From an uncultured Methanosarcinaceae archaeon (GTDB lineage Archaea > Halobacteriota > Methanosarcinia > Methanosarcinales > Methanosarcinaceae), in NCBI GenBank assembly GCA_963721455.1, contig CAVRJG010000054.1, positions 96,001-160,000 of the forward strand: a stretch of DNA of 64,000 nt, in the 5' to 3' direction. The position numbers were made by a program, and so were the translations under genes. Shown here piece by piece: positions 1 to 64,000 of the stretch. Each line of letters opens with the position of its first letter. Positions within the stretch are counted from its first letter, which is position 1. The notes under the pieces are model-generated. The model was not told the DNA's origin. It worked only from the letters and a program-made list of their open reading frames with translations, and made no database searches.

Positions 1-482
1 AAATATATCAGAGCATAGGCGAAGCGATTAACCGGACATCACGTGGAAATAAAGCTTCTGATGAACCTGAAGAAGTCGACAGTGTAATAGGTTGTGCGTT
101 ACTTGCGAGAAGCGAATTATTCCATAAAATAGGATATTTGAATAAAGATTACTTCGCATATTTAGAGGAAACCGAATGGTGTGTACGCGCTCATAAGGCA
201 TCTTATAGAATAGTTTACGTGCCAAAAGGGAAGATCTGGCACAAGGGTGGAGCTACAAGCAATAAGATAACTGGTTTTTACCTCTACCATTATACAAGAA
301 ACAAATTTTGGTTTATGAAAAAACACTCGACAAATAAACAGTATATTATTTTCTTAATTTATTTTTTCGGGTTTCGGATGTGGGTTGCTATTGTTGGTAT
401 TTTGTATCGTCAAAAAAACACGGGAATATTTCCATCCTTTATCTCTTTCCTAAAGGGAATTAGAGATGGGATGATGAATTGA
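1..482 (+). CDS. GT2-family glycosyltransferase, C-terminal part (runs off window start)
   Basis: Frame is open from base 3; ...DSVIGCALL...YFAYLEETEWCVRA...KIWHKGGATS is typical of the C-terminus of GT2 (rhamnosyltransferase-like) enzymes. Confidence 0.8.
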   Translation, partial: IYQSIGEAINRTSRGNKASDEPEEVDSVIGCALLARSELFHKIGYLNKDYFAYLEETEWCVRAHKASYRIVYVPKGKIWHKGGATSNKITGFYLYHYTRNKFWFMKKHSTNKQYIIFLIYFFGFRMWVAIVGILYRQKNTGIFPSFISFLKGIRDGMMN

Positions 483-522
483 CTTTATAATCGAGTTTAT
501 CCCAAAAGCCATTTTACTCTAT

Positions 523-653
523 GAGCTCATCCCAAAACCAATTTTTGTTTTCACATCAAAAAGAGTTTCATAACCATTTTCATGATCAGAAACTCGATTG
601 ATCATTAGAAATTTGAAATTCAGAGACGCAATATTGAGTTTTGGGATCAGCTC
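523..653. mobile_element. MITE family A (~130 bp)
   Basis: TIRs gagctcatcccaaaac / gttttgggatcagctc, flanked by TAT on both sides; homologous copy at 58835-58963; extra partial TIR at ~493-510. Confidence 0.8.
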
Positions 654-730
654 TATAATCAATAAGAGTTTCCTGGTAAAATATTTGGTTATTATTTATG
701 GACCACCTACTTAAATCGAAAAATTATTCT

Positions 731-1816
731 CTAATTTTGTAAGTACTGTTTCTCAATTCTGGATGAAACTTCGTTCCAATCCATTATCGATTTCAAACCA
801 TTTCCTTTCTCTCTTTTACCTTTCTCCAGGTCCCTTACTGCTTTCACAACTTTTTTTGCAGTAACAGGCATTTCAATCCCCACACAGGCTTTTCCGTCCA
901 CAAACTCCTCAAGGGCACTCCCTTTTGCCACTATACATGGAGTCCCTGCAGCCAGCGACTCAGCAACGGTTATCCCATATGCTTCATGGGAAGAGAACAT
1001 GAGAAATATATCCGCATTTGCATAGCATTCAAGCAGCTCTTTCCTTGAAAGGTCTTTTAACCGTTCAACCCTTCTCTCCACTCCGAGGCTTTTTGCCATA
1101 CTGCGAAGTTCTGCTTCGTATGGCCCTTTCCCCACGACCCTCAACCGGAAATCCTGAAGTTCAGGTAAACTCTGAATAATGTACTGTACTCCTTTATACT
1201 CTTCCAGGCGGCCCACATAGAGAAGAGTTTTCTCTCTCCCGGTTTTCTCTTCTGAACTTTTTCCCAGTTGCCTCAGATTTTCAAACTCTCTGAGGTTTAT
1301 TCCGTTAGGGATTTTTACGGTTTTCGCGGCAACTTTAAAATCCGATTCTAAAAGTTTCTTTTCATACTCAGACACACATATCACGGAATCTGCCCTGGAA
1401 AATATCATCTTCCCGATAAGCCTGTACGGCTTATGTAGCAAGTTCCTGAATGCGGTATGGCCGCGCCGGTGATAATGGGGCGTAAATACAAATTTTCCGT
1501 CGCATCTGGCCAGCGATGCAAAGAATGCAGGAAGCGCATGATAGCTGTGTGCATGAATAACATCATAGTTATGTTTTTTAAGGTAAAAATAGATCTGGGG
1601 AGCAAAGTAATATGCATTTCCTGGTGCAAAAGATCCGAACCTGATGACCTTTACTCCATTTATCATATCTCTTTTATTTAATTTCCCGGTGGGATCTGTT
1701 GTTATAACCTCAACATCATGCCCTGCTTTAACCAGCCTTTCACTGATCTCTTTTACATGGGTTTCCACTCCCCCTATATCAGGGAAGTAACGGGGACAGA
1801 TCTGGGCTATTTTCAA
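731..1816 (-). CDS. GT4-family glycosyltransferase
   Basis: PDIGGVETHV, HAHS, YVGRLEEYKG and EAYGITVAESLAAGTP motifs. Confidence 0.9.
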   Translation of the reverse strand: MKIAQICPRYFPDIGGVETHVKEISERLVKAGHDVEVITTDPTGKLNKRDMINGVKVIRFGSFAPGNAYYFAPQIYFYLKKHNYDVIHAHSYHALPAFFASLARCDGKFVFTPHYHRRGHTAFRNLLHKPYRLIGKMIFSRADSVICVSEYEKKLLESDFKVAAKTVKIPNGINLREFENLRQLGKSSEEKTGREKTLLYVGRLEEYKGVQYIIQSLPELQDFRLRVVGKGPYEAELRSMAKSLGVERRVERLKDLSRKELLECYANADIFLMFSSHEAYGITVAESLAAGTPCIVAKGSALEEFVDGKACVGIEMPVTAKKVVKAVRDLEKGKREKGNGLKSIMDWNEVSSRIEKQYLQN

Positions 1817-1895
1817 GGCCGAACCTCTTTTACATTGAAACTTATACGGAGTAATGCATTAGTTTAATATAAAGATAATGTGATAATTTAGGTAA

Positions 1896-3050
1896 ATGAC
1901 ATCTAACAAAAGCATCTGCATAGTCGGGCCTTCGAAACGTTTTTTAAGTGGCATCAGTTATTATACTATCCGTCTGGCAAATGCCATGTCTGCGGAAAAA
2001 TATGTCTCTGTTGTTTGCTTTCGACAGTTGCTTCCAACCTTTCTTTTCCCTGGAAAATCCCATGTAGGAAAAAACATTTCAGACCTGAATTTTTCACCCG
2101 GGATTCCTGTCTTTGACGGCATGGACTACAATAATCCGTTGACCTGGGTTCAAGCATACCGTTTTCTTAAAGTGCAAAAGCCGGATATCATAGTCTTGCA
2201 GTGGTGGACTTCTTCGGTTGCGCATATGCAGCTTCTGCTAAAAATATTTGCGGATCTTTTGCATAAACCAAAAATAATTGTAGAATTCCACGAAGTTGTG
2301 GATCCTTTTGAAGAATCAATACTTCCGATCCGTTTATATTCGAAAATGACGGGAAAATTGCTTCGTAAAAATCTTGATGCATATATCACTCATTCCGAAT
2401 CGGATAAACAACTTGTTTCGGAAAGGTATTCTATTGCCCCTGAAAAAATCCATGTCATCCCACATGGCCTTTATGATCAGTATGGAGAACTGCTCGACAT
2501 AAGAGCAGCAAGAAAAAACCTCTCAATAAACGATGAGTTTGTTATACTTTCTTTCGGTTTAATTCGAAAGTATAAGGGAATTCCCTACCTGATCAGGGCT
2601 TTTGAACAGTTTCCCTCTGAAATTCTTGAGAAAAGCAGGTTGTTGATTGTCGGGGAAATCTGGGAAGACCGCAAGGAATTACTTGATCAGATTAAGGCTT
2701 CTCCATTCAGTGATAGAATTACGCTGGTAGATGAATACGTTCCTGATGAGAAAGTAAACTTATATTTCAGCGCTGCAGATGTGGTAGTCCTGCCCTATCT
2801 GAGAGCTTCTCAGAGTGGAATTGCGCATATTGCCATGTCTTTTGGAAAACCTGTTGTTGTTTCCGAAGTAGGCGGCTTGAAAGAATCGATGGCTAACTAT
2901 GAAGGAACTTTCTTTGTTCCTCCAGGGGACGTCGATTCTATAAGGAAAGCTATTCTCAGCCAGTTCGGAGAGAGGAAGCATTACGAGGCTCCTGACCAGA
3001 AATGGGATAAAATTATAAACTGTTATATTGAATTAATACAATCTATTTGA
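1896..3050 (+). CDS. GT4-family glycosyltransferase
   Basis: FGLIRKYKG and VVLPYLRASQSG...FGKPVVVSEVGG motifs. Confidence 0.9.
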   Translation: MTSNKSICIVGPSKRFLSGISYYTIRLANAMSAEKYVSVVCFRQLLPTFLFPGKSHVGKNISDLNFSPGIPVFDGMDYNNPLTWVQAYRFLKVQKPDIIVLQWWTSSVAHMQLLLKIFADLLHKPKIIVEFHEVVDPFEESILPIRLYSKMTGKLLRKNLDAYITHSESDKQLVSERYSIAPEKIHVIPHGLYDQYGELLDIRAARKNLSINDEFVILSFGLIRKYKGIPYLIRAFEQFPSEILEKSRLLIVGEIWEDRKELLDQIKASPFSDRITLVDEYVPDEKVNLYFSAADVVVLPYLRASQSGIAHIAMSFGKPVVVSEVGGLKESMANYEGTFFVPPGDVDSIRKAILSQFGERKHYEAPDQKWDKIINCYIELIQSI

Positions 3051-3107
3051 TTTTCTTTTTCGTAATTCTCTATTAATTTATAAAGTTTACTTCTTAAAGG
3101 GGTTACT

Positions 3108-5621
3108 ATGAGTTCTCAGGATCGTCCTGTATCATCATTCAAAGCTAAAATTAAATCCAGCTGGCCTTATACTCTGGCAGTTGCGATAATCGGTTTTGTA
3201 GCTCTATGGGTCAGAACACTTCCATCGGACACTGTGTTCTTGTCCAACGGGTTTGTAAAGTTCACGACCAATGACGCCTGGTACCATATGCGTACTTTAA
3301 ACGTCCTTCTTGAAAATTACCCAAGCAGGATGTTTTTCAACCCAATGACCAACTATCCTTACGGGAGTTACATCCATTTCGGCCCATTGTTCGATCAGAT
3401 GATGGCTCTTATTTCCCTTGTTCTCGGAATGGGCAATCCCGGTCCTGAACTGGTTAACACTGTAGGAGCCTATTTCCCTGCAGTCCTCGGAGCCCTTACT
3501 GTCATTCCGGTTTACTATCTGGGAAAATACCTCGGAGGCCATAAAGCCGGGATCCTGGCTGCGATTTTAATCGCGTTTGCTCCAGGGCAGTTTCTGTCCC
3601 GTTCGCTCATCGGCTTTACAGACCACCATGTTGCCGAGTCTCTATTCAGTACGCTTTTCATGATGTTTTTCATGCTTGCACTTATTTCCTCAAAGGAAAA
3701 AAGCCTGCGTTTTGAAGACGTATTTAATAAAAGATTTAATGTTGTGAAAGAGCCTCTGGTATATTCCGTTATGGCCGGCGTTATGTATTCTGCCTACCAG
3801 CTTTCATGGCCAGGAGCTTCTCTTTTCGAGTTCATTGTCCTTGCTTACGCCGTACTCCAGTACATTCTTGACAATTTCCGTAATGAGTCAAGTGATTACC
3901 TCGGGTTCACAGGTATAGTCACGTTTTTAGTAAGTGCAGTCCTTATACTTCCTTTTGTCCATTCTGATATGGGTTTTTCGCTTTATTACTATTCATGGTT
4001 CCACGTCTTTACCGCTCTTGGGGCAATGGCAGTTTTTGCGGCTTTGAGTTTCATTGAAAGGGAATTCAAAAGGAAGCAGGTAAAGGCTTATTATTACCCT
4101 CTGCTGATCTTCGGAATTGGCGCTCTTGGACTAATAGCAGCAAAAGTTGTATCTCCATCCCTTTATTCGCTGATCATAAATACTCCAAACACAGTTTTTG
4201 GAATTCAAACAGGAGGGCCTTCTACAATCCAGGAAGTTTCTTCTATATTTTACCAGGGCACAACCTTCACCCTATCGAAAGTTTTTGGAAATTTTACCGC
4301 TGCAGGATTCTGTGCTTCTCTGCTCGGAATATTTATTCTGGCTACAAACCTGTTCAGAAAACCGAGGCCTCAGGAAGTACTGGTTCTCGTCTGGAGTATT
4401 CTGATTTTGTTTGCTATTTACGGGCAGAATAGGTTTGCATACTACTATTCCATAAATGTCTCAGTCCTTAGTGCTTATTTAGGAGCTTTGTTCCTCGGAT
4501 TTGTAAAATGGAACAGGCTCGAAGAAAGCTTCAAGGCTAATGTGAAATCGCTTGAAGACATTCCTGAATTCTTGAAATCCATCAAAATATCACAGGTCTT
4601 TGCGGTCCTGATTATATTAGTTGCGTTGATTCTTCCTGAGTACAATGCAGCAATGTTATATGCAAAAGGTGCAGGAAACGAGCCCAATGGACCGTGGATG
4701 GAAGCTACTGTGTGGCTGCGCTCAAACACTCCTGATCCTGGAATGGACTACAATGCCGTTTATGAAGCTCCCAGGAACGGAGAGCTCTTCAAGTATCCTG
4801 ATACTGCATATGGTGTGATGTCCTGGTGGGATTACGGCCACTACATCGAGACAATCGGTCATCGGATGCCCAATGCAAATCCCTTCCAGGCAGGAATCGG
4901 AGGGCGCAGAGGAAGCATTAATGAAGAAAACCAGCCAGGCGCTGCAACCTTTTTCACAGCCCAATCCGAAGATGAAGCAAGTTCTGTGCTTGAAGCTATA
5001 GACCCTGCTCCTGACAAAGCCGGATCACGTTACATCATGTCTGATGAAAGGATGGCTACGGAAATATTCGGGGCGATGCCTGCGTGGACCCTTGATACCG
5101 AAGGGTACTATCAACCTTACTGGACAGGAAGGGAGTATCAGAACCTGCCTTCTGCTCGATACTACAATTCCATGGAGTCAAGGCTGCATATTCTTGACGG
5201 AAACGGCCTGAAACAGTACCGTATGGTCTACGAGACAGAAGCCTATCAAACTCAGGAAGTCGGGTATAAACAGGTTTATAATTTCCTTTTTAATGGCAAT
5301 ATCCCTGAGGTGAACACAGGTTATATCAAAATCTTCGAATACGTCAAAGGTGCAAAAATAACCGGCACTGCCCCCCCCAATGAAACCGTTAAAATAAGCG
5401 CGACAATCCTGACAGGCCAGGGAAGGACCTTTGACTACTTGCAGTCAACAACCTCGGATTCTGAAGGCAGGTATCAATTTACGGTGCCCTATTCAACAGA
5501 CGGTCCGATCCCAGGCCAGACCCGGTTCGATACCGCACCTTCAGGCCCGTATGTATTGAGTTACGGAGACACGACAAAAGAAGTGAGGATAAGTGAAGAA
5601 GCAGTGTTGAACGGAGAATAA
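3108..5621 (+). CDS. aglB: Oligosaccharyltransferase AglB (STT3 family), copy 1
   Basis: Multi-TM N-terminus, DAWYH, DHH, TIQE (TIXE) and WWDYG motifs; lacks the last 4 aa because of a GAA>TAA change. Confidence 0.95.
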   Translation: MSSQDRPVSSFKAKIKSSWPYTLAVAIIGFVALWVRTLPSDTVFLSNGFVKFTTNDAWYHMRTLNVLLENYPSRMFFNPMTNYPYGSYIHFGPLFDQMMALISLVLGMGNPGPELVNTVGAYFPAVLGALTVIPVYYLGKYLGGHKAGILAAILIAFAPGQFLSRSLIGFTDHHVAESLFSTLFMMFFMLALISSKEKSLRFEDVFNKRFNVVKEPLVYSVMAGVMYSAYQLSWPGASLFEFIVLAYAVLQYILDNFRNESSDYLGFTGIVTFLVSAVLILPFVHSDMGFSLYYYSWFHVFTALGAMAVFAALSFIEREFKRKQVKAYYYPLLIFGIGALGLIAAKVVSPSLYSLIINTPNTVFGIQTGGPSTIQEVSSIFYQGTTFTLSKVFGNFTAAGFCASLLGIFILATNLFRKPRPQEVLVLVWSILILFAIYGQNRFAYYYSINVSVLSAYLGALFLGFVKWNRLEESFKANVKSLEDIPEFLKSIKISQVFAVLIILVALILPEYNAAMLYAKGAGNEPNGPWMEATVWLRSNTPDPGMDYNAVYEAPRNGELFKYPDTAYGVMSWWDYGHYIETIGHRMPNANPFQAGIGGRRGSINEENQPGAATFFTAQSEDEASSVLEAIDPAPDKAGSRYIMSDERMATEIFGAMPAWTLDTEGYYQPYWTGREYQNLPSARYYNSMESRLHILDGNGLKQYRMVYETEAYQTQEVGYKQVYNFLFNGNIPEVNTGYIKIFEYVKGAKITGTAPPNETVKISATILTGQGRTFDYLQSTTSDSEGRYQFTVPYSTDGPIPGQTRFDTAPSGPYVLSYGDTTKEVRISEEAVLNGE

Positions 5622-5826
5622 ATAAAAGTCTAAAGCAGTCATGGGATGTGCAGTAGAGTTCACTCCTGCACGTCTACTTTTTCCTTTATCTTTTCTACTT
5701 TTATGCAGCTTATTTTTTGAGACTTTTTCAGGAGCCTGTTACCTTTGCAGAACATTTACTTATTTCTTTTATGTATTCGCCACTTACATATACTATTATA
5801 TACTATTAAAAAAGTTATTTCATGCG

Positions 5827-6087
5827 TCTGGGACTTTCTCAGAACGGAATTGAAATATTGCCACGCCTTTTAGAAAACTTGTTATCGTTTCCGGGGTATG
5901 CGGCTTGAAAGAGCATGTGGCCAGGTACGAGAAACTTTTTTCCTTCAGGAAATATCGAGTCCTTTCGGAAAGCTGTCCTGACCGGCTCAGGACAAAAGAA
6001 AAATATATGAAGCTCCTTACCAGGAGCGGGATAGGGTCATAAATCATTGTATTGAATTGCTACGTCGAGTCAATATCATCTATTTGA
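5827..6087 (+). pseudogene. Decayed copy of the 3' end of the GT4 gene at 1896-3050
   Basis: Aligns by eye to ~2798-3050 (e.g. ttgccacgccttttagaaaacttgttatcgtttcc vs ttgccatgtcttttggaaaacctgttgttgtttcc; both end tctatttgattttctt), with indels. Confidence 0.8.
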
Positions 6088-6148
6088 TTTTCTTCTCCCA
6101 CAAATTATATATTTCATTGCAAAAATTTACCTCTCAAAGGGGATTATT

Positions 6149-8671
6149 ATGAGTTCTCAGGATCGTCCTGTATCATCATTCAAAGCTAAAATTAAATCCA
6201 GCTGGCCTTATACTCTGGCAGTTGCGATAATCGGTTTTGTAGCTCTATGGGTCAGAACACTTCCATCGGACACTGTGTTCTTGTCCAACGGGTTTGTAAA
6301 GTTCACGACCAATGACGCCTGGTACCATATGCGTACTTTAAACGTCCTTCTTGAAAATTACCCAAGCAGGATGTTTTTCAACCCAATGACCAACTATCCT
6401 TACGGGAGTTACATCCATTTCGGCCCATTGTTCGATCAGATGATGGCTCTTATTTCCCTTGTTCTCGGAATGGGCAATCCCGGTCCTGAACTGGTTAACA
6501 CTGTAGGAGCCTATTTCCCTGCAGTCCTCGGAGCCCTTACTGTCATTCCGGTTTACTATCTGGGAAAATACCTCGGAGGCCATAAAGCCGGGATCCTGGC
6601 TGCGATTTTAATCGCGTTTGCTCCAGGGCAGTTTCTGTCCCGTTCGCTCATCGGCTTTACAGACCACCATGTTGCCGAGTCTCTATTCAGTACGCTTTTC
6701 ATGATGTTTTTCATGCTTGCACTTATTTCCTCAAAGGAAAAAAGCCTGCGTTTTGAAGACGTATTTAATAAAAGATTTAATGTTGTGAAAGAGCCTCTGG
6801 TATATTCCGTTATGGCCGGCGTTATGTATTCTGCCTACCAGCTTTCATGGCCAGGAGCTTCTCTTTTCGAGTTCATTGTCCTTGCTTACGCCGTACTCCA
6901 GTACATTCTTGACAATTTCCGTAATGAGTCAAGTGATTACCTCGGGTTCACAGGTATAGTCACGTTTTTAGTAAGTGCAGTCCTTATACTTCCCTTTGTC
7001 CATTCTGATATGGGTTTTTCGCTTTATTACTATTCATGGTTCCACGTCTTTACCGCTCTTGGGGCAATGGCAGTTTTTGCGGCTTTGAGTTTCATTGAAA
7101 GGGAATTCAAAAGGAAGCAGGTAAAGGCTTATTATTACCCTCTGCTGATCTTCGGAATTGGCGTTCTTGGACTAATAGCAGCAAAAGTTGTATCTCCATC
7201 CCTTTATTCGCTGATCATAAATACTCCAAACACAGTTTTTGGAATTCAAACAGGAGGGCCTTCTACAATTGGTGAAGTTTCTTCTATTTTTTACATTGGA
7301 AACGCCTTCACCCTATCGAAAGCTTTTAGTAATTTTACTGCTGCAGGCTTCTTTGCTTCTTTGCTTGGAATTTTTATTCTGGCTGCAAACCTGTTCAGAA
7401 AACCGAGGCCTCAGGAAGTACTGGTTCTCGTCTGGAGTGTTCTGATTTTGTTTGCTATTTACGGGCAGAATAGGTTTGCATACTACTATTCCATAAATGT
7501 CTCCGTCCTGAGTGCCTATCTGGGAGGACTGCTGCTTGAAAAAGTAAAATGGAACGAACTTGATGAGAAGTTTAAAAGTACTGTAAAGTCGCCTGCAGAT
7601 ATTCCACATATCTTTAAGTCCGTCAAAGTAGGGCAGGTCATTGCAGTTCTGGTTATAGTAATATTCCTGATTTATCCGGTATACGTATCTGCAATGCAAC
7701 AGGCAACCGGTTCAAACGAACCCAATGGGCCGTGGATGGAAGCTACTGTGTGGCTGCGCTCAAACACTCCTGATCCTGGAATGGACTACAATGCCGTTTA
7801 TGAAGCTCCCAGGGACGGAGAGCTCTTCAAGTATCCTGATACTGCATATGGTGTGATGTCCTGGTGGGATTACGGCCACTACATCGAGACAATCGGTCAT
7901 CGGATGCCCAATGCAAATCCCTTCCAGGCAGGAATCGGAGGGCGCAGAGGAAGCATTGATGAAGAAAACCAGCCAGGCGCTGCAACCTTTTTCACAGCCC
8001 AATCCGAAGATGAAGCAAGTTCTGTGCTTGAAGCTATAGACCCTGCTCCTGACAAAGCCGGATCACGTTACATCATGTCTGATGAAAGGATGGCTACGGA
8101 AATATTCGGGGCGATGCCTGCGTGGACCCTTGATACCGAAGGGTACTATCAACCTTACTGGACAGGAAGGGAGTATCAGAACCTGCCTTCTGCTCGATAC
8201 TACAATTCCATGGAGTCAAGGCTGCATATTCTTGACGGAAACGGCCTGAAACAGTACCGTATGGTCTACGAGACAGAAGCCTATCAAACTCAGGAAGTCG
8301 GGTATAAACAGGTTTATAATTTCCTTTTTAATGGCAATATCCCTGAGGTTGACACAGGTTATATCAAAATCTTCGAATATGTCAAAGGTGCAAAAATAAC
8401 CGGAACTGCCCCCCCCAATGAAACCGTTAAAATAAGCGCTACAATCCTGACAGGCCAGGGAAGAACCTTTGACTACTTGCAGTCAACAACCTCGGATTCT
8501 GAAGGCAGGTATCAATTTACAGTGCCTTATTCAACAGACGGTCCGATTCCAGGCCAGACCCGGTTCGATACCGCACCTTCAGGCCCGTATGTATTGAGTT
8601 ACGGAGACACGACAAAAGAAGTGAGGATAAGTGAAGAAGCAGTGTTAAAAGGAGAAGAAATCAAAATCTAA
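6149..8671 (+). CDS. aglB: Oligosaccharyltransferase AglB (STT3 family), copy 2
   Basis: Same motifs as copy 1 (TIGE, WWDYG); near-identical except for a central segment. Confidence 0.95.
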   Translation: MSSQDRPVSSFKAKIKSSWPYTLAVAIIGFVALWVRTLPSDTVFLSNGFVKFTTNDAWYHMRTLNVLLENYPSRMFFNPMTNYPYGSYIHFGPLFDQMMALISLVLGMGNPGPELVNTVGAYFPAVLGALTVIPVYYLGKYLGGHKAGILAAILIAFAPGQFLSRSLIGFTDHHVAESLFSTLFMMFFMLALISSKEKSLRFEDVFNKRFNVVKEPLVYSVMAGVMYSAYQLSWPGASLFEFIVLAYAVLQYILDNFRNESSDYLGFTGIVTFLVSAVLILPFVHSDMGFSLYYYSWFHVFTALGAMAVFAALSFIEREFKRKQVKAYYYPLLIFGIGVLGLIAAKVVSPSLYSLIINTPNTVFGIQTGGPSTIGEVSSIFYIGNAFTLSKAFSNFTAAGFFASLLGIFILAANLFRKPRPQEVLVLVWSVLILFAIYGQNRFAYYYSINVSVLSAYLGGLLLEKVKWNELDEKFKSTVKSPADIPHIFKSVKVGQVIAVLVIVIFLIYPVYVSAMQQATGSNEPNGPWMEATVWLRSNTPDPGMDYNAVYEAPRDGELFKYPDTAYGVMSWWDYGHYIETIGHRMPNANPFQAGIGGRRGSIDEENQPGAATFFTAQSEDEASSVLEAIDPAPDKAGSRYIMSDERMATEIFGAMPAWTLDTEGYYQPYWTGREYQNLPSARYYNSMESRLHILDGNGLKQYRMVYETEAYQTQEVGYKQVYNFLFNGNIPEVDTGYIKIFEYVKGAKITGTAPPNETVKISATILTGQGRTFDYLQSTTSDSEGRYQFTVPYSTDGPIPGQTRFDTAPSGPYVLSYGDTTKEVRISEEAVLKGEEIKI

Positions 8672-8851
8672 GACAACCGGGGAGTGCTATTCCCCATTCT
8701 CCTTGATGTTTATATTTTCTTCCTTATTTTTCTTATTTTTTGGGTTCTGTCTTTCCGAGCCTTTTGTTTGAGACGGAATTTGCAGAATATGCTTCATTTT
8801 CCCGCTACTTAGATATACTATTAAAAAAACCTATTTCGCAGGTGAAGTGCG

Positions 8852-9349
8852 ATGGAAAACCCTATCATAGGCCGAGTCTGGAAATTCGGAGACGATATCG
8901 ATACAGACGTGATCATTCCTGGAAAATACCTGCGGACCAAGGATATGCAGGTCTTTGCAGCTCATGCAATGGAAGGCATTGATCCTGAATTTGCAAAAAA
9001 GGTGAAATCGGGAGATATCATTGTAGCAGGCACCAATTTTGGCTGCGGCTCTTCAAGGGAACAGGCTCCCCTCGCTTTAAAATACGCAGGTGTAGCCTGC
9101 GTTGTCGCAAAGTCCTTTGCAAGGATCTTTTTCAGAAACGCAATCAATGTCGGCCTGCCTCTTATGGAATCCGATGTCGAGTGCCAGGAAGGAGATGAGG
9201 TTGAAGTCGATCTGCTCAAAGGCGAGGTTAGAGTTTCCGGAAAAGGCACTTTCAGGGGAAACAAACTGCCGGATTTCCTGCTCGAGATGCTTACTGATGG
9301 CGGGCTTGTAGCTCACAGGAAAAAAATTCAGAGCGAGCAGAAGAAATAA
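8852..9349 (+). CDS. aksE: Homoaconitase / isopropylmalate isomerase small subunit (HacB/AksE type)
   Basis: [15 protein letters not shown] and [11 protein letters not shown]; the YLRT loop is the homoaconitase-type signature. Confidence 0.8.
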
Positions 9350-9412
9350 CCTGATCCGGTAGATACGATAGCTAACTCAAAATTCAATAACCATTCAAAA
9401 CAATCGATACCT

Positions 9413-10291
9413 ATGATTTTTCCTGATGAATATAAGCATGTGGGCGTGACAAAATCCCTCTGCCCGGGCGCTGACGAGCCGATCTATTTTTTGACTGACT
9501 ACCTGATTGCTGAAAGGGAAAATCCCCAGAAAGGCAGTTCCGAGTATGCGGTTTATCACGTGAGAAAAGGCGGAGAAGGGCTGCTTAGAAAGGCTGAAGC
9601 CCTCAAACTGATCGCCTCGGGAGAAGAGGTGGTCAAATATGACAGGGAACTGAACATAAAAGACCGCACACTTCTTATCGAAACCGCCGCAAAACTCTGT
9701 ACCGGCAAAGTAAATACTGTAATTTTTACAGGTGCGGACAGGCACGTTACAATTGTTCATGACCCTGATCCGTCAAGCATTCTTGAAATAGAGATACTTG
9801 ACGTTGCTCCCCCTTATCCTTCCTGGCTTTCCCTGGTTGTGAGAAGGCTTGAAGCCAGCGGAATTTTCGGCGACCTTCAGGTCAGATTTACTGAAAAGGT
9901 GATTGACCTCAGGCGTTTCGAAGGGAAAAATACCGTTTTTCCATGCAGTGCATCGGGACTGGAGGGAAAATGCCTGGATTCGGACGTGCTTACAGAAAAT
10001 GGACATTTGCTTGTAGGGTGCGAGATTTCGAAGACCCTTTTTGAAATGCGCTTTCCTGAACTTGAGTACTCCTTCGTAAACATCTGTCCTTTCCACTCCG
10101 AAATAGTCGTGCCCTCAAGGCCTTTTATTACGCGCTGCTGCAGGTCTGAAAAATCCGGGCTTGTAAATCTCTCAGGTTTTGAAGGAGCTGTTGTCCACTG
10201 GGGAGCATCGGAGTACCAGGTTGCTGAAGCTATCCGACACCTTATAACCAAGCTCAGAAGGGGTTCAGAGGATCTTAACAGTCGGCCTTAA
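9413..10291 (+). CDS. Conserved hypothetical protein with Cys-rich C-terminal half
   Basis: 292-aa ORF, co-oriented with neighbours; FPC, GC, ICP and CCRS cysteines. Confidence 0.75.
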   Translation: MIFPDEYKHVGVTKSLCPGADEPIYFLTDYLIAERENPQKGSSEYAVYHVRKGGEGLLRKAEALKLIASGEEVVKYDRELNIKDRTLLIETAAKLCTGKVNTVIFTGADRHVTIVHDPDPSSILEIEILDVAPPYPSWLSLVVRRLEASGIFGDLQVRFTEKVIDLRRFEGKNTVFPCSASGLEGKCLDSDVLTENGHLLVGCEISKTLFEMRFPELEYSFVNICPFHSEIVVPSRPFITRCCRSEKSGLVNLSGFEGAVVHWGASEYQVAEAIRHLITKLRRGSEDLNSRP

Positions 10292-10417
10292 ATATATCAG
10301 GGTAACTCTCAAAGCATATTATAAAGCATTTTAAGCTTATTTGAGGAACCTTTATGTGCTAGGGGCTCTATTAATCGAAAAATCCCATTTATAAAACGAA
10401 ATTGGAGTAACTATTCA

Positions 10418-10978
10418 ATGTTTTTACTGACTGATTTTCTTTTAGCGCTCGGGCTTTCAATGGATGCATTTGCAGTTTCCATGTCTAGCGGCACCACGAT
10501 AAGGCCTTTCCGGCTCAATGATGCCCTGAAGCTGGCTTTCTTTTTCGGGGGGTTTCAGGCTTTCATGCCTGTGCTGGGCTGGCTTGGGGGAAGCGCGGTA
10601 AGCGGCTTTGTTTCGGACTATGCCCCCTGGATTGCCTTTGGGCTTCTGGCCCTTATCGGAGGCAAAATGATTTACGAGGCTCTTTACGGAAGCCCGGAAG
10701 GAAAGGTAAGCTCTCTTAATTATTCGGTGCTTCTGGTGCTTGCAGTCGCAACAAGTATAGACGCCCTTGCAGTGGGAATTAGCTTTGCATTTCTCAATAC
10801 GCCTATTCTTGAGCCTGTAATTATTATAGGTTGTGTGACCTTTTTCATGTCTTTCTGCGGAGCAATCCTGGGATACAGGATAGGCCATTTCTTCGAGCAC
10901 GAAGTCGAAATTCTGGGAGGCCTGATTCTTATCGGGCTTGGCTGTAAGATCCTTGCCGAACACCTGCTCTGGATCTGA
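10418..10978 (+). CDS. mntP: Manganese efflux pump MntP family
   Basis: LSMDAFAVS and ATSIDALAVG repeats; hydrophobic. Confidence 0.9.
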   Translation: MFLLTDFLLALGLSMDAFAVSMSSGTTIRPFRLNDALKLAFFFGGFQAFMPVLGWLGGSAVSGFVSDYAPWIAFGLLALIGGKMIYEALYGSPEGKVSSLNYSVLLVLAVATSIDALAVGISFAFLNTPILEPVIIIGCVTFFMSFCGAILGYRIGHFFEHEVEILGGLILIGLGCKILAEHLLWI

Positions 10979-11045
10979 AAAATCGCCTCAGAACCTGAAA
11001 AAGTTACGCCATATTCATATACCTCAAACTATAGATGCAGTCAGC

Positions 11046-12038
11046 ATGAAACTGGCTGTAATCGAAGGTGATGGGATCGGCAGGGAAGTAATTCCCGTGG
11101 CTGTCAAAGTCCTTGATGCTTTCGGGCTTGATTTTGAAAAAGTGCCCCTTGAACTTGGCTATACGAGATGGGAACGAACAGGAACTGCAATGTCGGGCGC
11201 CGATATGGATGCCATAAAAGGGTGCGATGCAGTTCTTTTCGGGGCAGTCACCACCGTGCCGGACCCGAATTACAAAAGTGTGCTCCTCACCATCCGGAAG
11301 GAACTGGACCTGTATGCCAATATAAGGCCTGTAAAACCTCTTACCGGCATAATCGGTGTTACCGGGAGAAGCGATTTCGATTTTATTATTGTCAGGGAAA
11401 ACACTGAAGGGCTGTACTCTGGGATTGAGGAAATAGGGCCTGACCTTTCCTGGACAAAAAGAGTCGTCACCCGGAAAGGTTCTGAACGGATTGCAGAATA
11501 CGCCTGCAAGCTTGCAAAAAAAAGAAGGAATAAACTGACAATTGTCCATAAGTCCAATGTCCTGAAATCCGATAAGCTTTTCCTTGATGTCTGCAGGCAG
11601 ACTGCCAGCACTAACGACGTGGAATATGGGGATATGCTGGTTGATTCAATGGCTTACAGTCTTATGATGCACCCTGAAAAGTATGACGTTGTGGTTACAA
11701 CGAACCTTTTCGGAGATATTTTGAGCGACATGTGTGCAGCCCTTGTTGGAAGCCTTGGCCTTGTCCCGAGCGCCAATATAGGGGAAAAGTATGCTTTTTT
11801 CGAGCCAGTACACGGGAGCGCACCCGACATTGCAGGAAAGGGCATTGCAAACCCGCTTGCTGCGATTCTCTGCGTAAAGATGCTGCTGGAATGGATGGAC
11901 GAACCGCGGTCTCTTGTTATCGATGAAGCAATAGCCCATGTGCTTCAAAAAAAGATTATCACTCCGGATCTGGGTGGTAAGGCCAGCACAATAGAAGTCG
12001 GAGATGCGGTTGCGGAATTTGTTGTGAATCATCTGTAA
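11046..12038 (+). CDS. aksF: Isocitrate/isopropylmalate dehydrogenase family, probably homoisocitrate dehydrogenase AksF
   Basis: IEGDGIGREV, RENTEGLY, NLFGDILSD, FEPVHGSAPDIAGK; ATG at 11046 preferred over the track start. Confidence 0.8.
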   Translation: MKLAVIEGDGIGREVIPVAVKVLDAFGLDFEKVPLELGYTRWERTGTAMSGADMDAIKGCDAVLFGAVTTVPDPNYKSVLLTIRKELDLYANIRPVKPLTGIIGVTGRSDFDFIIVRENTEGLYSGIEEIGPDLSWTKRVVTRKGSERIAEYACKLAKKRRNKLTIVHKSNVLKSDKLFLDVCRQTASTNDVEYGDMLVDSMAYSLMMHPEKYDVVVTTNLFGDILSDMCAALVGSLGLVPSANIGEKYAFFEPVHGSAPDIAGKGIANPLAAILCVKMLLEWMDEPRSLVIDEAIAHVLQKKIITPDLGGKASTIEVGDAVAEFVVNHL

Positions 12039-12175
12039 AAAAGTGTAACTGCACAGGATGGGTCCGTTTACTGCCTGGGGAGATATTTTATATTTTAAAC
12101 CCATTTTATAATAAGGTGGAGTTATAATCTTACAAATAATTAACTGCACTGAACTTCTTAATGCGTTGCTAACGA

Positions 12176-12811
12176 ATGAATGGGGGTTTCATTCTGCCTC
12201 AGTTTTTCGATGTCTCACTGCCTATTACGGAAGAAATGGTTGTATATCCTGGAAATCCGAGACCTTCTATCCAGAAGTATGCCTCTGTTCCGAAGAATAA
12301 GGTAAACGAGTCTATCCTGACTCTGGGAAGCCACACAGGTACTCACGTAGATTCCAGACTGCATATCCGAGAAGGGAAAGAAGGAGTCGAGGCCCTGCCT
12401 CTTGAAAGTTTTTATGGGAAATGCAGGGTTTTCGATCTGACCTATCTGGAAGACGAAATCCACAGTCAGGACCTTGAAGGGTTTAAAATAAGCCCTGGAG
12501 AGATAGTGCTTCTCAAGACCAGAAATTCGACCCTTGGATACATGAAATTCCTTGAAAACTACGTGCACCTTAAAATGGACGCAGCCGAATACCTTGTCAA
12601 CGCCGGAATCAAAACTCTTGGATTTGATTACCTTAGCGTCAAAAAGCTTGACGGGGATGATGAGGTCCATGAACTGCTTGTCAACAACATGACTTTGTTT
12701 GAAGGCCTCAATCTTACAGGCATTCACGAAGGGGAATATACGTTCTTAGGCCTCCCTCTCCGTATAGATACCGCCGGAGCTCCGGCGAGAGTCATACTGG
12801 TTAGAGAGTAA
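12176..12811 (+). CDS. Cyclase family (kynurenine formamidase-like) metal hydrolase
   Basis: HTGTHVD motif; C-terminal GAPARV. Confidence 0.88.
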   Translation: MNGGFILPQFFDVSLPITEEMVVYPGNPRPSIQKYASVPKNKVNESILTLGSHTGTHVDSRLHIREGKEGVEALPLESFYGKCRVFDLTYLEDEIHSQDLEGFKISPGEIVLLKTRNSTLGYMKFLENYVHLKMDAAEYLVNAGIKTLGFDYLSVKKLDGDDEVHELLVNNMTLFEGLNLTGIHEGEYTFLGLPLRIDTAGAPARVILVRE

Positions 12812-13227
12812 CCTGTTTTGGATAGGATGGATTTTCATCCTCCGCATGATAGCCTGAAAGAAAATCGTCCAGTCCTTTAATTTCCCTTTCCAGGTAGTTT
12901 CCTTTCAGACACATATCGTATTCTTCTGCCCGACAGTTGATGCAGTCGTCAGGCTTCCGGAAAGTGGCTACTACAGGGTTTCCCGGCTTCAGGGGTTTTA
13001 CCTTGCCCCTTACTTTTACCACTCTCCCGAGGGATTCATGCCCGAAAGTAAACTCTTTTTCCTTCAGAAGGCTTTCCATGAAGCCCTTTGATTATTTTCC
13101 AATCAGTCCCCTCAGTCCCAACCGGTTTTACCTTTACAAGAGCTCCAGTCTCATTTATTCGAGGAATATTGATATCCTCGATATGAATGCTGTTCTCCTC
13201 CCCAGGGACAGCTGTGATTGCCCTCAC
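12801..13227 (-). pseudogene. Frameshifted, truncated Zn-dependent glucose-1-dehydrogenase-like (MDR) gene
   Basis: GTG at 13227 after a GGAGG RBS; VRAITAVPG...VGTEGTD in one frame, GHESLGRV...CINC...DMC in another; no Rossmann domain. Confidence 0.75.
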
Positions 13228-13671
13228 GTCCTCCTCCGTAAAATTTTGTTTATATTTAGCAGAGCCTTTTGCAGTGGCTATACAATTACAATGCCTGAAG
13301 GTTATAAAAGACATACAACCGGAATATAATAGTCATAAAGAGGCGATTGTAAAATACAACAGTAAAAACGCATTCGAAAGCAGTAAAATCATAAAAATAA
13401 CACTGTAAAAGGAGAACGTCCATAAAATGACAAATTATAGAATAATTATAGAACAAAGAAAGAACAAAGAAAGATCAAACGATTTAAAAAATCATAAAGG
13501 GCAGTAAAATATGTAACGGCAATGGATATCAAAAAAGAATTAGAAGGGCAGCTTTTTTGTCTCAAAGAGCCCTTCCGATTTGTATCTGCAGTTCAGCTCC
13601 TGCTTTCTTTTATGTTCAATACTTAATTGTCGGTTTCCCGGCTGTTGTATTAATCCTTTTTTCTTCCGGAT

Positions 13672-13782
13672 TTACTCTTCCCTGCTCAATTCCGTCTGAG
13701 ATATTTGCTCGTATTTTCTAAAAAATTCGAACTGCTCATAGTAATGGGCTCTTTCAACTATCTCTTTAAAAAACTCATCCAT
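13672..13782 (-). CDS. Small protein, 36 aa (MDEFFKEIVERAHYYEQFEFFRKYEQISQTELSREE)
   Basis: Translated by hand; purine-rich RBS upstream; paralogous to 14189-14326. Confidence 0.65.
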   Translation of the reverse strand: MDEFFKEIVERAHYYEQFEFFRKYEQISQTELSREE

Positions 13783-14073
13783 AATTAATTCCCCCTTCCC
13801 ACGTAATATTTCTCTCTCAGATTTATAAATATTTGCCACTGGAAATGTGGATATTTAAAAAATGGCTATCGAGTATTAACTTCAAAAAAAACGCATTCGT
13901 TTACCGTGTGGAATCGGGACAGAATTTTTACAGGCTGAAAAGGGACTGGTTGAAAAGTGAGTTTTTCTTCCGCCTTTAATTTTCGTTTCCTTACTTCTAA
14001 TCTTTCTTGAAATCTACTTTTCAATTACTTTTTCTTGAAACTTACTTCTCAACGCCCCAGTTCTTCAGAGATT

Positions 14074-14138
14074 TTGCAGCTTTTATTGCTTTTTAGTTTG
14101 CAGCTTTTTAGTTTGCAGCTTTTTGGTTTGCAGCTTTT
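14074..14138. repeat. Tandem ~15-bp repeat (tttttagtttgcagc, ~4 imperfect units)
   Basis: Directly visible. Confidence 0.7.
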
Positions 14139-14188
14139 AATTATCTGGACTCACTTATTTTTCAGGTTGGCAGTTAATAAATCCGGCA

Positions 14189-14326
14189 TCAGATACTCAT
14201 TGTTGAAGCTTTCATCTTGAGCGCCGGCATATCCCCAAAACGTCCGGAAAGGTTCATGTTTCTGAAACTTTCAAACTGTTCATAGTACCGGGCACGTTCG
14301 ACCAATCCTTTGAATATCTCTTCCAT
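14189..14326 (-). CDS. Small protein, 45 aa (MEEIFKGLVERARYYEQFESFRNMNLSGRFGDMPALKMKASTMSI)
   Basis: Translated by hand; GAGGTG RBS upstream; paralogous to 13672-13782. Confidence 0.7.
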   Translation of the reverse strand: MEEIFKGLVERARYYEQFESFRNMNLSGRFGDMPALKMKASTMSI

Positions 14327-14759
14327 TGTATTCACCTCTATTCCCAAAAACTACTTCAGTGCTTATTAATCTCAGCCTAGCAGGGTGAAAGTATTTTTTG
14401 TAGAATGTCAGGTAAAGGTTTCGGATCTATGCGGTTATCGAGGCTGAAAATTCTTCCAGAAACGTTTCAAGAAATAACGTATATCGAATGCAAAAAATGT
14501 TAAAAGGAAAAGAGCGTTAAAAGGAAAAAGGTGTTAAAAGGAGATATCATTGGTCATCGGTTAAGGAATTTTCTTGCCTGTAGGTCTCGATTTCGAAGCG
14601 AAAATTAATCCCAAATTTTGAGCACTGAAACTGAAATCGATATCCAACTCCAACTTTACATCAATGAATACTTTGAAAAACTTTGTGGAAATCGATGTAA
14701 TTTGTCACGATTCCTCACTTAACCGAAGACGCATGAAGGAGATATACATAAAATTAATT

Positions 14760-15968
14760 TTACTGCTTTTTTGCAACGGCTGCAAGCTGTTCTCCAAGCT
14801 TTCTGCACCTCTCCAGTTCTTTTTCATATGGCCTGTACCTTACTTGCAGTCCGGGTTCAATCACCTCAATTCCTGCGCTTTTCAGTTCCTGTTCTACGAT
14901 TTTTACTGCTCCCCCTCCCCAGCCGTAGGACCCGAATGCCATAGCTTTTTTCTTCTGGGGGCGCAGGCCTTTGAGGTATACCAGGAAGTCCCCAACCGTT
15001 GGAAAGAGTCCGTTGTTAAGGGTTGGTGAGCCCACTGCGAAGGATGCTGCATCAAGTATCTCTTTCATGATCTGGCTCCTGGTGTTTTTCCGGAGATGAA
15101 GCAGTTTTACCTCCACCCCGGCAGCCCGGACAGCTTCAACAATTTCGTTTGCCATTGCCTCTGTGCTGCCCCACATTGTGTCATATATCACAAGCACTTT
15201 TTCCCTTGCCTCGCCGTTGGCCCATGATCTGTATGCCTTAAGGATCTTCTGCAGGTCCTGTTTCCATATAATCCCATGAGAAGGAGCTATCTGCATGGGC
15301 TCTATTCCCAGCTCGTTCAGTACTTCCAGATAGCGGAGAAGTGGCATATGAAAAGGCATGAGTATATTTGCGTAATATTCGGCTGCGTCCGGAAGAACAT
15401 CCCCAATTTCAAAATCATACCTCTTTGAGGTTGCTATATGCTGGCCGAAACCGTCGTTTGAAAAGAGTATCCTGTCTTCTTTCAGGAAAGTCTCCATACT
15501 GTCAGGCCAGTGCAGCATTGTAGCCTCCAGGAACATAAGGGTCTTACCTCCGAGGTCCAGCTGGTCGCCCGTCTTCACAATCTCAATGTCCCAGTTTTCA
15601 CTGCCCGAGCCCTTGAAGTAGCCATTAAGGATATCGATGCCCCTTTTTGAGATGAGTATTTTAGCATCGGTTTGTTTTTTAAGCTCTGCCAGGGAACCAG
15701 AGTGGTCAAGTTCCATATGGTTTACTACAATGTAGTCGAGTTTTGAAGGGTCTATAATCTGACTGATGCGCCTGAGCATCTCCCCTGCAAAGGGAGACTT
15801 TACCGTATCTATAAGTGCAGTCTTTTCCCCAACAACCAGGTAGGAGTTGTAGGTTGTCCCTCCGGGAGTAGTAAACCCGTGAAAATCCCTTCCGTTCCAA
15901 TCAATTGCTCCTACCCAGTATACTTTGCCGGAAAGTTCGACGGCTCCACCCGTTTCTTCTGTGCCCAT
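14760..15968 (-). CDS. fprA: Flavodiiron protein FprA (A-type flavoprotein)
   Basis: GTTYNSY, HMELDHSG, HWPDSM, PSHG; flavodoxin domain YDTMWGST and FGSYGWGG. Confidence 0.93.
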   Translation of the reverse strand: MGTEETGGAVELSGKVYWVGAIDWNGRDFHGFTTPGGTTYNSYLVVGEKTALIDTVKSPFAGEMLRRISQIIDPSKLDYIVVNHMELDHSGSLAELKKQTDAKILISKRGIDILNGYFKGSGSENWDIEIVKTGDQLDLGGKTLMFLEATMLHWPDSMETFLKEDRILFSNDGFGQHIATSKRYDFEIGDVLPDAAEYYANILMPFHMPLLRYLEVLNELGIEPMQIAPSHGIIWKQDLQKILKAYRSWANGEAREKVLVIYDTMWGSTEAMANEIVEAVRAAGVEVKLLHLRKNTRSQIMKEILDAASFAVGSPTLNNGLFPTVGDFLVYLKGLRPQKKKAMAFGSYGWGGGAVKIVEQELKSAGIEVIEPGLQVRYRPYEKELERCRKLGEQLAAVAKKQ

Positions 15969-15991
15969 ACCCTCACAGTCCTCCCGGCTTT

Positions 15992-16498
15992 TCAGGTCTG
16001 CATCCGGAACCCGGTGATATTTTCGAGGTAACTGTCGAGAAGCTCATAGTGGCCCCTTTCGTATCTTGCCAGCATCTCGAAGAATGTTTTCTGATTTTCG
16101 TCTTCAGCTCTTTTTGCCAGTTCCGAATAGAAATCCTCGCTTTTTCTCTCGTGCCTCATGGCTGCAACAAGGATACCGGCATCTCCAAGAGTGATCTCAC
16201 CCCTTTTTGTTCGAGCTATATCGAACTCAGGGGTGAAAGACTGACCACTCGGAATTTCCGTACTGATTACGGGCAGCTCTTTCTTATCACGGTATCTTTC
16301 AAGATATTCAAGATGACTTACTTCTTCATTTGCCAGATGCTCATAGAGTTCCTTAAATTTCGGGTTGTCCATTAAAGTTGCTTCATGCAGGTAGAAGTCC
16401 CTTGCTTCTTTCTCTCTCTCGATTGCCAGAGCTACGGCTTCTTCAATCCCTTTAAGATTTTTTACTTCCTCTACTACCTCTAGATATGCACTCCTCAT
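15992..16498 (-). CDS. Ferritin-like / rubrerythrin-family protein
   Basis: Two E...ExxH motifs (EEVSH, YERGH). Confidence 0.85.
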   Translation of the reverse strand: MRSAYLEVVEEVKNLKGIEEAVALAIEREKEARDFYLHEATLMDNPKFKELYEHLANEEVSHLEYLERYRDKKELPVISTEIPSGQSFTPEFDIARTKRGEITLGDAGILVAAMRHERKSEDFYSELAKRAEDENQKTFFEMLARYERGHYELLDSYLENITGFRMQT

Positions 16499-16551
16499 AC
16501 TTTACCTCCTCTGATATCTCATCTCTTCAGATTTCCCCGTTTTTAAAGTTT

Positions 16552-17187
16552 TTAGTTCCCGGTTTCTTTCTTAGTTTTGGGTTTCTTTTGTTCTTTCACT
16601 TTCAAGGTTATATCTTCAGAGGGCCGCTCAAGTCCAAATATATCATAGATCTCATAGGGACTGGCAAGCACTGTGATATTTTCCATTTGCGCAAGTTTTT
16701 CCGAGTTTGTAACATCTACTTCACGCATAGTGAGCTCAAAGGCTCTGCCACTGGGTGCAGCAGTTTTTACAGTTCCCCTTTTCTGGTCTACAGGCAGGAT
16801 GAAAATAGGTGTTTTTCCTTTTGCAGTCTGAGAAACTGTATTTGTAACAAGGGTATCTGCAATCCCGTATACGATCTTTGCCACGGTATTGGCAGTTGTC
16901 GGGGCTATCAGCAGGAAATCGTAGTATCCCATCTGCAGCGGGCCTGCTATGAACGGGGAGTTGGGACCTGCATCTACCTTGAAGTTAGGGAAATCGTTCT
17001 GGATTTTGTCCCACAGGTGATACCATTTCATTACGGTCTCGCCCTCTTTGGACAGGAAAACCATTGTGTCAACACCTGTTTGATTCTTAATGTCCACCAG
17101 AACGCTATAGGTCTCAATCATCTGGTCTCCCGAACCTGTAATTCCCCATGCTATGCGTTTAATTTTCTTGTTTAACGGTCCTACCAA
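16552..17187 (-). CDS. afpA: Archaeoflavoprotein AfpA
   Basis: IAWGITGSG and APTTANTVAKIVYGIADTLVTN. Confidence 0.85.
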   Translation of the reverse strand: MVGPLNKKIKRIAWGITGSGDQMIETYSVLVDIKNQTGVDTMVFLSKEGETVMKWYHLWDKIQNDFPNFKVDAGPNSPFIAGPLQMGYYDFLLIAPTTANTVAKIVYGIADTLVTNTVSQTAKGKTPIFILPVDQKRGTVKTAAPSGRAFELTMREVDVTNSEKLAQMENITVLASPYEIYDIFGLERPSEDITLKVKEQKKPKTKKETGN

Positions 17188-17287
17188 AGTAATTCACTCC
17201 TTTAATAGTTTGTATCTAAGTCATGGACTTATTTCTCGTCCTGATTAACCTGATTTCTGAAAATCCTGGTCTCCCAGAATTTACTGG

Positions 17288-17971
17288 TTATTTGCCTTCT
17301 TCTTTCGGCATTTCGGAAGCCTGGGCTTCAGGCTCCTCTATAGAGGCAGCTTTCTTAACCATCTGGGTTGTCTGGACAAGCTTTTTCAGGGTTTTTTTAA
17401 GGCTTCTCATACCTTCCGAATCCTCGGAAACCCCTTCTGCTCCTTTGTCCTTTGACCAGAACGTTCCTCCCAGATTTGCCCCAAAAGAGCCTCCTCCGAC
17501 AGGGATCATTTCATTGATTACGTAAAAGTTCAGAATAGTTTGGATAGCCGGCTCCTGCCCGCCTATCCGGTCGCCTCCGTCTGCAATTCCCATCCCTACT
17601 TTGTTCAAAAAAACCTTTGGGTCTCTGGCAACGACAGCTCTGCAGCGGTCCATAATCGTTTTTGTCTGAGCACTTACGGTTCCCTGATATACAGGAGTAC
17701 CTATAATCCAGGCATCTGCCCACATCATTTTATCGTACAGTTCGGCCGCAATATCGTCCTTGTGGATGCAGCCTTCCTTTTTTCTGACACAGAAGTCGCA
17801 GTGGATGCAAAAGTTCAGCTTCTTTCCTTTGGCGGAAAAGTAGTCGGTTTCTGCGCCATATTTGTCTCTTGCAATCTTCAGCGCTTCCTGGACCAGAAAA
17901 TCGGTCGCCATATTCCTGGGACTTCCGGATATTCCGAGAATCTTTATCGGTTTGTCTTCGGTTTCTTGCAT
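17288..17971 (-). CDS. Iron-sulfur flavoprotein (Isf-like, flavodoxin family)
   Basis: GISGSPR, CIHCDFC-x5-C and GTPVY. Confidence 0.88.
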   Translation of the reverse strand: MQETEDKPIKILGISGSPRNMATDFLVQEALKIARDKYGAETDYFSAKGKKLNFCIHCDFCVRKKEGCIHKDDIAAELYDKMMWADAWIIGTPVYQGTVSAQTKTIMDRCRAVVARDPKVFLNKVGMGIADGGDRIGGQEPAIQTILNFYVINEMIPVGGGSFGANLGGTFWSKDKGAEGVSEDSEGMRSLKKTLKKLVQTTQMVKKAASIEEPEAQASEMPKEEGK

Positions 17972-18468
17972 GTCCCCTCCGAATTACCTGTAAAAAGTTA
18001 CGTATATACTCAATTATATCTGTATCCTCGTATGCCTTTCGGACACATAATTTTATGCCTGAATAGTTTTATACTCAAATTTTTTAATTTTTGCCCTGTA
18101 CTCCTTAAGTCTTTTGTAAACGCTATCTTGAGAAGGCAATGAGAGCTCCTTTCAAAATCTCGAAGTTGAAGTTTTTCTTCTTCAGGGTAGATTGCCATAC
18201 CAATCTCATGCATGTTGCCAGGTCACTTCACCGGAAAGCTCATTTATACGTTACTGAGGAGTCTACCTGTAATGAAGTTTCGAAAACTGGACTGATTTAA
18301 AGTTCGCTGACACGCTCGGTTCTACAGCAAAAAATAAGTCTGAGAACTTAACAAGCTTCCATTTTCTCACTATGAGGCTCTTGATAATTCTAAAAAATGC
18401 ATCACAAAAAATAAATAAGTGTGCTTATTCTTTCAAAGCACGTCCATTTTATTCAAAGTACATTTATT

Positions 18469-18816
18469 TTATTTCAACAGCTTCAGGGCTTCCCTGCACG
18501 CAGCTACAGCCGGAGCTCCTGAGGTTATAAAGATAACATCCATAGTTTCCATGATTTCTTCCTTGGTTGCTCCGTGGTGCAGGGCGCTTTTCATCTGCGC
18601 TACAGTACAGGACTCACACTGTTTGGATGCCACAACCGCAAGAGCCATAAGGATCTTTGTCTTCGCGGGCAGTGCTCCATCAGATAACAGTTTTCCATCA
18701 CAGCGCCTGTACTTCCCAAGAAACTCAGGATCAAGTTCCTCAAGAGTTTCCAGGATATGCGGCTTGAATCCCATCTTTTTTCCTATATTTTCCACTACTT
18801 CTTTATGTTCTGTCAA
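18469..18816 (-). CDS. Carboxymuconolactone decarboxylase family protein with CxxC (MdrA-like disulfide reductase)
   Basis: [15 protein letters not shown]...QCESC...GATKEEI; context in the oxidative-stress cluster. Confidence 0.85.
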
Positions 18817-18956
18817 TTTTTGGCCTCCTATTTTTTTGATTATTATTTATTGTTTGTTCTAATTCCCGGTAGCTCTAACCCAATAGATACATTCTCCAAA
18901 GTATTCCGGACAAGAAAGGTATTCTGCAACTCAAAGGCTATGTGCAAGCAGTGGAA

Positions 18957-19178
18957 TTACACGCAGAAATCCTCTCCAAGAATAGAGTCGATGCACTCAC
19001 GGCACATCATCCTGGGAAGATCTTTCTTTAGTGTCACATGGGGCAGTGGATATCCTCCTTTCATAGGGAACTCTACCTGTTTAATATGCTCCATACAGAG
19101 GCCTTTCCCGCAAACAATGCATATGCCCACGGCTTCATTATCCTTACTCTTTTCAAGGCAATCGTAACATTTTAGCAT
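18957..19178 (-). CDS. DUF2180-like Cys-rich small protein
   Basis: KCYDC...CIVCGKGLCMEH...CREC; ATG at 19178 after GGTGG. Confidence 0.8.
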   Translation of the reverse strand: MLKCYDCLEKSKDNEAVGICIVCGKGLCMEHIKQVEFPMKGGYPLPHVTLKKDLPRMMCRECIDSILGEDFCV

Positions 19179-19188
19179 ATGACCACCT

Positions 19189-19419
19189 TCAACATACCTC
19201 ATTGAACAGGCAGTTTTCCTTCAGGGCTTCGTGGCAGGGCATGCAGACAATCCGTTTGATATGTTCAACGTCGGGCTTTAGCTCGATAGGATAGTCCCCT
19301 TCCCAGGCAGGCGTTTCCTCATGAATAAGGTGCTCTTTGCAAACCCCTCTCCCGCAGACAATGCAAATTGCAACAGCGTCCGTATTTTTACCTTCTCTGG
19401 CGCATTCATAACATTTCAT
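19189..19419 (-). CDS. DUF2180-like Cys-rich small protein (paralog)
   Basis: KCYEC...CIVCGRGVCKEH...CMPC. Confidence 0.8.
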   Translation of the reverse strand: MKCYECAREGKNTDAVAICIVCGRGVCKEHLIHEETPAWEGDYPIELKPDVEHIKRIVCMPCHEALKENCLFNEVC

Positions 19420-19515
19420 TGTTCTCCCTCTAAATCAAAAAAGTATTTCTTTACCCTATTTCAGGTTTGAAAGTGCTATGTACGTAAATTTCTTAAATGA
19501 GACTCAGCTAACATT

Positions 19516-19644
19516 TCACTTCTCTTCTATAAGAGTCATGTCCTCTCCGCAACAAACAAGAGTTCCGCCTCCTACTTTTTCTACGACAACCTCGTTGCCG
19601 CAAATCTCGCAGCGGTATCTCTCCCCTTTAGCAGATACGCCCAT
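19516..19644 (-). CDS. Desulforedoxin-like FeS4 protein, 42 aa (not in ORF track)
   Basis: MGVSAKGERYRCEICGNEVVVEKVGGGTLVCCGEDMTLIEEK: CxxC...CC desulforedoxin motif; AGGAGGTG RBS. Confidence 0.9.
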   Translation of the reverse strand: MGVSAKGERYRCEICGNEVVVEKVGGGTLVCCGEDMTLIEEK

Positions 19645-20342
19645 AGCCAGTTCACCTCCTTTCACCGAATTTAGCTCTCAAGGCAGTTTATAAGGGCTTC
19701 CCTCATTTTTTGATTAACTTTCAGTTTTTATCAATACTTATATAATAACCATTCTTTGTATATAATGGTGAGGATTTTTTAAAAATAGTATGATTTTTCC
19801 TTATCGAAAGACATCTATTTATATTTATTATTTGTTTTTTGCCTGAGCTGTGCCGCCTTTTCTTTTCATATTTTCATTATCTTTTTGCTCATATCTACAG
19901 GTAATTGTTGCCGGAAATACCCGGAGATTTTCTGTACCGACCGTTTTTCAATATAAATCTTTTCCCGGTTTCAGTAAAACGATTCTTTTCAAAAAAGTTA
20001 CCTTTTCTTTTTCCTGCTCCGGACCAGCGATATTTATAATGGGGCTTTAAAATGTCTTTTTCTAGAAAAGGTTTTTAAAGCTTGATTATTTCTTTTGAAT
20101 GGATCAGTCTTGAAAAGCACTCCATTATGAAGGACAGATGAATAACAAATTTTATCAACCTGGTTATATACAATTCGTTTAATACAGTTAATTATATATA
20201 GATTCTTAAATACTGTTATGTGAATTTAGTTCAAGGTTCTAATTAATATCTATTGTGACGGATATTAATTATTATTCAAAAGAAATATATCTTTGGGGAC
20301 AAAAACGGACCCATTTAACCTATAAACAGTAATCAGGAGTAA

Positions 20343-21335
<993 letters not shown>

Positions 21336-21432
21336 TTTTATTACATCCTGCATAATATTTTTATCTTCCTATTATATTTTTAAAAACATCTTGTCTGTAA
21401 GGCAAGCACATCAAGGCATTGGAGGTAACTGA

Positions 21433-22473
21433 TTGCCACCAAAGATTGCAGAAGTCATTGAACATGACGTATGCGCAGCCTGTGGAGCATGCGAGGCCGT
21501 ATGTCCCATAGGGGCTGTTACCGTAAAGAAGGCGGCAGAAATTCGAGATCCGAATAATCTGAGCCTTTATGAGAAAGGGGCTGGATATCAGGTTTGTGAA
21601 GGTTGCTTAACCTGCAGCAGGGTCTGTCCGGTAGTAGACGGATTCATCGAGAACGAACTTGCAAATGTGCGCAAGTTTTTTGCCGCAAAGTCCAGAGACA
21701 GTACCGGTAGCCAGGATGGAGGAGTGACCAGCGGTATCCTTAAATCCCTTTTCAAGCAAGGCAAAATAGACTGCGCCATCGGAATTACCCGAAACGAGAA
21801 ATGGGAACCTGAAGTAGTTTTACTGACAAGTGCGGAAGACGTCGAGAGGACAAGGGGAACCAAGTACACCTCCGACCCGGTTGTTGCAGCTCTCAGGGAA
21901 GCTTTCGAAAAGTATGACCGGATTGCAGTTGTAGGGGTGCCCTGCCAGGTTCATTCTGCACGGCTGATCCGGGATAATGTAAACGAAAAGATCGTGCTTA
22001 TTATCGGCTTGCTCTGTATGGAAAGTTTCCATCATGAGGTTATGCTTGAAAAGATCATTCCCGATGTCCTTAAAGTCAAGATCGAAGACGTCAGGAAGAT
22101 GGAGTTCACCAAAGGTAAATTCTGGGTCTACACCGATGACGGCGAGGTTCACTCAGTACCCATTAAGGATGTGGCCAAGTACGCCCGGAACCCCTGCCAC
22201 CACTGCTGTGACTACACTTCGGTCTTTGCCGACATTTCGGTAGGTTCTGTTGGGGCTCCTGACGGGTGGAACTCGGTCTTTCTAAGGACAGATGTCGGAG
22301 AGAAATACTTTGATATGGTCCGCGACGAAATGGAAATCATGGAAGATCCCAAGCCGGGCCTCGAACTTGTAGGAAAGCTTATCGATATGAAGCGCAAAAA
22401 CAATGCTGAACATTTTCTGGAAGTCTGTAAAGAGTTCAGCTTTGAGACAGGAATCCGTAATGAAACGATCTGA
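21433..22473 (+). CDS. fpoF: F420H2 dehydrogenase subunit F (FrhB family with N-terminal 2x[4Fe-4S])
   Basis: CAACGACEAVCP, CEGCLTCSRVCP, QDGGVTS and GVPCQ; adjacent to mer as in Methanosarcina. Confidence 0.92.
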   Translation: MPPKIAEVIEHDVCAACGACEAVCPIGAVTVKKAAEIRDPNNLSLYEKGAGYQVCEGCLTCSRVCPVVDGFIENELANVRKFFAAKSRDSTGSQDGGVTSGILKSLFKQGKIDCAIGITRNEKWEPEVVLLTSAEDVERTRGTKYTSDPVVAALREAFEKYDRIAVVGVPCQVHSARLIRDNVNEKIVLIIGLLCMESFHHEVMLEKIIPDVLKVKIEDVRKMEFTKGKFWVYTDDGEVHSVPIKDVAKYARNPCHHCCDYTSVFADISVGSVGAPDGWNSVFLRTDVGEKYFDMVRDEMEIMEDPKPGLELVGKLIDMKRKNNAEHFLEVCKEFSFETGIRNETI

Positions 22474-22528
22474 AATCAGAATATATCCAGAAAGATAACC
22501 CAAATACAATTAGAGGTTGGAACCCGGG

Positions 22529-23050
22529 ATGATACGAGCTTTCTACATTGGACGTTTTCAACCGTATCATTTCGGGCACCATACCATAATTACGCGGATC
22601 GCAGAAGAGGTTGACGAACTGGTCGTAGGCATAGGAAGTGCCCAGAAAAGTCATGAAGCCACTGATCCGTTTACGGCAGGCGAAAGGGTGCTGATGCTAT
22701 ACAACGCGCTTGAAAATCTCCCTATCCGCCATTATGTTCTCCCTATCGAAGACGTCAGGTATAACTCTATCTGGGTCCACCATGTTGCGTCCCGAACGCC
22801 CAATTTTGAAGTAGTCTATTCGAACAATCCGCTGGTTATCCAGCTCTTCCGGGAAGCCGGGGTTTGCGTAAAAGAATCTCCTCTTTATGTTCGGGAAAGG
22901 TACTCAGGCACGGAAATCCGAAGACGTATGGTCGCAGGGGAAAAATGGGAACATCTTGTTCCAAAATCAATTGTGGAAGTAGTCAGGGAAATCGACGGAG
23001 TAACTCGCCTTAGGAATGTTTCTGCCAGTGATAGTAACTCTTCGTTGTAA
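22529..23050 (+). CDS. nadM: Nicotinamide-nucleotide adenylyltransferase
   Basis: GRFQPYHFGH, PFTAGER and SGTEIR. Confidence 0.92.
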   Translation: MIRAFYIGRFQPYHFGHHTIITRIAEEVDELVVGIGSAQKSHEATDPFTAGERVLMLYNALENLPIRHYVLPIEDVRYNSIWVHHVASRTPNFEVVYSNNPLVIQLFREAGVCVKESPLYVRERYSGTEIRRRMVAGEKWEHLVPKSIVEVVREIDGVTRLRNVSASDSNSSL

Positions 23051-23103
23051 CATTTTTATAATGATTTTATAGTCTGTTTTCTTCCTCTAAATCTAGCCTC
23101 TCT

Positions 23104-23272
23104 TTATTCTTTAGTTCCCTTATTCTTTAGTTCCCTTATTCTTCAGTTCCTTTATTCTTTAGTTTCTCTACTTTTCATCTTTCTCTACTTTTCATCTTTC
23201 TCTACTTTTCATCTTTCTCTACTTTTCATCTTTCTCTACTTTTCATCTTTCTCTACTTATCACCTTTCTCTA
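23104..23272. repeat. Two abutting pyrimidine-rich minisatellites: 16-bp ttattctttagttccc (~4x), then 17-bp tctctacttttcatctt (~6x)
   Basis: Directly visible; no spacers. Confidence 0.9.
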
Positions 23273-23849
23273 CCAAGCCATCAAATTCTTGAGATTCGCA
23301 GAGATGAATTTTATTGATAATTTTCGGATTTTCTAATAATCTAAATGCAGCTATTTTTCTTGCTATACGTTAGCATCAACTCATTATACATTTTTTAGAG
23401 AAGTGGGTGAACCAAACAATTTGATATATGTTTAAGAGAAAATTTCTTATAAAAGAAGGTACTATTTCTATTTGTGTACTCTTAAAACTTTTTCATACAA
23501 ATATACGGTCATTTTCGATGTGTTTTGTGATAATGCGTTTCAACGTTTAACCTGAATTTGACTTTCCAGGTTAACTGCTGCAACGGATATTCTGATAAGA
23601 CACGTTGATAAGTGCCTTTAATCCGAAGAAGTTATAGGTACATAAACTTTTAAGACATACAGTTTAATTTTCAACTGTTTGTTAAGAAATAGTACAGAAA
23701 GATCACTCAATCATATGAAAATATATCTCCCTGATAAATCGGGGGGTTTAATCCGGAAGAGTATATTTTCATTGTCAGTGAGAATTGGATTTAAAAACCA
23801 ATAGCTTTGAAAATTTTTATGATTGAGTGTATACTATGGAGGAAATATT

Positions 23850-24323
23850 ATGCGAAGAACTATATTCAAGACAATATGTGTTTTTACGCTGGTCTTCTTT
23901 GTCATGTCAATGACAGGAGCAGCAGCATGCAGTAAAGCTAAAGTAGATGCAAAAGATGATAAATTTGGTGTTGACCTTTGTAAAAAATCTAATTGTTTTA
24001 ACGTACTGAAGAATGACAAGGGATGCGTCAAAGTTGTGACTACAGGAACTATCAAGACCGCAAAGGGCGGCCAGGTGAAGATGAAGAGTAACGGCAGTTT
24101 TTGCTATGTAAAGCCGGTTTCCTGTTCTAAAAACAGTGACAGCTTCACATACAAGACAGTAGGCAAGAACGGAAAATTCGACACTGCAAAAGTTACACTG
24201 AACTTCAAATGCACTGACTGCTTAAAGAAGTCTTCTTCAGGCAGTTGCTCTTCAGGTAGCTGCTCTTCAGGTAGCTGCTCTTCAGGTAGCTGCTCTTCAG
24301 GGTCTTGCTCCACCTGTAACTAA
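23850..24323 (+). CDS. Exported Cys-rich protein with cadherin/Ig-like (Big_9-type) module and (SSGSC)n tail
   Basis: Signal peptide MRRTIFK...AAA; DAKDD...NVLKND...GSFCY...DSFTY pattern; GGAGG RBS before ATG at 23850. Confidence 0.75.
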   Translation: MRRTIFKTICVFTLVFFVMSMTGAAACSKAKVDAKDDKFGVDLCKKSNCFNVLKNDKGCVKVVTTGTIKTAKGGQVKMKSNGSFCYVKPVSCSKNSDSFTYKTVGKNGKFDTAKVTLNFKCTDCLKKSSSGSCSSGSCSSGSCSSGSCSSGSCSTCN

Positions 24324-24399
24324 GCACTTTTAAGGGAAAAGGAAGTTTTAATCTTCCGGGGATCTGATCCCCATCTCCCTTACTACTTTTAAAAAATAA

Positions 24400-24948
24400 T
24401 TAAGGAACCAGATCAATCCAGTCAATGGATCCGGGTTCATACTCCGACAACTTTTCTTCACTGCCGCTTAAAATGTAATCTATGATTTTTTCGATATCCT
24501 GTCCGGTTTCTTCAATTCTTTTTCCTGTCGTATCGACTTCAAAAACCTTTTTGCACCACTCAAAAGCTTCAACCAGGATTACGTCGAGAGCTTCGGCCTC
24601 AAAGTTTTCTCTTATTTTCTCTTCCGAATAGCCGCGTGTTTTCAGCCTCATTTTTAGTTCAGGCGGATATGCTCTGAGTATGATAACAATATCCGCAATG
24701 TAATGGGCAAGGTGACTTTCAAGAATTATTACCTCATTTTCCTTTCCATTAATTATCTCTGCAAGGTGCTCCCGGACAAGTTCCATATCTGCAATGACCG
24801 CATCCCTTTTCTCATCAATTTCGGTGTAAAGATGTTCCTCTTTGATCAGGTCATTAAGGTGGATTATCTTCCAGTGCCTTTTTCCTCCAATAAATTTACT
24901 TACTGAGGTTTTTCCAGTACCCGGTGTACCGGTGAGTCCTATTAACAT
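24400..24948 (-). CDS. Archaeal adenylate kinase family (AK6/Fap7-like)
   Basis: GTPGTGKT, ESHLAH and RGYSEEKIREN. Confidence 0.88.
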   Translation of the reverse strand: MLIGLTGTPGTGKTSVSKFIGGKRHWKIIHLNDLIKEEHLYTEIDEKRDAVIADMELVREHLAEIINGKENEVIILESHLAHYIADIVIILRAYPPELKMRLKTRGYSEEKIRENFEAEALDVILVEAFEWCKKVFEVDTTGKRIEETGQDIEKIIDYILSGSEEKLSEYEPGSIDWIDLVP

Positions 24949-25309
24949 GTAGAGGAAAATGAATTTATAGCAGTTATACTTAATGCAACCCTGAGGGAAT
25001 CAGTACCGAATACTCAGGCCTATTGTCTCGTCTGCTTCTCAATCCAGGAAGTCTCACCTGCAGCTTTGATACTGCTTTTTTAGAGTCATATTTTACTAAA
25101 AAAGAACTCTTTTTTTAAGAATTAACTTTGCAAATTTTTCGGCTTTCCCCTCTACGGGTCATTTGCCGGGAGATGAATCCTGCTTCACGAAAACTAAAAA
25201 TGTCAGGTCCAGAAAAAATCCCAGACCGAAATTTCCACAAAATGCTGGAGATGATCGCAACAATATATTTTTCTATCTGGATTTCTTTGTAATGTCAATC
25301 AGAACCATT

Positions 25310-25555
25310 TTATTCTTTCAAAGTCCCGACAACAGGATAATCCTTAAATATTTCAGGCCCATGTGGTGCCTCGTCCATTTCTTCAGTGAGGTCCTTCCCG
25401 GCATCGTGAAGCCCCTGGTGGGTACCTTCTTCCCATAGGTAACTGTCTGAGACATCATAGACCTGGCCTTGATAGGCAACATATACTTTCCCATTTTTAC
25501 CGTTGTACTCTTCAAGTTCTTCAAGTGTGTATTCTTTCATTTTCCATATCTCCAT
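25310..25555 (-). CDS. Cytochrome b5-like heme/steroid-binding domain protein
   Basis: YTLEEL..YNG..VYVAYQGQVYDVS..W..G.H..H.AGKDLT..APH. Confidence 0.88.
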   Translation of the reverse strand: MEIWKMKEYTLEELEEYNGKNGKVYVAYQGQVYDVSDSYLWEEGTHQGLHDAGKDLTEEMDEAPHGPEIFKDYPVVGTLKE

Positions 25556-25604
25556 TCTGATTTATAATAATTCGCTTGATTGGTGCCTGCAATTTCGGCT
25601 GCAG

Positions 25605-27698
25605 TCATACATTTAACATTTTTAACATTTCATTGATTTCAGTAGTCGGAAGCTGGCATTCATAGTTCTGGCAGACATATGCAGTAGCTTTTCCTTCTAT
25701 GGGGACCTGCATTTTCGTATATGTTGCAAGATTTGTAATTTCGGGATCTTTTCCTTCTGGCCTGAATACCAGCACTTTATTAGGAATGAAATAAGTCCAG
25801 AGCTCTTCGAGCATATGTCCTGTATCCGGAGCTTCATGTTTTCCCGCGATTACCACTTCATATGCAGGACCCAACCCGAAGTCAAGAGCTGACAGGAACT
25901 GGGTATATCCTGATGGTATTTTTCTGATCAGTTTTGAAAAAGCGCGTTCCAGACCTTCAGCTATATCTTCCAGTTCAGGATTTGCAGTCATTCTGGAAAG
26001 CCGAAGAAGATTCAACATCTCAATGGAATTCCCGGATGGCATAGCTGCGTCCGCAAATTCTTTTTTCCTGAAGATAAGCGATTCACTGTCATCGGCGGTA
26101 AAGAAGAGCCCCCCATGAACAGGATCCCAGAAGTGCTCAAGAAGTTCCCTATTAAGGCAAAGAGCTGCTTTAAGATAGCGCAGTTCAAATCCGGCCTCGT
26201 AAAGCTCGAGGAGTCCGTGGATCAGGAAAGCATAGTCATCGGCAGCTCCGGAAATGCCAGCTACTCCGTCTCTATAGCGGTGAAGCAATCGCTTATCGGG
26301 ACTGTAAAATCTCTTGAGGATGAAATCAGCGGCTTTCTCGGCTGCTTTCAAATACTTTTCCTCGCCAAAAGTCTGGAAACCTTTTGCAAGAGCTGCAATC
26401 ATAAGCCCATTCCAGTCGGTCAGAACTTTATCGTCTCTTGCAGGCCTTTTACGTTCGTTTCTGGCTGCCATGAGCTTTTCTTTAGCCAGTTTTACCCGGC
26501 TCTCAATCTCGTCAGTGGGAATTTTCAGTTCGGCGGCGAGAGATCCAGGAGAGAGGGGCATATAAAGGAGGTTAGTTCCGGTTTTTTTGCCTCTTATTTC
26601 TTCTTCAAAGTTACCTCCTTCCTTCAGATTGAACACTTTTATGATCAGTTCGGAATCCGAAGGGCTAAGAACATTCCTGATCTCTTCTAAAGTCCAGAGA
26701 TAATACGTTCCTTCTTCTCCTTCGACATCTGCATCTTCCCCACAGTAAAACCCACCTTCCGGAGACGTCAGATCTCTTAACACGTAATCAAGGATTCCCT
26801 CTGCCGCTTCTTTATATAGCTTTTTTCCGGTAACCTGATAGGTTTCTGTATATGCGGCTGCAATGAGTGCCTGGTCGTACAGCATTTTTTCAAAATGGGG
26901 GACAACCCACATTTTATCTGTGGAGTAGCGGTGGAAACCCGAACCCAGATGGTCATGGATTCCTCCCCTGTACATGTTATCCAGGGTATATTCTACCATA
27001 TGGAGGGCTTCAGGGTTTCCGCTGCGCCTCCAGTAGCGGAGCAAAAAGAAGATTTTGTGCGGAGTAGGAAACTTTGGAGCTCTTTCAAAGCCGCCATATT
27101 CACTGTCAAACGAACTCAGCAGTTCGTCATAAGCTTCCTCCATTATTGCTTCCCCTATCCCCTCTCCTGCAGACTCTGAGATCATATTCTGGATAGTATA
27201 TGTGATTTTTTCAGCCGAATCAAGCACTTCTTCATGCTGCCTGTCCCAGATCTCCTCTATTCTGGGCACGAGTTCTAGCATCCCTGTCTGGCTAAAACGG
27301 GATTTTTTCGGGATATAGGTTCCTGCAAAAAAGGGCTTCCTGTCCGGAGTCATGATAATATTCAGCGGCCAGCCGCCTCTTCCAAGAATAATCTGGCAGA
27401 CCGTCATGTAAACGTTGTCAATGTCTGGCCGTTCTTCCCGATCTACCTTTATGCAAACAAAAGCCCTGTTCATGAGTCCTGCTACTTCTTCATCCTCAAA
27501 AGATTCATGTGCCATTACATGACACCAGTGGCAGGTAGAATAACCAATTGAGAGAAAAATAGGTTTATTTTCGTTCCTTGCTTTTTCAAAAGCCTCTTCT
27601 CCCCAGGGATACCAGTCCACAGGATTATATGCATGTTGCAGGAGATACGGGCTCTTTTCATTGATCAGGCGGTTAGATTTTCTCTGTTCCTTCCCCAG
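25605..27698 (-). CDS. YyaL/SSP411-type thioredoxin-domain protein (DUF255)
   Basis: [28 protein letters not shown] and [10 protein letters not shown]; start uncertain (CTG at 27698 follows GGAGGG; track start 27833). Confidence 0.88.
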
Positions 27699-27718
27699 TA
27701 AAATCCCTCCGGCTTTTT

Positions 27719-27997
27719 TCAGGCTTCTATTTCTTGCCAGACAGGCACTCCGCCTTTCAGGACTTCCACTTTCCCGGAACCCTCCCTGGCCAGGATCCTG
27801 GCAGCTGTTATCGCCTGCACGCCTGAAAGACATACAATGGCGATTTCTCTTTCTCTCATGCTCTCAAATTCCAGTAATTTTAAATAATCCTGAAAATGGT
27901 CCTGCATCAAGTCTACAGGTGTGATGCTTTCCGATTCCTCTGTCTTTTGAATGCAGGCCTTACAGGGACGCGAATTTAACTCATTAATAGTGTCCAT
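27719..27997 (-). CDS. Rhodanese-like domain protein, possibly degenerate
   Basis: [30 protein letters not shown]...W matches the rhodanese C-terminal half. Confidence 0.55.
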
Positions 27998-28384
27998 TCT
28001 AACTCCCCTCATCTAAACTCGCCAAATATTTAATTCCAAACGAATGGCCAACCTTGCAGCGGATTCGTTTATCTCTGGATGTAATGGTGATTTTTTTCTC
28101 AAGTTTCTGATGAATCCCCAAAACTGAAAAACTAGGTATAGCCAAATTTCCCCACTTTAAATATTCATCCCCTGAATATCAATATATCGGTATTTTGGCT
28201 GATCATTTTTCTAATATGATTAAAAAGTTAGAGAGGCAATTTTAGAAGCCGTGTGGGCAGAATACCTCTAGTTCGTAAACATTTATTTTAAGGCTCCTGC
28301 ATGTTTCTTCACAAAAAACAATTTATTGAACTGACGTGGCATTATTTCTGTGCTATTTATCATAGCTGTAATTTACAGAATATC

Positions 28385-29326
28385 TCAGGAGATGCCCTGT
28401 TTTTTTACTGGCTGAATCTGTCCAAGGTCTTCTCGTTTTTCCCCCTGATTTCCGATCTCCAGGAAGCTTACCACCTCTGAAACCCTGCACGATTGTTCCT
28501 GTTTTTTTTCGGCTTTCCGAGCCTGATATACCCTGATAGAACGAAGAAGGTCGATTTTTCGGAATTCTGGCCAGAAAGGAGCACAGAAATAAGTAGCACA
28601 TTCGCTTCCGTTAGCCTGCCAGGGAAGGAAATTAGAAACTCGTTCATCGCCGCCGGTGCGGATGATCAGATCCACATTCGGAACAGAGACTCCCGGGGCA
28701 GGATAGAGATGTTTAGAAATAAGATTTTCATCCACTTCTTCAAGGGAAAGTTTCCCGCTGGAAATACAGCCTGCAATGTCCCGGACAGCCTGAATTATGT
28801 CTTGCCTGCCTCCATAAGCAATGGCAACGTTCAGGTGAAATTCCCTGTAATTTTCTGTAGCTTCTTCTATCTTCTCAATTGACTCATTCAGGAAAGCAGG
28901 TAATTTTGACCTGTCTCCTATGGCGCGGACTTGCATTTCTTTTTCATGCGTCCTAGGGTCGGAATAAATTTTCAGGAACTTTTCGTTGATAAGATTAAAG
29001 AGACCGTCAACTTCTTCTTCGGAACGCTGGAAATTTTCCGTAGAAAAGGCATAAAGAGTAAGCTGTTTTACCCCTATCTCATAACACCACTCAATCACCC
29101 TTTCGGTAACTTCTGCTCCGATCGCATGCCCGACACTTCGGGCTTTTCCCAGCTGCCCCGCATACCTGCGGTTTCCGTCCATAATCACAGCTATATGATG
29201 CGGAATTTCGGAATTAAGAATTTCAATTTCGAGTCTCCGCTCATACTCAAGATAGAACATACTGAAGATGCGGTTTTTCAAAAAACGAAGTCCCGCCCGG
29301 AAGATTCCCCTGTTCCTAGGTACCAT
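28385..29326 (-). CDS. uppS: cis-polyprenyl diphosphate synthase (UppS family)
   Basis: [20 protein letters not shown] and [16 protein letters not shown]. Confidence 0.93.
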
Positions 29327-29739
29327 TTTTAGACTCTTTATGTGTTTTCCCTGAGAATATCCAGATCTCAGAACTGTCTGTGTAGATTTCTCTTAATAGA
29401 GTTTAATACCTTCTCTTGTTCAAGATATTAATATTTCTTTTGCTTACAAATCCTATATGCATGAAAAATCTACTTATATATTTATTATCCAGTTGCCCTG
29501 TTCTTTTGTCATATTTTGCATTGGTACAGCAGCAGTAAGCCAGTATATGCTACGGTAGCTTCCTCTCTAGCTGGGAACCTCAATTTAGGGACATAATGAA
29601 GCCTGTTAATGTTATTTGCAGGCTATTCCTGACAAATCCGTTCGATCTGCTCTGATTGATTATAAGATCCTTCATTTTTCTCATGATCTCATTAATTCCC
29701 ATCCACGATCCAGCACCAATTTTTGACAACTTGAGCCTG

Positions 29740-29900
29740 GAAACACATGGAAAGGGTGTGCTGTGGGATGTCACGGCCAACTGCAGACCGGTTCCTATTC
29801 TAGAATTCTCTCCAATTTTGATCCCTTTATGCTTATATTCCGAATTAATAGAAACACAAAATCCTATTTTTATAGGAACTGTGCTTCTTGGGCACGTATA
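29740..29900 (-). pseudogene. Degenerate hexapeptide-repeat acyltransferase fragment
   Basis: Minus-strand translation PIKIGFCVSIN...KGIKIGENSRIGTG resembles the left-handed beta-helix C-terminus (compare 50310-50843 PIKIG...GVEIGENSIIGIG). Confidence 0.45.
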
Positions 29901-29993
29901 TCTAATGGTCGGATTACTTTAGTATGCAGGCAATATATACCGACTTCTAATTTCAGCAAATACCTTGTTGACATTAAATAAGTATATTGAATT

Positions 29994-31567
29994 GTAACTA
30001 TTCAGCCATACCTTTAGTAAAAGCAATTTTTCCTCTTTCCGAGGAAAAATTGGATATAAAATGAATCAATTCTCTCCTTGATGAAACGTGAAGAGATTCT
30101 TGCTTTGTGTGCTTCAAACCCTGAAGTTATTGCTTACATTGAGAGTCTTGAATCTCAAATTAAAGAAATCACTGAAAGATTAGTAACCTTAGAGGCTCGT
30201 TTGAATCAAAACAGCCAAAATAGCAGTAAACCTCCTTCAACCGATGTTTTTTGTAATGAAAAACCTAAACCTAAGGGTCTGCGAAAGAGTAGCGGCAAAA
30301 AAGCTGGTGGCCAAAAAGGTCATCCTGGAAAGACTCTTGAAATGGTTGAAAACCCTGATTAGATTATATTCAATTCACCGGACTGCTGCGAAAATTGTGG
30401 TCATCATCTTGAATATACTGAAATTCAGGACTATGAACGCAGACAAGAAGCTGAAATTCCTCCTGTTCAAATCATATTTACTGAACATCGTTGTGAAATC
30501 AAGAAGTGTCCTCACTGCGGGAAAGTTAACAAAGGCTCTTTTCCAGAGTCTATAAAATTCCCAATTCAATATGGTCCTCGTCTTTTAGCCTCAATTCTGT
30601 ATTTTAGGAACTATCAATTGATTCCTTATGAAAGGACTTGTGATTTAGTAGAGGATGTCTACGGTATACGTATTAGCCCAGCTACCATAAAAAGAGCCGA
30701 AAAGGAATGTTTCCAGAAACTGGAACCTTTTGAAAAAGCTGCGATGGAACATCTATTAGCAGCCCATACTGCTTATTGTGACGAGACAGGGATGAGAGTT
30801 TTAGGGACGAAATGGTGGCTTCATGTTGTCTCAAACAGTCTGTGGACCTATTATTTCCCGCATCCTAAAAGAGGGACAGAAGCAATGGATGCTCTGGGAT
30901 TCCTTCCGAAATACAATGGAGTAGCAGTTCATGATGGATTCGCTTCATACAACAAGTATGAATGTGAACATGCTCTGTGCAACGCTCATCTTAAACGGGA
31001 ACTTACTGGAATTGAAGAGAATTTTGAGCAGCAATGGGCTAAAGAGATAAATGAACTCCTCAGTGAGATGAAAAAGTATACTGATGAATGCAGAGAGATG
31101 GAAATTTCAATAGATCCAGAAAAAGTAAGAGAATTCGAGAGAATATACGATGCAATAATTCAAGAAGGAATCGAAGAAAATCCACCTCCTGACATCTCTA
31201 AAGATATGGTGAAAAAGAAAGGAAGGCCAGCACAAACAAAAGCAAAGAATCTCCTTGATAGGTTCATAATACACAAGAAACCGATTCTGAGATTCCTAAA
31301 TAACCTGAGAGTTTCGTTTGATAACAATCAAGCAGAGCGAGACATCAGAATGATGAAGCTACAACAGAAAATTTCGGGAACTTTCCGAAGCATAGAAGGA
31401 GCGGTAGCTTTCTGCAGAATTAGGGCATACATATCCTCAATTAAAAAGAATGGCATGAATGTCATGGATGCTATTCTAGCGGCGCTCAATGGAGCGCCGC
31501 TATTATCCTGAGAATTGCAGCATTTTGCTGAAAAAACATACTTTTTCATCAGTGGCTGAATAGTTAC
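29994..31567 (+). mobile_element. IS66-family insertion sequence (single-ORF type)
   Basis: TIRs GTAACTATTCAGCCA / TGGCTGAATAGTTAC; flanking ttgaatt duplication. Confidence 0.92.
30078..31511 (+). CDS. IS66 transposase with one in-frame TAG at 30360-30362 (pyrrolysine read-through or pseudogene)
   Basis: Track ORFs 30078-30362 and 30618-31511 share a frame and the interval is open apart from the TAG; NSSKPPS, CxxC zinc ribbon, DETG, HDG, CNAH, DNNQAERDIR. Confidence 0.85.
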
Positions 31568-31574
31568 TTGAATT

Positions 31575-31770
31575 TTATCTATTCAGCCTGGGCAAAACAA
31601 CCTCAATAGCCATCTTTCATAAGATTTAATGAACAAATTTATCTGAATTAGTTTCCATTAATTGTTGGCTATTGATTACGTTTTTTATTTTTTATTGGCT
31701 AGTAATCACATTTATCTGTGATGTCAAAATCAATATCAATCAACTGATTTTGGGTAGGCTGAATAGTTAC
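31575..31770. mobile_element. IS66-derived MITE (~196 bp)
   Basis: Degenerate left end ttatctattcagcc, right end ggctgaatagttac, followed by attgaatt. Confidence 0.7.
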
Positions 31771-32234
31771 ATTGAATTTATCGATACCCGCCTTAACATT
31801 ATATTGGACTCCTTTTTTGAGAACTATTTAACTAATAAAGGGGGCTGATCTGCCTATAATTTTTTGCTGGGTATTGATAAGTAGACACATTAGAGACGGG
31901 GAGGGGTATGAATTTCTCGGAGATGCTTCACCGAAGGTTCCGCGAGATTTCTACCTTTTATAAGAAGATGCATGGGCGGTTGTACAATTTACAAAATAGG
32001 TGGTAGTAATCTTATCGGCGTAGCTGGCGGATTCAAAGGACTTAAGCAGAATTTGAATAGAGAACACAAGGTTTCTTGTTTCACGAGAGATCTCTAAAAT
32101 GACTAATATATGAAATATGGCAAACAAAACGGTACTCTGCTCGTGTATGTAAAAATATACAAAAAGTTTATTAATCAGATAGTCTATCTCTTAATTGGGT
32201 AAGAGGGTTATTAAGTGTTAATATTTAACAACCT

Positions 32235-32690
32235 CGATTTAACTCTTGATAAATTTCGCCAATTCTGCTCTTCAATATCAAATAACTAGACCTTCATCAC
32301 TATGGACGAGTACGTGACTGCAGGCGATAAGCTTCTCAAGCGTTTTGTATTGATGCGCCACGACGTAGATAGATAGGTCATGGATGCGCTCAGAATCGCA
32401 AATGTAGAAGAGGAATTTGGTATACGGGCAACCTACTACTTCAGAACCAGTAATACATCTTTTATCTCTTGTTGGGACAATGGGAAATTTCATTGAACTC
32501 AATGAGACATATGGATTGTTATTTAATTATAATAATTCTGATAAAGCCCTGAACAAAGCGATCGAACTGGTCCAGAGTCCGAATGTCAAGAACGATTGGG
32601 GGAAAAAGAGAGAACAATTGCTAAAAGACAAATTTGATGTCACTTCGTTTATAGTAAAATTTGTGGAAAAATTATGTGACCAAAGGGGAA
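32235..32690 (+). pseudogene. Fused remnants: polysaccharide-deacetylase-like N-terminus and DUF354-like C-terminus
   Basis: ...FVLMRHDVDR*VMDALRIANVEEEFGIRATYYFRT with two TAG stops, then in another frame MGNFIELNETYGLLFNY...WGKKREQLLKDKFDVTSF. Confidence 0.6.
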
Positions 32691-32695
32691 GTACC

Positions 32696-34027
32696 ATGAG
32701 CTTGAATAGGAGTTTGTTCATTCTTGCACATCAAATTGGAGATAGAAAATTTTATCATGTATATAAGAAACTGTGCCAATCCCAATGGAAATCTTACCAT
32801 GATCAAAAAGAGGTCCAGGAAAAACAGCTTAGACACATGATCATTTTTGCATATAAGACCGTTCCTTACTACCATAAATTGTTCAACCAATTGAAACTGG
32901 AACCTTCGGACATCAAGACGATTGAAGATCTTGAAAAGCTTCCCATCCTGACCAAAGATATTATTAGAAATAACTGGGAGGATTTCAAACCAGTTAATTT
33001 AGATTCAATGAAATACTCTGTATTTACAACAGGTGGATCCACAGGTAAGCCCTTCCAATTCAGACTGTTGAGGCATGATCGTTTTCTCTCTGGGGCCATG
33101 TTGTATCGTGGATGGGGATACGCAGATTATGAACTCGGGGACAAGATGGTATTACTAGCAGGCGCCTCTCTGGATGTAGGAATTGATTCTTTTATAGTCA
33201 CGGAAGCTCATGAGATCTCAAGGAATATTCGGAAGCTATCTTCTTTTGATATGAGTACTGAGAATATGCGACAATATGCAAAAGTGATTAATTCTTTCAA
33301 ACCTAAATTCATAAGAGGGTATGCTTCTTCTATTAATTTCTTTTCAAGTTTTGTTGGTCAGGAAAAAATTGAGATCACTGCTCCCCGAGCAATTTTTACT
33401 ACTGCGGAAAAACTGATGCCACACATGCGGAAGAATATTGAAAACGTATTTGGGCGTGAAGTCTATGATACCTACGGCATGAACGACGGTGGTGTGAGTT
33501 CTTTCGAGTGCCCGGAGCATAATGGCCTGCATATTGACACTGAAAGAAGTATAATGGAAGTTGTGGATAATAATAATTTACAACTGGAGAATGGAGTTGG
33601 GGGGATACTGGCAACGAGCCTTCATAATTACGCAATGCCTTTCATCAGATATGATACAGGAGATCTCGGACACATTATCAATGATGTTTGTGGGTGTGGG
33701 CGTGGATCCAGGTTGTTAAAGGAAGTCATTGGAAGGCAGCAAGAAATGTTGCAAACTCCGGAAGGGAAGTTTATTCATGGCGAGTTTTTTACACATATTT
33801 TTTGGGAAATTAATGGAGTTAGGGAATTTCAAATCATTCAAAATAAATTAGAAACTATAACTTTAAATATGGTAGTGGAAAAAAATTTTGATGAGAAACA
33901 GCTGGACAGGATCAGGGAGATAATTAAAAGGAAGTCCGATGGGTGGGAAATAAAATTTAGATACGTTGATAAAATTGAAAGGACGACGTATGCTGGAAAA
34001 TATAAGTTTGTAGTAAGTGAGTTATAA
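32696..34027 (+). CDS. Phenylacetate-CoA ligase-like (CapK-type) protein of polysaccharide loci
   Basis: VPYY, LPILTK, TTGGSTGKP, TYG and PFIRYDTGD; ATG at 32696 after AGGGG. Confidence 0.85.
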   Translation: MSLNRSLFILAHQIGDRKFYHVYKKLCQSQWKSYHDQKEVQEKQLRHMIIFAYKTVPYYHKLFNQLKLEPSDIKTIEDLEKLPILTKDIIRNNWEDFKPVNLDSMKYSVFTTGGSTGKPFQFRLLRHDRFLSGAMLYRGWGYADYELGDKMVLLAGASLDVGIDSFIVTEAHEISRNIRKLSSFDMSTENMRQYAKVINSFKPKFIRGYASSINFFSSFVGQEKIEITAPRAIFTTAEKLMPHMRKNIENVFGREVYDTYGMNDGGVSSFECPEHNGLHIDTERSIMEVVDNNNLQLENGVGGILATSLHNYAMPFIRYDTGDLGHIINDVCGCGRGSRLLKEVIGRQQEMLQTPEGKFIHGEFFTHIFWEINGVREFQIIQNKLETITLNMVVEKNFDEKQLDRIREIIKRKSDGWEIKFRYVDKIERTTYAGKYKFVVSEL

Positions 34028-34029
34028 TT

Positions 34030-35217
34030 ATGAAATTTAAAAATTTACTGATAATATCCAACAATTTTCCAAATAGGGATGGAACATATGTTGGAGGAAA
34101 TTTCGTGAAAGAACAAGTAAAGTATCTCAAAGAATATTTTGAGAATATATACGTAGTATCTCCAGTTGCTGTCGGAATGGAACTTTTGAGGAAGACGCGT
34201 CACGAGAATTATACATTTGATAATGTTCATGTCTATTTCCCAAAATATTTTAATTGTCCCTTATTTTTTAAATATGGTCGAGATATCTGGATATATTTCG
34301 AAGAAAAAGCCATAAAGAAATTAATTGAAGATGAGAGTTTAAGATTTGATTTAATTCATGCTCACTTTACATGGCGTGCAGGAGCAGTTGCTGTCAAGTT
34401 AAAGGAAAAATATAATGTTCCTGTGGTGATTACTGAACATACTTCTCAAACATTCACCAACGCTATAAAAAAGAAAAAATCTATATTTGTTCGATCATGG
34501 AACCTATGTGATGCAATAATTCGTGTCAGGAAAGGTGACATACCACTATTCAAAAGTGTTGGAATTCCTCTGGATAAAGTGCACTATATTCCAAATGCTT
34601 ATAATGATGAAGCTTTTCTGGAGTTAGATTCAAAAAACTGCAGAAAGCAGCTAGGATTGCCTTTAGAGAAAAAAATAATATTGAATGTTGGAAATTTGTA
34701 TGGTGAGGTAAAAGGACACAAATATCTCATCGAAGCTATGAACAAAGTTATAGAGCAGAGAAAAGATGTGCTGTGTTTCATAGTAGGAGGGGGAAAATTA
34801 GAGAATATGTTAAAAAAGCAAATTAGCTCTGCAGGTTTGGGGGATTATATAAAATTTGTTGGTAGTAAGCCATATGCTGAGGTCCCTCTGTGGATGAATG
34901 CTTGCGATGTGTTTGTCTTACCGAGTTTAAGAGAAAGTTTTGGTGTTGTTCAAATAGAAGCAATGGGTTGTGGAAAACCAGTTGTTGCGACTTATAATGG
35001 GGGAAGTGAAGAAATTATAACCTCTGAAGATTATGGGTTATTATGCGAACCAGCAAATTCAAATGAATTGGCGAAGAGTATTTTGTCTGCATTAAATACA
35101 TCATGGGATACTAAAAGAATTAAAGAGTATTCTACTCGGTTTACTTGGGATACGGTCTCTAAGGAAATTATGAAGGTTTATTCTAAAATCGGCTCTGTAG
35201 AATCCTCAACAATGTAA
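34030..35217 (+). CDS. GT4 glycosyltransferase (TuaC-like)
   Basis: IHAHF, VGNL..VKG and ESFGVVQIEAMGCGKPVV. Confidence 0.9.
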   Translation: MKFKNLLIISNNFPNRDGTYVGGNFVKEQVKYLKEYFENIYVVSPVAVGMELLRKTRHENYTFDNVHVYFPKYFNCPLFFKYGRDIWIYFEEKAIKKLIEDESLRFDLIHAHFTWRAGAVAVKLKEKYNVPVVITEHTSQTFTNAIKKKKSIFVRSWNLCDAIIRVRKGDIPLFKSVGIPLDKVHYIPNAYNDEAFLELDSKNCRKQLGLPLEKKIILNVGNLYGEVKGHKYLIEAMNKVIEQRKDVLCFIVGGGKLENMLKKQISSAGLGDYIKFVGSKPYAEVPLWMNACDVFVLPSLRESFGVVQIEAMGCGKPVVATYNGGSEEIITSEDYGLLCEPANSNELAKSILSALNTSWDTKRIKEYSTRFTWDTVSKEIMKVYSKIGSVESSTM

Positions 35218-35295
35218 TTTATTTATATGACTTTTTGTTTATTTTGTAGATCTACAGTTTAAATTTCGTTTCTTTATCTTTTCAAAGGCCTAACC

Positions 35296-36585
35296 ATGTT
35301 CCATCTAAAATTCAGCAAAAATGCAAAAAATATTCAATGGTCATTCATCAGTCTTGCTACATCCTCTTTTGCACACCTGCTACTTCGAGTCGTGCTAGGT
35401 AAGGAGCTAGGACCCTCAGGACTTGGCCTGTATACTCTAGTCTTCACAATCTACTTGTTTGGTATGCAGTTTGGAACATTCGGGATTAGTGCAGCTCTGA
35501 CCAACTACATAGCCGAGTACTATGACGATCTTCCCAGGTTAAAGGAACTCGTCTCATCTGGTATTATCGGGTCCATTCTAAGCGGATCTATAATGGGGGT
35601 GTTTCTATACCTGCTTTCCAGTATTATCTCTATCCACCTTTTCCACAATCCTGAAATGGCAAACCTCTTAAGGATCACCGCATTATGTTTCCCATTTATA
35701 TCCATGCAGAAGGCTGTCATTGGAACTCTGAATGGCTTGAAGGAAATGAAACGGTATGCTATTGTTAACACTACCCAGAACTTATTGGTGATGATAGTAT
35801 CTTTTGTTCTGGTGATACTCCTGAATATGGATGTAAGGGGAGCTGTACTTGGCTTTGTTATTCCAACAATGCTGGTAGGCTTACTTTCTCTTACATTTAT
35901 AAGAAACTTTTTCATGTCACCAACAAAACTTATGATTAAGGTCTTTAAAGATATCTCAAGGTTTGGATTCTATGTTGTTCTTGCAAACTCTATCGGAATG
36001 GTCAATACACAGGTCGACAGCCTAATGATCGGTTATTTCATGAACGAGACTGAAGTGGGGTACTATGCGGTTGCGATCCTCTTTCTGCAAGCAGTCACCT
36101 TATTGCCACAGGCAGTACAGGCAGTAACAACACCCACAATTGCAGCCTACTACAGAAAAGGGGATTTTAACAATATCCAACAACTCCTCAAAAACACCAT
36201 ATTCAAGACATCGGCGGCTATATTATGTATCTCACTTATTCTTGCAATCTTCGGCAAGTTTTTGATTACCTTTTTATTTACAGGAGAGTTTCTCCCTGCT
36301 TACTTACCCATGCTTATATTATTAATTGGGTATTTCATTTATTCAGTGTATATATCTATAGGCGGCTGCCTTTCTAGCGTTGGCAAAGTTCATATTTTGT
36401 TCAAGATTGATACAATATGCGCTGGCTTGAACCTACTCTTAAACCTCATACTAATACCACGATTCGGACTCATCGGAGCTGCAAGCGCCACGTCCCTATC
36501 ATTGATTTTTACTACGTTAGTTAAGCTATCTTGTATAAGGCTATATACACAGGAAAAGCAAATCAAAATTAATGAATGCTTATGA
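35296..36585 (+). CDS. Polysaccharide flippase (Wzx/MOP superfamily)
   Basis: ~12 TM segments; LGPSGLGLY, VGYYAVA and LIPRFGLIGAA. Confidence 0.88.
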   Translation: MFHLKFSKNAKNIQWSFISLATSSFAHLLLRVVLGKELGPSGLGLYTLVFTIYLFGMQFGTFGISAALTNYIAEYYDDLPRLKELVSSGIIGSILSGSIMGVFLYLLSSIISIHLFHNPEMANLLRITALCFPFISMQKAVIGTLNGLKEMKRYAIVNTTQNLLVMIVSFVLVILLNMDVRGAVLGFVIPTMLVGLLSLTFIRNFFMSPTKLMIKVFKDISRFGFYVVLANSIGMVNTQVDSLMIGYFMNETEVGYYAVAILFLQAVTLLPQAVQAVTTPTIAAYYRKGDFNNIQQLLKNTIFKTSAAILCISLILAIFGKFLITFLFTGEFLPAYLPMLILLIGYFIYSVYISIGGCLSSVGKVHILFKIDTICAGLNLLLNLILIPRFGLIGAASATSLSLIFTTLVKLSCIRLYTQEKQIKINECL

Positions 36586-36644
36586 TATTATGAAGTAATA
36601 TTAAAGGGTAAAATTTGATTAATTGTACTGAATGTTTAATTAAA

Positions 36645-36725
36645 GAGCTTATCCTAAAACTCAAAATTTGCTCTTGAACCTTGTATTTCGAATAATCGAT
36701 CAAGTTCCTGATCATGAACATAAAT
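36645..36725. mobile_element. Partial MITE family A copy, inverted
   Basis: gagcttatcctaaaactcaaaatttgc matches the reverse complement of the right end of 523-653 and 58835-58963. Confidence 0.6.
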
Positions 36726-36771
36726 TCGGTGTTAATAGCTTAGGACTACGCGGTTGAACTTAGAAATCAAT

Positions 36772-36900
36772 GAGCTTGTTTCAAAACTACCTTCAACTTC
36801 TCTGAACCAATATTTCATAAGATCAATCAAGACTAAAGAACTAAATGGAATAAAGGTTTGCAATTAAAGGCATGGAGAGCCGGAGTTTTGAACTAGGCTC
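36772..36900. mobile_element. MITE family B (~130 bp)
   Basis: TIRs gagcttgtttcaaaac / gttttgaactaggctc; inverted homolog at 39863-39993. Confidence 0.75.
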
Positions 36901-37046
36901 TGGAATAACTCATCATAAAGTATTTGGAAGATATAGAAGTTGTTAAATCACTAAATTCCTCAAAGAACTAAAGTCGATCTATGCCAGAGCCTCATCGACG
37001 CATTGTAGTATAATGCTACTGTTGAACCATTATAGGGGAACTTCCA

Positions 37047-38883
37047 TTGAGAGATGCCATAAAGATCCTGATATTACTGCTGTTTGTAGGGGGTTTATGT
37101 ATGCTGTTCTCATACATTGCAATCCTTTATAACCCCATATCGACAGGTGATTTGTTTGTATCGCATGAAGCAGCTTACGATGTCGGTATTTCAAAACAAT
37201 CTGGAAATATTGTTGCAGAAGATTATAATGGAAAAACAATAGCATCAGGGATCTCCAATCTTGACGATGAATCTGTTATTCAAAAAGCATTTGATTCAAT
37301 TACTGATGAGGGTATAATCTATTTTGATAACAGTAAATATAGTATATCAAGACCTATAACATCAATTGGTAAAAATATTGAAATAAAAGGAAATGATACA
37401 GAGTTCAATATTAATACAGGAAGCAGTGAACCTGGATTTTCTTTTAGTGGTGAATTAATAAAAATTACCCCTGTTTTGTATGATGCAAATAAAGGAAATA
37501 ATGTAGTAAGTTTAAAAGACGCTTCAGGTACAAGTGACGGCGATTTAATAAAAATTTATAATGATATGTTGTGGTGTCCAGATGATTACCCAGCCCACAA
37601 AACTGGAGAAATGTACACAGTCGAAAGTGTGTCCCGGAAACAATTTAAAATTAAATTCTAACCTCCTAAGGGATTATACTACTAAATTAAATTCAGAAGC
37701 ACGAATTTATAGGCCTGTAACCATAAAAATTGATGGTTGTACATTTCTAGGTACGGGTTCAAAAGAAGAAGTAAGGGGTGTAAAGTTAGAGTTTTGCAAA
37801 AATTCAAAAATATCAAATTGTTATTTTGACAACAATGGGATGGCTGCAATATCTCTCTACACATGTTACGGTGTTGACGTTAGTAAAAATATAATATTGA
37901 ATTCAAATATGCCAGGTTATGGATATGGTGTTTCAATTGCTAATGCTTGCACAGATATAACTATTCAAGATAATGATATCCAAACATGTAGACACTGCAT
38001 AACATCTGGTCGTTCGGACAATTATGGGGAAAATAGGGATATATACATATCAAACAATACTTTACATAACGGTACAAACGCCGTCATAGATTCGCATCAG
38101 TCAACAATAAATTACAAAGTTACGAACAATAAAATATATTGCGGCTCACAGTGTGCATTCCTTGATGGCACTGCGTATTCCATATTTGCAAATAATGAAG
38201 TTTATGAAGCCTACGGTGAAAACAGTAATAGTGCTATTTTTAAAAGGGGTCATATTGCTGATTCCAGGAAAATAATAACTGGAAATTATGTAGAATGTGC
38301 CTCTCTAATTTCTGAAAGTAATGGAAATATAAGTGAATTAACCGTCTCAAATAACAATGTTATAGGTACGAAGACAGCTGACGTAATATTACTTGATGAC
38401 ATGAATATTAAAAAAGTTGTTATCACTAACAATTCAGTAACTTCCGGAAGATCAGGGATACACATTACTGGAGGTAACATAACAAACATTAGTATATCAG
38501 ACAACACTATTGAAAACGTACAAAGAACAGGAATCTTGATTGATACCTCTGACACCATTTTAAATCTCTCCAACAACACAATAAACAATGCAAGTAGAGA
38601 AGAAACAGGTTATAGTGCCATTGATCTGTATAATGTAAAATATGCAAGTATCCATGGTAATAAAATATCCGATAGCTACGGTCAAACAAAGTACGGAGTA
38701 TGTGAAGACCCAGACTGTGATTATAATTCCATCTATAGTAATTGGATAGAAAATATGAACTCAGGCGTCATTTATATTCAGGGAACTCACTCGACAGAAA
38801 AAAACAATGGTGTCAGAAATAGCCAATTCCCCGCTTCCTCAGCTATCGATCAAAAGGTTACCGATGGTGGGATCAGAATCTGA
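37047..38883 (+). pseudogene. Membrane-anchored right-handed beta-helix (pectate-lyase-like) protein with +1 frameshift at ~37635
   Basis: N-terminal TM and Asn-rich PbH1-like repeats; removing one C from gtgtcccgga joins the two track ORFs (ESVSGNNLKL). Confidence 0.75.
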
Positions 38884-39099
38884 TCCTTATAAGAGGTTCC
38901 TTTAGTTCTATCGATCCGTTGGAAATGTGACCGCTTGCACAATCAAGCACTATATTTAAGGAGTCGCAGAGGACACCGAAAGCAGAGTTTCAATCGCGTG
39001 GATTAAGGAAATCTGGGCAAAGGAAACCCGGTGATTTCTGAGAAACCAGCGTGTGGCCCGGAGCCTACTCTCTCCGTCAGGGTGAGATGGTCGCACGCA

Positions 39100-39830
39100 A
39101 TTTGATTACTCCAATAGTTTCTGCAAATCTATGCGAATCATATTCTGCTCCAGGTCGAATAACGATTCTTAATAGAAGACCCTCCGAAGTTACAGCTGCA
39201 TGAATCTTTATTCCGTTTCTCTTTTGAATCTATTATACTCGACACTTTCTCCCCTTTTTGTTTCTACAAAACTGCTATCTACTGCAACAATGCCAGGGGA
39301 GATCTGTCCTCGCTCCGACCTTCCGCAGATGTCTTCAAGAAAATAACATCTCTCTTGCTATCGTTTTTGGATGTTTGCTCTAAAATTTGCAATTATTATC
39401 TCAACTGAAGCTTCCTGAAATATAAGTTAGAAGCTTTCAATGAAGATACAAGATTGAAAAGTGTAGGACATTTCAAAAAAACATGTTTGAATAAGCAGGG
39501 CAATTTTCAGAAAAACGATAGCAGAAAAAATTGTGAAAATTGAACGGACATCTGCGGAAGTCAGCTCGCTGATAAGAATCATCTTTGGGATAATTTACAA
39601 TCATATCCCAAATACCTTCTTCAGATCACCGTTTTAAATGTCTCCATAAAGTTACGTAAGACCCGTATTTGTTGGGCATATCTCTCCATTGACAACCTGT
39701 GACAATAACATAAAGAATACCGTTGATAATCTGACGATCATTTACTCTCTTTCTCCCATCCTCAGGTTGGGGAGGAAGGTGTGAGCGAATATAAGCCCAT
39801 TGAGCATCACTAAGTTCTTCTAAATGTATG
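39100..39830 (-). pseudogene. Degraded IS5-family transposase interrupted by a MITE
   Basis: Minus-strand fragments GRKRVNDRQIINGILYVIVTGCQWRDMPNKYGS, AVDSSFV and GIKIHAAVTSEGL..IVI.PG.EYDS. Confidence 0.8.
39315..39564. mobile_element. MITE family C (250 bp)
   Basis: TIRs ccgaccttccgcagatgtc / gacatctgcggaagtcag; 6-bp TSD ctcgct (39309-39314, 39565-39570). Confidence 0.88.
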
Positions 39831-39862
39831 TTATTTCCCTATCTAAAGTAGAATCAAATGAT

Positions 39863-39993
39863 GAGCTGGTTTCAAAATTCCGACTATTCATGTTTTTGAC
39901 CAAAAGCAGGTGTTCAATTTAGTTCTAATGATCTTGATTATCTTCTCAGAAATATTGGTTCAGAGGGATTGGAGGTATTTTTGAAACAAGCTT
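39863..39993. mobile_element. MITE family B, inverted relative to 36772-36900
   Basis: atttagttct...aaatattggttcagag...tttgaaacaagct aligns to the reverse complement of 36772-36850; extra TIR at 40004-40017. Confidence 0.75.
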
Positions 39994-40299
39994 GAGATAT
40001 AACTTTGAAACAGGCTCAGTGAGTAAAGTTATTATAAAAGTAACTCCTTTGATGTATAAAATAATTTGATATACATAGTTTGTTTAATTGCTTATAATCA
40101 TTTACTAAAAACATAAGGGAAGGTATTGCTTCATTAGTTGGTTGATATTTCATCTTAGAATACACTTTGTTCACTTGCACCTGTTGTATAAGCTTACTTA
40201 TGTACGGGTACACAACTCGGAAAATGGAAGCAGATGCGAGTATGCGAATTGTTTTGAAAAATATCAACTTATTATTGAGGGACCACTTAAGGGGAACAT

Positions 40300-42267
40300 T
40301 TGATGTTATTTAAAGAAATAGCACCAATAATCATATTATTGACTTTAATCATTTCGGCGCCAATTGCTGTAAAAATTAAACGTTCTAACCTCTTAACTAT
40401 TGATGGGATGTTTGCAATTTTTGGAACGATATTGGGATTACTAATATCCTTCTTGAACTTGATATACAGTAATAATTACCTTATCTCATTGGGGCCTCTC
40501 CTTACAATTGCATCCCTTTTGTACTTGAGATTTAGAACTAAATTATTGGCAGACGACATAGACCTAAACCTTAACCTTAGTAATCGGGCACTAAAGATTA
40601 TTCAAATTATTTACTGGATTTGCATTTTAGTAGCATTGATAAGTTATTATCAGGCAGAGCCATACTATCGCCCTATAATATTCTTTGTCAGCGTATCAAT
40701 GGCTGTAGGATCTTTAGGGCTAGAGATTTTGTCACGTACCTATGAAGAAGATGTCCTACTCTATACTTTATTTTCTAAGATACTCATATTATCCCTTATC
40801 CTGAGATTAAGTGCTTATTTTATATCCCCCTACCCTGTTGGTATAGATCCGTGGAAACATGCCGACTTGATAAAAGACATTTCCATCTACGGAACCAGTT
40901 ATTTGCCCAAACATTCATATTACAGCAATTATCCTTTGATGCATATCTATGCATCCATTTTAAGTCTCCTGGGAAACCTGACCACAAAAGGTGCAATGTC
41001 TATCATAGGAGTGGTGCTTACAGTTAGTACTATTTTTGTATATACATTTGTCAAAAAAATTACGAATAGTGTTCAACTTGCATTATTCTCAATGTTACTT
41101 ATAAATTTTTCAGACTTCCATATTCAATGGAGCATTCAATTACTTGCTATGAGTTTTGGAATTGCCATCTATACGATGATTGTCTATCTTTTAATTGAGC
41201 AAAAGGAGAAAATAAACACTCTATTCAAAATATTCTCAATGTTAGCCATATTCGTTATCACATGGACCCACACAATATCAACATTTATTTATATTGTCTC
41301 ACTGATCTCATTATGTGCTGGATCTTATATATATGAACGTATGTATGCCACTAAAAACAACTCCGCCAGATTGAGAGCAGATCTTTTTCTTTGTATATTT
41401 TCTATACTAATATTGATCTATCACTGGTCGGATCCAAGATATCCCTTTCTTGAAGGAACAGTAAATGGACTGGGAAATTCATTTTTATCTGAGGCAAAAT
41501 TCTTAGGGCGGAGCGCGATTCCGGGTGCAGGAGACTCCTTGTCCTCGATTCTTGACATTCTTGGGTTCCTCATTTTCATTTTTTTTGGGGTTATTGGAAG
41601 CCTTCACAGCTTATCAAAAGGACATCAAACTAGAACTAAAGTGTCCTTAATCTTCATGCTTGTTGTACTATTCTCAATCTTTTTTACCTTTCCTGTAATG
41701 GGAATCAGAAATATCGTGCCATTCAGATGGCCAGCGTTTATATACACGACTTTTGTATTGTTTTCTGGGATTGGAATCTTCAAAATAACCAGCACTATCA
41801 AAGGCAGACTTTTCAAAGCTGTTTTTATCTCTATATTACTTATAATATTTTCATTTTTTATGATAACGAATTCTTTTGTAGATGTGGATTCTCCTATTTA
41901 TGGAAAAAATCTCACTCACAAAATGATCTGGACTGAATCTGAAGTCGAAATGTGTAGAAATATTAACAATTCTTATGACGATCTTATTCTAACAGATGCC
42001 ATGACAGTCGATAATATATTCCAAACATATTTATCTAGAGGTAAAGTAGCAGAGTATGCAGTTACTCCAGCAGGAACTTTAAATTGGGAGCGTATGGGAG
42101 ACAAAATGTTAATTTGGAGAAAAATCAGTTTAGATAGGCCTATAAAAGTTCAATATTCTCCTAAAATGTTACTTGGACCTTTTTTTAAATACAACCTCGA
42201 CAACAAATGTCATGTGATATATGACAGTGGATATGCGAAGGCGTACTTAGGCATTAACAGAATATAA
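40300..42267 (+). CDS. Polytopic membrane protein of glycan loci (DUF2206-like; possible polymerase or GT-C fold)
   Basis: >12 TM segments, G.DP..H and YSNYPLMH loop, soluble C-terminal domain. Confidence 0.65.
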   Translation: MMLFKEIAPIIILLTLIISAPIAVKIKRSNLLTIDGMFAIFGTILGLLISFLNLIYSNNYLISLGPLLTIASLLYLRFRTKLLADDIDLNLNLSNRALKIIQIIYWICILVALISYYQAEPYYRPIIFFVSVSMAVGSLGLEILSRTYEEDVLLYTLFSKILILSLILRLSAYFISPYPVGIDPWKHADLIKDISIYGTSYLPKHSYYSNYPLMHIYASILSLLGNLTTKGAMSIIGVVLTVSTIFVYTFVKKITNSVQLALFSMLLINFSDFHIQWSIQLLAMSFGIAIYTMIVYLLIEQKEKINTLFKIFSMLAIFVITWTHTISTFIYIVSLISLCAGSYIYERMYATKNNSARLRADLFLCIFSILILIYHWSDPRYPFLEGTVNGLGNSFLSEAKFLGRSAIPGAGDSLSSILDILGFLIFIFFGVIGSLHSLSKGHQTRTKVSLIFMLVVLFSIFFTFPVMGIRNIVPFRWPAFIYTTFVLFSGIGIFKITSTIKGRLFKAVFISILLIIFSFFMITNSFVDVDSPIYGKNLTHKMIWTESEVEMCRNINNSYDDLILTDAMTVDNIFQTYLSRGKVAEYAVTPAGTLNWERMGDKMLIWRKISLDRPIKVQYSPKMLLGPFFKYNLDNKCHVIYDSGYAKAYLGINRI

Positions 42268-42802
42268 ATTTTAACAGACATACCCTGGGAATAAGACCTT
42301 ACTTTCGGCAGATAACTTGTTTTTCCTGATGTCTTTAGTGATAGCGTTTTGTTGGAAAACACATTACCCCCATACTAAACATTATTGCAAAAATAGTTTT
42401 GTTGTTTACATGTCTCATGAGATTCGAACCATATGTTAACCGCTCAGGACTCTACATTTATTTGCATAATGTTTATAAAACGCAGTCACTTAATATATTC
42501 TAATTCTAATGTCGACCTGGCGAAAACTCAGAATCAATTTCCCTGTGTTCAGACCATATGCCCGAATCTATGTGAATTTCCCCTGTGTTAACATTCAAGA
42601 TAAATTTTATTACTTGGGGAGTGCGGAGGGTCACGAATACCCCTTTTGGGTGGGGTGGCCGCATGCAATTTGATTTTAAGTTAATCAAAGCATCCTGAAA
42701 CAAGATTCAAGACCGTAGTTACTCCACGCTTCTTCGGCATCTCAGCAGGACAGATAAGCAATTCGAAATTTTCACCTAAAAATAGACCGCAATAAAAGTG
42801 GC

Positions 42803-43105
42803 TCAGTAATTTTCAAGCACGGAGCCGACAATGTTTTTGTAATTCTCTTTCAGGGAATAGACGTTGTGATCCCCGGTGACATTTATGCTCAGGATCCCGA
42901 GCCTTGTGTTCATAAGCCCTACCATAGCTGACACTCCCCGGTAGCTTACCTCGAAATTTCCTTTATCCAGGTAATCGTAAACTTCACCGGTGGTGAACTT
43001 GTCTCCGGTCAGGAAGAGGTTGAGCACAACCTTGCGTATCCCGTTTTCATCCCTGCCGAGATACTTTATCAATCTCGCTCTTACCCTTTCTTCCGCAGTT
43101 TGCAG
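42803..43105 (-). CDS. DUF2551-like winged-helix protein
   Basis: KYLGRDENGIRKVVL...VSAMVGLMNTRLGIL; frame extends to a CTG at 43105 just after GAGGTG. Confidence 0.75.
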   Translation of the reverse strand: MQTAEERVRARLIKYLGRDENGIRKVVLNLFLTGDKFTTGEVYDYLDKGNFEVSYRGVSAMVGLMNTRLGILSINVTGDHNVYSLKENYKNIVGSVLENY

Positions 43106-43292
43106 TTTCGGACACCTCAGTTAATGATAATTGAATTACATTGATCCAGCATTATATTACTCACTATTCTTCTACGTTATAAAATGTGCGACCTCCGAGC
43201 AAGGGCGCTAAGAAACGAATACCCTATATCCTTATCGTTTATATATTTTAGGATTGCTTTTTTGAATTATTTATATAATGTATGAATTTAAT

Positions 43293-43490
43293 GTAACTAT
43301 TCAGGTATCAAAAAGTGACCCTATTGATCTCGATTAAGGTAATTCAGAGAACCCAAATTATTTGTCCGCAAAGGACTTAAAAACATTATCGTTTGACAGC
43401 AGTTAAATAAAATAGATTCATATAAATTACACGGAGAAAATCTGATAAATTGAGGTTATTAATCACGATTAATAGTGCTCGAATAGTTAC
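43293..43490. mobile_element. IS66-derived MITE (198 bp)
   Basis: Ends GTAACTATTC / GAATAGTTAC with a perfect 8-bp TSD aatttaat. Confidence 0.88.
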
Positions 43491-43867
43491 AATTTAATGT
43501 TAATACAAGGTTTTTCAGCATGCTGTTAACGGTGATGAATAATCTACGTTTTCAACGGATTAAAATTTCCCGCTCTCAATGTTTAATAAAGTTTGAGGAT
43601 TGTGAACCGTGTTGAAAAAGGAGGAATTGTTTATATAGGATTTAAGTTCACAACACTTGAGCATAAACGACAATGCATATCGCAGGGAAAAGCGGGGGTG
43701 CCACCATTGGGCTGTATTCCAGCAACTCCAGAGTCATTTTCCTACCTCCCTCAAGCCCGGGTAAGGGGCAGGAGTTCTTCTCGATAATATCCTGCAGGGC
43801 TTCATTCAGTAAATTCTTTAGTATATGGAGAATATGAAATTTATATACGGAAATATAGTAGATATAC

Positions 43868-44551
43868 GTGAACTGTATGTGCAATAAGAATTTAACAATA
43901 CCTTTCCCCATTTCTCTTGAACATATTCCTTACCTGTGGGAACGGAGTGATGTTCTTATTCTTCTTGTTGACCTGGATAATTATGATACATTTAATACGG
44001 ACTGCCTCGGCAGGATAGAAATGGAACACCTTGAGGGTTTACAGACCAGTTATTTCAAGAAAAGATACACCGTCTCCAGAACGGTTCTGAAACATATCCT
44101 GTGCAGTATCCTTAACGAACGATCCACCTCCGATATATCCACATATAAAGACGGCCATGGGAGAGTCTGCATCCATAACCACAATGAACTGTACATATGT
44201 ATATCATATACTGAAAGCATTGCAGCCTTTGCAATATCAAAGATTGAGGTCGGTATTGATATCGAGCTTGGAAGAACACTGGCTCTTAAAAATACTCTAA
44301 AATACCTGCGTGAAAAACCTTCATTCACGGACGAACCTTTAAGTAAAACCGATCTTTTAAAAACATGGACTTTGAAAGAAGCCTATTATAAGTTTTCCAA
44401 TAAAAACATGCTTCCTAATTTAAATAAAGACCTGGATCTCAGCAGTGTCAGCCATTCGAGTTATGTTTTAGACAATAAATACATCTTTTCTGTCATTACT
44501 CGCTCGGATTCCCATATTATCAATATAAATCGCCTTCAGAAGATCGACTGA
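43868..44551 (+). CDS. 4'-phosphopantetheinyl transferase (Sfp type)
   Basis: VGIDIE and WTLKEAYYK motifs. Confidence 0.85.
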   Translation: MNCMCNKNLTIPFPISLEHIPYLWERSDVLILLVDLDNYDTFNTDCLGRIEMEHLEGLQTSYFKKRYTVSRTVLKHILCSILNERSTSDISTYKDGHGRVCIHNHNELYICISYTESIAAFAISKIEVGIDIELGRTLALKNTLKYLREKPSFTDEPLSKTDLLKTWTLKEAYYKFSNKNMLPNLNKDLDLSSVSHSSYVLDNKYIFSVITRSDSHIININRLQKID

Positions 44552-44975
44552 AACTGGGACTGAATATGTTCGATAAAATCTAAGGTTTAAAATGGCGTCT
44601 GAAGTGGAAATATAAACGATTGTAATAATAAATACCCAAAAGGAACATCGACCACTTAAGTAGTTCAGGCAACTTTTGAAAGCTGTCACATTAAATCCTG
44701 TGAATATCCGGCGAAACCTCATGTATTTATTTTTCTGTATATTGCAATTTTTTGCATCCTGTAATATCTTTTCTCGACCTTATTTGTGTGCGGGTAATTA
44801 AATCGGTCACACTATTTCTTCCGTGAGGTAGCTAAATTTGTATCATCCGAGTGCACTAAATTGATTTTACTCAAAATTTTCCATTTTTGTCAGAACGTTT
44901 TTGTTAGCGGAAAAGTTTCTCAAATTATTTATATAGTTGTATTACGTATTTAGCAGTGGGGATTTCACGTTATTA

Positions 44976-45012
44976 TGGACAGTGATGTGTGTTACACACA
45001 ATCGATGGTCCA
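44976..45012 (+). promoter_or_regulatory. Imperfect palindrome/hairpin in the leader of the ACP operon
   Basis: tggac-agt-gatgtgtgt-t-acacacaatc-gat-ggtcca lies between a TTTATATA-like box (~44928) and the RBS. Confidence 0.4.
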
Positions 45013-45041
45013 CTAAACGAAAACAAAGGGGATAACAATAC

Positions 45042-45287
45042 ATGGAACAGATAAAGAATGATATAGTCGATTATTTGAAAGCTAATTCTTTTATGGACAA
45101 TAACACCAACTTGAAAGATAATGATTCTCTCACTCAGGACGGCATTATAGATTCCATTGGTCTGCTTGAACTTATGGACTATATCTGTGATAAATATTCT
45201 ATTGTGATTCCTGAAGATATGCTGACACCGGAAAATTTTGACTCGTTGCAGGGAATTACTAATATGATAACCAAACTGGCGAAGTGA
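45042..45287 (+). CDS. Acyl/aminoacyl carrier protein
   Basis: 81 aa, acidic, GIIDSIGLLEL phosphopantetheine-attachment motif, PENFDS. Confidence 0.92.
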   Translation: MEQIKNDIVDYLKANSFMDNNTNLKDNDSLTQDGIIDSIGLLELMDYICDKYSIVIPEDMLTPENFDSLQGITNMITKLAK

Positions 45288-46771
45288 ATAATATGCGAAT
45301 TGATGCGTATATCACAGAATACGCCAGAAATGCTCCTCAAAACATTGCCCTGGAAGAGGGTAAAAGTTCGATTACCTATAGCTGCCTTGATAAGGATATA
45401 AATGCCATTGCTTTACCTTTGATGGATTTTAAGCATTGCAGATTTGCAATACTTGCAGAGTCAGGCATACAGTATATAAAGATCCTCATGGCGGTTTATC
45501 GGTCAGTTAATATCGCAATCCCTCTGCCAATAGAATTTCCTAAATTCAGTCTTGAAAGAATCCTTGATGCTGCCCATATCAATAATATCATTACAACCGA
45601 TACGCAGTATTCAAGATTCGGGGACGATTTTTTTGAGCATTTTGGAACCGTAGTCGTTGTTTCCGGTGATACTTCCGTGGAGATTCTGCATAAGAAGATC
45701 GGAACCGAGTCAAATAATCCGGAACTGCGGCTGGTTCTGTACACTTCCGGCACAACAGGCACTCCAAAAGGGGTAATGTTAAGCGACAGAAACCTGGTAG
45801 CAAACGCAACGTCAATAATAGAGGTACTTGGCATAACCTCCAGAGATAAAGCAGCACTGATAATATCACCACACCACGCTTTTGGAAATTCCATAATTAA
45901 TTCCCACCTGATGGCCGGCGGCTCCATCAGAATTGGAAACATGAATTTTATAGACTCGGTTTTCAACCTTATAAGAGCAGGCGTATCCATATTCTATGGA
46001 GTGCCCAGTACTTACCGTATACTCCTCAGGTATCCAGATAGATTCAAAAAAGCTTTTACTAACGTCAGAACCGCTGCGTCCGCAGGCGGAGGTATGGATC
46101 GGGAAATTGTAAAAGATATTAGAGAGTTTACCACCAATATGGAAATTCTGCCAATGTATGGGCAGACTGAAGCCACAGCAAGGCTTGCCTACCTGCCAGC
46201 AGAAGACGTGGATAAATTCATTGACACTATAGGAAAAGCGATTCCAGGGGTCATGCTGGATGTCTTCGATTCCGAGTCCAGGTCAGTAGAACCTAATATA
46301 ACTGGCGAACTGGTTGCCAGAGGGGATAACATTCTGTTAGGTTATCTGGACGATGAAATTGCCACCGAGAAGAGGATTATAAACGGGTGGCTGCATACCG
46401 GGGATCTCGCACAGAAATTGCCAAATGGGTATATCAGACTGCTGGGACGCAAGGATGATCTTATTAAAATCGGTGATCATCGAGTGAACCCGAGAGAAAT
46501 TGAGAGAAATATAGAAGAAAATAACGAGGTCTCGAAGGTTTTTGTTGTACCTGTAGACCATGAGCTTATGGGAACCGCGATTAGCCTCCTGATCATACCT
46601 GCAGAAGGAACTAAAATCGAAAATTTGTTTGCATTCTGCCGGAAGAGCCTGCCAGGTTACCTCTGCCCAAGAGAAATACTATTCATCGATCATCTGCCCT
46701 TGAGCGAGAACGGGAAAATATCCAATCGATCTATCATAGAGGAATATAAACATGTCAAAGCTAGTATGTAA
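45284..46771 (+). CDS. ANL-superfamily adenylating enzyme (acyl/aminoacyl-ACP or CoA ligase)
   Basis: YTSGTTGTPKG, YGQTEA, TGD, GRKDD and NGKI; start overlaps the ACP stop. Confidence 0.9.
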   Translation: MNNMRIDAYITEYARNAPQNIALEEGKSSITYSCLDKDINAIALPLMDFKHCRFAILAESGIQYIKILMAVYRSVNIAIPLPIEFPKFSLERILDAAHINNIITTDTQYSRFGDDFFEHFGTVVVVSGDTSVEILHKKIGTESNNPELRLVLYTSGTTGTPKGVMLSDRNLVANATSIIEVLGITSRDKAALIISPHHAFGNSIINSHLMAGGSIRIGNMNFIDSVFNLIRAGVSIFYGVPSTYRILLRYPDRFKKAFTNVRTAASAGGGMDREIVKDIREFTTNMEILPMYGQTEATARLAYLPAEDVDKFIDTIGKAIPGVMLDVFDSESRSVEPNITGELVARGDNILLGYLDDEIATEKRIINGWLHTGDLAQKLPNGYIRLLGRKDDLIKIGDHRVNPREIERNIEENNEVSKVFVVPVDHELMGTAISLLIIPAEGTKIENLFAFCRKSLPGYLCPREILFIDHLPLSENGKISNRSIIEEYKHVKASM

Positions 46772-47792
46772 AAAGTGTGTTCTGGATTCGGACATTCCAG
46801 GTATACAGATTAATGAGGAAAGTGGTCTCTGCCATTTCTGCGAGACATATGCTCCTCTTTCTTCACAGGAAAAGAACGAGTATCTGACCAAAATTGAAGA
46901 ACTTTTTGAACAATACAGGGGAAAGGGTAAGTACGACGTTATTTATGCACTTTCCGGTGGAAAAGACTCATCATACACGCTTTACAAACTCAAAAAAGAC
47001 TATCCTTTCCTGAAGGTGCTGGCTGTCCAGTTCGATAACGGGTTCACTTCCGAAGGCGCAATAAAAAACGCAAAAAAGATGTGCAAGATCACAGGCTCCG
47101 ATTATTACCAGCTGACAATGGAAACGGAAATACTTTACGATACATTCAGAAAAGCAGCCGAATCGTACGATGCATTTCCCAAGTTTGCTAAATACCGGGC
47201 AAGTGACATCTGTAATGTCTGTATCACTATCATCAAACAGAAACTGATCGAACAGGCAATTATTCAGAAAGCACCTTTTATTGTATTTGCTTTCACAGCC
47301 GGCCAGTCCCCAAATCCCATTATTAACCTTTCGCCCAATTTTATACAGTGGTCCAGGAACCTATTTAAAAAACAGCTTGAAAAAATAGACGTCGAAGATA
47401 AAGATGAGATATTCCTCCTAAAAAGTAAGGTTATTGAAAATATGGGGGAAACTGCTCTAAGTATCCTGCATCCACTGTGTTTATGGGAGTATAGCGAAGA
47501 TAAAGTGCTGGAGGCACTTCTGGAAATCGGATGGGAACAACCTGGTATCAATGACAGTAATTCAACCAATTGTACATTGAACTCTTTTGCCTGCTATAAT
47601 CACCTGGAAAAATATGGATTCCACCCATATGCCTTTGATACAGCAGGGCTTGTCCGAAGCGGAGAAATGTCGAGGGAAGAAGGATTCGAAAAAATCAACC
47701 AGGAACTGTCACAGCCATTGATAGAAGAAGCTGCACAGAAGCTTAAATTGAATGTAACGAATTCTAAAAAAATGGCAACTGTTCGGATTTGA
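46752..47792 (+). CDS. PP-loop ATP pyrophosphatase, N-acetyl-sugar amidotransferase (WbpG/PseA)-like
   Basis: N-terminal CKKC...CHFC, SGGKDS, DNGF, CNVC and STNC. Confidence 0.75.
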   Translation: MSKLVCKKCVLDSDIPGIQINEESGLCHFCETYAPLSSQEKNEYLTKIEELFEQYRGKGKYDVIYALSGGKDSSYTLYKLKKDYPFLKVLAVQFDNGFTSEGAIKNAKKMCKITGSDYYQLTMETEILYDTFRKAAESYDAFPKFAKYRASDICNVCITIIKQKLIEQAIIQKAPFIVFAFTAGQSPNPIINLSPNFIQWSRNLFKKQLEKIDVEDKDEIFLLKSKVIENMGETALSILHPLCLWEYSEDKVLEALLEIGWEQPGINDSNSTNCTLNSFACYNHLEKYGFHPYAFDTAGLVRSGEMSREEGFEKINQELSQPLIEEAAQKLKLNVTNSKKMATVRI

Positions 47793-47828
47793 TCCTTATA
47801 TAATCAGTCTAATCATGGGGGAAATACT

Positions 47829-48821
47829 ATGCAGGTAGTGAAAGAACTGAATGTGCCGATAATGGAAGAACTGAACAGAGACATCGAAAATTTAGCCTTG
47901 AATATCAGGGGTTTTATCAAAAATCAGATTGTAGGTTTTAAGAAAAAAGGAGCAGTTTTAGGTGTTTCAGGTGGGATTGATTCAGCTGTAGCTCTTACCC
48001 TTTGCGTACAGGAGCTTGGAAAAGAAAACGTGTACGGAATCCTCCTGCCTGAAAAAGAATCGGCTCCTTCCAGTAAAACTCTGGGTGCAGAAATCTGCGA
48101 AAGCCTGGGTGTGGAATATGAGGAGGTTCCCATATCTCCAATCCTGGAATCACTTAACATTTACGAGAAGAAAGAACAGATCATAAAAAGAACCTGCCCA
48201 GAATATGATGCCAGAATACACAAAACGTCACTGGTACTGCCTGATTTCCTTGACCAGGGACTTTTGAATGTTCCTTCTATTCGGCTGATAAAAGATGGGG
48301 AGGCGGTCGCAAAGTACAGGTTGAAGGCAAATGACTATCTGGAACTGATCGGGTTGCAGGGGGTCAAGCAGCGGTCCAGAATGGTAATTCAGTATATGTA
48401 CGCTGAAAAGATGAATTACGTGGTGTGCGGGACAACCAACAAGACCGAACTGATCCTCGGGCAGTTCGTAAAATATGGGGACGGAGGTGTAGATCTCGAA
48501 CCTCTGGCTGACTGTTATAAGACCCAGATCTATGCTCTGGGTAAATACTTGCATATCAATGAAGAGATTATGACGCGCCCTCCAAGTGCTGATACATGGA
48601 GCCATTATACTACTGATGAAGAGTTTTACTGGCGCATGCCCATTCAAACAATGGATCAGTTGCTATATTCTCAGGAACATCATTTACCCTTGCAGGTAAT
48701 TGAAAAGAACACCGGGCTTTCCAGAGACAAGGTCGAAAAAGCTCAAAAACACATTAATAGAATAAGAAATACCACCGAATACGTTCGGGCTGCTCCTCCC
48801 GTTTACTATCTTAACAGATAA
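47829..48821 (+). CDS. NH3-dependent NAD+ synthetase-like protein
   Basis: GVSGGIDS, GTTNKTE, KYGDGG and PPSAD; has an insertion relative to canonical NadE. Confidence 0.8.
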   Translation: MQVVKELNVPIMEELNRDIENLALNIRGFIKNQIVGFKKKGAVLGVSGGIDSAVALTLCVQELGKENVYGILLPEKESAPSSKTLGAEICESLGVEYEEVPISPILESLNIYEKKEQIIKRTCPEYDARIHKTSLVLPDFLDQGLLNVPSIRLIKDGEAVAKYRLKANDYLELIGLQGVKQRSRMVIQYMYAEKMNYVVCGTTNKTELILGQFVKYGDGGVDLEPLADCYKTQIYALGKYLHINEEIMTRPPSADTWSHYTTDEEFYWRMPIQTMDQLLYSQEHHLPLQVIEKNTGLSRDKVEKAQKHINRIRNTTEYVRAAPPVYYLNR

Positions 48822-48999
48822 GCTGGAGAAAGATAAATGCCTGGGGGCAAAGTCGTAATAATCCCAAACCTCAGATTGGAGGAGTTACGGCTTTGCCTGT
48901 AGCAAAAAATCTGATCCTAAACTGCATAGATTACTGCGGTAGATAGGCGGCAGATGATGTAATTATAATTAACATAAATTTATTCAATGTATAAAATGT

Positions 49000-50139
49000 G
49001 TGATTATGGACACCAGGGTTTCTATTGTTCGCTGTAGCGATTATTCAAATGCAAAAGACGCGATAAGAGAGTCGCTTAACCTTATAGGCGGCCTTGAGAA
49101 GATTATAGCTCCTGGCAACCGCGTATTGCTCAAACCCAATGTACTTGCTATTCGACCGCCAGAGGATGCTGTCACAACCCATCCGGCAGTAGTAGCAGCA
49201 ATGTGTGAACTGGTTTCAGAGGCGGGCGGCATTCCAATTATAGGCGACGGCTCCGGCATTGTAAAACCCGGATCTACTACCACTTCGCAGGCATTTAAAG
49301 CATCCGGAATTGAGAATGCTGCTTCCGGTTGCGGGGCAGAACTCATTAATTTTGAGACCTCAGGTTTTGTTGAGGTTGATGTTCCAGGCGCCAGGCAGTT
49401 CTCGCGGCTTCATATCTCAAGAGCAGTACTTGAGGCAGATGTAATAATTTCGCTTCCAAAGCTCAAGACCCATGAACTCACGCTATATACAGGTGCTGTC
49501 AAAAATTTCTTTGGCACCGTGCCTCAGAAAAACCGAAAACAAGCTCACTTCCTGGAAGATCGTGGCCGTTTCGGAGAAGCAGTTGTTGATATATATTCTG
49601 TCGTCAAACCTCAGCTCGCTGTTATGGACGGTGTGGTCGGAATGGAAGGGAATGGCCCGGCCAACGGTACACCTGTTTTTGCAGGCGTGATTATGGCAAG
49701 TTATGACTGCGTAGCCCTGGATATCGTGGCCTCTGAGCTCATAGGAATTGATCCTTTGAAGGTTCCTACAAATAAAGCTGCACTCTCAAGGGGGTTCGGA
49801 ACCGAACATCCTGAGATTACAGGGGTGCCTCTGGACGAGGTAAAGGTCAGATTCAAAAGGCCAGAAGGTGGAATCACTGCCTTCGTACCGTCTTTTCTTA
49901 TGAGGGTCCTTCGAAGGCAGTTAACTGTAAAACCCGTTATCAACACCTCAAGCTGTGCGCTTTGCAAAGCATGTGTTTTGAACTGTTCGGCACATGCCAT
50001 TGAAGAAGCAGGTAGTGCACTCAAAATCAACGAGGAAAAATGCATCCAGTGTTATTGTTGCCGAGAACTTTGCCCTAACGATGCTGTAGAAATTAAAAAA
50101 TCACTGCTTCTAAAGCTTATAACCAGAAGTAAAAGCTAA
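49000..50139 (+). CDS. DUF362 protein with C-terminal 2x[4Fe-4S] domain
   Basis: VLLKPN, TTHP, PKLKTH, TGAVKN..G, DG..GMEGNGP; CALCKAC and CIQCYCCRELCP. Confidence 0.88.
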   Translation: MIMDTRVSIVRCSDYSNAKDAIRESLNLIGGLEKIIAPGNRVLLKPNVLAIRPPEDAVTTHPAVVAAMCELVSEAGGIPIIGDGSGIVKPGSTTTSQAFKASGIENAASGCGAELINFETSGFVEVDVPGARQFSRLHISRAVLEADVIISLPKLKTHELTLYTGAVKNFFGTVPQKNRKQAHFLEDRGRFGEAVVDIYSVVKPQLAVMDGVVGMEGNGPANGTPVFAGVIMASYDCVALDIVASELIGIDPLKVPTNKAALSRGFGTEHPEITGVPLDEVKVRFKRPEGGITAFVPSFLMRVLRRQLTVKPVINTSSCALCKACVLNCSAHAIEEAGSALKINEEKCIQCYCCRELCPNDAVEIKKSLLLKLITRSKS

Positions 50140-50309
50140 CAGAAGAGTTGTCTGGAAGTTCGTTTATTCAGCATGCTGGAAATCAGTGTATTCAGCATAT
50201 TATCAATGTCAAAATTAATTAAGCACGAACTGTAGAAATTTATTTATTAGTTAAAGCACAATTAAAAAGTAGTACAAAATAATTTAACAGTAAAATGGGG
50301 GGTATTAGC

Positions 50310-50843
50310 ATGACTACTGTAGTGTCTACCAGAGATCAAGTAACCTTTCGTGAAGTTGCGGACCATTACCACAGTAATATATTTCTGTTTGGCATGAAAT
50401 ATTTAAAAAACTGGATTCTGGAACGGCTTGCTTCAAGCGCTCCTGTCCCGTCCTGGAGAGCTAAATTACACAGGATGCGGGGTGTAAATCTCGGAAAGAA
50501 TGTATATGTTGGCTATGACGTAATTTTTGATCGGATTCACCCTGAATTAATTACAGTAGGGGATTATGCTGAAATCGGCGATCGGTGCATACTATCTGCA
50601 CATTCGAGAGGGAGTTTGACTACAAGACAGGCATATCCGAGAACTACGGATCCCATAAAAATCGGACGCGGAGCTCTTGTGAATTCGGGATGTATAATCA
50701 CACAGGGTGTCGAAATCGGGGAAAACTCAATAATAGGCATCGGATCCGTAGTTACTCGCGATATCTCTCCAAATAGTCTTGCTCTGGGCTACCCTGCCAG
50801 AGTTGTTAAAAAGCTTGAAGGTGTAGGCGAGCTTCAAACCTGA
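50310..50843 (+). CDS. Hexapeptide-repeat O/N-acyltransferase
   Basis: Left-handed beta-helix repeats, GSVVTRD and GYPARVVK. Confidence 0.85.
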   Translation: MTTVVSTRDQVTFREVADHYHSNIFLFGMKYLKNWILERLASSAPVPSWRAKLHRMRGVNLGKNVYVGYDVIFDRIHPELITVGDYAEIGDRCILSAHSRGSLTTRQAYPRTTDPIKIGRGALVNSGCIITQGVEIGENSIIGIGSVVTRDISPNSLALGYPARVVKKLEGVGELQT

Positions 50844-50860
50844 TTTTAACACCTTCATGA

Positions 50861-51445
50861 TTATTTTTCGGATTTATATTTGAATTCAAAGCCAAATTGA
50901 TTCAAGGCAAACAATGCCATCATTATTATACAGCAAATAAAAAAAACCGATACAAAAGATACTATCAGGTAGTGAAATAGCCCGGTTTCCTGAAAACTTA
51001 TATCCATCATTGAAAATACACTGATATCTTTATCGTATAATGGATAAAGGTACTCGCAGCCGCCTTCACTAATATCATCCAGCAATAGGTGTGAAAGGAG
51101 AGCAGCCTCTGCAAAAAGGCCAAGGTATATTGCCCTGCCAGGCTCCCTGAATATAGCATATCCTGTAATTGTCCCGAACAGGATTGCAGGAAAACTGAAT
51201 AGAATAGAATGTGTTGGAACCGGGCCAATAGAGCAATGTTCCATAGTACCGTTTACGAATAAATTGTAAACAATCATGATATCCGGGAATAAAGCACATA
51301 AACTGCCTACGGACAGCAGCAATAGTAAAGGCATTGAACTCTTGAAAGAGAGTTCCCTCCGAAAAAGTAATCTGAGAGCAGCATAGACTGCTACTGCGTT
51401 GATACACAACACAAAGAATAATACATGTACAACCGGATAGGGCAT
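50861..51445 (-). CDS. Membrane-bound metal-dependent hydrolase (YdjM/DUF457-like)
   Basis: N-terminal H, FPD, THS and SHLLLD motifs; TM segments. Confidence 0.8.
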   Translation of the reverse strand: MPYPVVHVLFFVLCINAVAVYAALRLLFRRELSFKSSMPLLLLLSVGSLCALFPDIMIVYNLFVNGTMEHCSIGPVPTHSILFSFPAILFGTITGYAIFREPGRAIYLGLFAEAALLSHLLLDDISEGGCEYLYPLYDKDISVFSMMDISFQETGLFHYLIVSFVSVFFICCIIMMALFALNQFGFEFKYKSEK

Positions 51446-51578
51446 AAGAAAGCACTTCTAATTATTTTCTAAACATAAAGAACTATTTGAATCTCAGAAA
51501 TAAACTTGTTTCTAAACTATATAACATTTTTTACAAACATCGACTGGGGAAAATATTACCTGAGAAAATCTGATTAAA

Positions 51579-52578
51579 CTGACCTTACACAGATGTCTTC
51601 AAAAAATAACCTTTTTCATGCTATCGTTTTCAGGTAATAACCTAAAAATCTGAAATCATTATCTCGATTCTTACCCAAAAAAACAGAAGTGAAAACTCGT
51701 TAGTTGAATCACAAAGTCTAAAGATGTGAGAGATTTAAGAGATACAGATTACAATAATTCAATATGATTTTGACAAAAAAGATGTCATTAAAAATTGTGA
51801 AAATTGAAAAGACCTGTCGGGTAAGTAGGGAGGATTACTCCTCCTTTCTCCCCTAGGAACCGTACTTGAAAGTTTCCCTTCATACGGCTCGAGTGTTTTC
51901 AAACCCTTTCTGTATCAGGCACCAGTTATTTGCATAACTGATTTTGTGTTCCGGATAACAGCCCACTAACATAATTGTCTGTAAGCCTCTCACCTATTGG
52001 TGTCGTTGAGTATCTTACATTTGTAGGTTTGTTTCCATTCACACAAGAAAACACCATCAGTAAGTCTGCATCCTTTCGGATTGAGGCAAAGTTTGAACCT
52101 CTATCCAATCCATTACAGATTGGCATTCGCTTTTTACTGAATCCTCTACCCTCAATGCCATCGTTATCCCTCGCGGGAGTCCTACCCATAATGGGAGCAT
52201 TTAGGGCTTACCAAGTTCCATACTACGAATAATGTGAATACCTTAGAAGCCATCTATAAACCGAGAATCATTTGTCCATTTGCCATAATGTCCGCAGACC
52301 CATTACAGCCTGATTCTGTACCTTTTGGTTAAGCGTATCAGCCTGCTTTCGCTTATTCCACTTCACGATTCTTACGATGGTTCACTTTATGTTCTTCATA
52401 GTATTCGTATCCTAACCGATTACCAAAGTCAGGTTCCTTGATTTCTCGATAGTGTCCTGTGAGCTTCACACACAAATGTTACCATTTATGCATGTCACAG
52501 TAGGATTACCTCAAATGGAAGAGGTAGCGAATGGTGCAATTCATAGTATAGCTTCTTGTCGCACCTGCGGAAAGTGGG
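51579..52578. mobile_element. MITE family C (251 bp once the intron is removed), carrying a group II intron in its right TIR
   Basis: Left TIR ctgaccttacacagatgtc; split right TIR gacct|ctgcggaaagtggg; 6-bp TSD attaaa (51573-51578, 52579-52584); body homologous to 39315-39564. Confidence 0.88.
51816..52564 (-). ncRNA. ORF-less group II intron ribozyme (749 nt)
   Basis: Minus strand starts GTGCG and ends ...CCCGAC; domain V GAGCCGTATGAAGGGAAACTTTCAAGTACGGTTC followed by a domain VI hairpin; EBS1 CTGCGGA (52291-52297) and EBS2 AAGTGG (52358-52363) complementary to the 5' exon. Confidence 0.95.
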
Positions 52579-52651
52579 ATTAAACTTCAAATGTGCCTGA
52601 TAAATTCTGGAAAGGATTTTCCCTGCCAGTTTATTTACTTCGGACACTGCC

Positions 52652-53713
52652 TTAAAGAGGGATCAGTTCGACGAGCATTCCGTCTTCAAATGGATATCTT
52701 TCAATAATGAGAAGCTTGGATCCAGAAGGTTCCAATTCTTCCTTAATTTCCTCTTTCAGCTCTTCAAGTGCCCACCAGGCGATTTCGATTTTCCCGTCTT
52801 TCACTTCAAACAATTCTGATGGGATTTCCATGTTCTGCAGGGTTTCTTCTGCAAGTTTCTGGTTCCCACCCTCAATTATCCCATATACGAGAGTGCCGTC
52901 TTCCGTGATTTCATCAAATTCTCTAGCCGTATTCTTTGCGATCCGCTGAAACCTTTTGCGGAGCTGGACTGCATCCTTGTAGGTTGAGGAGCAAAAATGC
53001 GTTCTTTTACATGCCGAAAAGGCCGTCTCGGCGTATTTACAGGACCCGGCAGCCGCACTGGCCGTGTCTGATTCAAGGCAAAAGCCGTTTTTCAGGAGAG
53101 CTTTTGAGTTATTATCGGAAAATTCCAGTTCATTCAGGTTAAGGAAAACACCCACTTCTTCTGCAAAATCTGCAACTTTTTCCGCTCCTTCAAGGGCAGG
53201 AATCTCAATTCCGGTTTCAATTCCCAGCTCTTTTGCATTTTGCAGGGCATCTGCATACGGGCTGTGCTTGAGATCTTTCCAGCTTTCCTGTGGCGGGTGT
53301 AAACGGATTTCGTCAAGGCCTGCATCTGCGAGTTTTTCAAGGACCTGCCTATCAGGAGCCAGAGAAGTATAAAGATGGATGTGGTGTTCTTTTCCGAAAG
53401 AAGCCTTTAGCATCTGGATATAATGAAGCACTCTTTCGATTTTCAGGAGGGGTTCGCCGCCTGTAATCCCTGTCCCGAGAGCATTCATAATCCCAGCTTC
53501 CTTCAGTAAATCCTCATCGTTTTTTATAGCCCTTTCATTCGCAAAAACAAGGTCTTTTCCACGCCTTTCATCGGAAAGCGGGCAGTAAAAACAACTTTTA
53601 GGACAAAGGCCCGTTACAAAGAGTACCATTTTGGCGCCCTCCTGGCAGAGCCTGCAACCTTCAGAAAGGTAACTGCAAAAAGAGCCAGTCTCGTCTTCAG
53701 TGAACTTTTCCAT
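52652..53713 (-). CDS. Radical SAM protein (archaeal, uncharacterised)
   Basis: CPKSCFYC, ITGGEP and DEIRLHP; ATG at 53713 preferred. Confidence 0.88.
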   Translation of the reverse strand: MEKFTEDETGSFCSYLSEGCRLCQEGAKMVLFVTGLCPKSCFYCPLSDERRGKDLVFANERAIKNDEDLLKEAGIMNALGTGITGGEPLLKIERVLHYIQMLKASFGKEHHIHLYTSLAPDRQVLEKLADAGLDEIRLHPPQESWKDLKHSPYADALQNAKELGIETGIEIPALEGAEKVADFAEEVGVFLNLNELEFSDNNSKALLKNGFCLESDTASAAAGSCKYAETAFSACKRTHFCSSTYKDAVQLRKRFQRIAKNTAREFDEITEDGTLVYGIIEGGNQKLAEETLQNMEIPSELFEVKDGKIEIAWWALEELKEEIKEELEPSGSKLLIIERYPFEDGMLVELIPL

Positions 53714-53852
53714 ACCTGAACCTGCATATTCTTTTTTTATATATAAGGCTTGTTTTCGGATATCCATACACTCAGCATGAGAATAACTTTATGAAAAAGG
53801 AATTTTTCCTATCTGGAAACTGATATATCCTGAAGGTGCCAAAGGTTCACTG

Positions 53853-54038
53853 ATGTCAGAAAAAACCGGATACGTTGTGGTTTTCGGCTGTAAAAGGTGC
53901 GGAAAATGCAAGAATGTCTGTCCAGTGGACGCAATTTACGAGGAAAACGAGCTTGCCAAAATCGACCCGAAAAAATGTACTCTCTGTATGAAATGCATAG
54001 ATGAATGTACGAACAGATCCATTATCTATATGGAATAA
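53853..54038 (+). CDS. 2x[4Fe-4S] ferredoxin
   Basis: CKRCGKCKNVCP and CTLCMKCIDEC. Confidence 0.9.
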   Translation: MSEKTGYVVVFGCKRCGKCKNVCPVDAIYEENELAKIDPKKCTLCMKCIDECTNRSIIYME

Positions 54039-54048
54039 GGTGTTTAAC

Positions 54049-54771
54049 ATGGAAAAAATTCCGGTTCATGGAAAAATTATAGACATTACAACCCCGATTT
54101 CCCCTTTTACACGGGTTTTTCCCGGGGACCCGATACCTGCAATTGAGAGGGTCTGTACTCTTGAAAAGGAAGGTTGTGCGGTATCCAGGTTAAGTTTCGG
54201 AAGCCATACCGGTACCCATGTTGATGCCCCTTCTCACATTCTGGACAACGGCATGACTGTTGACAAACTCGAACTCAAAAACCTTATGGGAATGGCACTT
54301 ATCCTCGATTTTTCTTCACTGTCAGGTTCAATTACTGCCGATATTCTTGAAAAGGCCTTCCAGAATGCAGGAGCTCCTGAAAATATCTCAATTCTCCTTC
54401 TGAAAACAGAAGGCTTTTCCCGAAAACAAAAAAGCACAGATAATGTTAGTTCTTCAGGCGGGGAATCAGGTTCTCATAGCATGGAATCCGAGGAAGAAGA
54501 ATTTGACCCTGTATACCTTGACGAAAGTGGAGCAGCATGGATTGTCGGAGAAGGATTCAAAGCCATCGGAATTGACGGCTTTTCCGTGGATGATCTTCAT
54601 TCCGAAAGTCTGCCTGCCCACCACGTACTTCTTTCAGGTAACGTGAACATAGTAGAATGCCTTGAGCTCGGCTCAGTAAAAGCAGGGACCTATTTCTTCC
54701 TGTGCCTGCCCCTGAAAATCGAGGATTGTGACGGCTCGCCTGCAAGAGCTTTATTAATTTCCGATCCCTGA
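54049..54771 (+). CDS. Cyclase family protein (second paralog in window)
   Basis: FPGDP, HTGTHVDAPSH and DGSPARA. Confidence 0.88.
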   Translation: MEKIPVHGKIIDITTPISPFTRVFPGDPIPAIERVCTLEKEGCAVSRLSFGSHTGTHVDAPSHILDNGMTVDKLELKNLMGMALILDFSSLSGSITADILEKAFQNAGAPENISILLLKTEGFSRKQKSTDNVSSSGGESGSHSMESEEEEFDPVYLDESGAAWIVGEGFKAIGIDGFSVDDLHSESLPAHHVLLSGNVNIVECLELGSVKAGTYFFLCLPLKIEDCDGSPARALLISDP

Positions 54772-54855
54772 TTTCCGATCCCTGATTTCCTGCCCCTGGC
54801 TCTTATTTCTGATTTTTCACCGTTGATTTCTAATTCCTGAACTTTTTATTATCTT

Positions 54856-55455
54856 TCAGAAGTGAGACATGGTGTATCTTATCCCATTCTGCGTGACCAT
54901 CTCGAATATGAACTCTCCTGAAACCGGGTACTCTATTACCACTCCCGTCTTTTCAAGAGATAACCGTGTTTGATTGGTCTCCTTACTTCCCTCAGGCGTC
55001 CATCTTCCTTCTGAGTTACGCTCGCCTTTTATAAAGTGAACCGGCTTTCCTTCAAGAAACAATCGTTTCTTAACCCCGTTTTTATACTGGTAGATAATGG
55101 TATTGTTTTCGAGGGTCCAGTCAGAGTCGCTCAGTTGCCCATTGCATTCCGGGTCCGGGTCCACTCCGAAGCTAATGTACCTGACTGAAGCAGGAAGGGA
55201 AAATTCAAGGGCACACATGCTGCCTGCAGGGCTGAAACTTTCAGCAGAGTTCCGGGCATACCCTTCCTGGATTGAAAGGATCGACAGCGAAGCGGCTTCT
55301 GTCTGGGCTTTAATTTGTGCATCTTCCAGAACAGGACTCGCTGTATGCCAGGCCTGGGCCGCTAGAATTAAAACTGCTGCAAGTAGCCCGAGATATACAA
55401 CGAGTTTTAGCGGGATAGTATCTGCAGCCGCGGTGTCGGAGACGAGATCTCTCAT
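54856..55455 (-). CDS. Hypothetical protein with N-terminal hydrophobic helix (pilin-like N-terminus possible)
   Basis: AADTIPLKLVVYLGLLAAVLILA followed by a soluble domain. Confidence 0.65.
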   Translation of the reverse strand: MRDLVSDTAAADTIPLKLVVYLGLLAAVLILAAQAWHTASPVLEDAQIKAQTEAASLSILSIQEGYARNSAESFSPAGSMCALEFSLPASVRYISFGVDPDPECNGQLSDSDWTLENNTIIYQYKNGVKKRLFLEGKPVHFIKGERNSEGRWTPEGSKETNQTRLSLEKTGVVIEYPVSGEFIFEMVTQNGIRYTMSHF

Positions 55456-55840
55456 AGTAATTAAAATGTGCTACATACTAAATAATTTTAATTTAACTGG
55501 CAACAACTAACTTTTAGTAATTACGAACTAAAAGGAAAACTTGAAGGATAAAGAACAGATTAAAGGATAAATAAGAGATTACTAAAGGATAAGAAATTAA
55601 AAGTTAAAGAAAAACTTGAATAAAGTGCAGATTAAAGGACCGATTAGGCTTGAGTAAGGCACAAATTAAGACTCGAATAAAATAATTATTAAAAAACAAG
55701 AGAAGTTAAATAAGACACAACAAAGACTGGATACACTTGGAGGGTTTGGGATAAACGAAGAATCTGAAGAAAACCTGTTATGTATACCTTTTTCGGAAGA
55801 ACAGCTTTCTGAAATAAAGAAGTATGCGGCTCTGAATGAA

Positions 55841-56200
55841 ATGGAAGTTGAAGAATTCATAAAAAACGTTTGTCTGACTCACTGTCTCCAGCAAATGGAA
55901 TGCCTCTACGGGCCGAGTCCAGAAGCACCTGAGGCTGCAGGAGGGGCTGCAAAATCGGAAAGTGGGCCAAAAATTGAGCCACGGAAAGTTGAAATTAAAA
56001 GCAAAAAAACAGGCTCAACCTCAAAAGATCTACTTGATGGCCCGTTGATCTTGGACCAGCAGTGTATTATGGATCTATTTACAATCAAACGAGAGTTCGG
56101 CCATACCTCGAATAACAAGATAATTACTGCCGCCCTGAAGCTGGGTTTAAATCAGCTCAGTGTGGCTCTTGGTATGCTCAAACATAAACTGGATGAATAA
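55841..56200 (+). CDS. Hypothetical protein (frame open upstream to at least 55751)
   Basis: 119-aa ORF; in-frame ATA at 55751 follows GGAGGG. Confidence 0.55.
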   Translation: MEVEEFIKNVCLTHCLQQMECLYGPSPEAPEAAGGAAKSESGPKIEPRKVEIKSKKTGSTSKDLLDGPLILDQQCIMDLFTIKREFGHTSNNKIITAALKLGLNQLSVALGMLKHKLDE

Positions 56201-56281
56201 AGTGAAAAAAAGAAAAGGTTATAAGTATTCTTTTGCAAGCAGTTTTCTGCGGATGCAGGTCCAGTATCACTATCAGGTTTT

Positions 56282-56836
56282 TTAAGTTTTACTCTTAAAC
56301 CATTCCAGAAACCTATCAATGGCCCTGCGCCGATGGGAAACCTTGTTTTTCTCGGCATCTCCGAGTTCCCCGAAGGTCATGCCCTGGTATTCGAAGATAG
56401 GGTCGTACCCAAAACCACCTGTGCCTCTCTCTTCATATGTTATCTTCCCTTCCACAGTACCAGGGAAAACCAGAGGCTCTTTTCCGGGTTCGCAGTATCC
56501 GATTACGGTCTTAAAATAAGCTGCCCTGTCTTCCTCTCCTTTCATCAGTTTGAGCACTTTCGGGTTTCCGAGTTTGTCCTCTACAAAACGAGAGTAAGGG
56601 CCTGGAAAGCCATTTAAGGCTTTTATGAAAATTCCGGAGTCGTCTACCATTACAGGCATGTTCAGTTTGTTTGCAACATGCTGTGCCCCATAGGCTGCAA
56701 TTGGTTCAAGCTCATCTTCCTGAAGTTCGGGGTAGCCGTTTTTGTCCTGGATTGCTTCAATTCCGAAAGTTTTGAGGATATCCCTTACCTCGGCAAACTT
56801 GCCCTTATTTCCCGTAACGAACACGATTTTATGCAT
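56282..56836 (-). CDS. rdgB: Non-canonical purine NTP pyrophosphatase (Ham1/RdgB)
   Basis: [18 protein letters not shown] and SHR. Confidence 0.93.
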
Positions 56837-58466
56837 AACGAGCCCTCTTTTTTATCTCTTCAACGCGCTTGAGTACATCCTCTGAATCTATAAAAGTACT
56901 TTGATACCCTTTTTTGAAAGCTTCGGTAAGGGCTTCATAATAGCGGTGGGTACTCTCAAAGGTCTGGAAAAGCACATGGACATCTACACCTCTGGCTTCC
57001 AGGCCTTTGTCGAAATAAGCAAGTCCGAAGTCAAGGAGATAAAGCCTCTTTCCTGCAAGCAGAAGATTTGAGGTGGTCAGGTCCCCGTGTATTATGCCCG
57101 AACTGTGGAGTTTTCCGATAAGTTCTCCCACCTTTTCGGATATTTCAGGGGTAATCAGGTATTTTATAGGAATCCCATCGATATACTGCATTTTTAGCTT
57201 GAAATCTTCCACATCGTAGATAATCGGCGTGGAAACCCCACTGCGCCGGGCTTCAGACATCAGGCGGGCTTCTGTCCGGTTTCTTTCTGTCCTGATCTTC
57301 TCGTCAATCTCTTTATGCCTGTAAGCCTTCGGGACTCTTTCCTTAATAAGCACTTTCTTTCCTTCATGCCCTTCTTCCAGGTAAACAACAGCCTCGGCCC
57401 CGTTATCCAGCATTTCTCCAATCCTGAGTGAAGTTTCAGGGGAGATCTCAGGGACTTTTTTCATTTCTTCTTCCCTGACCCAGGTCACTTTTACATCATC
57501 AGTCCTGAAACTCGGGTTTACGCGGGACTCTTCAAGCGAGAGAGTGTTTCCCGACTTGTACATCAGAAGCCCGGTGTATGCGATCATTGTCCCGTTGTCT
57601 CCCATGAAGCGTTTTTCGGGCACATAGAACTTTGCGCCTCTGGCCTCGCACATGCCATTTAACATCTCCCGAAGCCTTGTGTTTGCCCCTACTCCTCCTG
57701 CCAGCAGAATTTCTTTTTTTCCTGTGTGGGCAAGGGCGCGTTCTGCAACTTCCACAACCATTGCAAAAGCCGTTTCCTGGTAAGAATAGCAGACATCCTC
57801 AAGAGAAGCTTTCTTCAGGGCTTCGCTGGATGCCGTGGAAAGCCCGGAAAAGGAAAGGTCCATTCCTTTTATCACATAAGGAAGTGGGATATACTTCTTT
57901 GCGTTCTTTGCATATGCCTCGATCTTTGGTCCTCCCGGGTGCGGCAGGCCAGCTCCCCGAGCAAATTTATCAAGGGCGTTTCCAAGCCCGATATCCAGGG
58001 TTTCCCCAAAGACTCTGTACCGTCCCCCCATATAGGAAATAACCTGGGAATTAGCCCCGCTTACGTAAAGAACAACAGGGTCCTTTGCCAACGTTCTCCA
58101 GATCCCGATTTCTATATGTGCGATGCAGTGGTTGACCCCTATCAGCGGGACGCCCAGGGAAAGGGAAAGCATCCTGGCTGCCGTTGCAACCGTCCTCAGG
58201 CACGGCCCAAGCCCAGGCCCCTGGGAAAAAGCTATTCCATCGATATCTGAAGGCTCAACTTCTTTTTCTTTTGCCTCTGCAAGGAGCCTTTTGATAACGC
58301 TAGCTGCATATTTTGCATGGTGTTGGGCTGCTTCCCTGGGGTGAATCCCTCCGGTTTCTGGTCTATAGGTCTCTGTGACCTCGGCAATAATCTCTGTCTC
58401 GGTTACGATTGCGGCACTCAGGTTCCAGGCAGTACCTTCGATTCCAAGGATGAACGTGTTTTTCAA
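56829..58466 (-). CDS. kae1: Bifunctional Kae1-Bud32 (t6A synthase / kinase) fusion
   Basis: [19 protein letters not shown] and DNGTMI; C-terminal [16 protein letters not shown]. Confidence 0.95.
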
Positions 58467-58536
58467 GGCTTACGGTCTCCTTCCAGTCCTTTTTGCTGTC
58501 ACTGCCTTCGATAATACAGGATAGGTCTTATATACG

Positions 58537-58605
58537 TTTGCATCCCGAGTTGCGCTTCGGGAGCACGCGGTCCGTTTCACTCGCTTCGCTCGCTCAAGCG
58601 GACTA
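58537..58605. repeat. GC-rich palindromic (REP-like) element; inverted partner at ~59028-59145
   Basis: tcccgagttgcgcttcggga...ctcgcttcgctcgctcaag versus cttgagcgaacgaagtgagcg...tcccgaagcggaactcggga. Confidence 0.7.
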
Positions 58606-58666
58606 ATTTATGGGACCGAAATTTCCGTATCTTTCCGCGCAGTCTGTTCCCTAAGCTTCAGTAAAG

Positions 58667-58750
58667 GTAATAACTGCAAATTTTCGAATAATTCTCCAAA
58701 AACGATAACCGGAAAAATGTTATTTTTTGAAAACATCTGCGGGAAGTCAG
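58667..58750 (-). mobile_element. Left-end fragment of MITE family C
   Basis: Reverse complement ctgacttcccgcagatgttttcaaaaaataacat...tatcgtttttgga aligns to 39315-39400. Confidence 0.7.
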
Positions 58751-58834
58751 TATAAATACGGGCGCAGAAGATAGTTACTGATTTGATTTTCACTAATTTG
58801 CCGGCTCCTTTAAACTCAAGCCTGAGCAGTTTAT

Positions 58835-58963
58835 GAGCTCATCCCAAAACCAATTTTATTTCCACATCAATAAAAGTATTAGAATTATTTTCAGAATCAG
58901 AACTTGAGCAATTATTCCAAATTCGAGTTTCAGAAAAGCAATTTTGAGTTTTGGGATCAGCTC
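58835..58963. mobile_element. MITE family A
   Basis: Same TIRs and TAT flanks as 523-653. Confidence 0.8.
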
Positions 58964-59027
58964 TATAATAAAAATATATTCAATGGAAAATTAGCCTTCT
59001 TGGCTCAGCTAAATATCTTCATTGTAA

Positions 59028-59145
59028 TTCAGCCCTCTTGAGCGAACGAAGTGAGCGAAAAGGGCACCGTGCTGTTGCGATTACATCGCAATTCCCAGAA
59101 AATCTCTGATTTCCTGTGATCCCGAAGCGGAACTCGGGAGTGAAA
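59028..59145. repeat. GC-rich palindromic (REP-like) element, inverted relative to 58537-58605, with an internal insert
   Basis: See partner at 58537-58605. Confidence 0.7.
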
Positions 59146-59209
59146 GGAACCACAGGAAATTTCCTGCGGTTCGGGTTGAAAAATAAGTTATATTAATTCT
59201 TGAAGTGGA

Positions 59210-59359
59210 TTACTTCTTGAATTCGGTATAGCCGCACTTTCCGCAAGCAAGGCGGGTTTTGTGTTCGGCAAGAAATACACCGGGTCCGCATCTGGGACAG
59301 AACTGTTTGAGTCTGGTTACGGAGTCGCCCTGGACTTTGTAGTAATCTTTTACTGCCAT
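59210..59359 (-). CDS. rps27ae: 30S ribosomal protein S27ae (not in ORF track)
   Basis: [49 protein letters not shown]. Confidence 0.96.
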
Positions 59360-59380
59360 GTATATGCACCTCTATAAGGC

Positions 59381-59686
59381 TTATGCCTCTTCTCCCTCAG
59401 GTTTTTCTCCCGGGGTCGGGTTTCTCTTCAGGACGTATTCCAGTTCTACTTCTTTCATGCGGTTTGCATCTTCGTAGAGTTTGGCATAGCCCTTGCCTTC
59501 CTGCATACCATATTCGGTTTTGATCCTCTGGATTACCAGCAGTTCAAGAGGGGCATTCAACATTGCAGCGAGTTTATTCCTGATGTCACTTCTGGACGGA
59601 GTCGAACCTTCATATTTCACTATGAAATCCAGTTCCCTTCTGTTTAAAAGTGCATTTTTCTTATCTTTAAGGATCTTTATGTCCAT
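59381..59686 (-). CDS. rps24e: 30S ribosomal protein S24e
   Basis: [12 protein letters not shown] and GYAKLY; operon context. Confidence 0.95.
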
Positions 59687-60254
59687 TTAAAATTCTCCGT
59701 ATCTTATCCAATTCATAATTCTGATTTTTGCTGACGAGCTTCTCAAAGAGAGTCCTTATCTCCTCTCTTTTTTCTTCAGTGACCTTCACAAGGACCACGC
59801 CTTCATCGGGCTGTCCGTACAGGACGACAGCATCGAGAGGGGCCAGAAGGATCACAGGAAGGGTTGCCAGGTCCTCTTCTCCCCTTACAAAAATCCGGAG
59901 AGGCTTTTCGGAGGCAAACGCTTCGCAAAGGGTTTTAATCAACTCATCGGTAATAATCCCTGCAGGGTTGTCCACAGATACTTCTTCGTAGACCTTGTCC
60001 ATATTCCGAGCCGACACATGTGTGGATACCGGTTTCCTTTTGGTGCGGTTGTCCACAATACAGATGTCCGGAAAAATGCCGGCTTCGAGCAGGTGGAAGG
60101 TAGTAACATCCCCTACGGATATAAGTTTTGTGGAGCCTGTAAGCTCCCCTACAAACTTTTCTATAGTATCCCTGCCCTTCCCCCTGTAGAGTGTACCGAG
60201 GGGTTTTTTCATAAGTGGACGAAGTTCTCTCGGAAGCTCGATATGAACACTCAA
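59667..60254 (-). CDS. GTP-dependent dephospho-CoA kinase (DUF359)
   Basis: SVGDVTT, VD.RTKR, NPAG.IT, GEEDL and YGQP.EG. Confidence 0.9.
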
Positions 60255-60255
60255 C

Positions 60256-60441
60256 TCAGCGCACCTTCAGAGCAAATTTATCCGAAATGTCAACTCCAAG
60301 CTTTTTTGCTATTTCTGAGCGTTCAGCATCCAGGATAATTACAAGCCCATTCCATTCCTCTGCAAGATCCGAAGTCCCGCAGATCGGGCAGTTTTGCCCT
60401 TCCAGGACTCTCATGCAGTGCCGACATGCTTTTTCTGCCAT
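60256..60441 (-). CDS. spt4: Transcription elongation factor Spt4 (RpoE'')
   Basis: ACRHC...CPICG...W.G...SEIAKKLG...FALKVR. Confidence 0.95.
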   Translation of the reverse strand: MAEKACRHCMRVLEGQNCPICGTSDLAEEWNGLVIILDAERSEIAKKLGVDISDKFALKVR

Positions 60442-60467
60442 TGTAAATCCTCTTCTTTATTTTTCGT

Positions 60468-61052
60468 TCAGGCAGTTTCTTCAGTTCCAACTTCGTGAGG
60501 CTGCTTCTTTTTGCGGACTTCTTCGAGCCACTGCAACTTTCCCAGAGCAGTCTGACGCATGGTAAGGCCTATTTTGCTTTCTTTGGGCTCCCGTTCGTTA
60601 ATGCTTACAGCAACAACCCGGGCTCTTACATGGTCCCCTTCGGCAATGGACTTGCCTCCGGTTTTTGCCACAAGCCTCGCGTTCTTGGCATCGTATGACA
60701 TAAAATCATCAGTGATCTGGCTGACGTGAAGTAATCCGTCCATCGGCCCCATTCCTACGAAAACTCCGAAACCGACGGCTTCGACAACTTCGCCTTCTAT
60801 AATTTCCTGGAGCTCAGGCACAAACATTACCGCTTCGAATGTCACATCGTAGTATACTGCCCCGTCTCCTACGAGGATGTGCCCTTCCCCTATCTCGTCG
60901 ATCTTGCAAATCGCAACGAGGGAACCAAGTTTTTTGTCAACCTGCCCCTCAAGTTTTTCTCTTAACGCGTTTTTAACAGTAGGCATCACTTCTTCCCCTA
61001 AAAGGGTAGGAGGGATACGGACCGTATCAACGAGTTTCATCATTTTATACAT
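60468..61052 (-). CDS. rpoE: RNA polymerase subunit E' (Rpo7)
   Basis: VRIPP, GDGAVY, GPMDGLLHVSQ and KIGLTMRQ. Confidence 0.95.
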   Translation of the reverse strand: MYKMMKLVDTVRIPPTLLGEEVMPTVKNALREKLEGQVDKKLGSLVAICKIDEIGEGHILVGDGAVYYDVTFEAVMFVPELQEIIEGEVVEAVGFGVFVGMGPMDGLLHVSQITDDFMSYDAKNARLVAKTGGKSIAEGDHVRARVVAVSINEREPKESKIGLTMRQTALGKLQWLEEVRKKKQPHEVGTEETA

Positions 61053-61113
61053 CTACTAATCACCCGTAAACACAATCAATTGCAATGCTGCCCGGAAAAA
61101 TCCTGTGGGTCTT

Positions 61114-61479
61114 TCAGACAAGGTCCAGTCTGTTTTTCTGGCGCAGGGATACGGTCTGGACTCCTTTTTCGGCAAGCCTGCGCTTCAACCCTATGTCATT
61201 TGTTAGAACAGCTGCTCCCATTTCTTTTGCTAGCCTGAGAATAACATCATCCGCAGGCCCTGTGGCAGCTATGCGCTCGCACCTGTCCATCATGGATCTG
61301 GCGACCTTTGCAGCTGTTTTGTCTGAACCTTTTTCCCGCTTTATGAGTTTTTCTATCTCGAATACTACAGCTTCAGGCACAAAAAATTCGTTAAATCCCA
61401 GCCTTCTCAGTTCTTCGAAAATATCCACTCCGAACTGGACAGGGATCATGAACCCGTTAGTATCGATTATAACTTTCAA
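61114..61479 (-). CDS. PIN-domain protein (Fcf1/Utp24-like)
   Basis: IIDTN, ADD and TND. Confidence 0.88.
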
Positions 61480-62702
61480 CTCTTTATTACCCCTACCCCA
61501 ATGAGCCGCCAGCGAGAGTCAATTCTCCTGCTGATAGCAACCCTTGACCCGATGGCTGCGCTGATCGGGCGCTTGAGCGCCACCTGTGCTTCATTTTTCC
61601 GGGCACTTGTGACCACTCCTACAGTCGTTGCGGTTCCTATGTTGAGCATAAGAGGTTCACTGGTCTTGATTTCGTTGATCTTTTCTTCCCTTGTAACTCC
61701 CACAACCCTGTCGAGCAGGTGTAACTCCATGACAAACTGGTGCCGGGTCTCAGGAAGGGTGCCGGGTGCGCCTGCAATCTGTCCTGTTAAAGAATCGCCT
61801 TTTGTCAGGGTAGGGTCAAGATAAGTTCCGACAGCCAGAAGCCCTCCTGGTGTTGCTTCTTCTACCTTTGTCGCGCCTGCATAGATAGATGAAACAGTTG
61901 TCAGAATGGGAACCCACCTTGTACTGCCTTCGGTTGTAACCTTAATTCCCGGCCTTATCTCCAGCTCGTCTCCAGGGTGAAGTACCCCTTCTGTCAGGGT
62001 GCCTCCGATAACTCCTCCGCGGATTTCATCGATTGAAGCTCCTGGCCTGTTGATGTCAAAAGAACGCGCAATCAACATGCTGGCAGGCTTGTCCACTTTG
62101 TGGACAGGAGCAGGAATCTGGGTTTCCAGAGCATCGATAAGGACATCGATGTTGATGTTCTGCTGGGCAGAGATCGGGATAATGGGTGCGTTTTCTGCGA
62201 CCGTGCCTTTGACAAATTCCTTTATCTGGTGGTAGTGCTCGATAAGGCGCTCTCTGGATACAAGGTCGATCTTGTTTTGCACTATAACAATATTTTCAAT
62301 CCCTATTATATCCAGAGCCATCAGGTGTTCTTTTGTCTGGGGCTGCGGGCAGTCTTCGTTTGCGGCAATTACCAGCACTGCCCCGTCCATAATTGCGGCT
62401 CCCGAGAGCATGGTCGCCATCAGGGTCTCGTGCCCTGGGGCGTCCACAAAGGACACAGTCCTGTGTTCTTCCGTCTTTTCTCCGCAGTTAGGGCAGGTCT
62501 TTTCCACAGTGTAACACTGAGGAGCAGGGCATTTAGGGCACTTCATGAATGGGGAGTCTGCATACCCCAGCCTGATAGAAATCCCTCTTTTTACTTCTTC
62601 ACTATGCGTATCTGTCCACACGCCTGATAAGGCTTTAACAAGTGTGGTTTTTCCATGGTCGACATGGCCTACCATGCCGATATTAACACAAGGTTGACTC
62701 AA
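61476..62702 (-). CDS. eif2g: Translation initiation factor aIF2 gamma
   Basis: [23 protein letters not shown] and NKID. Confidence 0.97.
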
Positions 62703-63080
62703 TTTGTAATTTCCTCCAGTAAAGTGAAACTAATCCGATATAAGGCAGGTTTTTATCCGAAATATGTACCATAAGAATTTTGCATTGCTTTTTTCCAGCG
62801 GATCCGCAGATTCCAACCCTGAACTTATATGATCTATAATTTGTAATGTAACTTATAAATTAAAGCGGGATTTTTGCTGGGTGCGGGCTTTAAAATGAAC
62901 CCGGAATCCTTCCCTGGTCTACAGAGTAGATTCCGGATTACCGCAATTGGAAACCCGGGCAAGTTATATCATTAAATTTTTTTTATCGCAGTTTGAATCT
63001 TGCAGATTCCTGCGATACTTTTAAAGTTTACGGTATCCTGCATAATTCATATCTACTAATGCCGGAAAGCCTTAATAAAT

Positions 63081-64000
63081 TTATGTGACGATCATGTCGA
63101 GTTTCTCGAGTTCCAGGGCGCGCCTGATCTCAAGGGCCAGCCTTCTTCCAGTACTCATTGGTCTTCTCCAGAGTGAGTTGCCGTAAGAATGGCCGACTGA
63201 CATGTGCACATTGGTCCCGCCGCCTACTCTTGGGGCCACATCATAAATATAGAAGTTAAGGTCCTTGTCCACACAGGTCTGCAGGCAGAAAGGCCCGATA
63301 ATGCCGGGAGCATAATGTTCCTGGGTAGCTTTTACATACTTTTCTCCCATTTCAAACACTTTCTCAAGAAGGGACTCGCGAAGGGTTGCAGAGTTGTGTC
63401 CGCAGACCGTGTATTCAGGAGTTAGCTGGTGTTCGGCCAGGGCCATTTGCTGCGGGGCAGGAAGCCTTACGTGGCCATCAAGGCTGGTCTCAAAACGCCA
63501 GTCAACGCCAAGAAGTTCCAGCTTACTCATTTCAGGCTCGATTGGAGAGTAAAACATATCAAGGTTGAACACAGGGCCTATGATATAACGCTCTATTCTG
63601 GCGTTTTCAAGGGCGTCTCGTGTAATAACTCCCTGCTTTATGAGGGCTTCGGATTTCTCCAGATATTCCCTGTAACTTGAAGCGGTAAAAAATCCCCTTT
63701 CCAGTGTCTTTACAGCATGCGGGAGCTTGACCATCACCAGTTCGTTAATATCCTTCGGGGATTCGACTTTTTCAGGGAAAGGAAGCCCGGCTTTTTCCAG
63801 AATCCAGTAATAACTCTGCTGCTCACTGCGTTCTTCGCTTCGAAGAAGATTCCTGCTTCCTACAAGAGGCACCTTGAAATTATCTTCTATCTCATCTATA
63901 CTGCAGTAAGAGGTAAATGAACGGTTAGGGATGAAAAGCACATTTTCATCAACCAGTTTCTGCTGGTTTTCGGGCAGGAGGATTTCGTTATACTTTTTAA
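63081..64000 (-). CDS. PurP-like ATP-grasp protein (DUF1246/DUF1297), 5' end outside window
   Basis: FIPNRSF, ERGFF, GIIGPFCLQ and PRVGGGTN. Confidence 0.88.
   Translation of the reverse strand, partial: KKYNEILLPENQQKLVDENVLFIPNRSFTSYCSIDEIEDNFKVPLVGSRNLLRSEERSEQQSYYWILEKAGLPFPEKVESPKDINELVMVKLPHAVKTLERGFFTASSYREYLEKSEALIKQGVITRDALENARIERYIIGPVFNLDMFYSPIEPEMSKLELLGVDWRFETSLDGHVRLPAPQQMALAEHQLTPEYTVCGHNSATLRESLLEKVFEMGEKYVKATQEHYAPGIIGPFCLQTCVDKDLNFYIYDVAPRVGGGTNVHMSVGHSYGNSLWRRPMSTGRRLALEIRRALELEKLDMIVT

Follow-up and report, generated by a model that had tools for sequence, protein, structure and literature searches.

In DltA/DltC D-alanylation a stand-alone adenylating ligase and a carrier protein decorate a surface polymer with a small group, and the WbeK/WbeL tetronate route of Vibrio cholerae O1 follows the same delivery logic. 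The PP-loop insertases TtuA, NcsA and LarE have tRNA or an untethered cofactor precursor as substrate and are not known to act on a carrier. The general view is that archaea do without carrier-protein (phosphopantetheine) chemistry. An operon on Sinorhizobium pSymB, asnB-SMb20651-SMb20650-nadE, joins a carrier protein (ACP, SMb20651) and a ligase (SMb20650) to AsnB and NadE-like enzymes; PMC7232532 cites Ramos-Vega (2009) for it. For closthioamide biosynthesis in Ruminiclostridium cellulolyticum, passages of PMC6772006 describe mutation of D77, C154, C157 or C284 of the enzyme CtaC as abolishing or diminishing activity, and the approximately 100 CtaC homologues in Table S5 of that paper are all bacterial. 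Excerpts of PMC9542644, PMC12777485, PMC9385802, PMC4350412 and bioRxiv 10.64898/2025.12.21.693542 contain nothing on the archaeal cassette described here.

The window analysed is a 64,000-nucleotide stretch from an uncultured Methanosarcinaceae archaeon (source genome 98.5% complete), in which all eight open reading frames originally predicted at 43868..51445 proved real and correctly placed:

43868..44551, + strand: Sfp-type 4'-phosphopantetheinyl transferase (PPTase), with GIDIE and WTLKEA motifs and a PF01648 match
45042..45287, + strand: ACP of SMb20651 type (GIIDSIG, Ser38), from its motif and homologue alignment
45284..46771, + strand: ANL adenylating ligase with A4 motif SPHHAFG, matching PF00501
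46752..47792, + strand: Cys-rich, CtaC-type PP-loop (AANH) enzyme, from its motifs and alignment to a CtaC orthologue
47829..48821, + strand: NadE paralogue, PRK00876 subfamily (NF002048, 486 bits against a cut-off of 313)
49000..50139, + strand: accessory DUF362 protein with 2x[4Fe-4S] (Fer4), from domain search
50295..50843, + strand: hexapeptide (left-handed beta-helix) acyltransferase, from domain search and co-distribution
50861..51445, - strand: convergent YdjM-family membrane protein, from domain search

The ACP, ligase and PP-loop genes form an overlapping trio, as originally noted, with overlaps of 4 nt (ACP/ligase, from a GTG start) and 20 nt (ligase/PP-loop); the true ligase start may be ATG 45293. 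The five genes from PPTase to NadE paralogue are a conserved unit. Gene order is the same in six genera (identity 63-93%), and in one copy in a relative (L031) sense transcription runs continuously across the cassette. Among 62 loci outside Methanosarcinaceae the ACP occurs in 53 and a ligase in 54, and the ACP is found in 63 of 69 archaeal stretches (the two sets have three loci in common). The PPTase, the only one found in the genome, lies 490 bp upstream of the ACP; its PF01648 score is borderline (24-25 bits), and under a strict regular expression both GxDxE and WTxKE occur in 30 of 44 orthologous PPTase reading frames, the others being variants or fragments. The ACP has no Pfam match and its NCBIfam ACP matches all fall under cut-off; since PF00550 missed even this protein, a custom profile was used, with which it was the sole carrier found genome-wide. 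Its D37, S38 and P63 are invariant across 60 homologues. Synteny, this single ACP/PPTase pair and the gene fusions given below thus support the central claim of the original prediction, a dedicated and co-conserved thiotemplated route distinct from fatty-acid synthesis; its WbpG/PseA-type enzyme, DltA-like amino-acid activation and use of an adjacent glycan island as evidence were not supported. A sigma-70 promoter/terminator scan, with a model unsuited to archaea, performed at chance level.

An orthologue of the PP-loop enzyme is present in 34 of 36 Methanosarcina genomes, several of which carry duplicates (the iorAB neighbourhood of the second copies was counted as one inherited event and not as evidence). 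The NadE-like marker occurs in 66 of 150 family genomes, the cassette is absent from 10 of the 16 family genera sampled, and no orthologue was found in 24 genomes from other families of the order. Set against the known distribution of methanophenazine, these last two observations do not favour a role in its biosynthesis. A link to archaeosortase C (ArtC) and PEF-CTERM proteins was likewise rejected, because ArtC is distributed unlike the cassette (10/34 of g1, 0/11 of g28, 26/34 of g16) and was not found in the genome.

Our tentative preference, held at slightly less than even confidence, is for a stand-alone thiotemplated pathway that makes a sulfur-containing acyl unit and transfers it, most likely, to a surface sugar. 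The proposed pathway is kin to a bacterial cassette; what is shown of it here is the genes, their linkage, motifs, fusions and distribution, and transcription in L031, and each chemical step is a proposal. The PPTase, going by its family, would generate holo-ACP; the ligase would adenylate a small carboxylic acid other than an amino acid, for instance a di- or oxo-acid, before loading it onto Ser38-Ppant; and the NadE paralogue would use ATP and ammonia to convert a free carboxylate of the tethered acid to an amide. By analogy with CtaC, the PP-loop enzyme would then adenylate the amide oxygen, to be replaced by sulfide carried on a [4Fe-4S] cluster with three Cys ligands, and the product would be a thioamide; a FabG-like reductase would also act in other genera. 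In the weakest step, the hexapeptide transferase would pass the group from ACP to an acceptor, most likely a sugar that is linked to a nucleotide or lipid, destined for the cell surface and modified at an amino or hydroxyl position. The fully specified version, in which Methanosarcina and several related genera build a thioamide acyl group on Ppant and attach it to a surface sugar, and in which the same enzyme family also serves as a sulfur-inserting domain embedded in NRPS A domains, we consider rather doubtful; it would imply a thioamidated carbohydrate substituent and, for methanogens, a second way to thioamides that is independent of YcaO.

The hexapeptide protein is a candidate for removing the acyl group from the ACP, as suggested by its distribution: an orthologue occurs in 52 family genomes, of which 51 have the cassette marker and one belongs to the 84 marker-negative genomes; 15 of 66 cassette genomes are without it. 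The DUF362/Fer4 gene is present in 42 of 69 archaeal cassette stretches and has a paralogue (60%) elsewhere in the genome; that it supplies electrons, sulfur or clusters is a guess. YdjM has the weakest link to the cassette, being found in 30 of 69 stretches, with two paralogues at 66-68% in the genome, and in L031 the RNA at YdjM comes from the opposite strand, so that it is separately transcribed.

The original prediction placed the cassette next to a glycan island, which is true at this locus, but what separates uppS from DUF2551 here is an inserted 13.5-kb segment of local occurrence, the island itself, and so it does not support a glycan role; the uppS-DUF2551 gap is 0.4-1.7 kb in all 16 relative stretches holding both genes (22 were examined, six lacking uppS). 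The glycan link therefore rests mainly on bacterial relatives, where a glycan/EPS gene accompanies the cassette in 31 of 44 loci of 12 kb or more and an exosortase in 9 of 59. In archaea a glycan gene was detected in 22 of 69 stretches; the main Methanosarcina locus is usually without one, and in other genera genes for a UDP-sugar dehydrogenase, an epimerase, a Gfo/Idh protein or a flippase are recurrent neighbours of the cassette. A glycan acceptor is a plausible candidate. Methanochondroitin is described as unsulfated GlcA/GalNAc without such a substituent, and its genes were given as unidentified in a 2025 review (PMC12369344).

The same carrier-bound amide or thioamide chemistry might instead yield a free small metabolite, a cofactor precursor or a lipid decoration, an outcome that we judge somewhat unlikely. 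It would suit the position of the main locus among housekeeping genes in most Methanosarcina, the retention and duplication there noted above, the occurrence of relatives in NRPS/PKS-type clusters, and the hexapeptide protein's runner-up NCBIfam model, a prenylglyceryl O-acetyltransferase (61.5 bits against a cut-off of 300); moreover, an rnf mutant had lower levels of MA1027-MA1029 as well as of ubiA and thiC (bioRxiv 10.1101/2022.07.20.500911). However, the cassette has no conserved partner gene for export or release, the nearest bacterial loci are often EPS/exosortase loci, and the sugar-gene or flippase neighbours recur in other genera.

The PP-loop enzyme had been taken for a WbpG/PseA-type nucleotide-sugar amidotransferase. 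The protein carries N-terminal CxxC...CxxC, SGGKDS (D72, S73), C154xxC157 and C274. On TIGR03573 it scores 125.5 bits, against a cut-off of 203.2, and a CtaC orthologue is likewise sub-threshold at 125 bits, whereas a true member (L188) reaches 297.6. HisH/HisF genes lie beside the PP-loop gene in none of 102 loci, compared with two of four annotated WbuX loci used as a control, a result which indicates that this adjacency is not universal in WbuX. Because the cut-off is failed, HisH/HisF are missing and a three-Cys site of CtaC/TtuA type is present, the WbpG/PseA-type assignment is not supported. In an alignment made with a CtaC orthologue whose gene lies in a cta-like cluster (hhalign 99.95%, E 7e-38), D72, C154, C157 and C274 fall on CtaC D77, C154, C157 and C284, and S68-G-G-K-D72-S73, which contains the Asp and Ser essential to CtaC-type enzymes, is also aligned, SGGKDS being present in 65 of 65 archaeal reading frames. 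The three cysteines are invariant in 105 aligned homologues and in the same 65 of 65 frames, and are missing from four of four proteins annotated as WbuX, from L188, which passes the cut-off, and from 8WEX. They could alternatively bind zinc or a structural cluster.

Overall similarity does not separate the two families: identity to the CtaC orthologue (25.6%, 68.9 bits) approximates that to one WbuX protein (24.9%, 69.3 bits), and the separation comes from the Cys motif and the profile only, on which the CtaC orthologue scores 190 and WbuX proteins 104-149 bits. The best structural match is WbuX-type 8WEX (Z 23.6, rmsd 3.7, 320 residues aligned), matches to TtuA, NcsA and LarE being weaker and partial (Z about 11). 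A quick unrooted tree (no outgroup, arbitrary root) recovers the three-Cys group with SH-aLRT 91 and places the CtaC orthologue on a long branch. Homologues are fused to an ACP of the same type (P0172) or a ligase of the same type (P0126, P0132); among 16 long matches scanned, NRPS fusions place the domain between A-core and PCP in eight and after TE in one, and in two remoter homologues the fusion partner is NifU-C. Complex prediction with the ACP scored 0.07 and was counted neither way, the single-sequence fold (pLDDT 35) was discarded, and ESM Atlas clusters bear generic names only (QueC/PP-loop). From these sequence features the enzyme is predicted to be a [4Fe-4S] sulfur insertase acting on an ACP-bound substrate. 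That it instead adds nitrogen from free ammonia in a WbuX-like manner, forming an amidine or second amide on an ACP-bound unit or nucleotide sugar with the cysteines structural, which is the chemistry of the original prediction, is unlikely: the nearest fold (8WEX), the best NCBIfam match (TIGR03573) and the equal pairwise scores are consistent with it, and AsnB could provide the ammonia in bacteria, but the shared sub-threshold score of the CtaC orthologue, the HisH/HisF result and the invariant cysteines at CtaC catalytic positions argue against it.

The ligase was originally seen as a DltA-like activator of an amino acid. The Asp of motif A4 binds the substrate alpha-amino group, and as the ligase (HHAFG) is without it such activation is not supported; SPHHA[FY]G occurs in 10 of 10 aligned Methanosarcinaceae ligases, and the DltA model scores 136 against a cut-off of 560. 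In a FastTree phylogeny the enzyme clusters with FYxYG-type cassette ligases and fusion P0126, while the two further ANL ligases of the genome fall elsewhere; a PDB search found no close relative from which a substrate could be read, and what the ligase loads on the ACP is probably a carboxylic acid. The NadE paralogue has an insertion of approximately 57 aa and a replacement of the C-terminal HKR that serves NaAD binding in canonical NadE; it is thus neither compact, HKR-bearing nor the sole copy, a canonical enzyme being encoded elsewhere (C56:107209). It is 36% identical to the S. medicae cassette NadE and is predicted to be the amide-forming enzyme. Gene content favours formation of the amide before sulfur insertion. 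Within 4.5 kb of the PP-loop gene, 59 bacterial loci contain AsnB alone in 32 cases, a NadE-like gene alone in 11, both in one and neither in 15 (nine of them short), while 64 of 69 archaeal stretches have the NadE-like gene and none has AsnB, the amidotransferase that belongs to the SMb20649-52-type cassette; the genome's AsnB is unlinked (C42). The Sinorhizobium operon has both together, and the two are therefore not simply interchangeable.

Fatty-acid activation or elongation on the ACP, for lipid or protein acylation, is very improbable. The best ligase matches are long-chain acyl-CoA ligase models (every one under cut-off), 26 of 69 stretches have a FabG-like SDR after NadE, and co-expression of SMb20650 in E. 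coli led to acylation of SMb20651 (PMC7232532), but the same paper reports that SMb20650 failed to complement fadD mutants, fatty-acid synthesis has no use for two PP-loop enzymes, and the nearest solved relatives of the ACP are not AcpP but type II PCPs, PigG and PltL among them. As originally stated, no ketosynthase (KS), condensation or TE domain was found in the 25 proteins scanned at 25.6-58.5 kb; genome-wide there is no condensation domain, and PF00109 has two weak matches elsewhere. That the genes are a chance or decaying collection in which NAD synthetase is present a second time is scarcely credible, since despite a few broken copies (L035, L036, L082, L094) and a protein passing a model called NAD(+) synthase, gene order and identity are maintained across six genera, L031 is continuously transcribed and canonical NadE lies elsewhere.

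A carrier cassette with a CtaC-like enzyme means that methanogens may make an undescribed sulfur compound or surface-sugar decoration; if the CtaC assignment holds, they make an undescribed thio-compound. The complete set of carrier-pathway genes is spread genus-wide in Methanosarcina, a major methane producer with M. acetivorans (P0042) as a genetically tractable model species, and may bear on its surface glycans. The cassette family is also common in EPS loci of anaerobic bacteria, where its members carry the annotations 'NAD synthase', 'long-chain acyl-CoA ligase' and 'TilS/QueC'.

Compared with DltA/DltC, the cassette has no conserved DltB/DltD or MBOAT partner, its ligase is not of amino-acid type, and two PP-loop enzymes would tailor the group on the carrier. 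WbuX/WbpG/PseA proteins (TIGR03573; 8WEX) share the overall fold and N-terminal Cys motif of the PP-loop enzyme, which differs in falling under the family cut-off, in having no HisH/HisF and in its three additional invariant cysteines; TtuA, NcsA and LarE (6SCY, 5B4E, 8CNZ) share the PP-loop core with CxxC and the same proposed O-to-S chemistry. With an SMb20651-type ACP, an ANL ligase and a PRK00876 NadE-like protein in one operon, the core is, on sequence grounds, a variant of the Sinorhizobium operon, a relationship absent from the original prediction. Against the S. medicae copy, the order ACP-ligase...NadE is shared, the ACP is 40% identical across 60 aa, and the ligase is 31% identical and of the same family; the Sinorhizobium ligase is of SFDYG type, with the Asp that the archaeal one lacks, AsnB occurs only there, and a CtaC-type enzyme and dedicated PPTase only in the archaeal cassette (in L229 no CtaC-type homologue was found past the PP-loop motif). 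Closthioamide's ATP-grasp, decarboxylase and papain-like transacylase are replaced in the inventory by the NadE paralogue, DUF362 and hexapeptide proteins, and the PP-loop enzyme is approximately 26% identical to the CtaC orthologue. The closthioamide system of CtaC, carrier CtaE and ligase CtaI (PMC6772006, PMC7183216) and the cassette share an AANH enzyme with SGGKDS and an aligned three-Cys site, a carrier protein, an ANL ligase and an NRPS-independent thiotemplated logic.

The cassette (window positions 43868-51445) comprises genes for a PPTase, an ACP, an ANL ligase, a PP-loop enzyme (46752-47792, plus strand), a NadE-like protein, a DUF362/Fer4 protein, a hexapeptide transferase and the convergent YdjM; all eight open reading frames of the original prediction were found at these coordinates with family assignments, and the closest named homologues are from Methanosarcina, which assigns the window to a genome of that genus. 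The host genome, 98.5% complete, encodes one ACP of the cassette type and one PPTase, which therefore look like a dedicated pair; a genome-wide search found no condensation domain, and a canonical NAD synthetase is encoded separately elsewhere, making the cassette "NadE" a paralogue. In two genomes of one genus (L058:5685-6368 and L072:5658-6341, genus g22) the cassette PPTase is broken into two ORFs, with the other cassette genes intact. A further element separates ydjM from a radical SAM gene:

51816-52581, minus strand: ORF-less group II intron-like element of ~765 nt (Rfam RF00029 and RF02012)

At least 14 more copies occur in the genome, several of them 99-100% identical, which suggests recent mobility.

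Of 36 same-genus genomes, 34 have an orthologue of the PP-loop gene at 76-89% identity (whole in 33, split in one), and nothing better than E 3e-6 was found in 24 genomes from other families of the order. A NadE-like marker (E below 1e-140) is present in 66 of 150 family genomes, distributed over six genera (32/34, 12/13, 5/6, 10/11, 6/34 and 1/3) and found in none of 49 genomes from ten others; in a sample of the phylum, the PP-loop profile matched 29/55 family genomes versus 3/345 others. Titled records place the gene in Methanosarcina, Methanolobus, Methanomethylovorans, Methanococcoides-labelled and a few Methanomicrobiales genomes. Among 69 archaeal stretches with the PP-loop gene, of which some six are duplicates and several stop at contig ends, the ligase occurs in 65, the NadE-like gene in 64 and the ACP in 63, followed by hexapeptide (49), DUF362 (42), PPTase (42), YdjM (30) and FabG-like SDR (26) genes; these related genomes are non-independent, and the archaeal counts describe distribution rather than a statistical test. 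The order ACP-ligase-PP-loop-NadE is kept throughout the family. Several genomes carry second, PPTase-less copies; an indolepyruvate-oxidoreductase-like iorAB pair stands immediately 5' of those in L031, L033, L034, L036, L074 and L076, and the copies in L033, L034 and L076 are followed by glycosyltransferase and flippase genes. For L031, from a relative (G030) and not the host, one stranded raw-read run gives a sense depth of 14-160 in all bins from the ACP through the hexapeptide gene; being short, its reads cannot establish that this is one transcript. The RNA changes strand at YdjM, and two shallow single-end runs give a consistent strand. A preprint (10.1101/2022.07.20.500911) mentions that MA1027-MA1029, a putative operon encoding an ACP together with an acyl-CoA ligase, is expressed less in an rnf mutant; from that description we infer that MA1027-MA1029 is the cassette.

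The original prediction took the PP-loop enzyme to be WbpG/PseA-like, a label explained by its fold: the 346-residue protein, modelled confidently with an alignment (pLDDT 95.6), has as its best structural match 8WEX, of the WbuX N-acetyl-sugar amidotransferase type (Z 23.6). Whilst this fold does match, the assignment is not supported. The protein scores 125.5 against a TIGR03573 cut-off of 203.2 and HisH/HisF is found at none of 102 PP-loop loci. Neither 8WEX nor any of four annotated WbuX proteins has the three cysteines that are invariant among homologues (C154, C157 and C274), and a Methanosarcina paralogue that passes the cut-off lacks them too. According to PMC6772006, the closthioamide-pathway enzyme CtaC contains a [4Fe-4S] cluster and thioamidates carrier-bound substrates only; its activity is abolished when D77 or S78 is mutated and diminished when C154, C157 or C284 is. 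Our comparison used a metagenome orthologue in place of CtaC itself, such orthologues being encoded on 2 of 15 metagenome stretches returned by a motif scan. Over its full length this orthologue aligns with the PP-loop family profile and keeps the five activity residues in register (hhalign 99.95%, E 7e-38), and its TIGR03573 score (125 bits) is the same as that of the PP-loop protein. Pairwise identity is 25.6%, one WbuX protein scoring no worse, and the orthologue sits on a long branch in a quick, unrooted tree. On balance we lean towards a CtaC-type enzyme that inserts sulfur. Some Methanosarcina encode a second three-cysteine paralogue (L182:5185-6324, L183-L186; ~26% identity; TIGR03573 185 bits, below the cut-off). 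Its immediate 5' neighbours are mostly genes for a URO-D/MtaA-type methyltransferase-family protein and a NACHT-HEAT protein, and the ORFs of 90 aa or more listed there include no carrier gene.

The strongest argument that the PP-loop enzyme would act on tethered substrates comes from gene fusions. Among 16 long homologues, eight have the PP-loop domain inserted in an NRPS module, between its adenylation core and its PCP, and one has it after a thioesterase, with further fusions to an ANL ligase (two), NifU-C (two) and PilZ (one). In another homologue the N-terminal part is an ACP, of the DS type found in the cassette, and loci outside the family (n = 62) carry an ACP in 53 cases and a ligase in 54. 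The cassette is very probably a thiotemplated pathway. The NRPS proteins (P0214, P0217, P0236, P0244-P0247, P0258 and P0259, arranged C-A-[PP-loop]-Asub-PCP; P0269, after TE), one of them from Rhodohalobacter sulfatireducens, are candidate sulfur-inserting interrupted A domains; a full-text literature search, mostly of non-subscription papers, found no account of a CtaC-like domain lying within an adenylation domain.

As to the substrate, for which the original prediction allowed a small acid or an amino acid, DltA-like amino-acid activation is disfavoured: the ligase falls in a cassette clade without the alpha-amino-binding Asp, so a non-amino acid is the likelier substrate. The hexapeptide transferase is predicted to be the natural off-loading enzyme, 51 of 52 genomes with its orthologue also bearing the cassette; LpxA/LpxD-type enzymes take acyl-ACP as substrate. 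Whether the acceptor is a glycan stands about evenly balanced. Upstream of the cassette, between uppS and DUF2551, lie 13.5 kb:

29326-42803: inserted glycan island (IS66, CapK-like ligase, GT4, flippase, beta-helix, membrane protein)

Of 22 relative stretches examined, 16 have both genes, and in each of these the gap is shorter than 1.8 kb. Within the island, the IS66 transposase is broken and carries a PYLIS_6 element (30360-30459), the first 93 residues of the CapK-like ligase have no family match, and the beta-helix gene is two ORFs, split at ~37600. Tandem, near-identical AglB/STT3 oligosaccharyltransferase genes (3108-5621 and 6149-8671) lie ~35 kb upstream of the cassette. Only 22/69 archaeal stretches yielded a glycan gene with a limited query set; in other genera the cassette is repeatedly beside UDP-sugar dehydrogenase, epimerase, Gfo/Idh or flippase genes. 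Bacterial relatives have a glycan or EPS gene in at least 31 of 44 loci of 12 kb or more and an exosortase in at least 9 of 59; of these family labels 13 were checked by Pfam, Wzz and tyrosine kinase giving no match at E 1e-12.

The PP-loop sequences of methanogens fall together as a single group (SH-aLRT 99) among bacterial cassette proteins, as do the ligases among bacterial cassette ligases. Acquisition from bacteria is plausible on these trees, with no donor assigned since the tree is unrooted and has no named sister. Lombard's phylogenomic work of 2012 reportedly found rare ACP homologues in archaea. Our literature search, likewise full-text and mostly of non-subscription papers, turned up no characterisation of the cassette in archaea. 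The CtaC homologues in Table S5 of PMC6772006 are bacterial only.

A closthioamide-like set (L163:3389-11105) combines two carriers, a ligase, an aminotransferase, the CtaC orthologue and an ATP-grasp enzyme; L171 encodes a near-identical orthologue. A Bacillus thuringiensis plasmid cluster (L158:13834-28014) has a CtaC-type gene (35% identical), three carriers, two ligases, two ketosynthase-family genes, FabZ, FabG, AsnB, a PPTase and a radical SAM gene. Some bacterial cassettes (L107, L112, L113 and L115) have a SAM-dependent methyltransferase gene between the ligase and CtaC-type genes; the encoded enzyme could methylate the product at S or N. Within 4.5 kb of the PP-loop gene, 59 bacterial loci have AsnB alone (32), a NadE-like gene alone (11), both (1) or neither (15, nine of them short). 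Read from this pairing, one amide-forming enzyme (AsnB or NadE-like) would work with one sulfur-inserting enzyme. However, the Sinorhizobium operon (asnB-SMb20651-SMb20650-nadE) has both AsnB and NadE-like genes and lacks a CtaC-type gene, so this two-enzyme scheme is incomplete. The archaeal cassette has the CtaC-type gene and no AsnB (0/69 stretches). The carrier-protein pathway is real and conserved: its bacterial cassette is known but without characterisation, and the archaeal variant is new.

What the first reader, a model, noticed from the sequence alone, without database searches (positions are those of the whole stretch)
51579..52584. ORF-less group II intron whose exon-binding sites target the terminal inverted repeat of a MITE
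Seen: a 749-nt minus-strand intron (GTGCG at 52564, domain V/VI, AC end at 51816) with no RT ORF. Removing it rebuilds gacct|ctgcggaaagtggg, the right TIR of a 251-bp MITE bounded by a 6-bp TSD (attaaa). An intron-free 250-bp sibling with its own TSD (ctcgct) is at 39315-39564. EBS1 (CTGCGGA, in a taatg/catta stem-loop at 52286-52305) pairs 7/7 with IBS1 and EBS2 (AAGTGG) pairs 6/6 with IBS2, and both IBS lie within the TIR. Known: Methanosarcina carries ORF-less group II introns thought to be mobilised in trans. Inference: this is a non-autonomous retroelement parasitising a non-autonomous DNA transposon. A multicopy TIR would give it many neutral homing sites and would immobilise each MITE or IS it hits. 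The sibling keeps IBS1 but differs at IBS2 (agtcag) and is empty, which fits IBS2-dependent site choice. A short minus-strand ORF in domain IV (..NVRYSTTPIGERLTD.., stop at 51926) may be the relic of a deleted RT.
Basis: partly seen in the sequence, partly recalled or inferred. Interest (0 to 1): 0.88.

Follow-up and report, generated by a model that had tools for sequence, protein, structure and literature searches.

The report
Intron that homes into transposon ends
A small self-splicing group II intron that has lost its own reverse transcriptase sits inside the terminal repeat of a miniature transposon, and its relatives in this and related methanogen genomes sit in the same kind of place, so this intron family lives on the ends of other mobile elements.

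Summary
Window 52564..51816 (minus strand) is a 749-nt ORF-less group II intron. It has two Rfam hits above threshold and a six-domain fold with 43 compensatory pairs. It lies 14 nt inside one terminal inverted repeat (TIR) of a 251-bp MITE with an exact ATTAAA duplication. Three other species have the orthologous intergenic site empty.

It is not a one-off. The genome holds 13 ORF-less and 3 RT-encoding relatives. Fifteen of the 16 follow the same 14-nt TIR tip of IS1634-family ISs and MITEs. The sixteenth lies 23 nt inside an IS256-family TIR. EBS1, EBS2 and a candidate EBS3 co-vary with the TIR variant occupied. In other genomes of the genus, 34 of 57 relatives with an intact 5' end have the same kind of 5' exon.

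Occupancy tracks IBS2 complementarity statistically, not absolutely. The domain IV ORF is a relic of the RT's N-terminus. One metatranscriptome contig joins the intron's 3' end to its 5' end, which fits an RNA circle.

The closest precedent is bacterial RmInt2, which sits in the inverted repeats of ISRm17. I call this a new variant of a known kind. It is well supported by sequence, but untested at the bench for mobility or for silencing the transposon.

The parts
51816..52564 (-). ORF-less group II intron, 749 nt, 5' GTGCG ... GAC 3'
   Evidence: Rfam hits. Seven copies in the genome are 100% identical. MFE -234 kcal/mol, z -6.6, six top-level domains. Consensus fold of 6 introns has 43 compensatory pairs.
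52212..52558 (-). Domain I (intron nt 7-353 in the MFE fold). Holds EBS1, EBS2 and the candidate EBS3.
   Evidence: The RF02012 match covers 52526-52377.
52291..52297 (-). EBS1 CTGCGGA, in the terminal loop of the stem at 52286-52305
   Evidence: Two pairs of the stem change on both sides (columns 262/283 and 266/279). It co-varies with IBS1 across lineages.
52358..52363 (-). EBS2 AAGTGG
   Evidence: It co-varies with IBS2: AAGTGG with CCACTT, AAGCAG with CTGCTT, AAGTCA with TGACTT.
52256..52256 (-). Candidate EBS3 (intron nt 309, U)
   Evidence: This column is U in the 9 distinct introns of the alignment whose 3' exon starts with A, and C in the 3 whose 3' exon starts with G. That amounts to one switch, so the evidence is weak. 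A tenth row, identical to the window's intron, has a 3' exon that starts with T.
52148..52207 (-). Domain II (MFE)
52057..52140 (-). Domain III (MFE)
51892..52055 (-). Domain IV. Holds the relic of the first ~24 codons of the RT ORF; the frame stops at 51926.
   Evidence: Alignment with the RT-encoding relatives; coordinates.
51857..51890 (-). Domain V (AGC triad, GAAA loop)
   Evidence: RF00029 alignment
51819..51853 (-). Domain VI, with unpaired UA (which includes the presumed branch A) 7-8 nt from the 3' end
   Evidence: RF00029 alignment
52565..52578 (-). 5' exon: the outer 14 nt of the MITE's TIR (CCCACTTTCCGCAG), made of IBS2 (52572-52577) and IBS1 (52565-52571)
   Evidence: Metatranscriptome contigs diverge from the window exactly at 52578 (table 7).
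51579..51815 (-). 3' exon: the remaining 237 bp of the MITE (inner TIR, body, degenerate far TIR)
51573..51578 (.). Target-site duplication ATTAAA (left copy)
   Evidence: The orthologous site is empty in L032, L033 and L036.
52579..52584 (.). Target-site duplication ATTAAA (right copy)
39315..39564 (.). Intron-free sibling MITE, 250 bp, with CTCGCT duplication at 39309-39314 and 39565-39570

Best explanation
The feature is a non-autonomous (ORF-less) group II intron. It reached this spot by retrohoming into the outer part of a MITE's terminal inverted repeat. Its RNA recognises the last 13 nt of the TIR tip through EBS2/IBS2 and EBS1/IBS1, and probably the next base through EBS3.

The reverse transcriptase/maturase it needs is supplied in trans (inferred). 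The likeliest source is the three RT-encoding sister introns in the same genome. These lack a recognisable endonuclease domain.

The whole intron clade is specialised on transposon ends. Sub-lineages carry EBS sequences matched to different TIR variants of IS1634-family ISs and MITEs, and one is matched to an IS256-family TIR.

What is shown: the intron, the insertion site, the multicopy pattern, the EBS/IBS covariation, the RT relatives and the ORF relic. What is inferred: trans-mobilisation, priming without an endonuclease, and that splitting the TIR at 14|15 disables that transposon end.
For: Intron identity. Rfam DI and DV/DVI hits. Six-domain MFE with z -6.6. In the consensus fold of 6 introns from 5 genomes, 43 of 240 pairs are compensatory and EBS1 lies in a terminal loop.

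Insertion. The MITE has an exact 6-bp duplication. The orthologous intergenic site is empty in 3 other genomes and aligns straight across the junction.

Recent mobility. Seven copies are 100% identical at different loci, and others are 99.9, 97 and 96% identical.

Site pattern in the own genome. Fifteen of 16 full-length copies follow the TIR tip. Three have a mate TIR with an exact duplication: the window, C71, and C15:59908-62310. Others have 3' exons homologous to empty family members or to an IS1634-type IS. The hosts span at least four element families, and both ends of the 250-bp family are used.

Covariation. EBS1 CTGCGGA pairs with TCCGCAG, CTGCCGA with TCGGCAG, and TACAGAA with TTCTGTA. 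EBS2 AAGTGG pairs with CCACTT, AAGCAG with CTGCTT, and AAGTCA with TGACTT.

Occupancy follows the IBS2 match: p=0.02 and p=0.006.

A second TIR family. The C49 intron lies 23 nt inside the TIR of a 1268-bp IS256-family IS that has 8-9 bp duplications. Two of 29 such ends are occupied.

Other species. 34 of 57 relatives with an intact 5' end have a TIR-tip 5' exon, and 6 more have the IS256-type motif. L002 and L003 sit in MITEs with exact duplications.

RT source. There are three copies of a 492-aa RVT_N+RVT_1+GIIM ORF (TIGR04416, 1e-105) with no nuclease domain found.

ORF relic.

RNA. Contigs from 4 metatranscriptomes cover the intron plus the 14-nt tip. One joins nt 749 to nt 1. That junction was found as DNA in 0 of 59 genomes.
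Against: No ligated-exon read or contig was seen for this locus, and no mobility assay exists.

The only close RT-encoding intron in this genome has a different EBS1/EBS2 and is only about 83% identical in DI-DIII. Its ability to serve the ORF-less RNA is therefore assumed.

Two of the 16 copies (C13, C8) have the TIR tip upstream but a 3' exon that is not TIR-like.

Perfect sites stay empty (2), while a 4-of-6 IBS2 site is occupied.

The enrichment of perfect IBS2 at occupied sites could come from co-conversion of the 5' exon rather than from site choice.

This MITE's far TIR matches at only 15 of 21 positions, so the MITE may already have been immobile.

The circle junction rests on one 238-nt contig in one of 4 environmental runs. 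It could be a tandem DNA copy in an unsampled genome.

The two papers most likely to have described these flanks (Dai & Zimmerly 2003; Simon et al. 2008) were not held.
Confidence: 0.85

Rival explanations
1. The copies spread as passengers. One intron entered one element once, and the intron-bearing element then multiplied by DNA transposition or segmental duplication, without repeated retrohoming.
For: Two RT-intron loci on C15 are 99.6% identical over 2338 bp, and the shared stretch starts exactly at the TIR tip. C44 and C71, and likewise C25 and C12, share upstream flanks. C59 carries a local duplication.
Against: Identical introns sit in at least four unrelated host families, at either end, each with its own flanks. 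EBS and IBS co-vary among sub-lineages. Empty siblings exist for each family. The second C15 locus lacks the far end of the MITE.
Confidence: 0.05
2. The intron is a dead relic. It is a former retroelement that can no longer splice or move, and it persists only because MITE DNA is neutral.
For: It has no IEP of its own. No ligated exons were seen. Some relatives are clearly degenerate: C25 and C12 begin ATTCG, and many copies in other genomes are 5' fragments.
Against: Seven copies are 100% identical at different loci. The catalytic motifs are intact and the Rfam scores are full length. Pairing is kept through compensatory changes. A 3'-to-5' junction contig was found in RNA data, and no such DNA junction exists in 59 genomes.
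Confidence: 0.08
3. Site choice does not depend on IBS2. The perfect IBS2 at occupied sites is written in during integration, by co-conversion of the 5' exon from the donor.
For: In two species, occupied left ends of the 250-bp family read CCCAC, whereas most empty copies read CTGAC.
Against: One empty copy of the same end already reads CCCAC (C8:84750). Identical introns also sit in CCGACC and CCTACT tips that were not converted. The RT intron shows the same preference for CTGCTT, a variant that also exists at 11 empty sites.
Confidence: 0.2

Closest known systems
RmInt2 of Sinorhizobium meliloti GR4, which sits in the inverted repeats of ISRm17 (Martinez-Rodriguez et al. 2014, PMC4615759; review PMC5894124; passages read)
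   Same: It is a group II intron whose copies all lie in the left or right inverted repeat of an IS. Its IEP has no endonuclease. It tolerates imperfect EBS2/IBS2 pairing. The authors argue that IR targets double the number of sites and guarantee one on the lagging-strand template.
   Different: RmInt2 is bacterial, autonomous (it encodes its RT), uses one IS family, and was tested at the bench. Here the host is an archaeon and the commonest form is ORF-less. The hosts include MITEs. Several EBS variants match several TIR variants of two IS families, and the pattern spans many species of the genus. Nothing here was tested at the bench.
ORF-less and RT-encoding introns of Methanosarcina acetivorans (Dai & Zimmerly 2003). 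The paper is not held; I know it only through passages in PMC4424553 and PMC2882425 and its title in a reference list.
   Same: Same genus. ORF-less and RT-encoding introns are found together. The flanking exons hold no coding ORFs. The pattern was read as site-specific homing.
   Different: The pattern those reviews report is nested homing into other group II introns. I found no mention of TIRs or MITEs in the passages I could read. The original paper might describe these flanks.
Thermosynechococcus elongatus ORF-less introns mobilised in trans (Mohr et al. 2010, PMC2882425; passages read)
   Same: Naturally ORF-less introns proliferate using IEPs of related introns, and EBS divergence opens new sites.
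   Different: That system is a cyanobacterium and was shown experimentally. Its targets are not transposon termini.
RmInt1 in ISRm2011-2 (PMC5894124; passages read)
   Same: The intron's natural target lies in a multicopy IS, and it has been proposed to limit the spread of that IS.
   Different: Its target is inside the IS, not in the TIR. The more distant C35 intron of this genome resembles this case: it lies 180 nt inside a multicopy element.

Membership tests
Group II intron | Domain V with catalytic AGC triad, and domain VI with an unpaired branch-site A near the 3' end | tested here: met
   RF00029 matched full length (model positions 1-77) at 63.5 bits, cut-off 40.
Group II intron | 5' GUGYG and six helical domains around a central wheel | tested here: met
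   GTGCG at 52564. Six top-level domains in the MFE fold, z -6.6. 43 of 240 consensus pairs are compensatory. RF02012 matched at 63.5 bits, cut-off 34.
Group II intron | EBS1/IBS1 and EBS2/IBS2 pairing with the 5' exon | tested here: met
   7 of 7 and 6 of 6 pairs at this locus. Covariation across sub-lineages.
Group II intron | Self-splicing or protein-assisted splicing | tested here: inconclusive
   One RNA-library contig joins nt 749 to nt 1. No ligated exons were seen. No bench test.
ORF-less intron mobilised in trans | No IEP of its own, a related IEP-encoding intron in the same genome, and signs of recent copying | tested here: met
   The longest internal ORF is 87 aa. Three copies of an RT/maturase intron exist. 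Seven copies are identical. The act of trans-mobilisation itself cannot be tested here.
MITE | Small, non-coding, bounded by TIRs, flanked by a target-site duplication, multicopy, with TIRs shared with an autonomous IS | tested here: met
   251 bp with an ATTAAA duplication. Of the 35 TIR pairs with identical 6-bp flanks in the genome, I judged 31 credible and 4 chance. A 1927-bp IS with related TIRs encodes an IS1634-family transposase (NF033559, 2.3e-83). The far TIR of this copy is degenerate, 15 of 21.
IR-targeting group II introns (RmInt2-like behaviour) | Copies lie in the inverted repeats of an IS, in both ends, and the IEP has no endonuclease | tested here: met
   15 of 16 copies are at IS1634-type TIR tips and 1 is at an IS256-type TIR. 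Both ends of the 250-bp family are used. Pfam and NCBIfam found no nuclease domain in the IEP. Bias towards the lagging-strand template was not tested, because the assembly is a draft.
Chloroplast-like (CL) class of IEPs | Placement of the IEP within the CL clade | not tested
   The only indication is that the closest solved structure is 6me0_C (E 1.3e-151). That this entry is a CL-class cyanobacterial intron is recalled, not tested. No tree was built.

The most novel reading that the evidence does not exclude
This is an archaeal intron clade whose ecological niche is the tips of DNA transposons. It has repeatedly retuned EBS1, EBS2 and EBS3 to follow TIR variants of at least two unrelated IS families (IS1634 and IS256) across a whole genus. 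Its ORF-less members outnumber the RT donors. It acts as a hyperparasite that splits TIRs, and so brakes ISs and MITEs, and it sometimes rides on them as a composite MITE-plus-RT-intron element.
Probability: 0.35. Interest if true: 0.8.

Novelty: new variant of a known kind. Interest (0 to 1): 0.6.

Why it matters
This is a clean natural case of one class of selfish element, a retroelement, specialising on the most constrained sequence of another class: the transposase-recognised tip of a DNA transposon. The non-autonomous form of the first sits in the non-autonomous form of the second.

If TIR splitting disables transposition, these introns are a built-in brake on IS and MITE expansion in Methanosarcina genomes, which are rich in IS elements.

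The matched EBS/TIR variants form a natural series for studying how group II introns change target. They could also guide targetron-style tools for methanogens.

The idea of IR targeting is already published for one bacterial intron. The advance here is in breadth, host domain and the layering of parasites, not in a new principle.

Tried and rejected
One-off insertion: rejected by the genome-wide and genus-wide census.

The upstream 14-mer as only the intron's own IBS requirement, unrelated to a TIR: rejected. The same 14-mer is the tip of many intron-free elements that have mates and 6-bp duplications.

Head-to-tail DNA tandem as the source of the 3'-to-5' junction: not found in 0 of 59 genomes. 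Collapsed repeats in draft assemblies could hide such a tandem.

Transposase-made 3'-OH ends as primers for cDNA: considered and dropped. The 3'-OH at the tip lies upstream of the insertion site, on the wrong side.

A second EBS3 candidate column (in the loop after EBS2): dropped, because L003 breaks the pattern.

Search for the far end of the second C15 MITE: none found on that contig.

RNA evidence for ligated exons at this locus: none. Three of the 4 runs cover only the intron plus the 14-nt tip. The fourth (X5) covers parts of the MITE side and of the left flank at low depth, but does not join across the intron. This is not evidence of absence.

Replication-strand bias: not attempted, because the assembly is a draft.

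Literature. Six searches found no paper that places Methanosarcina introns in TIRs or MITEs. Four papers were not held: PMC1370365, PMC2525955, PMC101233 and PMC1847376. Supplements were not opened. Fig. S1 of PMC4615759, which shows the ISRm17 sites, was not seen.

Full report
WHAT IS THERE. The minus strand of window 52564..51816 is a 749-nt group II intron. Rfam gives two matches above the gathering score: a domain I model (RF02012, 52526-52377, 63.5 bits, cut-off 34) and the domain V/VI model (RF00029, 51892-51816, full length, 63.5 bits, cut-off 40). The RNA begins GUGCG and ends GAC. Its minimum-energy fold has six top-level domains at intron nt 7-353, 358-417, 425-508, 510-673, 675-708 and 712-746. 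The fold energy is -234 kcal/mol, with z -6.6 against 20 shuffles.

A consensus fold of six introns from five genomes (78-98% identical to the window's) keeps the same six domains. Of its 240 pairs, 43 change on both sides. EBS1 lies in the terminal loop of the TAATG/CATTA stem, and two pairs of that stem are compensatory. No RT ORF is present; the longest ORF inside is 87 aa.

THE HOST ELEMENT. With the intron removed, a 251-bp element remains, flanked by ATTAAA on both sides. Its ends match at 15 of the first 21 positions. The intron-free sibling at 39315-39564 has better TIRs and its own CTCGCT duplication. The two elements share 180 of 261 aligned columns. In three other species of the genus (L032, L033, L036) the orthologous intergenic region carries neither MITE nor intron. 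It aligns straight across the junction once the 1000-bp element and one ATTAAA copy are removed.

The MITE lies 73 nt downstream of a 371-aa minus-strand ORF, and the intron has the same orientation. Read-through transcription of the intron is therefore plausible, but this is inference.

THE TIR FAMILY. A genome-wide search found 35 pairs of inverted TIR-like 14-mers with identical 6-bp flanks. I judged 31 credible and 4 chance; the 4 have four mismatches on each arm and are more than 1.4 kb long. The credible pairs fall into MITE families of about 142, 235, 250, 260 and 277 bp and into IS-sized elements. One 1927-bp element encodes a 532-aa protein that matches the IS1634-family transposase model (NF033559, E 2.3e-83) and Pfam DUF4277 plus DDE_Tnp_1. 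The tips come in two main flavours..TTCCGCAG and ..TTCGGCAG.

NOT A ONE-OFF. BLAST of the intron against its own genome gave 21 rows:
- 7 copies 100% identical over all 749 nt;
- single copies at 99.9, 97.1, 95.9, 91.3, 90.7 and 80.4%;
- three 2143-2148-nt copies that match nt 1-588 at about 83% and nt 639-732 at 71%;
- a 166-nt fragment;
- one distant hit.

Infernal finds 18 domain V/VI matches in the genome. Of the 16 full-length members (13 ORF-less, 3 long), 15 are preceded by the 14-nt TIR tip, and the sequence upstream of the tip is unrelated from copy to copy.

HOSTS OF THE 16 COPIES.
- Mate TIR with an exact duplication: the window, C71 (250 bp) and C15:59908-62310 (260 bp).
- C44 shares the family, and the flank, of C71. 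C52:170705 and C59 lie in the 142-bp family. C54:92263 has an empty homologue at C51:3539.
- C52:222944 lies in a degenerate IS1634-type IS: 80% identical to the reference IS over 1613 bp, with the transposase frame split into 260 and 320 aa.
- By eye against the lists, C30, C25/C12, C15:179531 and C19 also have TIR-inner 3' exons.
- C13 and C8 have the tip upstream but a 3' exon that is not TIR-like. I cannot explain this.
- Allowing for shared flanks (C44 = C71, C25 = C12), the ..CCGCAG type occupies nine separate loci.

THE PAIRING IS REAL. EBS1 and EBS2 change together with the site that is occupied (flanks, alignments).
- ORF-less copies: CTGCGGA with TCCGCAG, and AAGTGG with CCACTT.
- RT-encoding copies: CTGCCGA with TCGGCAG, and AAGCAG with CTGCTT, both perfect.
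- C25/C12: CTGCCGA with TCGGCAG.
- C49: TACAGAA with TTCTGTA.
- In other species, introns with EBS2 AAGTCA sit in CTGACTT tips (L014, L039, L054). Unrelated targets also match their own EBS (L006, L011, L044/45, L064).

One column, intron nt 309 (window 52256), is U in the 9 distinct introns whose 3' exon starts with A and C in the 3 whose 3' exon starts with G. This is a weak EBS3 candidate. One copy identical to the window's has a 3' exon that starts with T.

OCCUPANCY. One search lists 11 occupied and 26 unoccupied ..CCGCAG rows. I took 15 of the unoccupied rows as TIRs from their 3' context. With duplicates counted once, perfect IBS2 sites are 6 occupied and 2 empty, against 3 occupied and 13 empty for imperfect sites (Fisher p=0.02). 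For the RT intron, CTGCTT sites are 3 occupied and 11 empty, against 0 occupied and 59 empty for other variants (p=0.006).

These tables rest on my own sorting of rows, and the copies are related, so they show a trend and are not proof. The trend has exceptions. An identical intron sits in CCGACC (4 of 6 pairs), which is also the sequence of the sibling's other, empty, TIR. So the sibling is not empty for lack of a usable site.

A SECOND TRANSPOSON FAMILY. The 80%-identical ORF-less copy on C49 lies 23 nt inside a different terminal repeat. Twenty-nine ends of that type exist, each with unrelated upstream sequence. They bound 1268-bp elements with 8-9-bp duplications, and 136-bp derivatives. 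Their 375-aa ORF matches the IS256-family model (NF033543, E 1.4e-106). Two of the 29 ends are occupied: C49 by a full copy and C50:20012 by a 48-nt 5' fragment. The more distant RT intron on C35 (56% aa identity) lies 180 nt inside another multicopy element, and the C45 intron has unique exons.

OTHER SPECIES. Relatives occur in 46 of 59 genomes of the genus, the own genome included. I examined 69 loci from other genomes. Of these, 57 hold an intron 5' end and 12 do not. Among the 57:
- 34 have a 5' exon within 3 mismatches of the TIR-tip consensus (chance 6.6e-4 per 14-mer);
- 23 do not. Of these 23, 2 are the same motif shifted by one base, 6 are the IS256-type motif and 15 are other sequences.

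I tried 11 loci for a mate TIR, and the intron 3' end was found in 4 of them. L001 (the window), L002 (142-bp MITE, TTGAAT) and L003 (251-bp MITE, ATCTAA) have exact duplications. L005 has none.

WHERE THE RT COMES FROM. The long copies encode a 492-aa ORF with RVT_N, RVT_1 and GIIM domains (TIGR04416, E 1e-105). No nuclease domain was detected. The YADD motif is present. tblastn finds only these three copies and the C35 ORF in the genome. The closest solved structure is 6me0_C (E 1.3e-151).

The ORF-less intron aligns with the long one through about the first 24 codons of the ORF: NVRYSTT..RLTD against NVSISTI..KLTD. It aligns again from about 27 nt past the stop codon. So the domain IV ORF is a relic of an RT ORF lost by a deletion of about 1.4 kb. 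That the retained 5' part is kept because it holds the IEP binding site is inference.

RNA DATA. Fifteen RNA runs hold part of the stretch, and four were laid. In X1, X2 and X7 the contigs cover only the intron and the 14-nt tip. Loose ends begin at 52578 and at 51815. This fits many genomic contexts that share only the TIR tip. X5 also covers parts of the MITE side and of the left flank at low depth.

One 238-nt contig in X7 has no mismatches and one 1-nt insertion that is seen in all four runs. It joins 52564 to 51816, that is, intron nt 749 to nt 1. The same junction occurs as DNA in 0 of 59 genomes. A full-length intron circle is the simplest reading. A tandem DNA copy in an unsampled organism is not excluded. 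No ligated exons were seen.

HOW IT MOST LIKELY WORKS. The intron is transcribed, possibly by read-through, and folds. It binds an IEP made by a sister intron and reverse-splices into the strand of a TIR that reads from the tip inward, after position 14. It is then copied into DNA without an endonuclease, presumably using nascent strands at a replication fork, as described for RmInt1 and RmInt2 (passages in PMC4615759). An inverted repeat offers the site on both strands. Every step after folding is inferred.

Splitting the roughly 19-nt conserved TIR at 14|15 should disable that end, but this is untested. Two C15 loci that share 2338 bp starting exactly at the TIR tip hint that a MITE carrying the RT intron may have been copied as a unit. 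The second locus lacks the far end, so this stays open.

COMPARISON AND NOVELTY. RmInt2 of S. meliloti GR4 has all seven copies in the inverted repeats of ISRm17. It has no endonuclease and tolerates an unpaired IBS2 position (PMC4615759 and PMC5894124, passages read). That is the same principle. The differences here:
- an archaeal host;
- an ORF-less majority;
- MITE hosts;
- several EBS variants matched to TIR variants;
- a second IS family;
- spread across a genus.

Reviews describe the known Methanosarcina introns as nested in other introns (PMC4424553 and PMC2882425, passages read). Six literature searches found nothing on TIR or MITE targets in this genus, but the two primary papers were not held. 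I therefore rate the finding a new variant of a known kind, with interest 0.6.

Noticed in passing
window 30078-31511 (+), PYLIS_6 match at 30360-30459: A 477-aa transposase-like ORF is open only if one in-frame TAG is read through. The TAG lies at the start of an Rfam pyrrolysine insertion element (108 bits, cut-off 80).
   Followed up: partly
G000 C49:4669-3888, C50:20012, and 29 ends genome-wide: A related ORF-less intron (80% identical) lies 23 nt inside the TIR of a 1268-bp IS256-family IS that has 8-9-bp duplications. A 48-nt 5' fragment of the same intron type sits in another such end.
   Followed up: yes
G000 C15:59908-62310 and C15:179517-181860: Two RT-intron loci are 99.6% identical over 2338 bp, and the shared stretch starts exactly at the TIR tip. 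The second locus lacks the far end of the MITE. A MITE-plus-intron composite may have been copied as a unit.
   Followed up: partly
G000 C13:38650-39412 and C8:87548-88310: Two copies identical to the window's intron have the TIR tip as 5' exon but a 3' exon that is not TIR-like. This is unexplained; a deletion next to the intron is one possibility.
   Followed up: partly
G000 C59:1454-2600: A 166-nt 5' fragment and a full intron copy lie about 220 nt apart. Each follows the same 36-nt flank plus the TIR tip, so this is a local duplication.
   Followed up: no
G000 C25:9190-9940 and C12:49124-48373: Two copies, 91% identical to the window's intron and sharing flanks, begin ATTCG instead of GTGCG. 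Their 5' splice site is probably dead.
   Followed up: no
run X7 laid on window 51816-52564: One 238-nt metatranscriptome contig joins the intron's last base to its first. No such junction exists as DNA in 59 genomes of the genus.
   Followed up: partly
window 42298 (+), 58750 (-), 26751 (+): Further TIR-tip-like sequences occur in the window: one ..TTCGGCAG type and two degenerate ..CCGCAG/..CCGGAG types. None carries an intron.
   Followed up: no
G000 C35:17147-15037: A fourth RT-encoding intron (IEP 56% identical) lies 180 nt inside another multicopy element. Empty copies of that element exist on C54, C36, C48, C19 and C50.
   Followed up: partly
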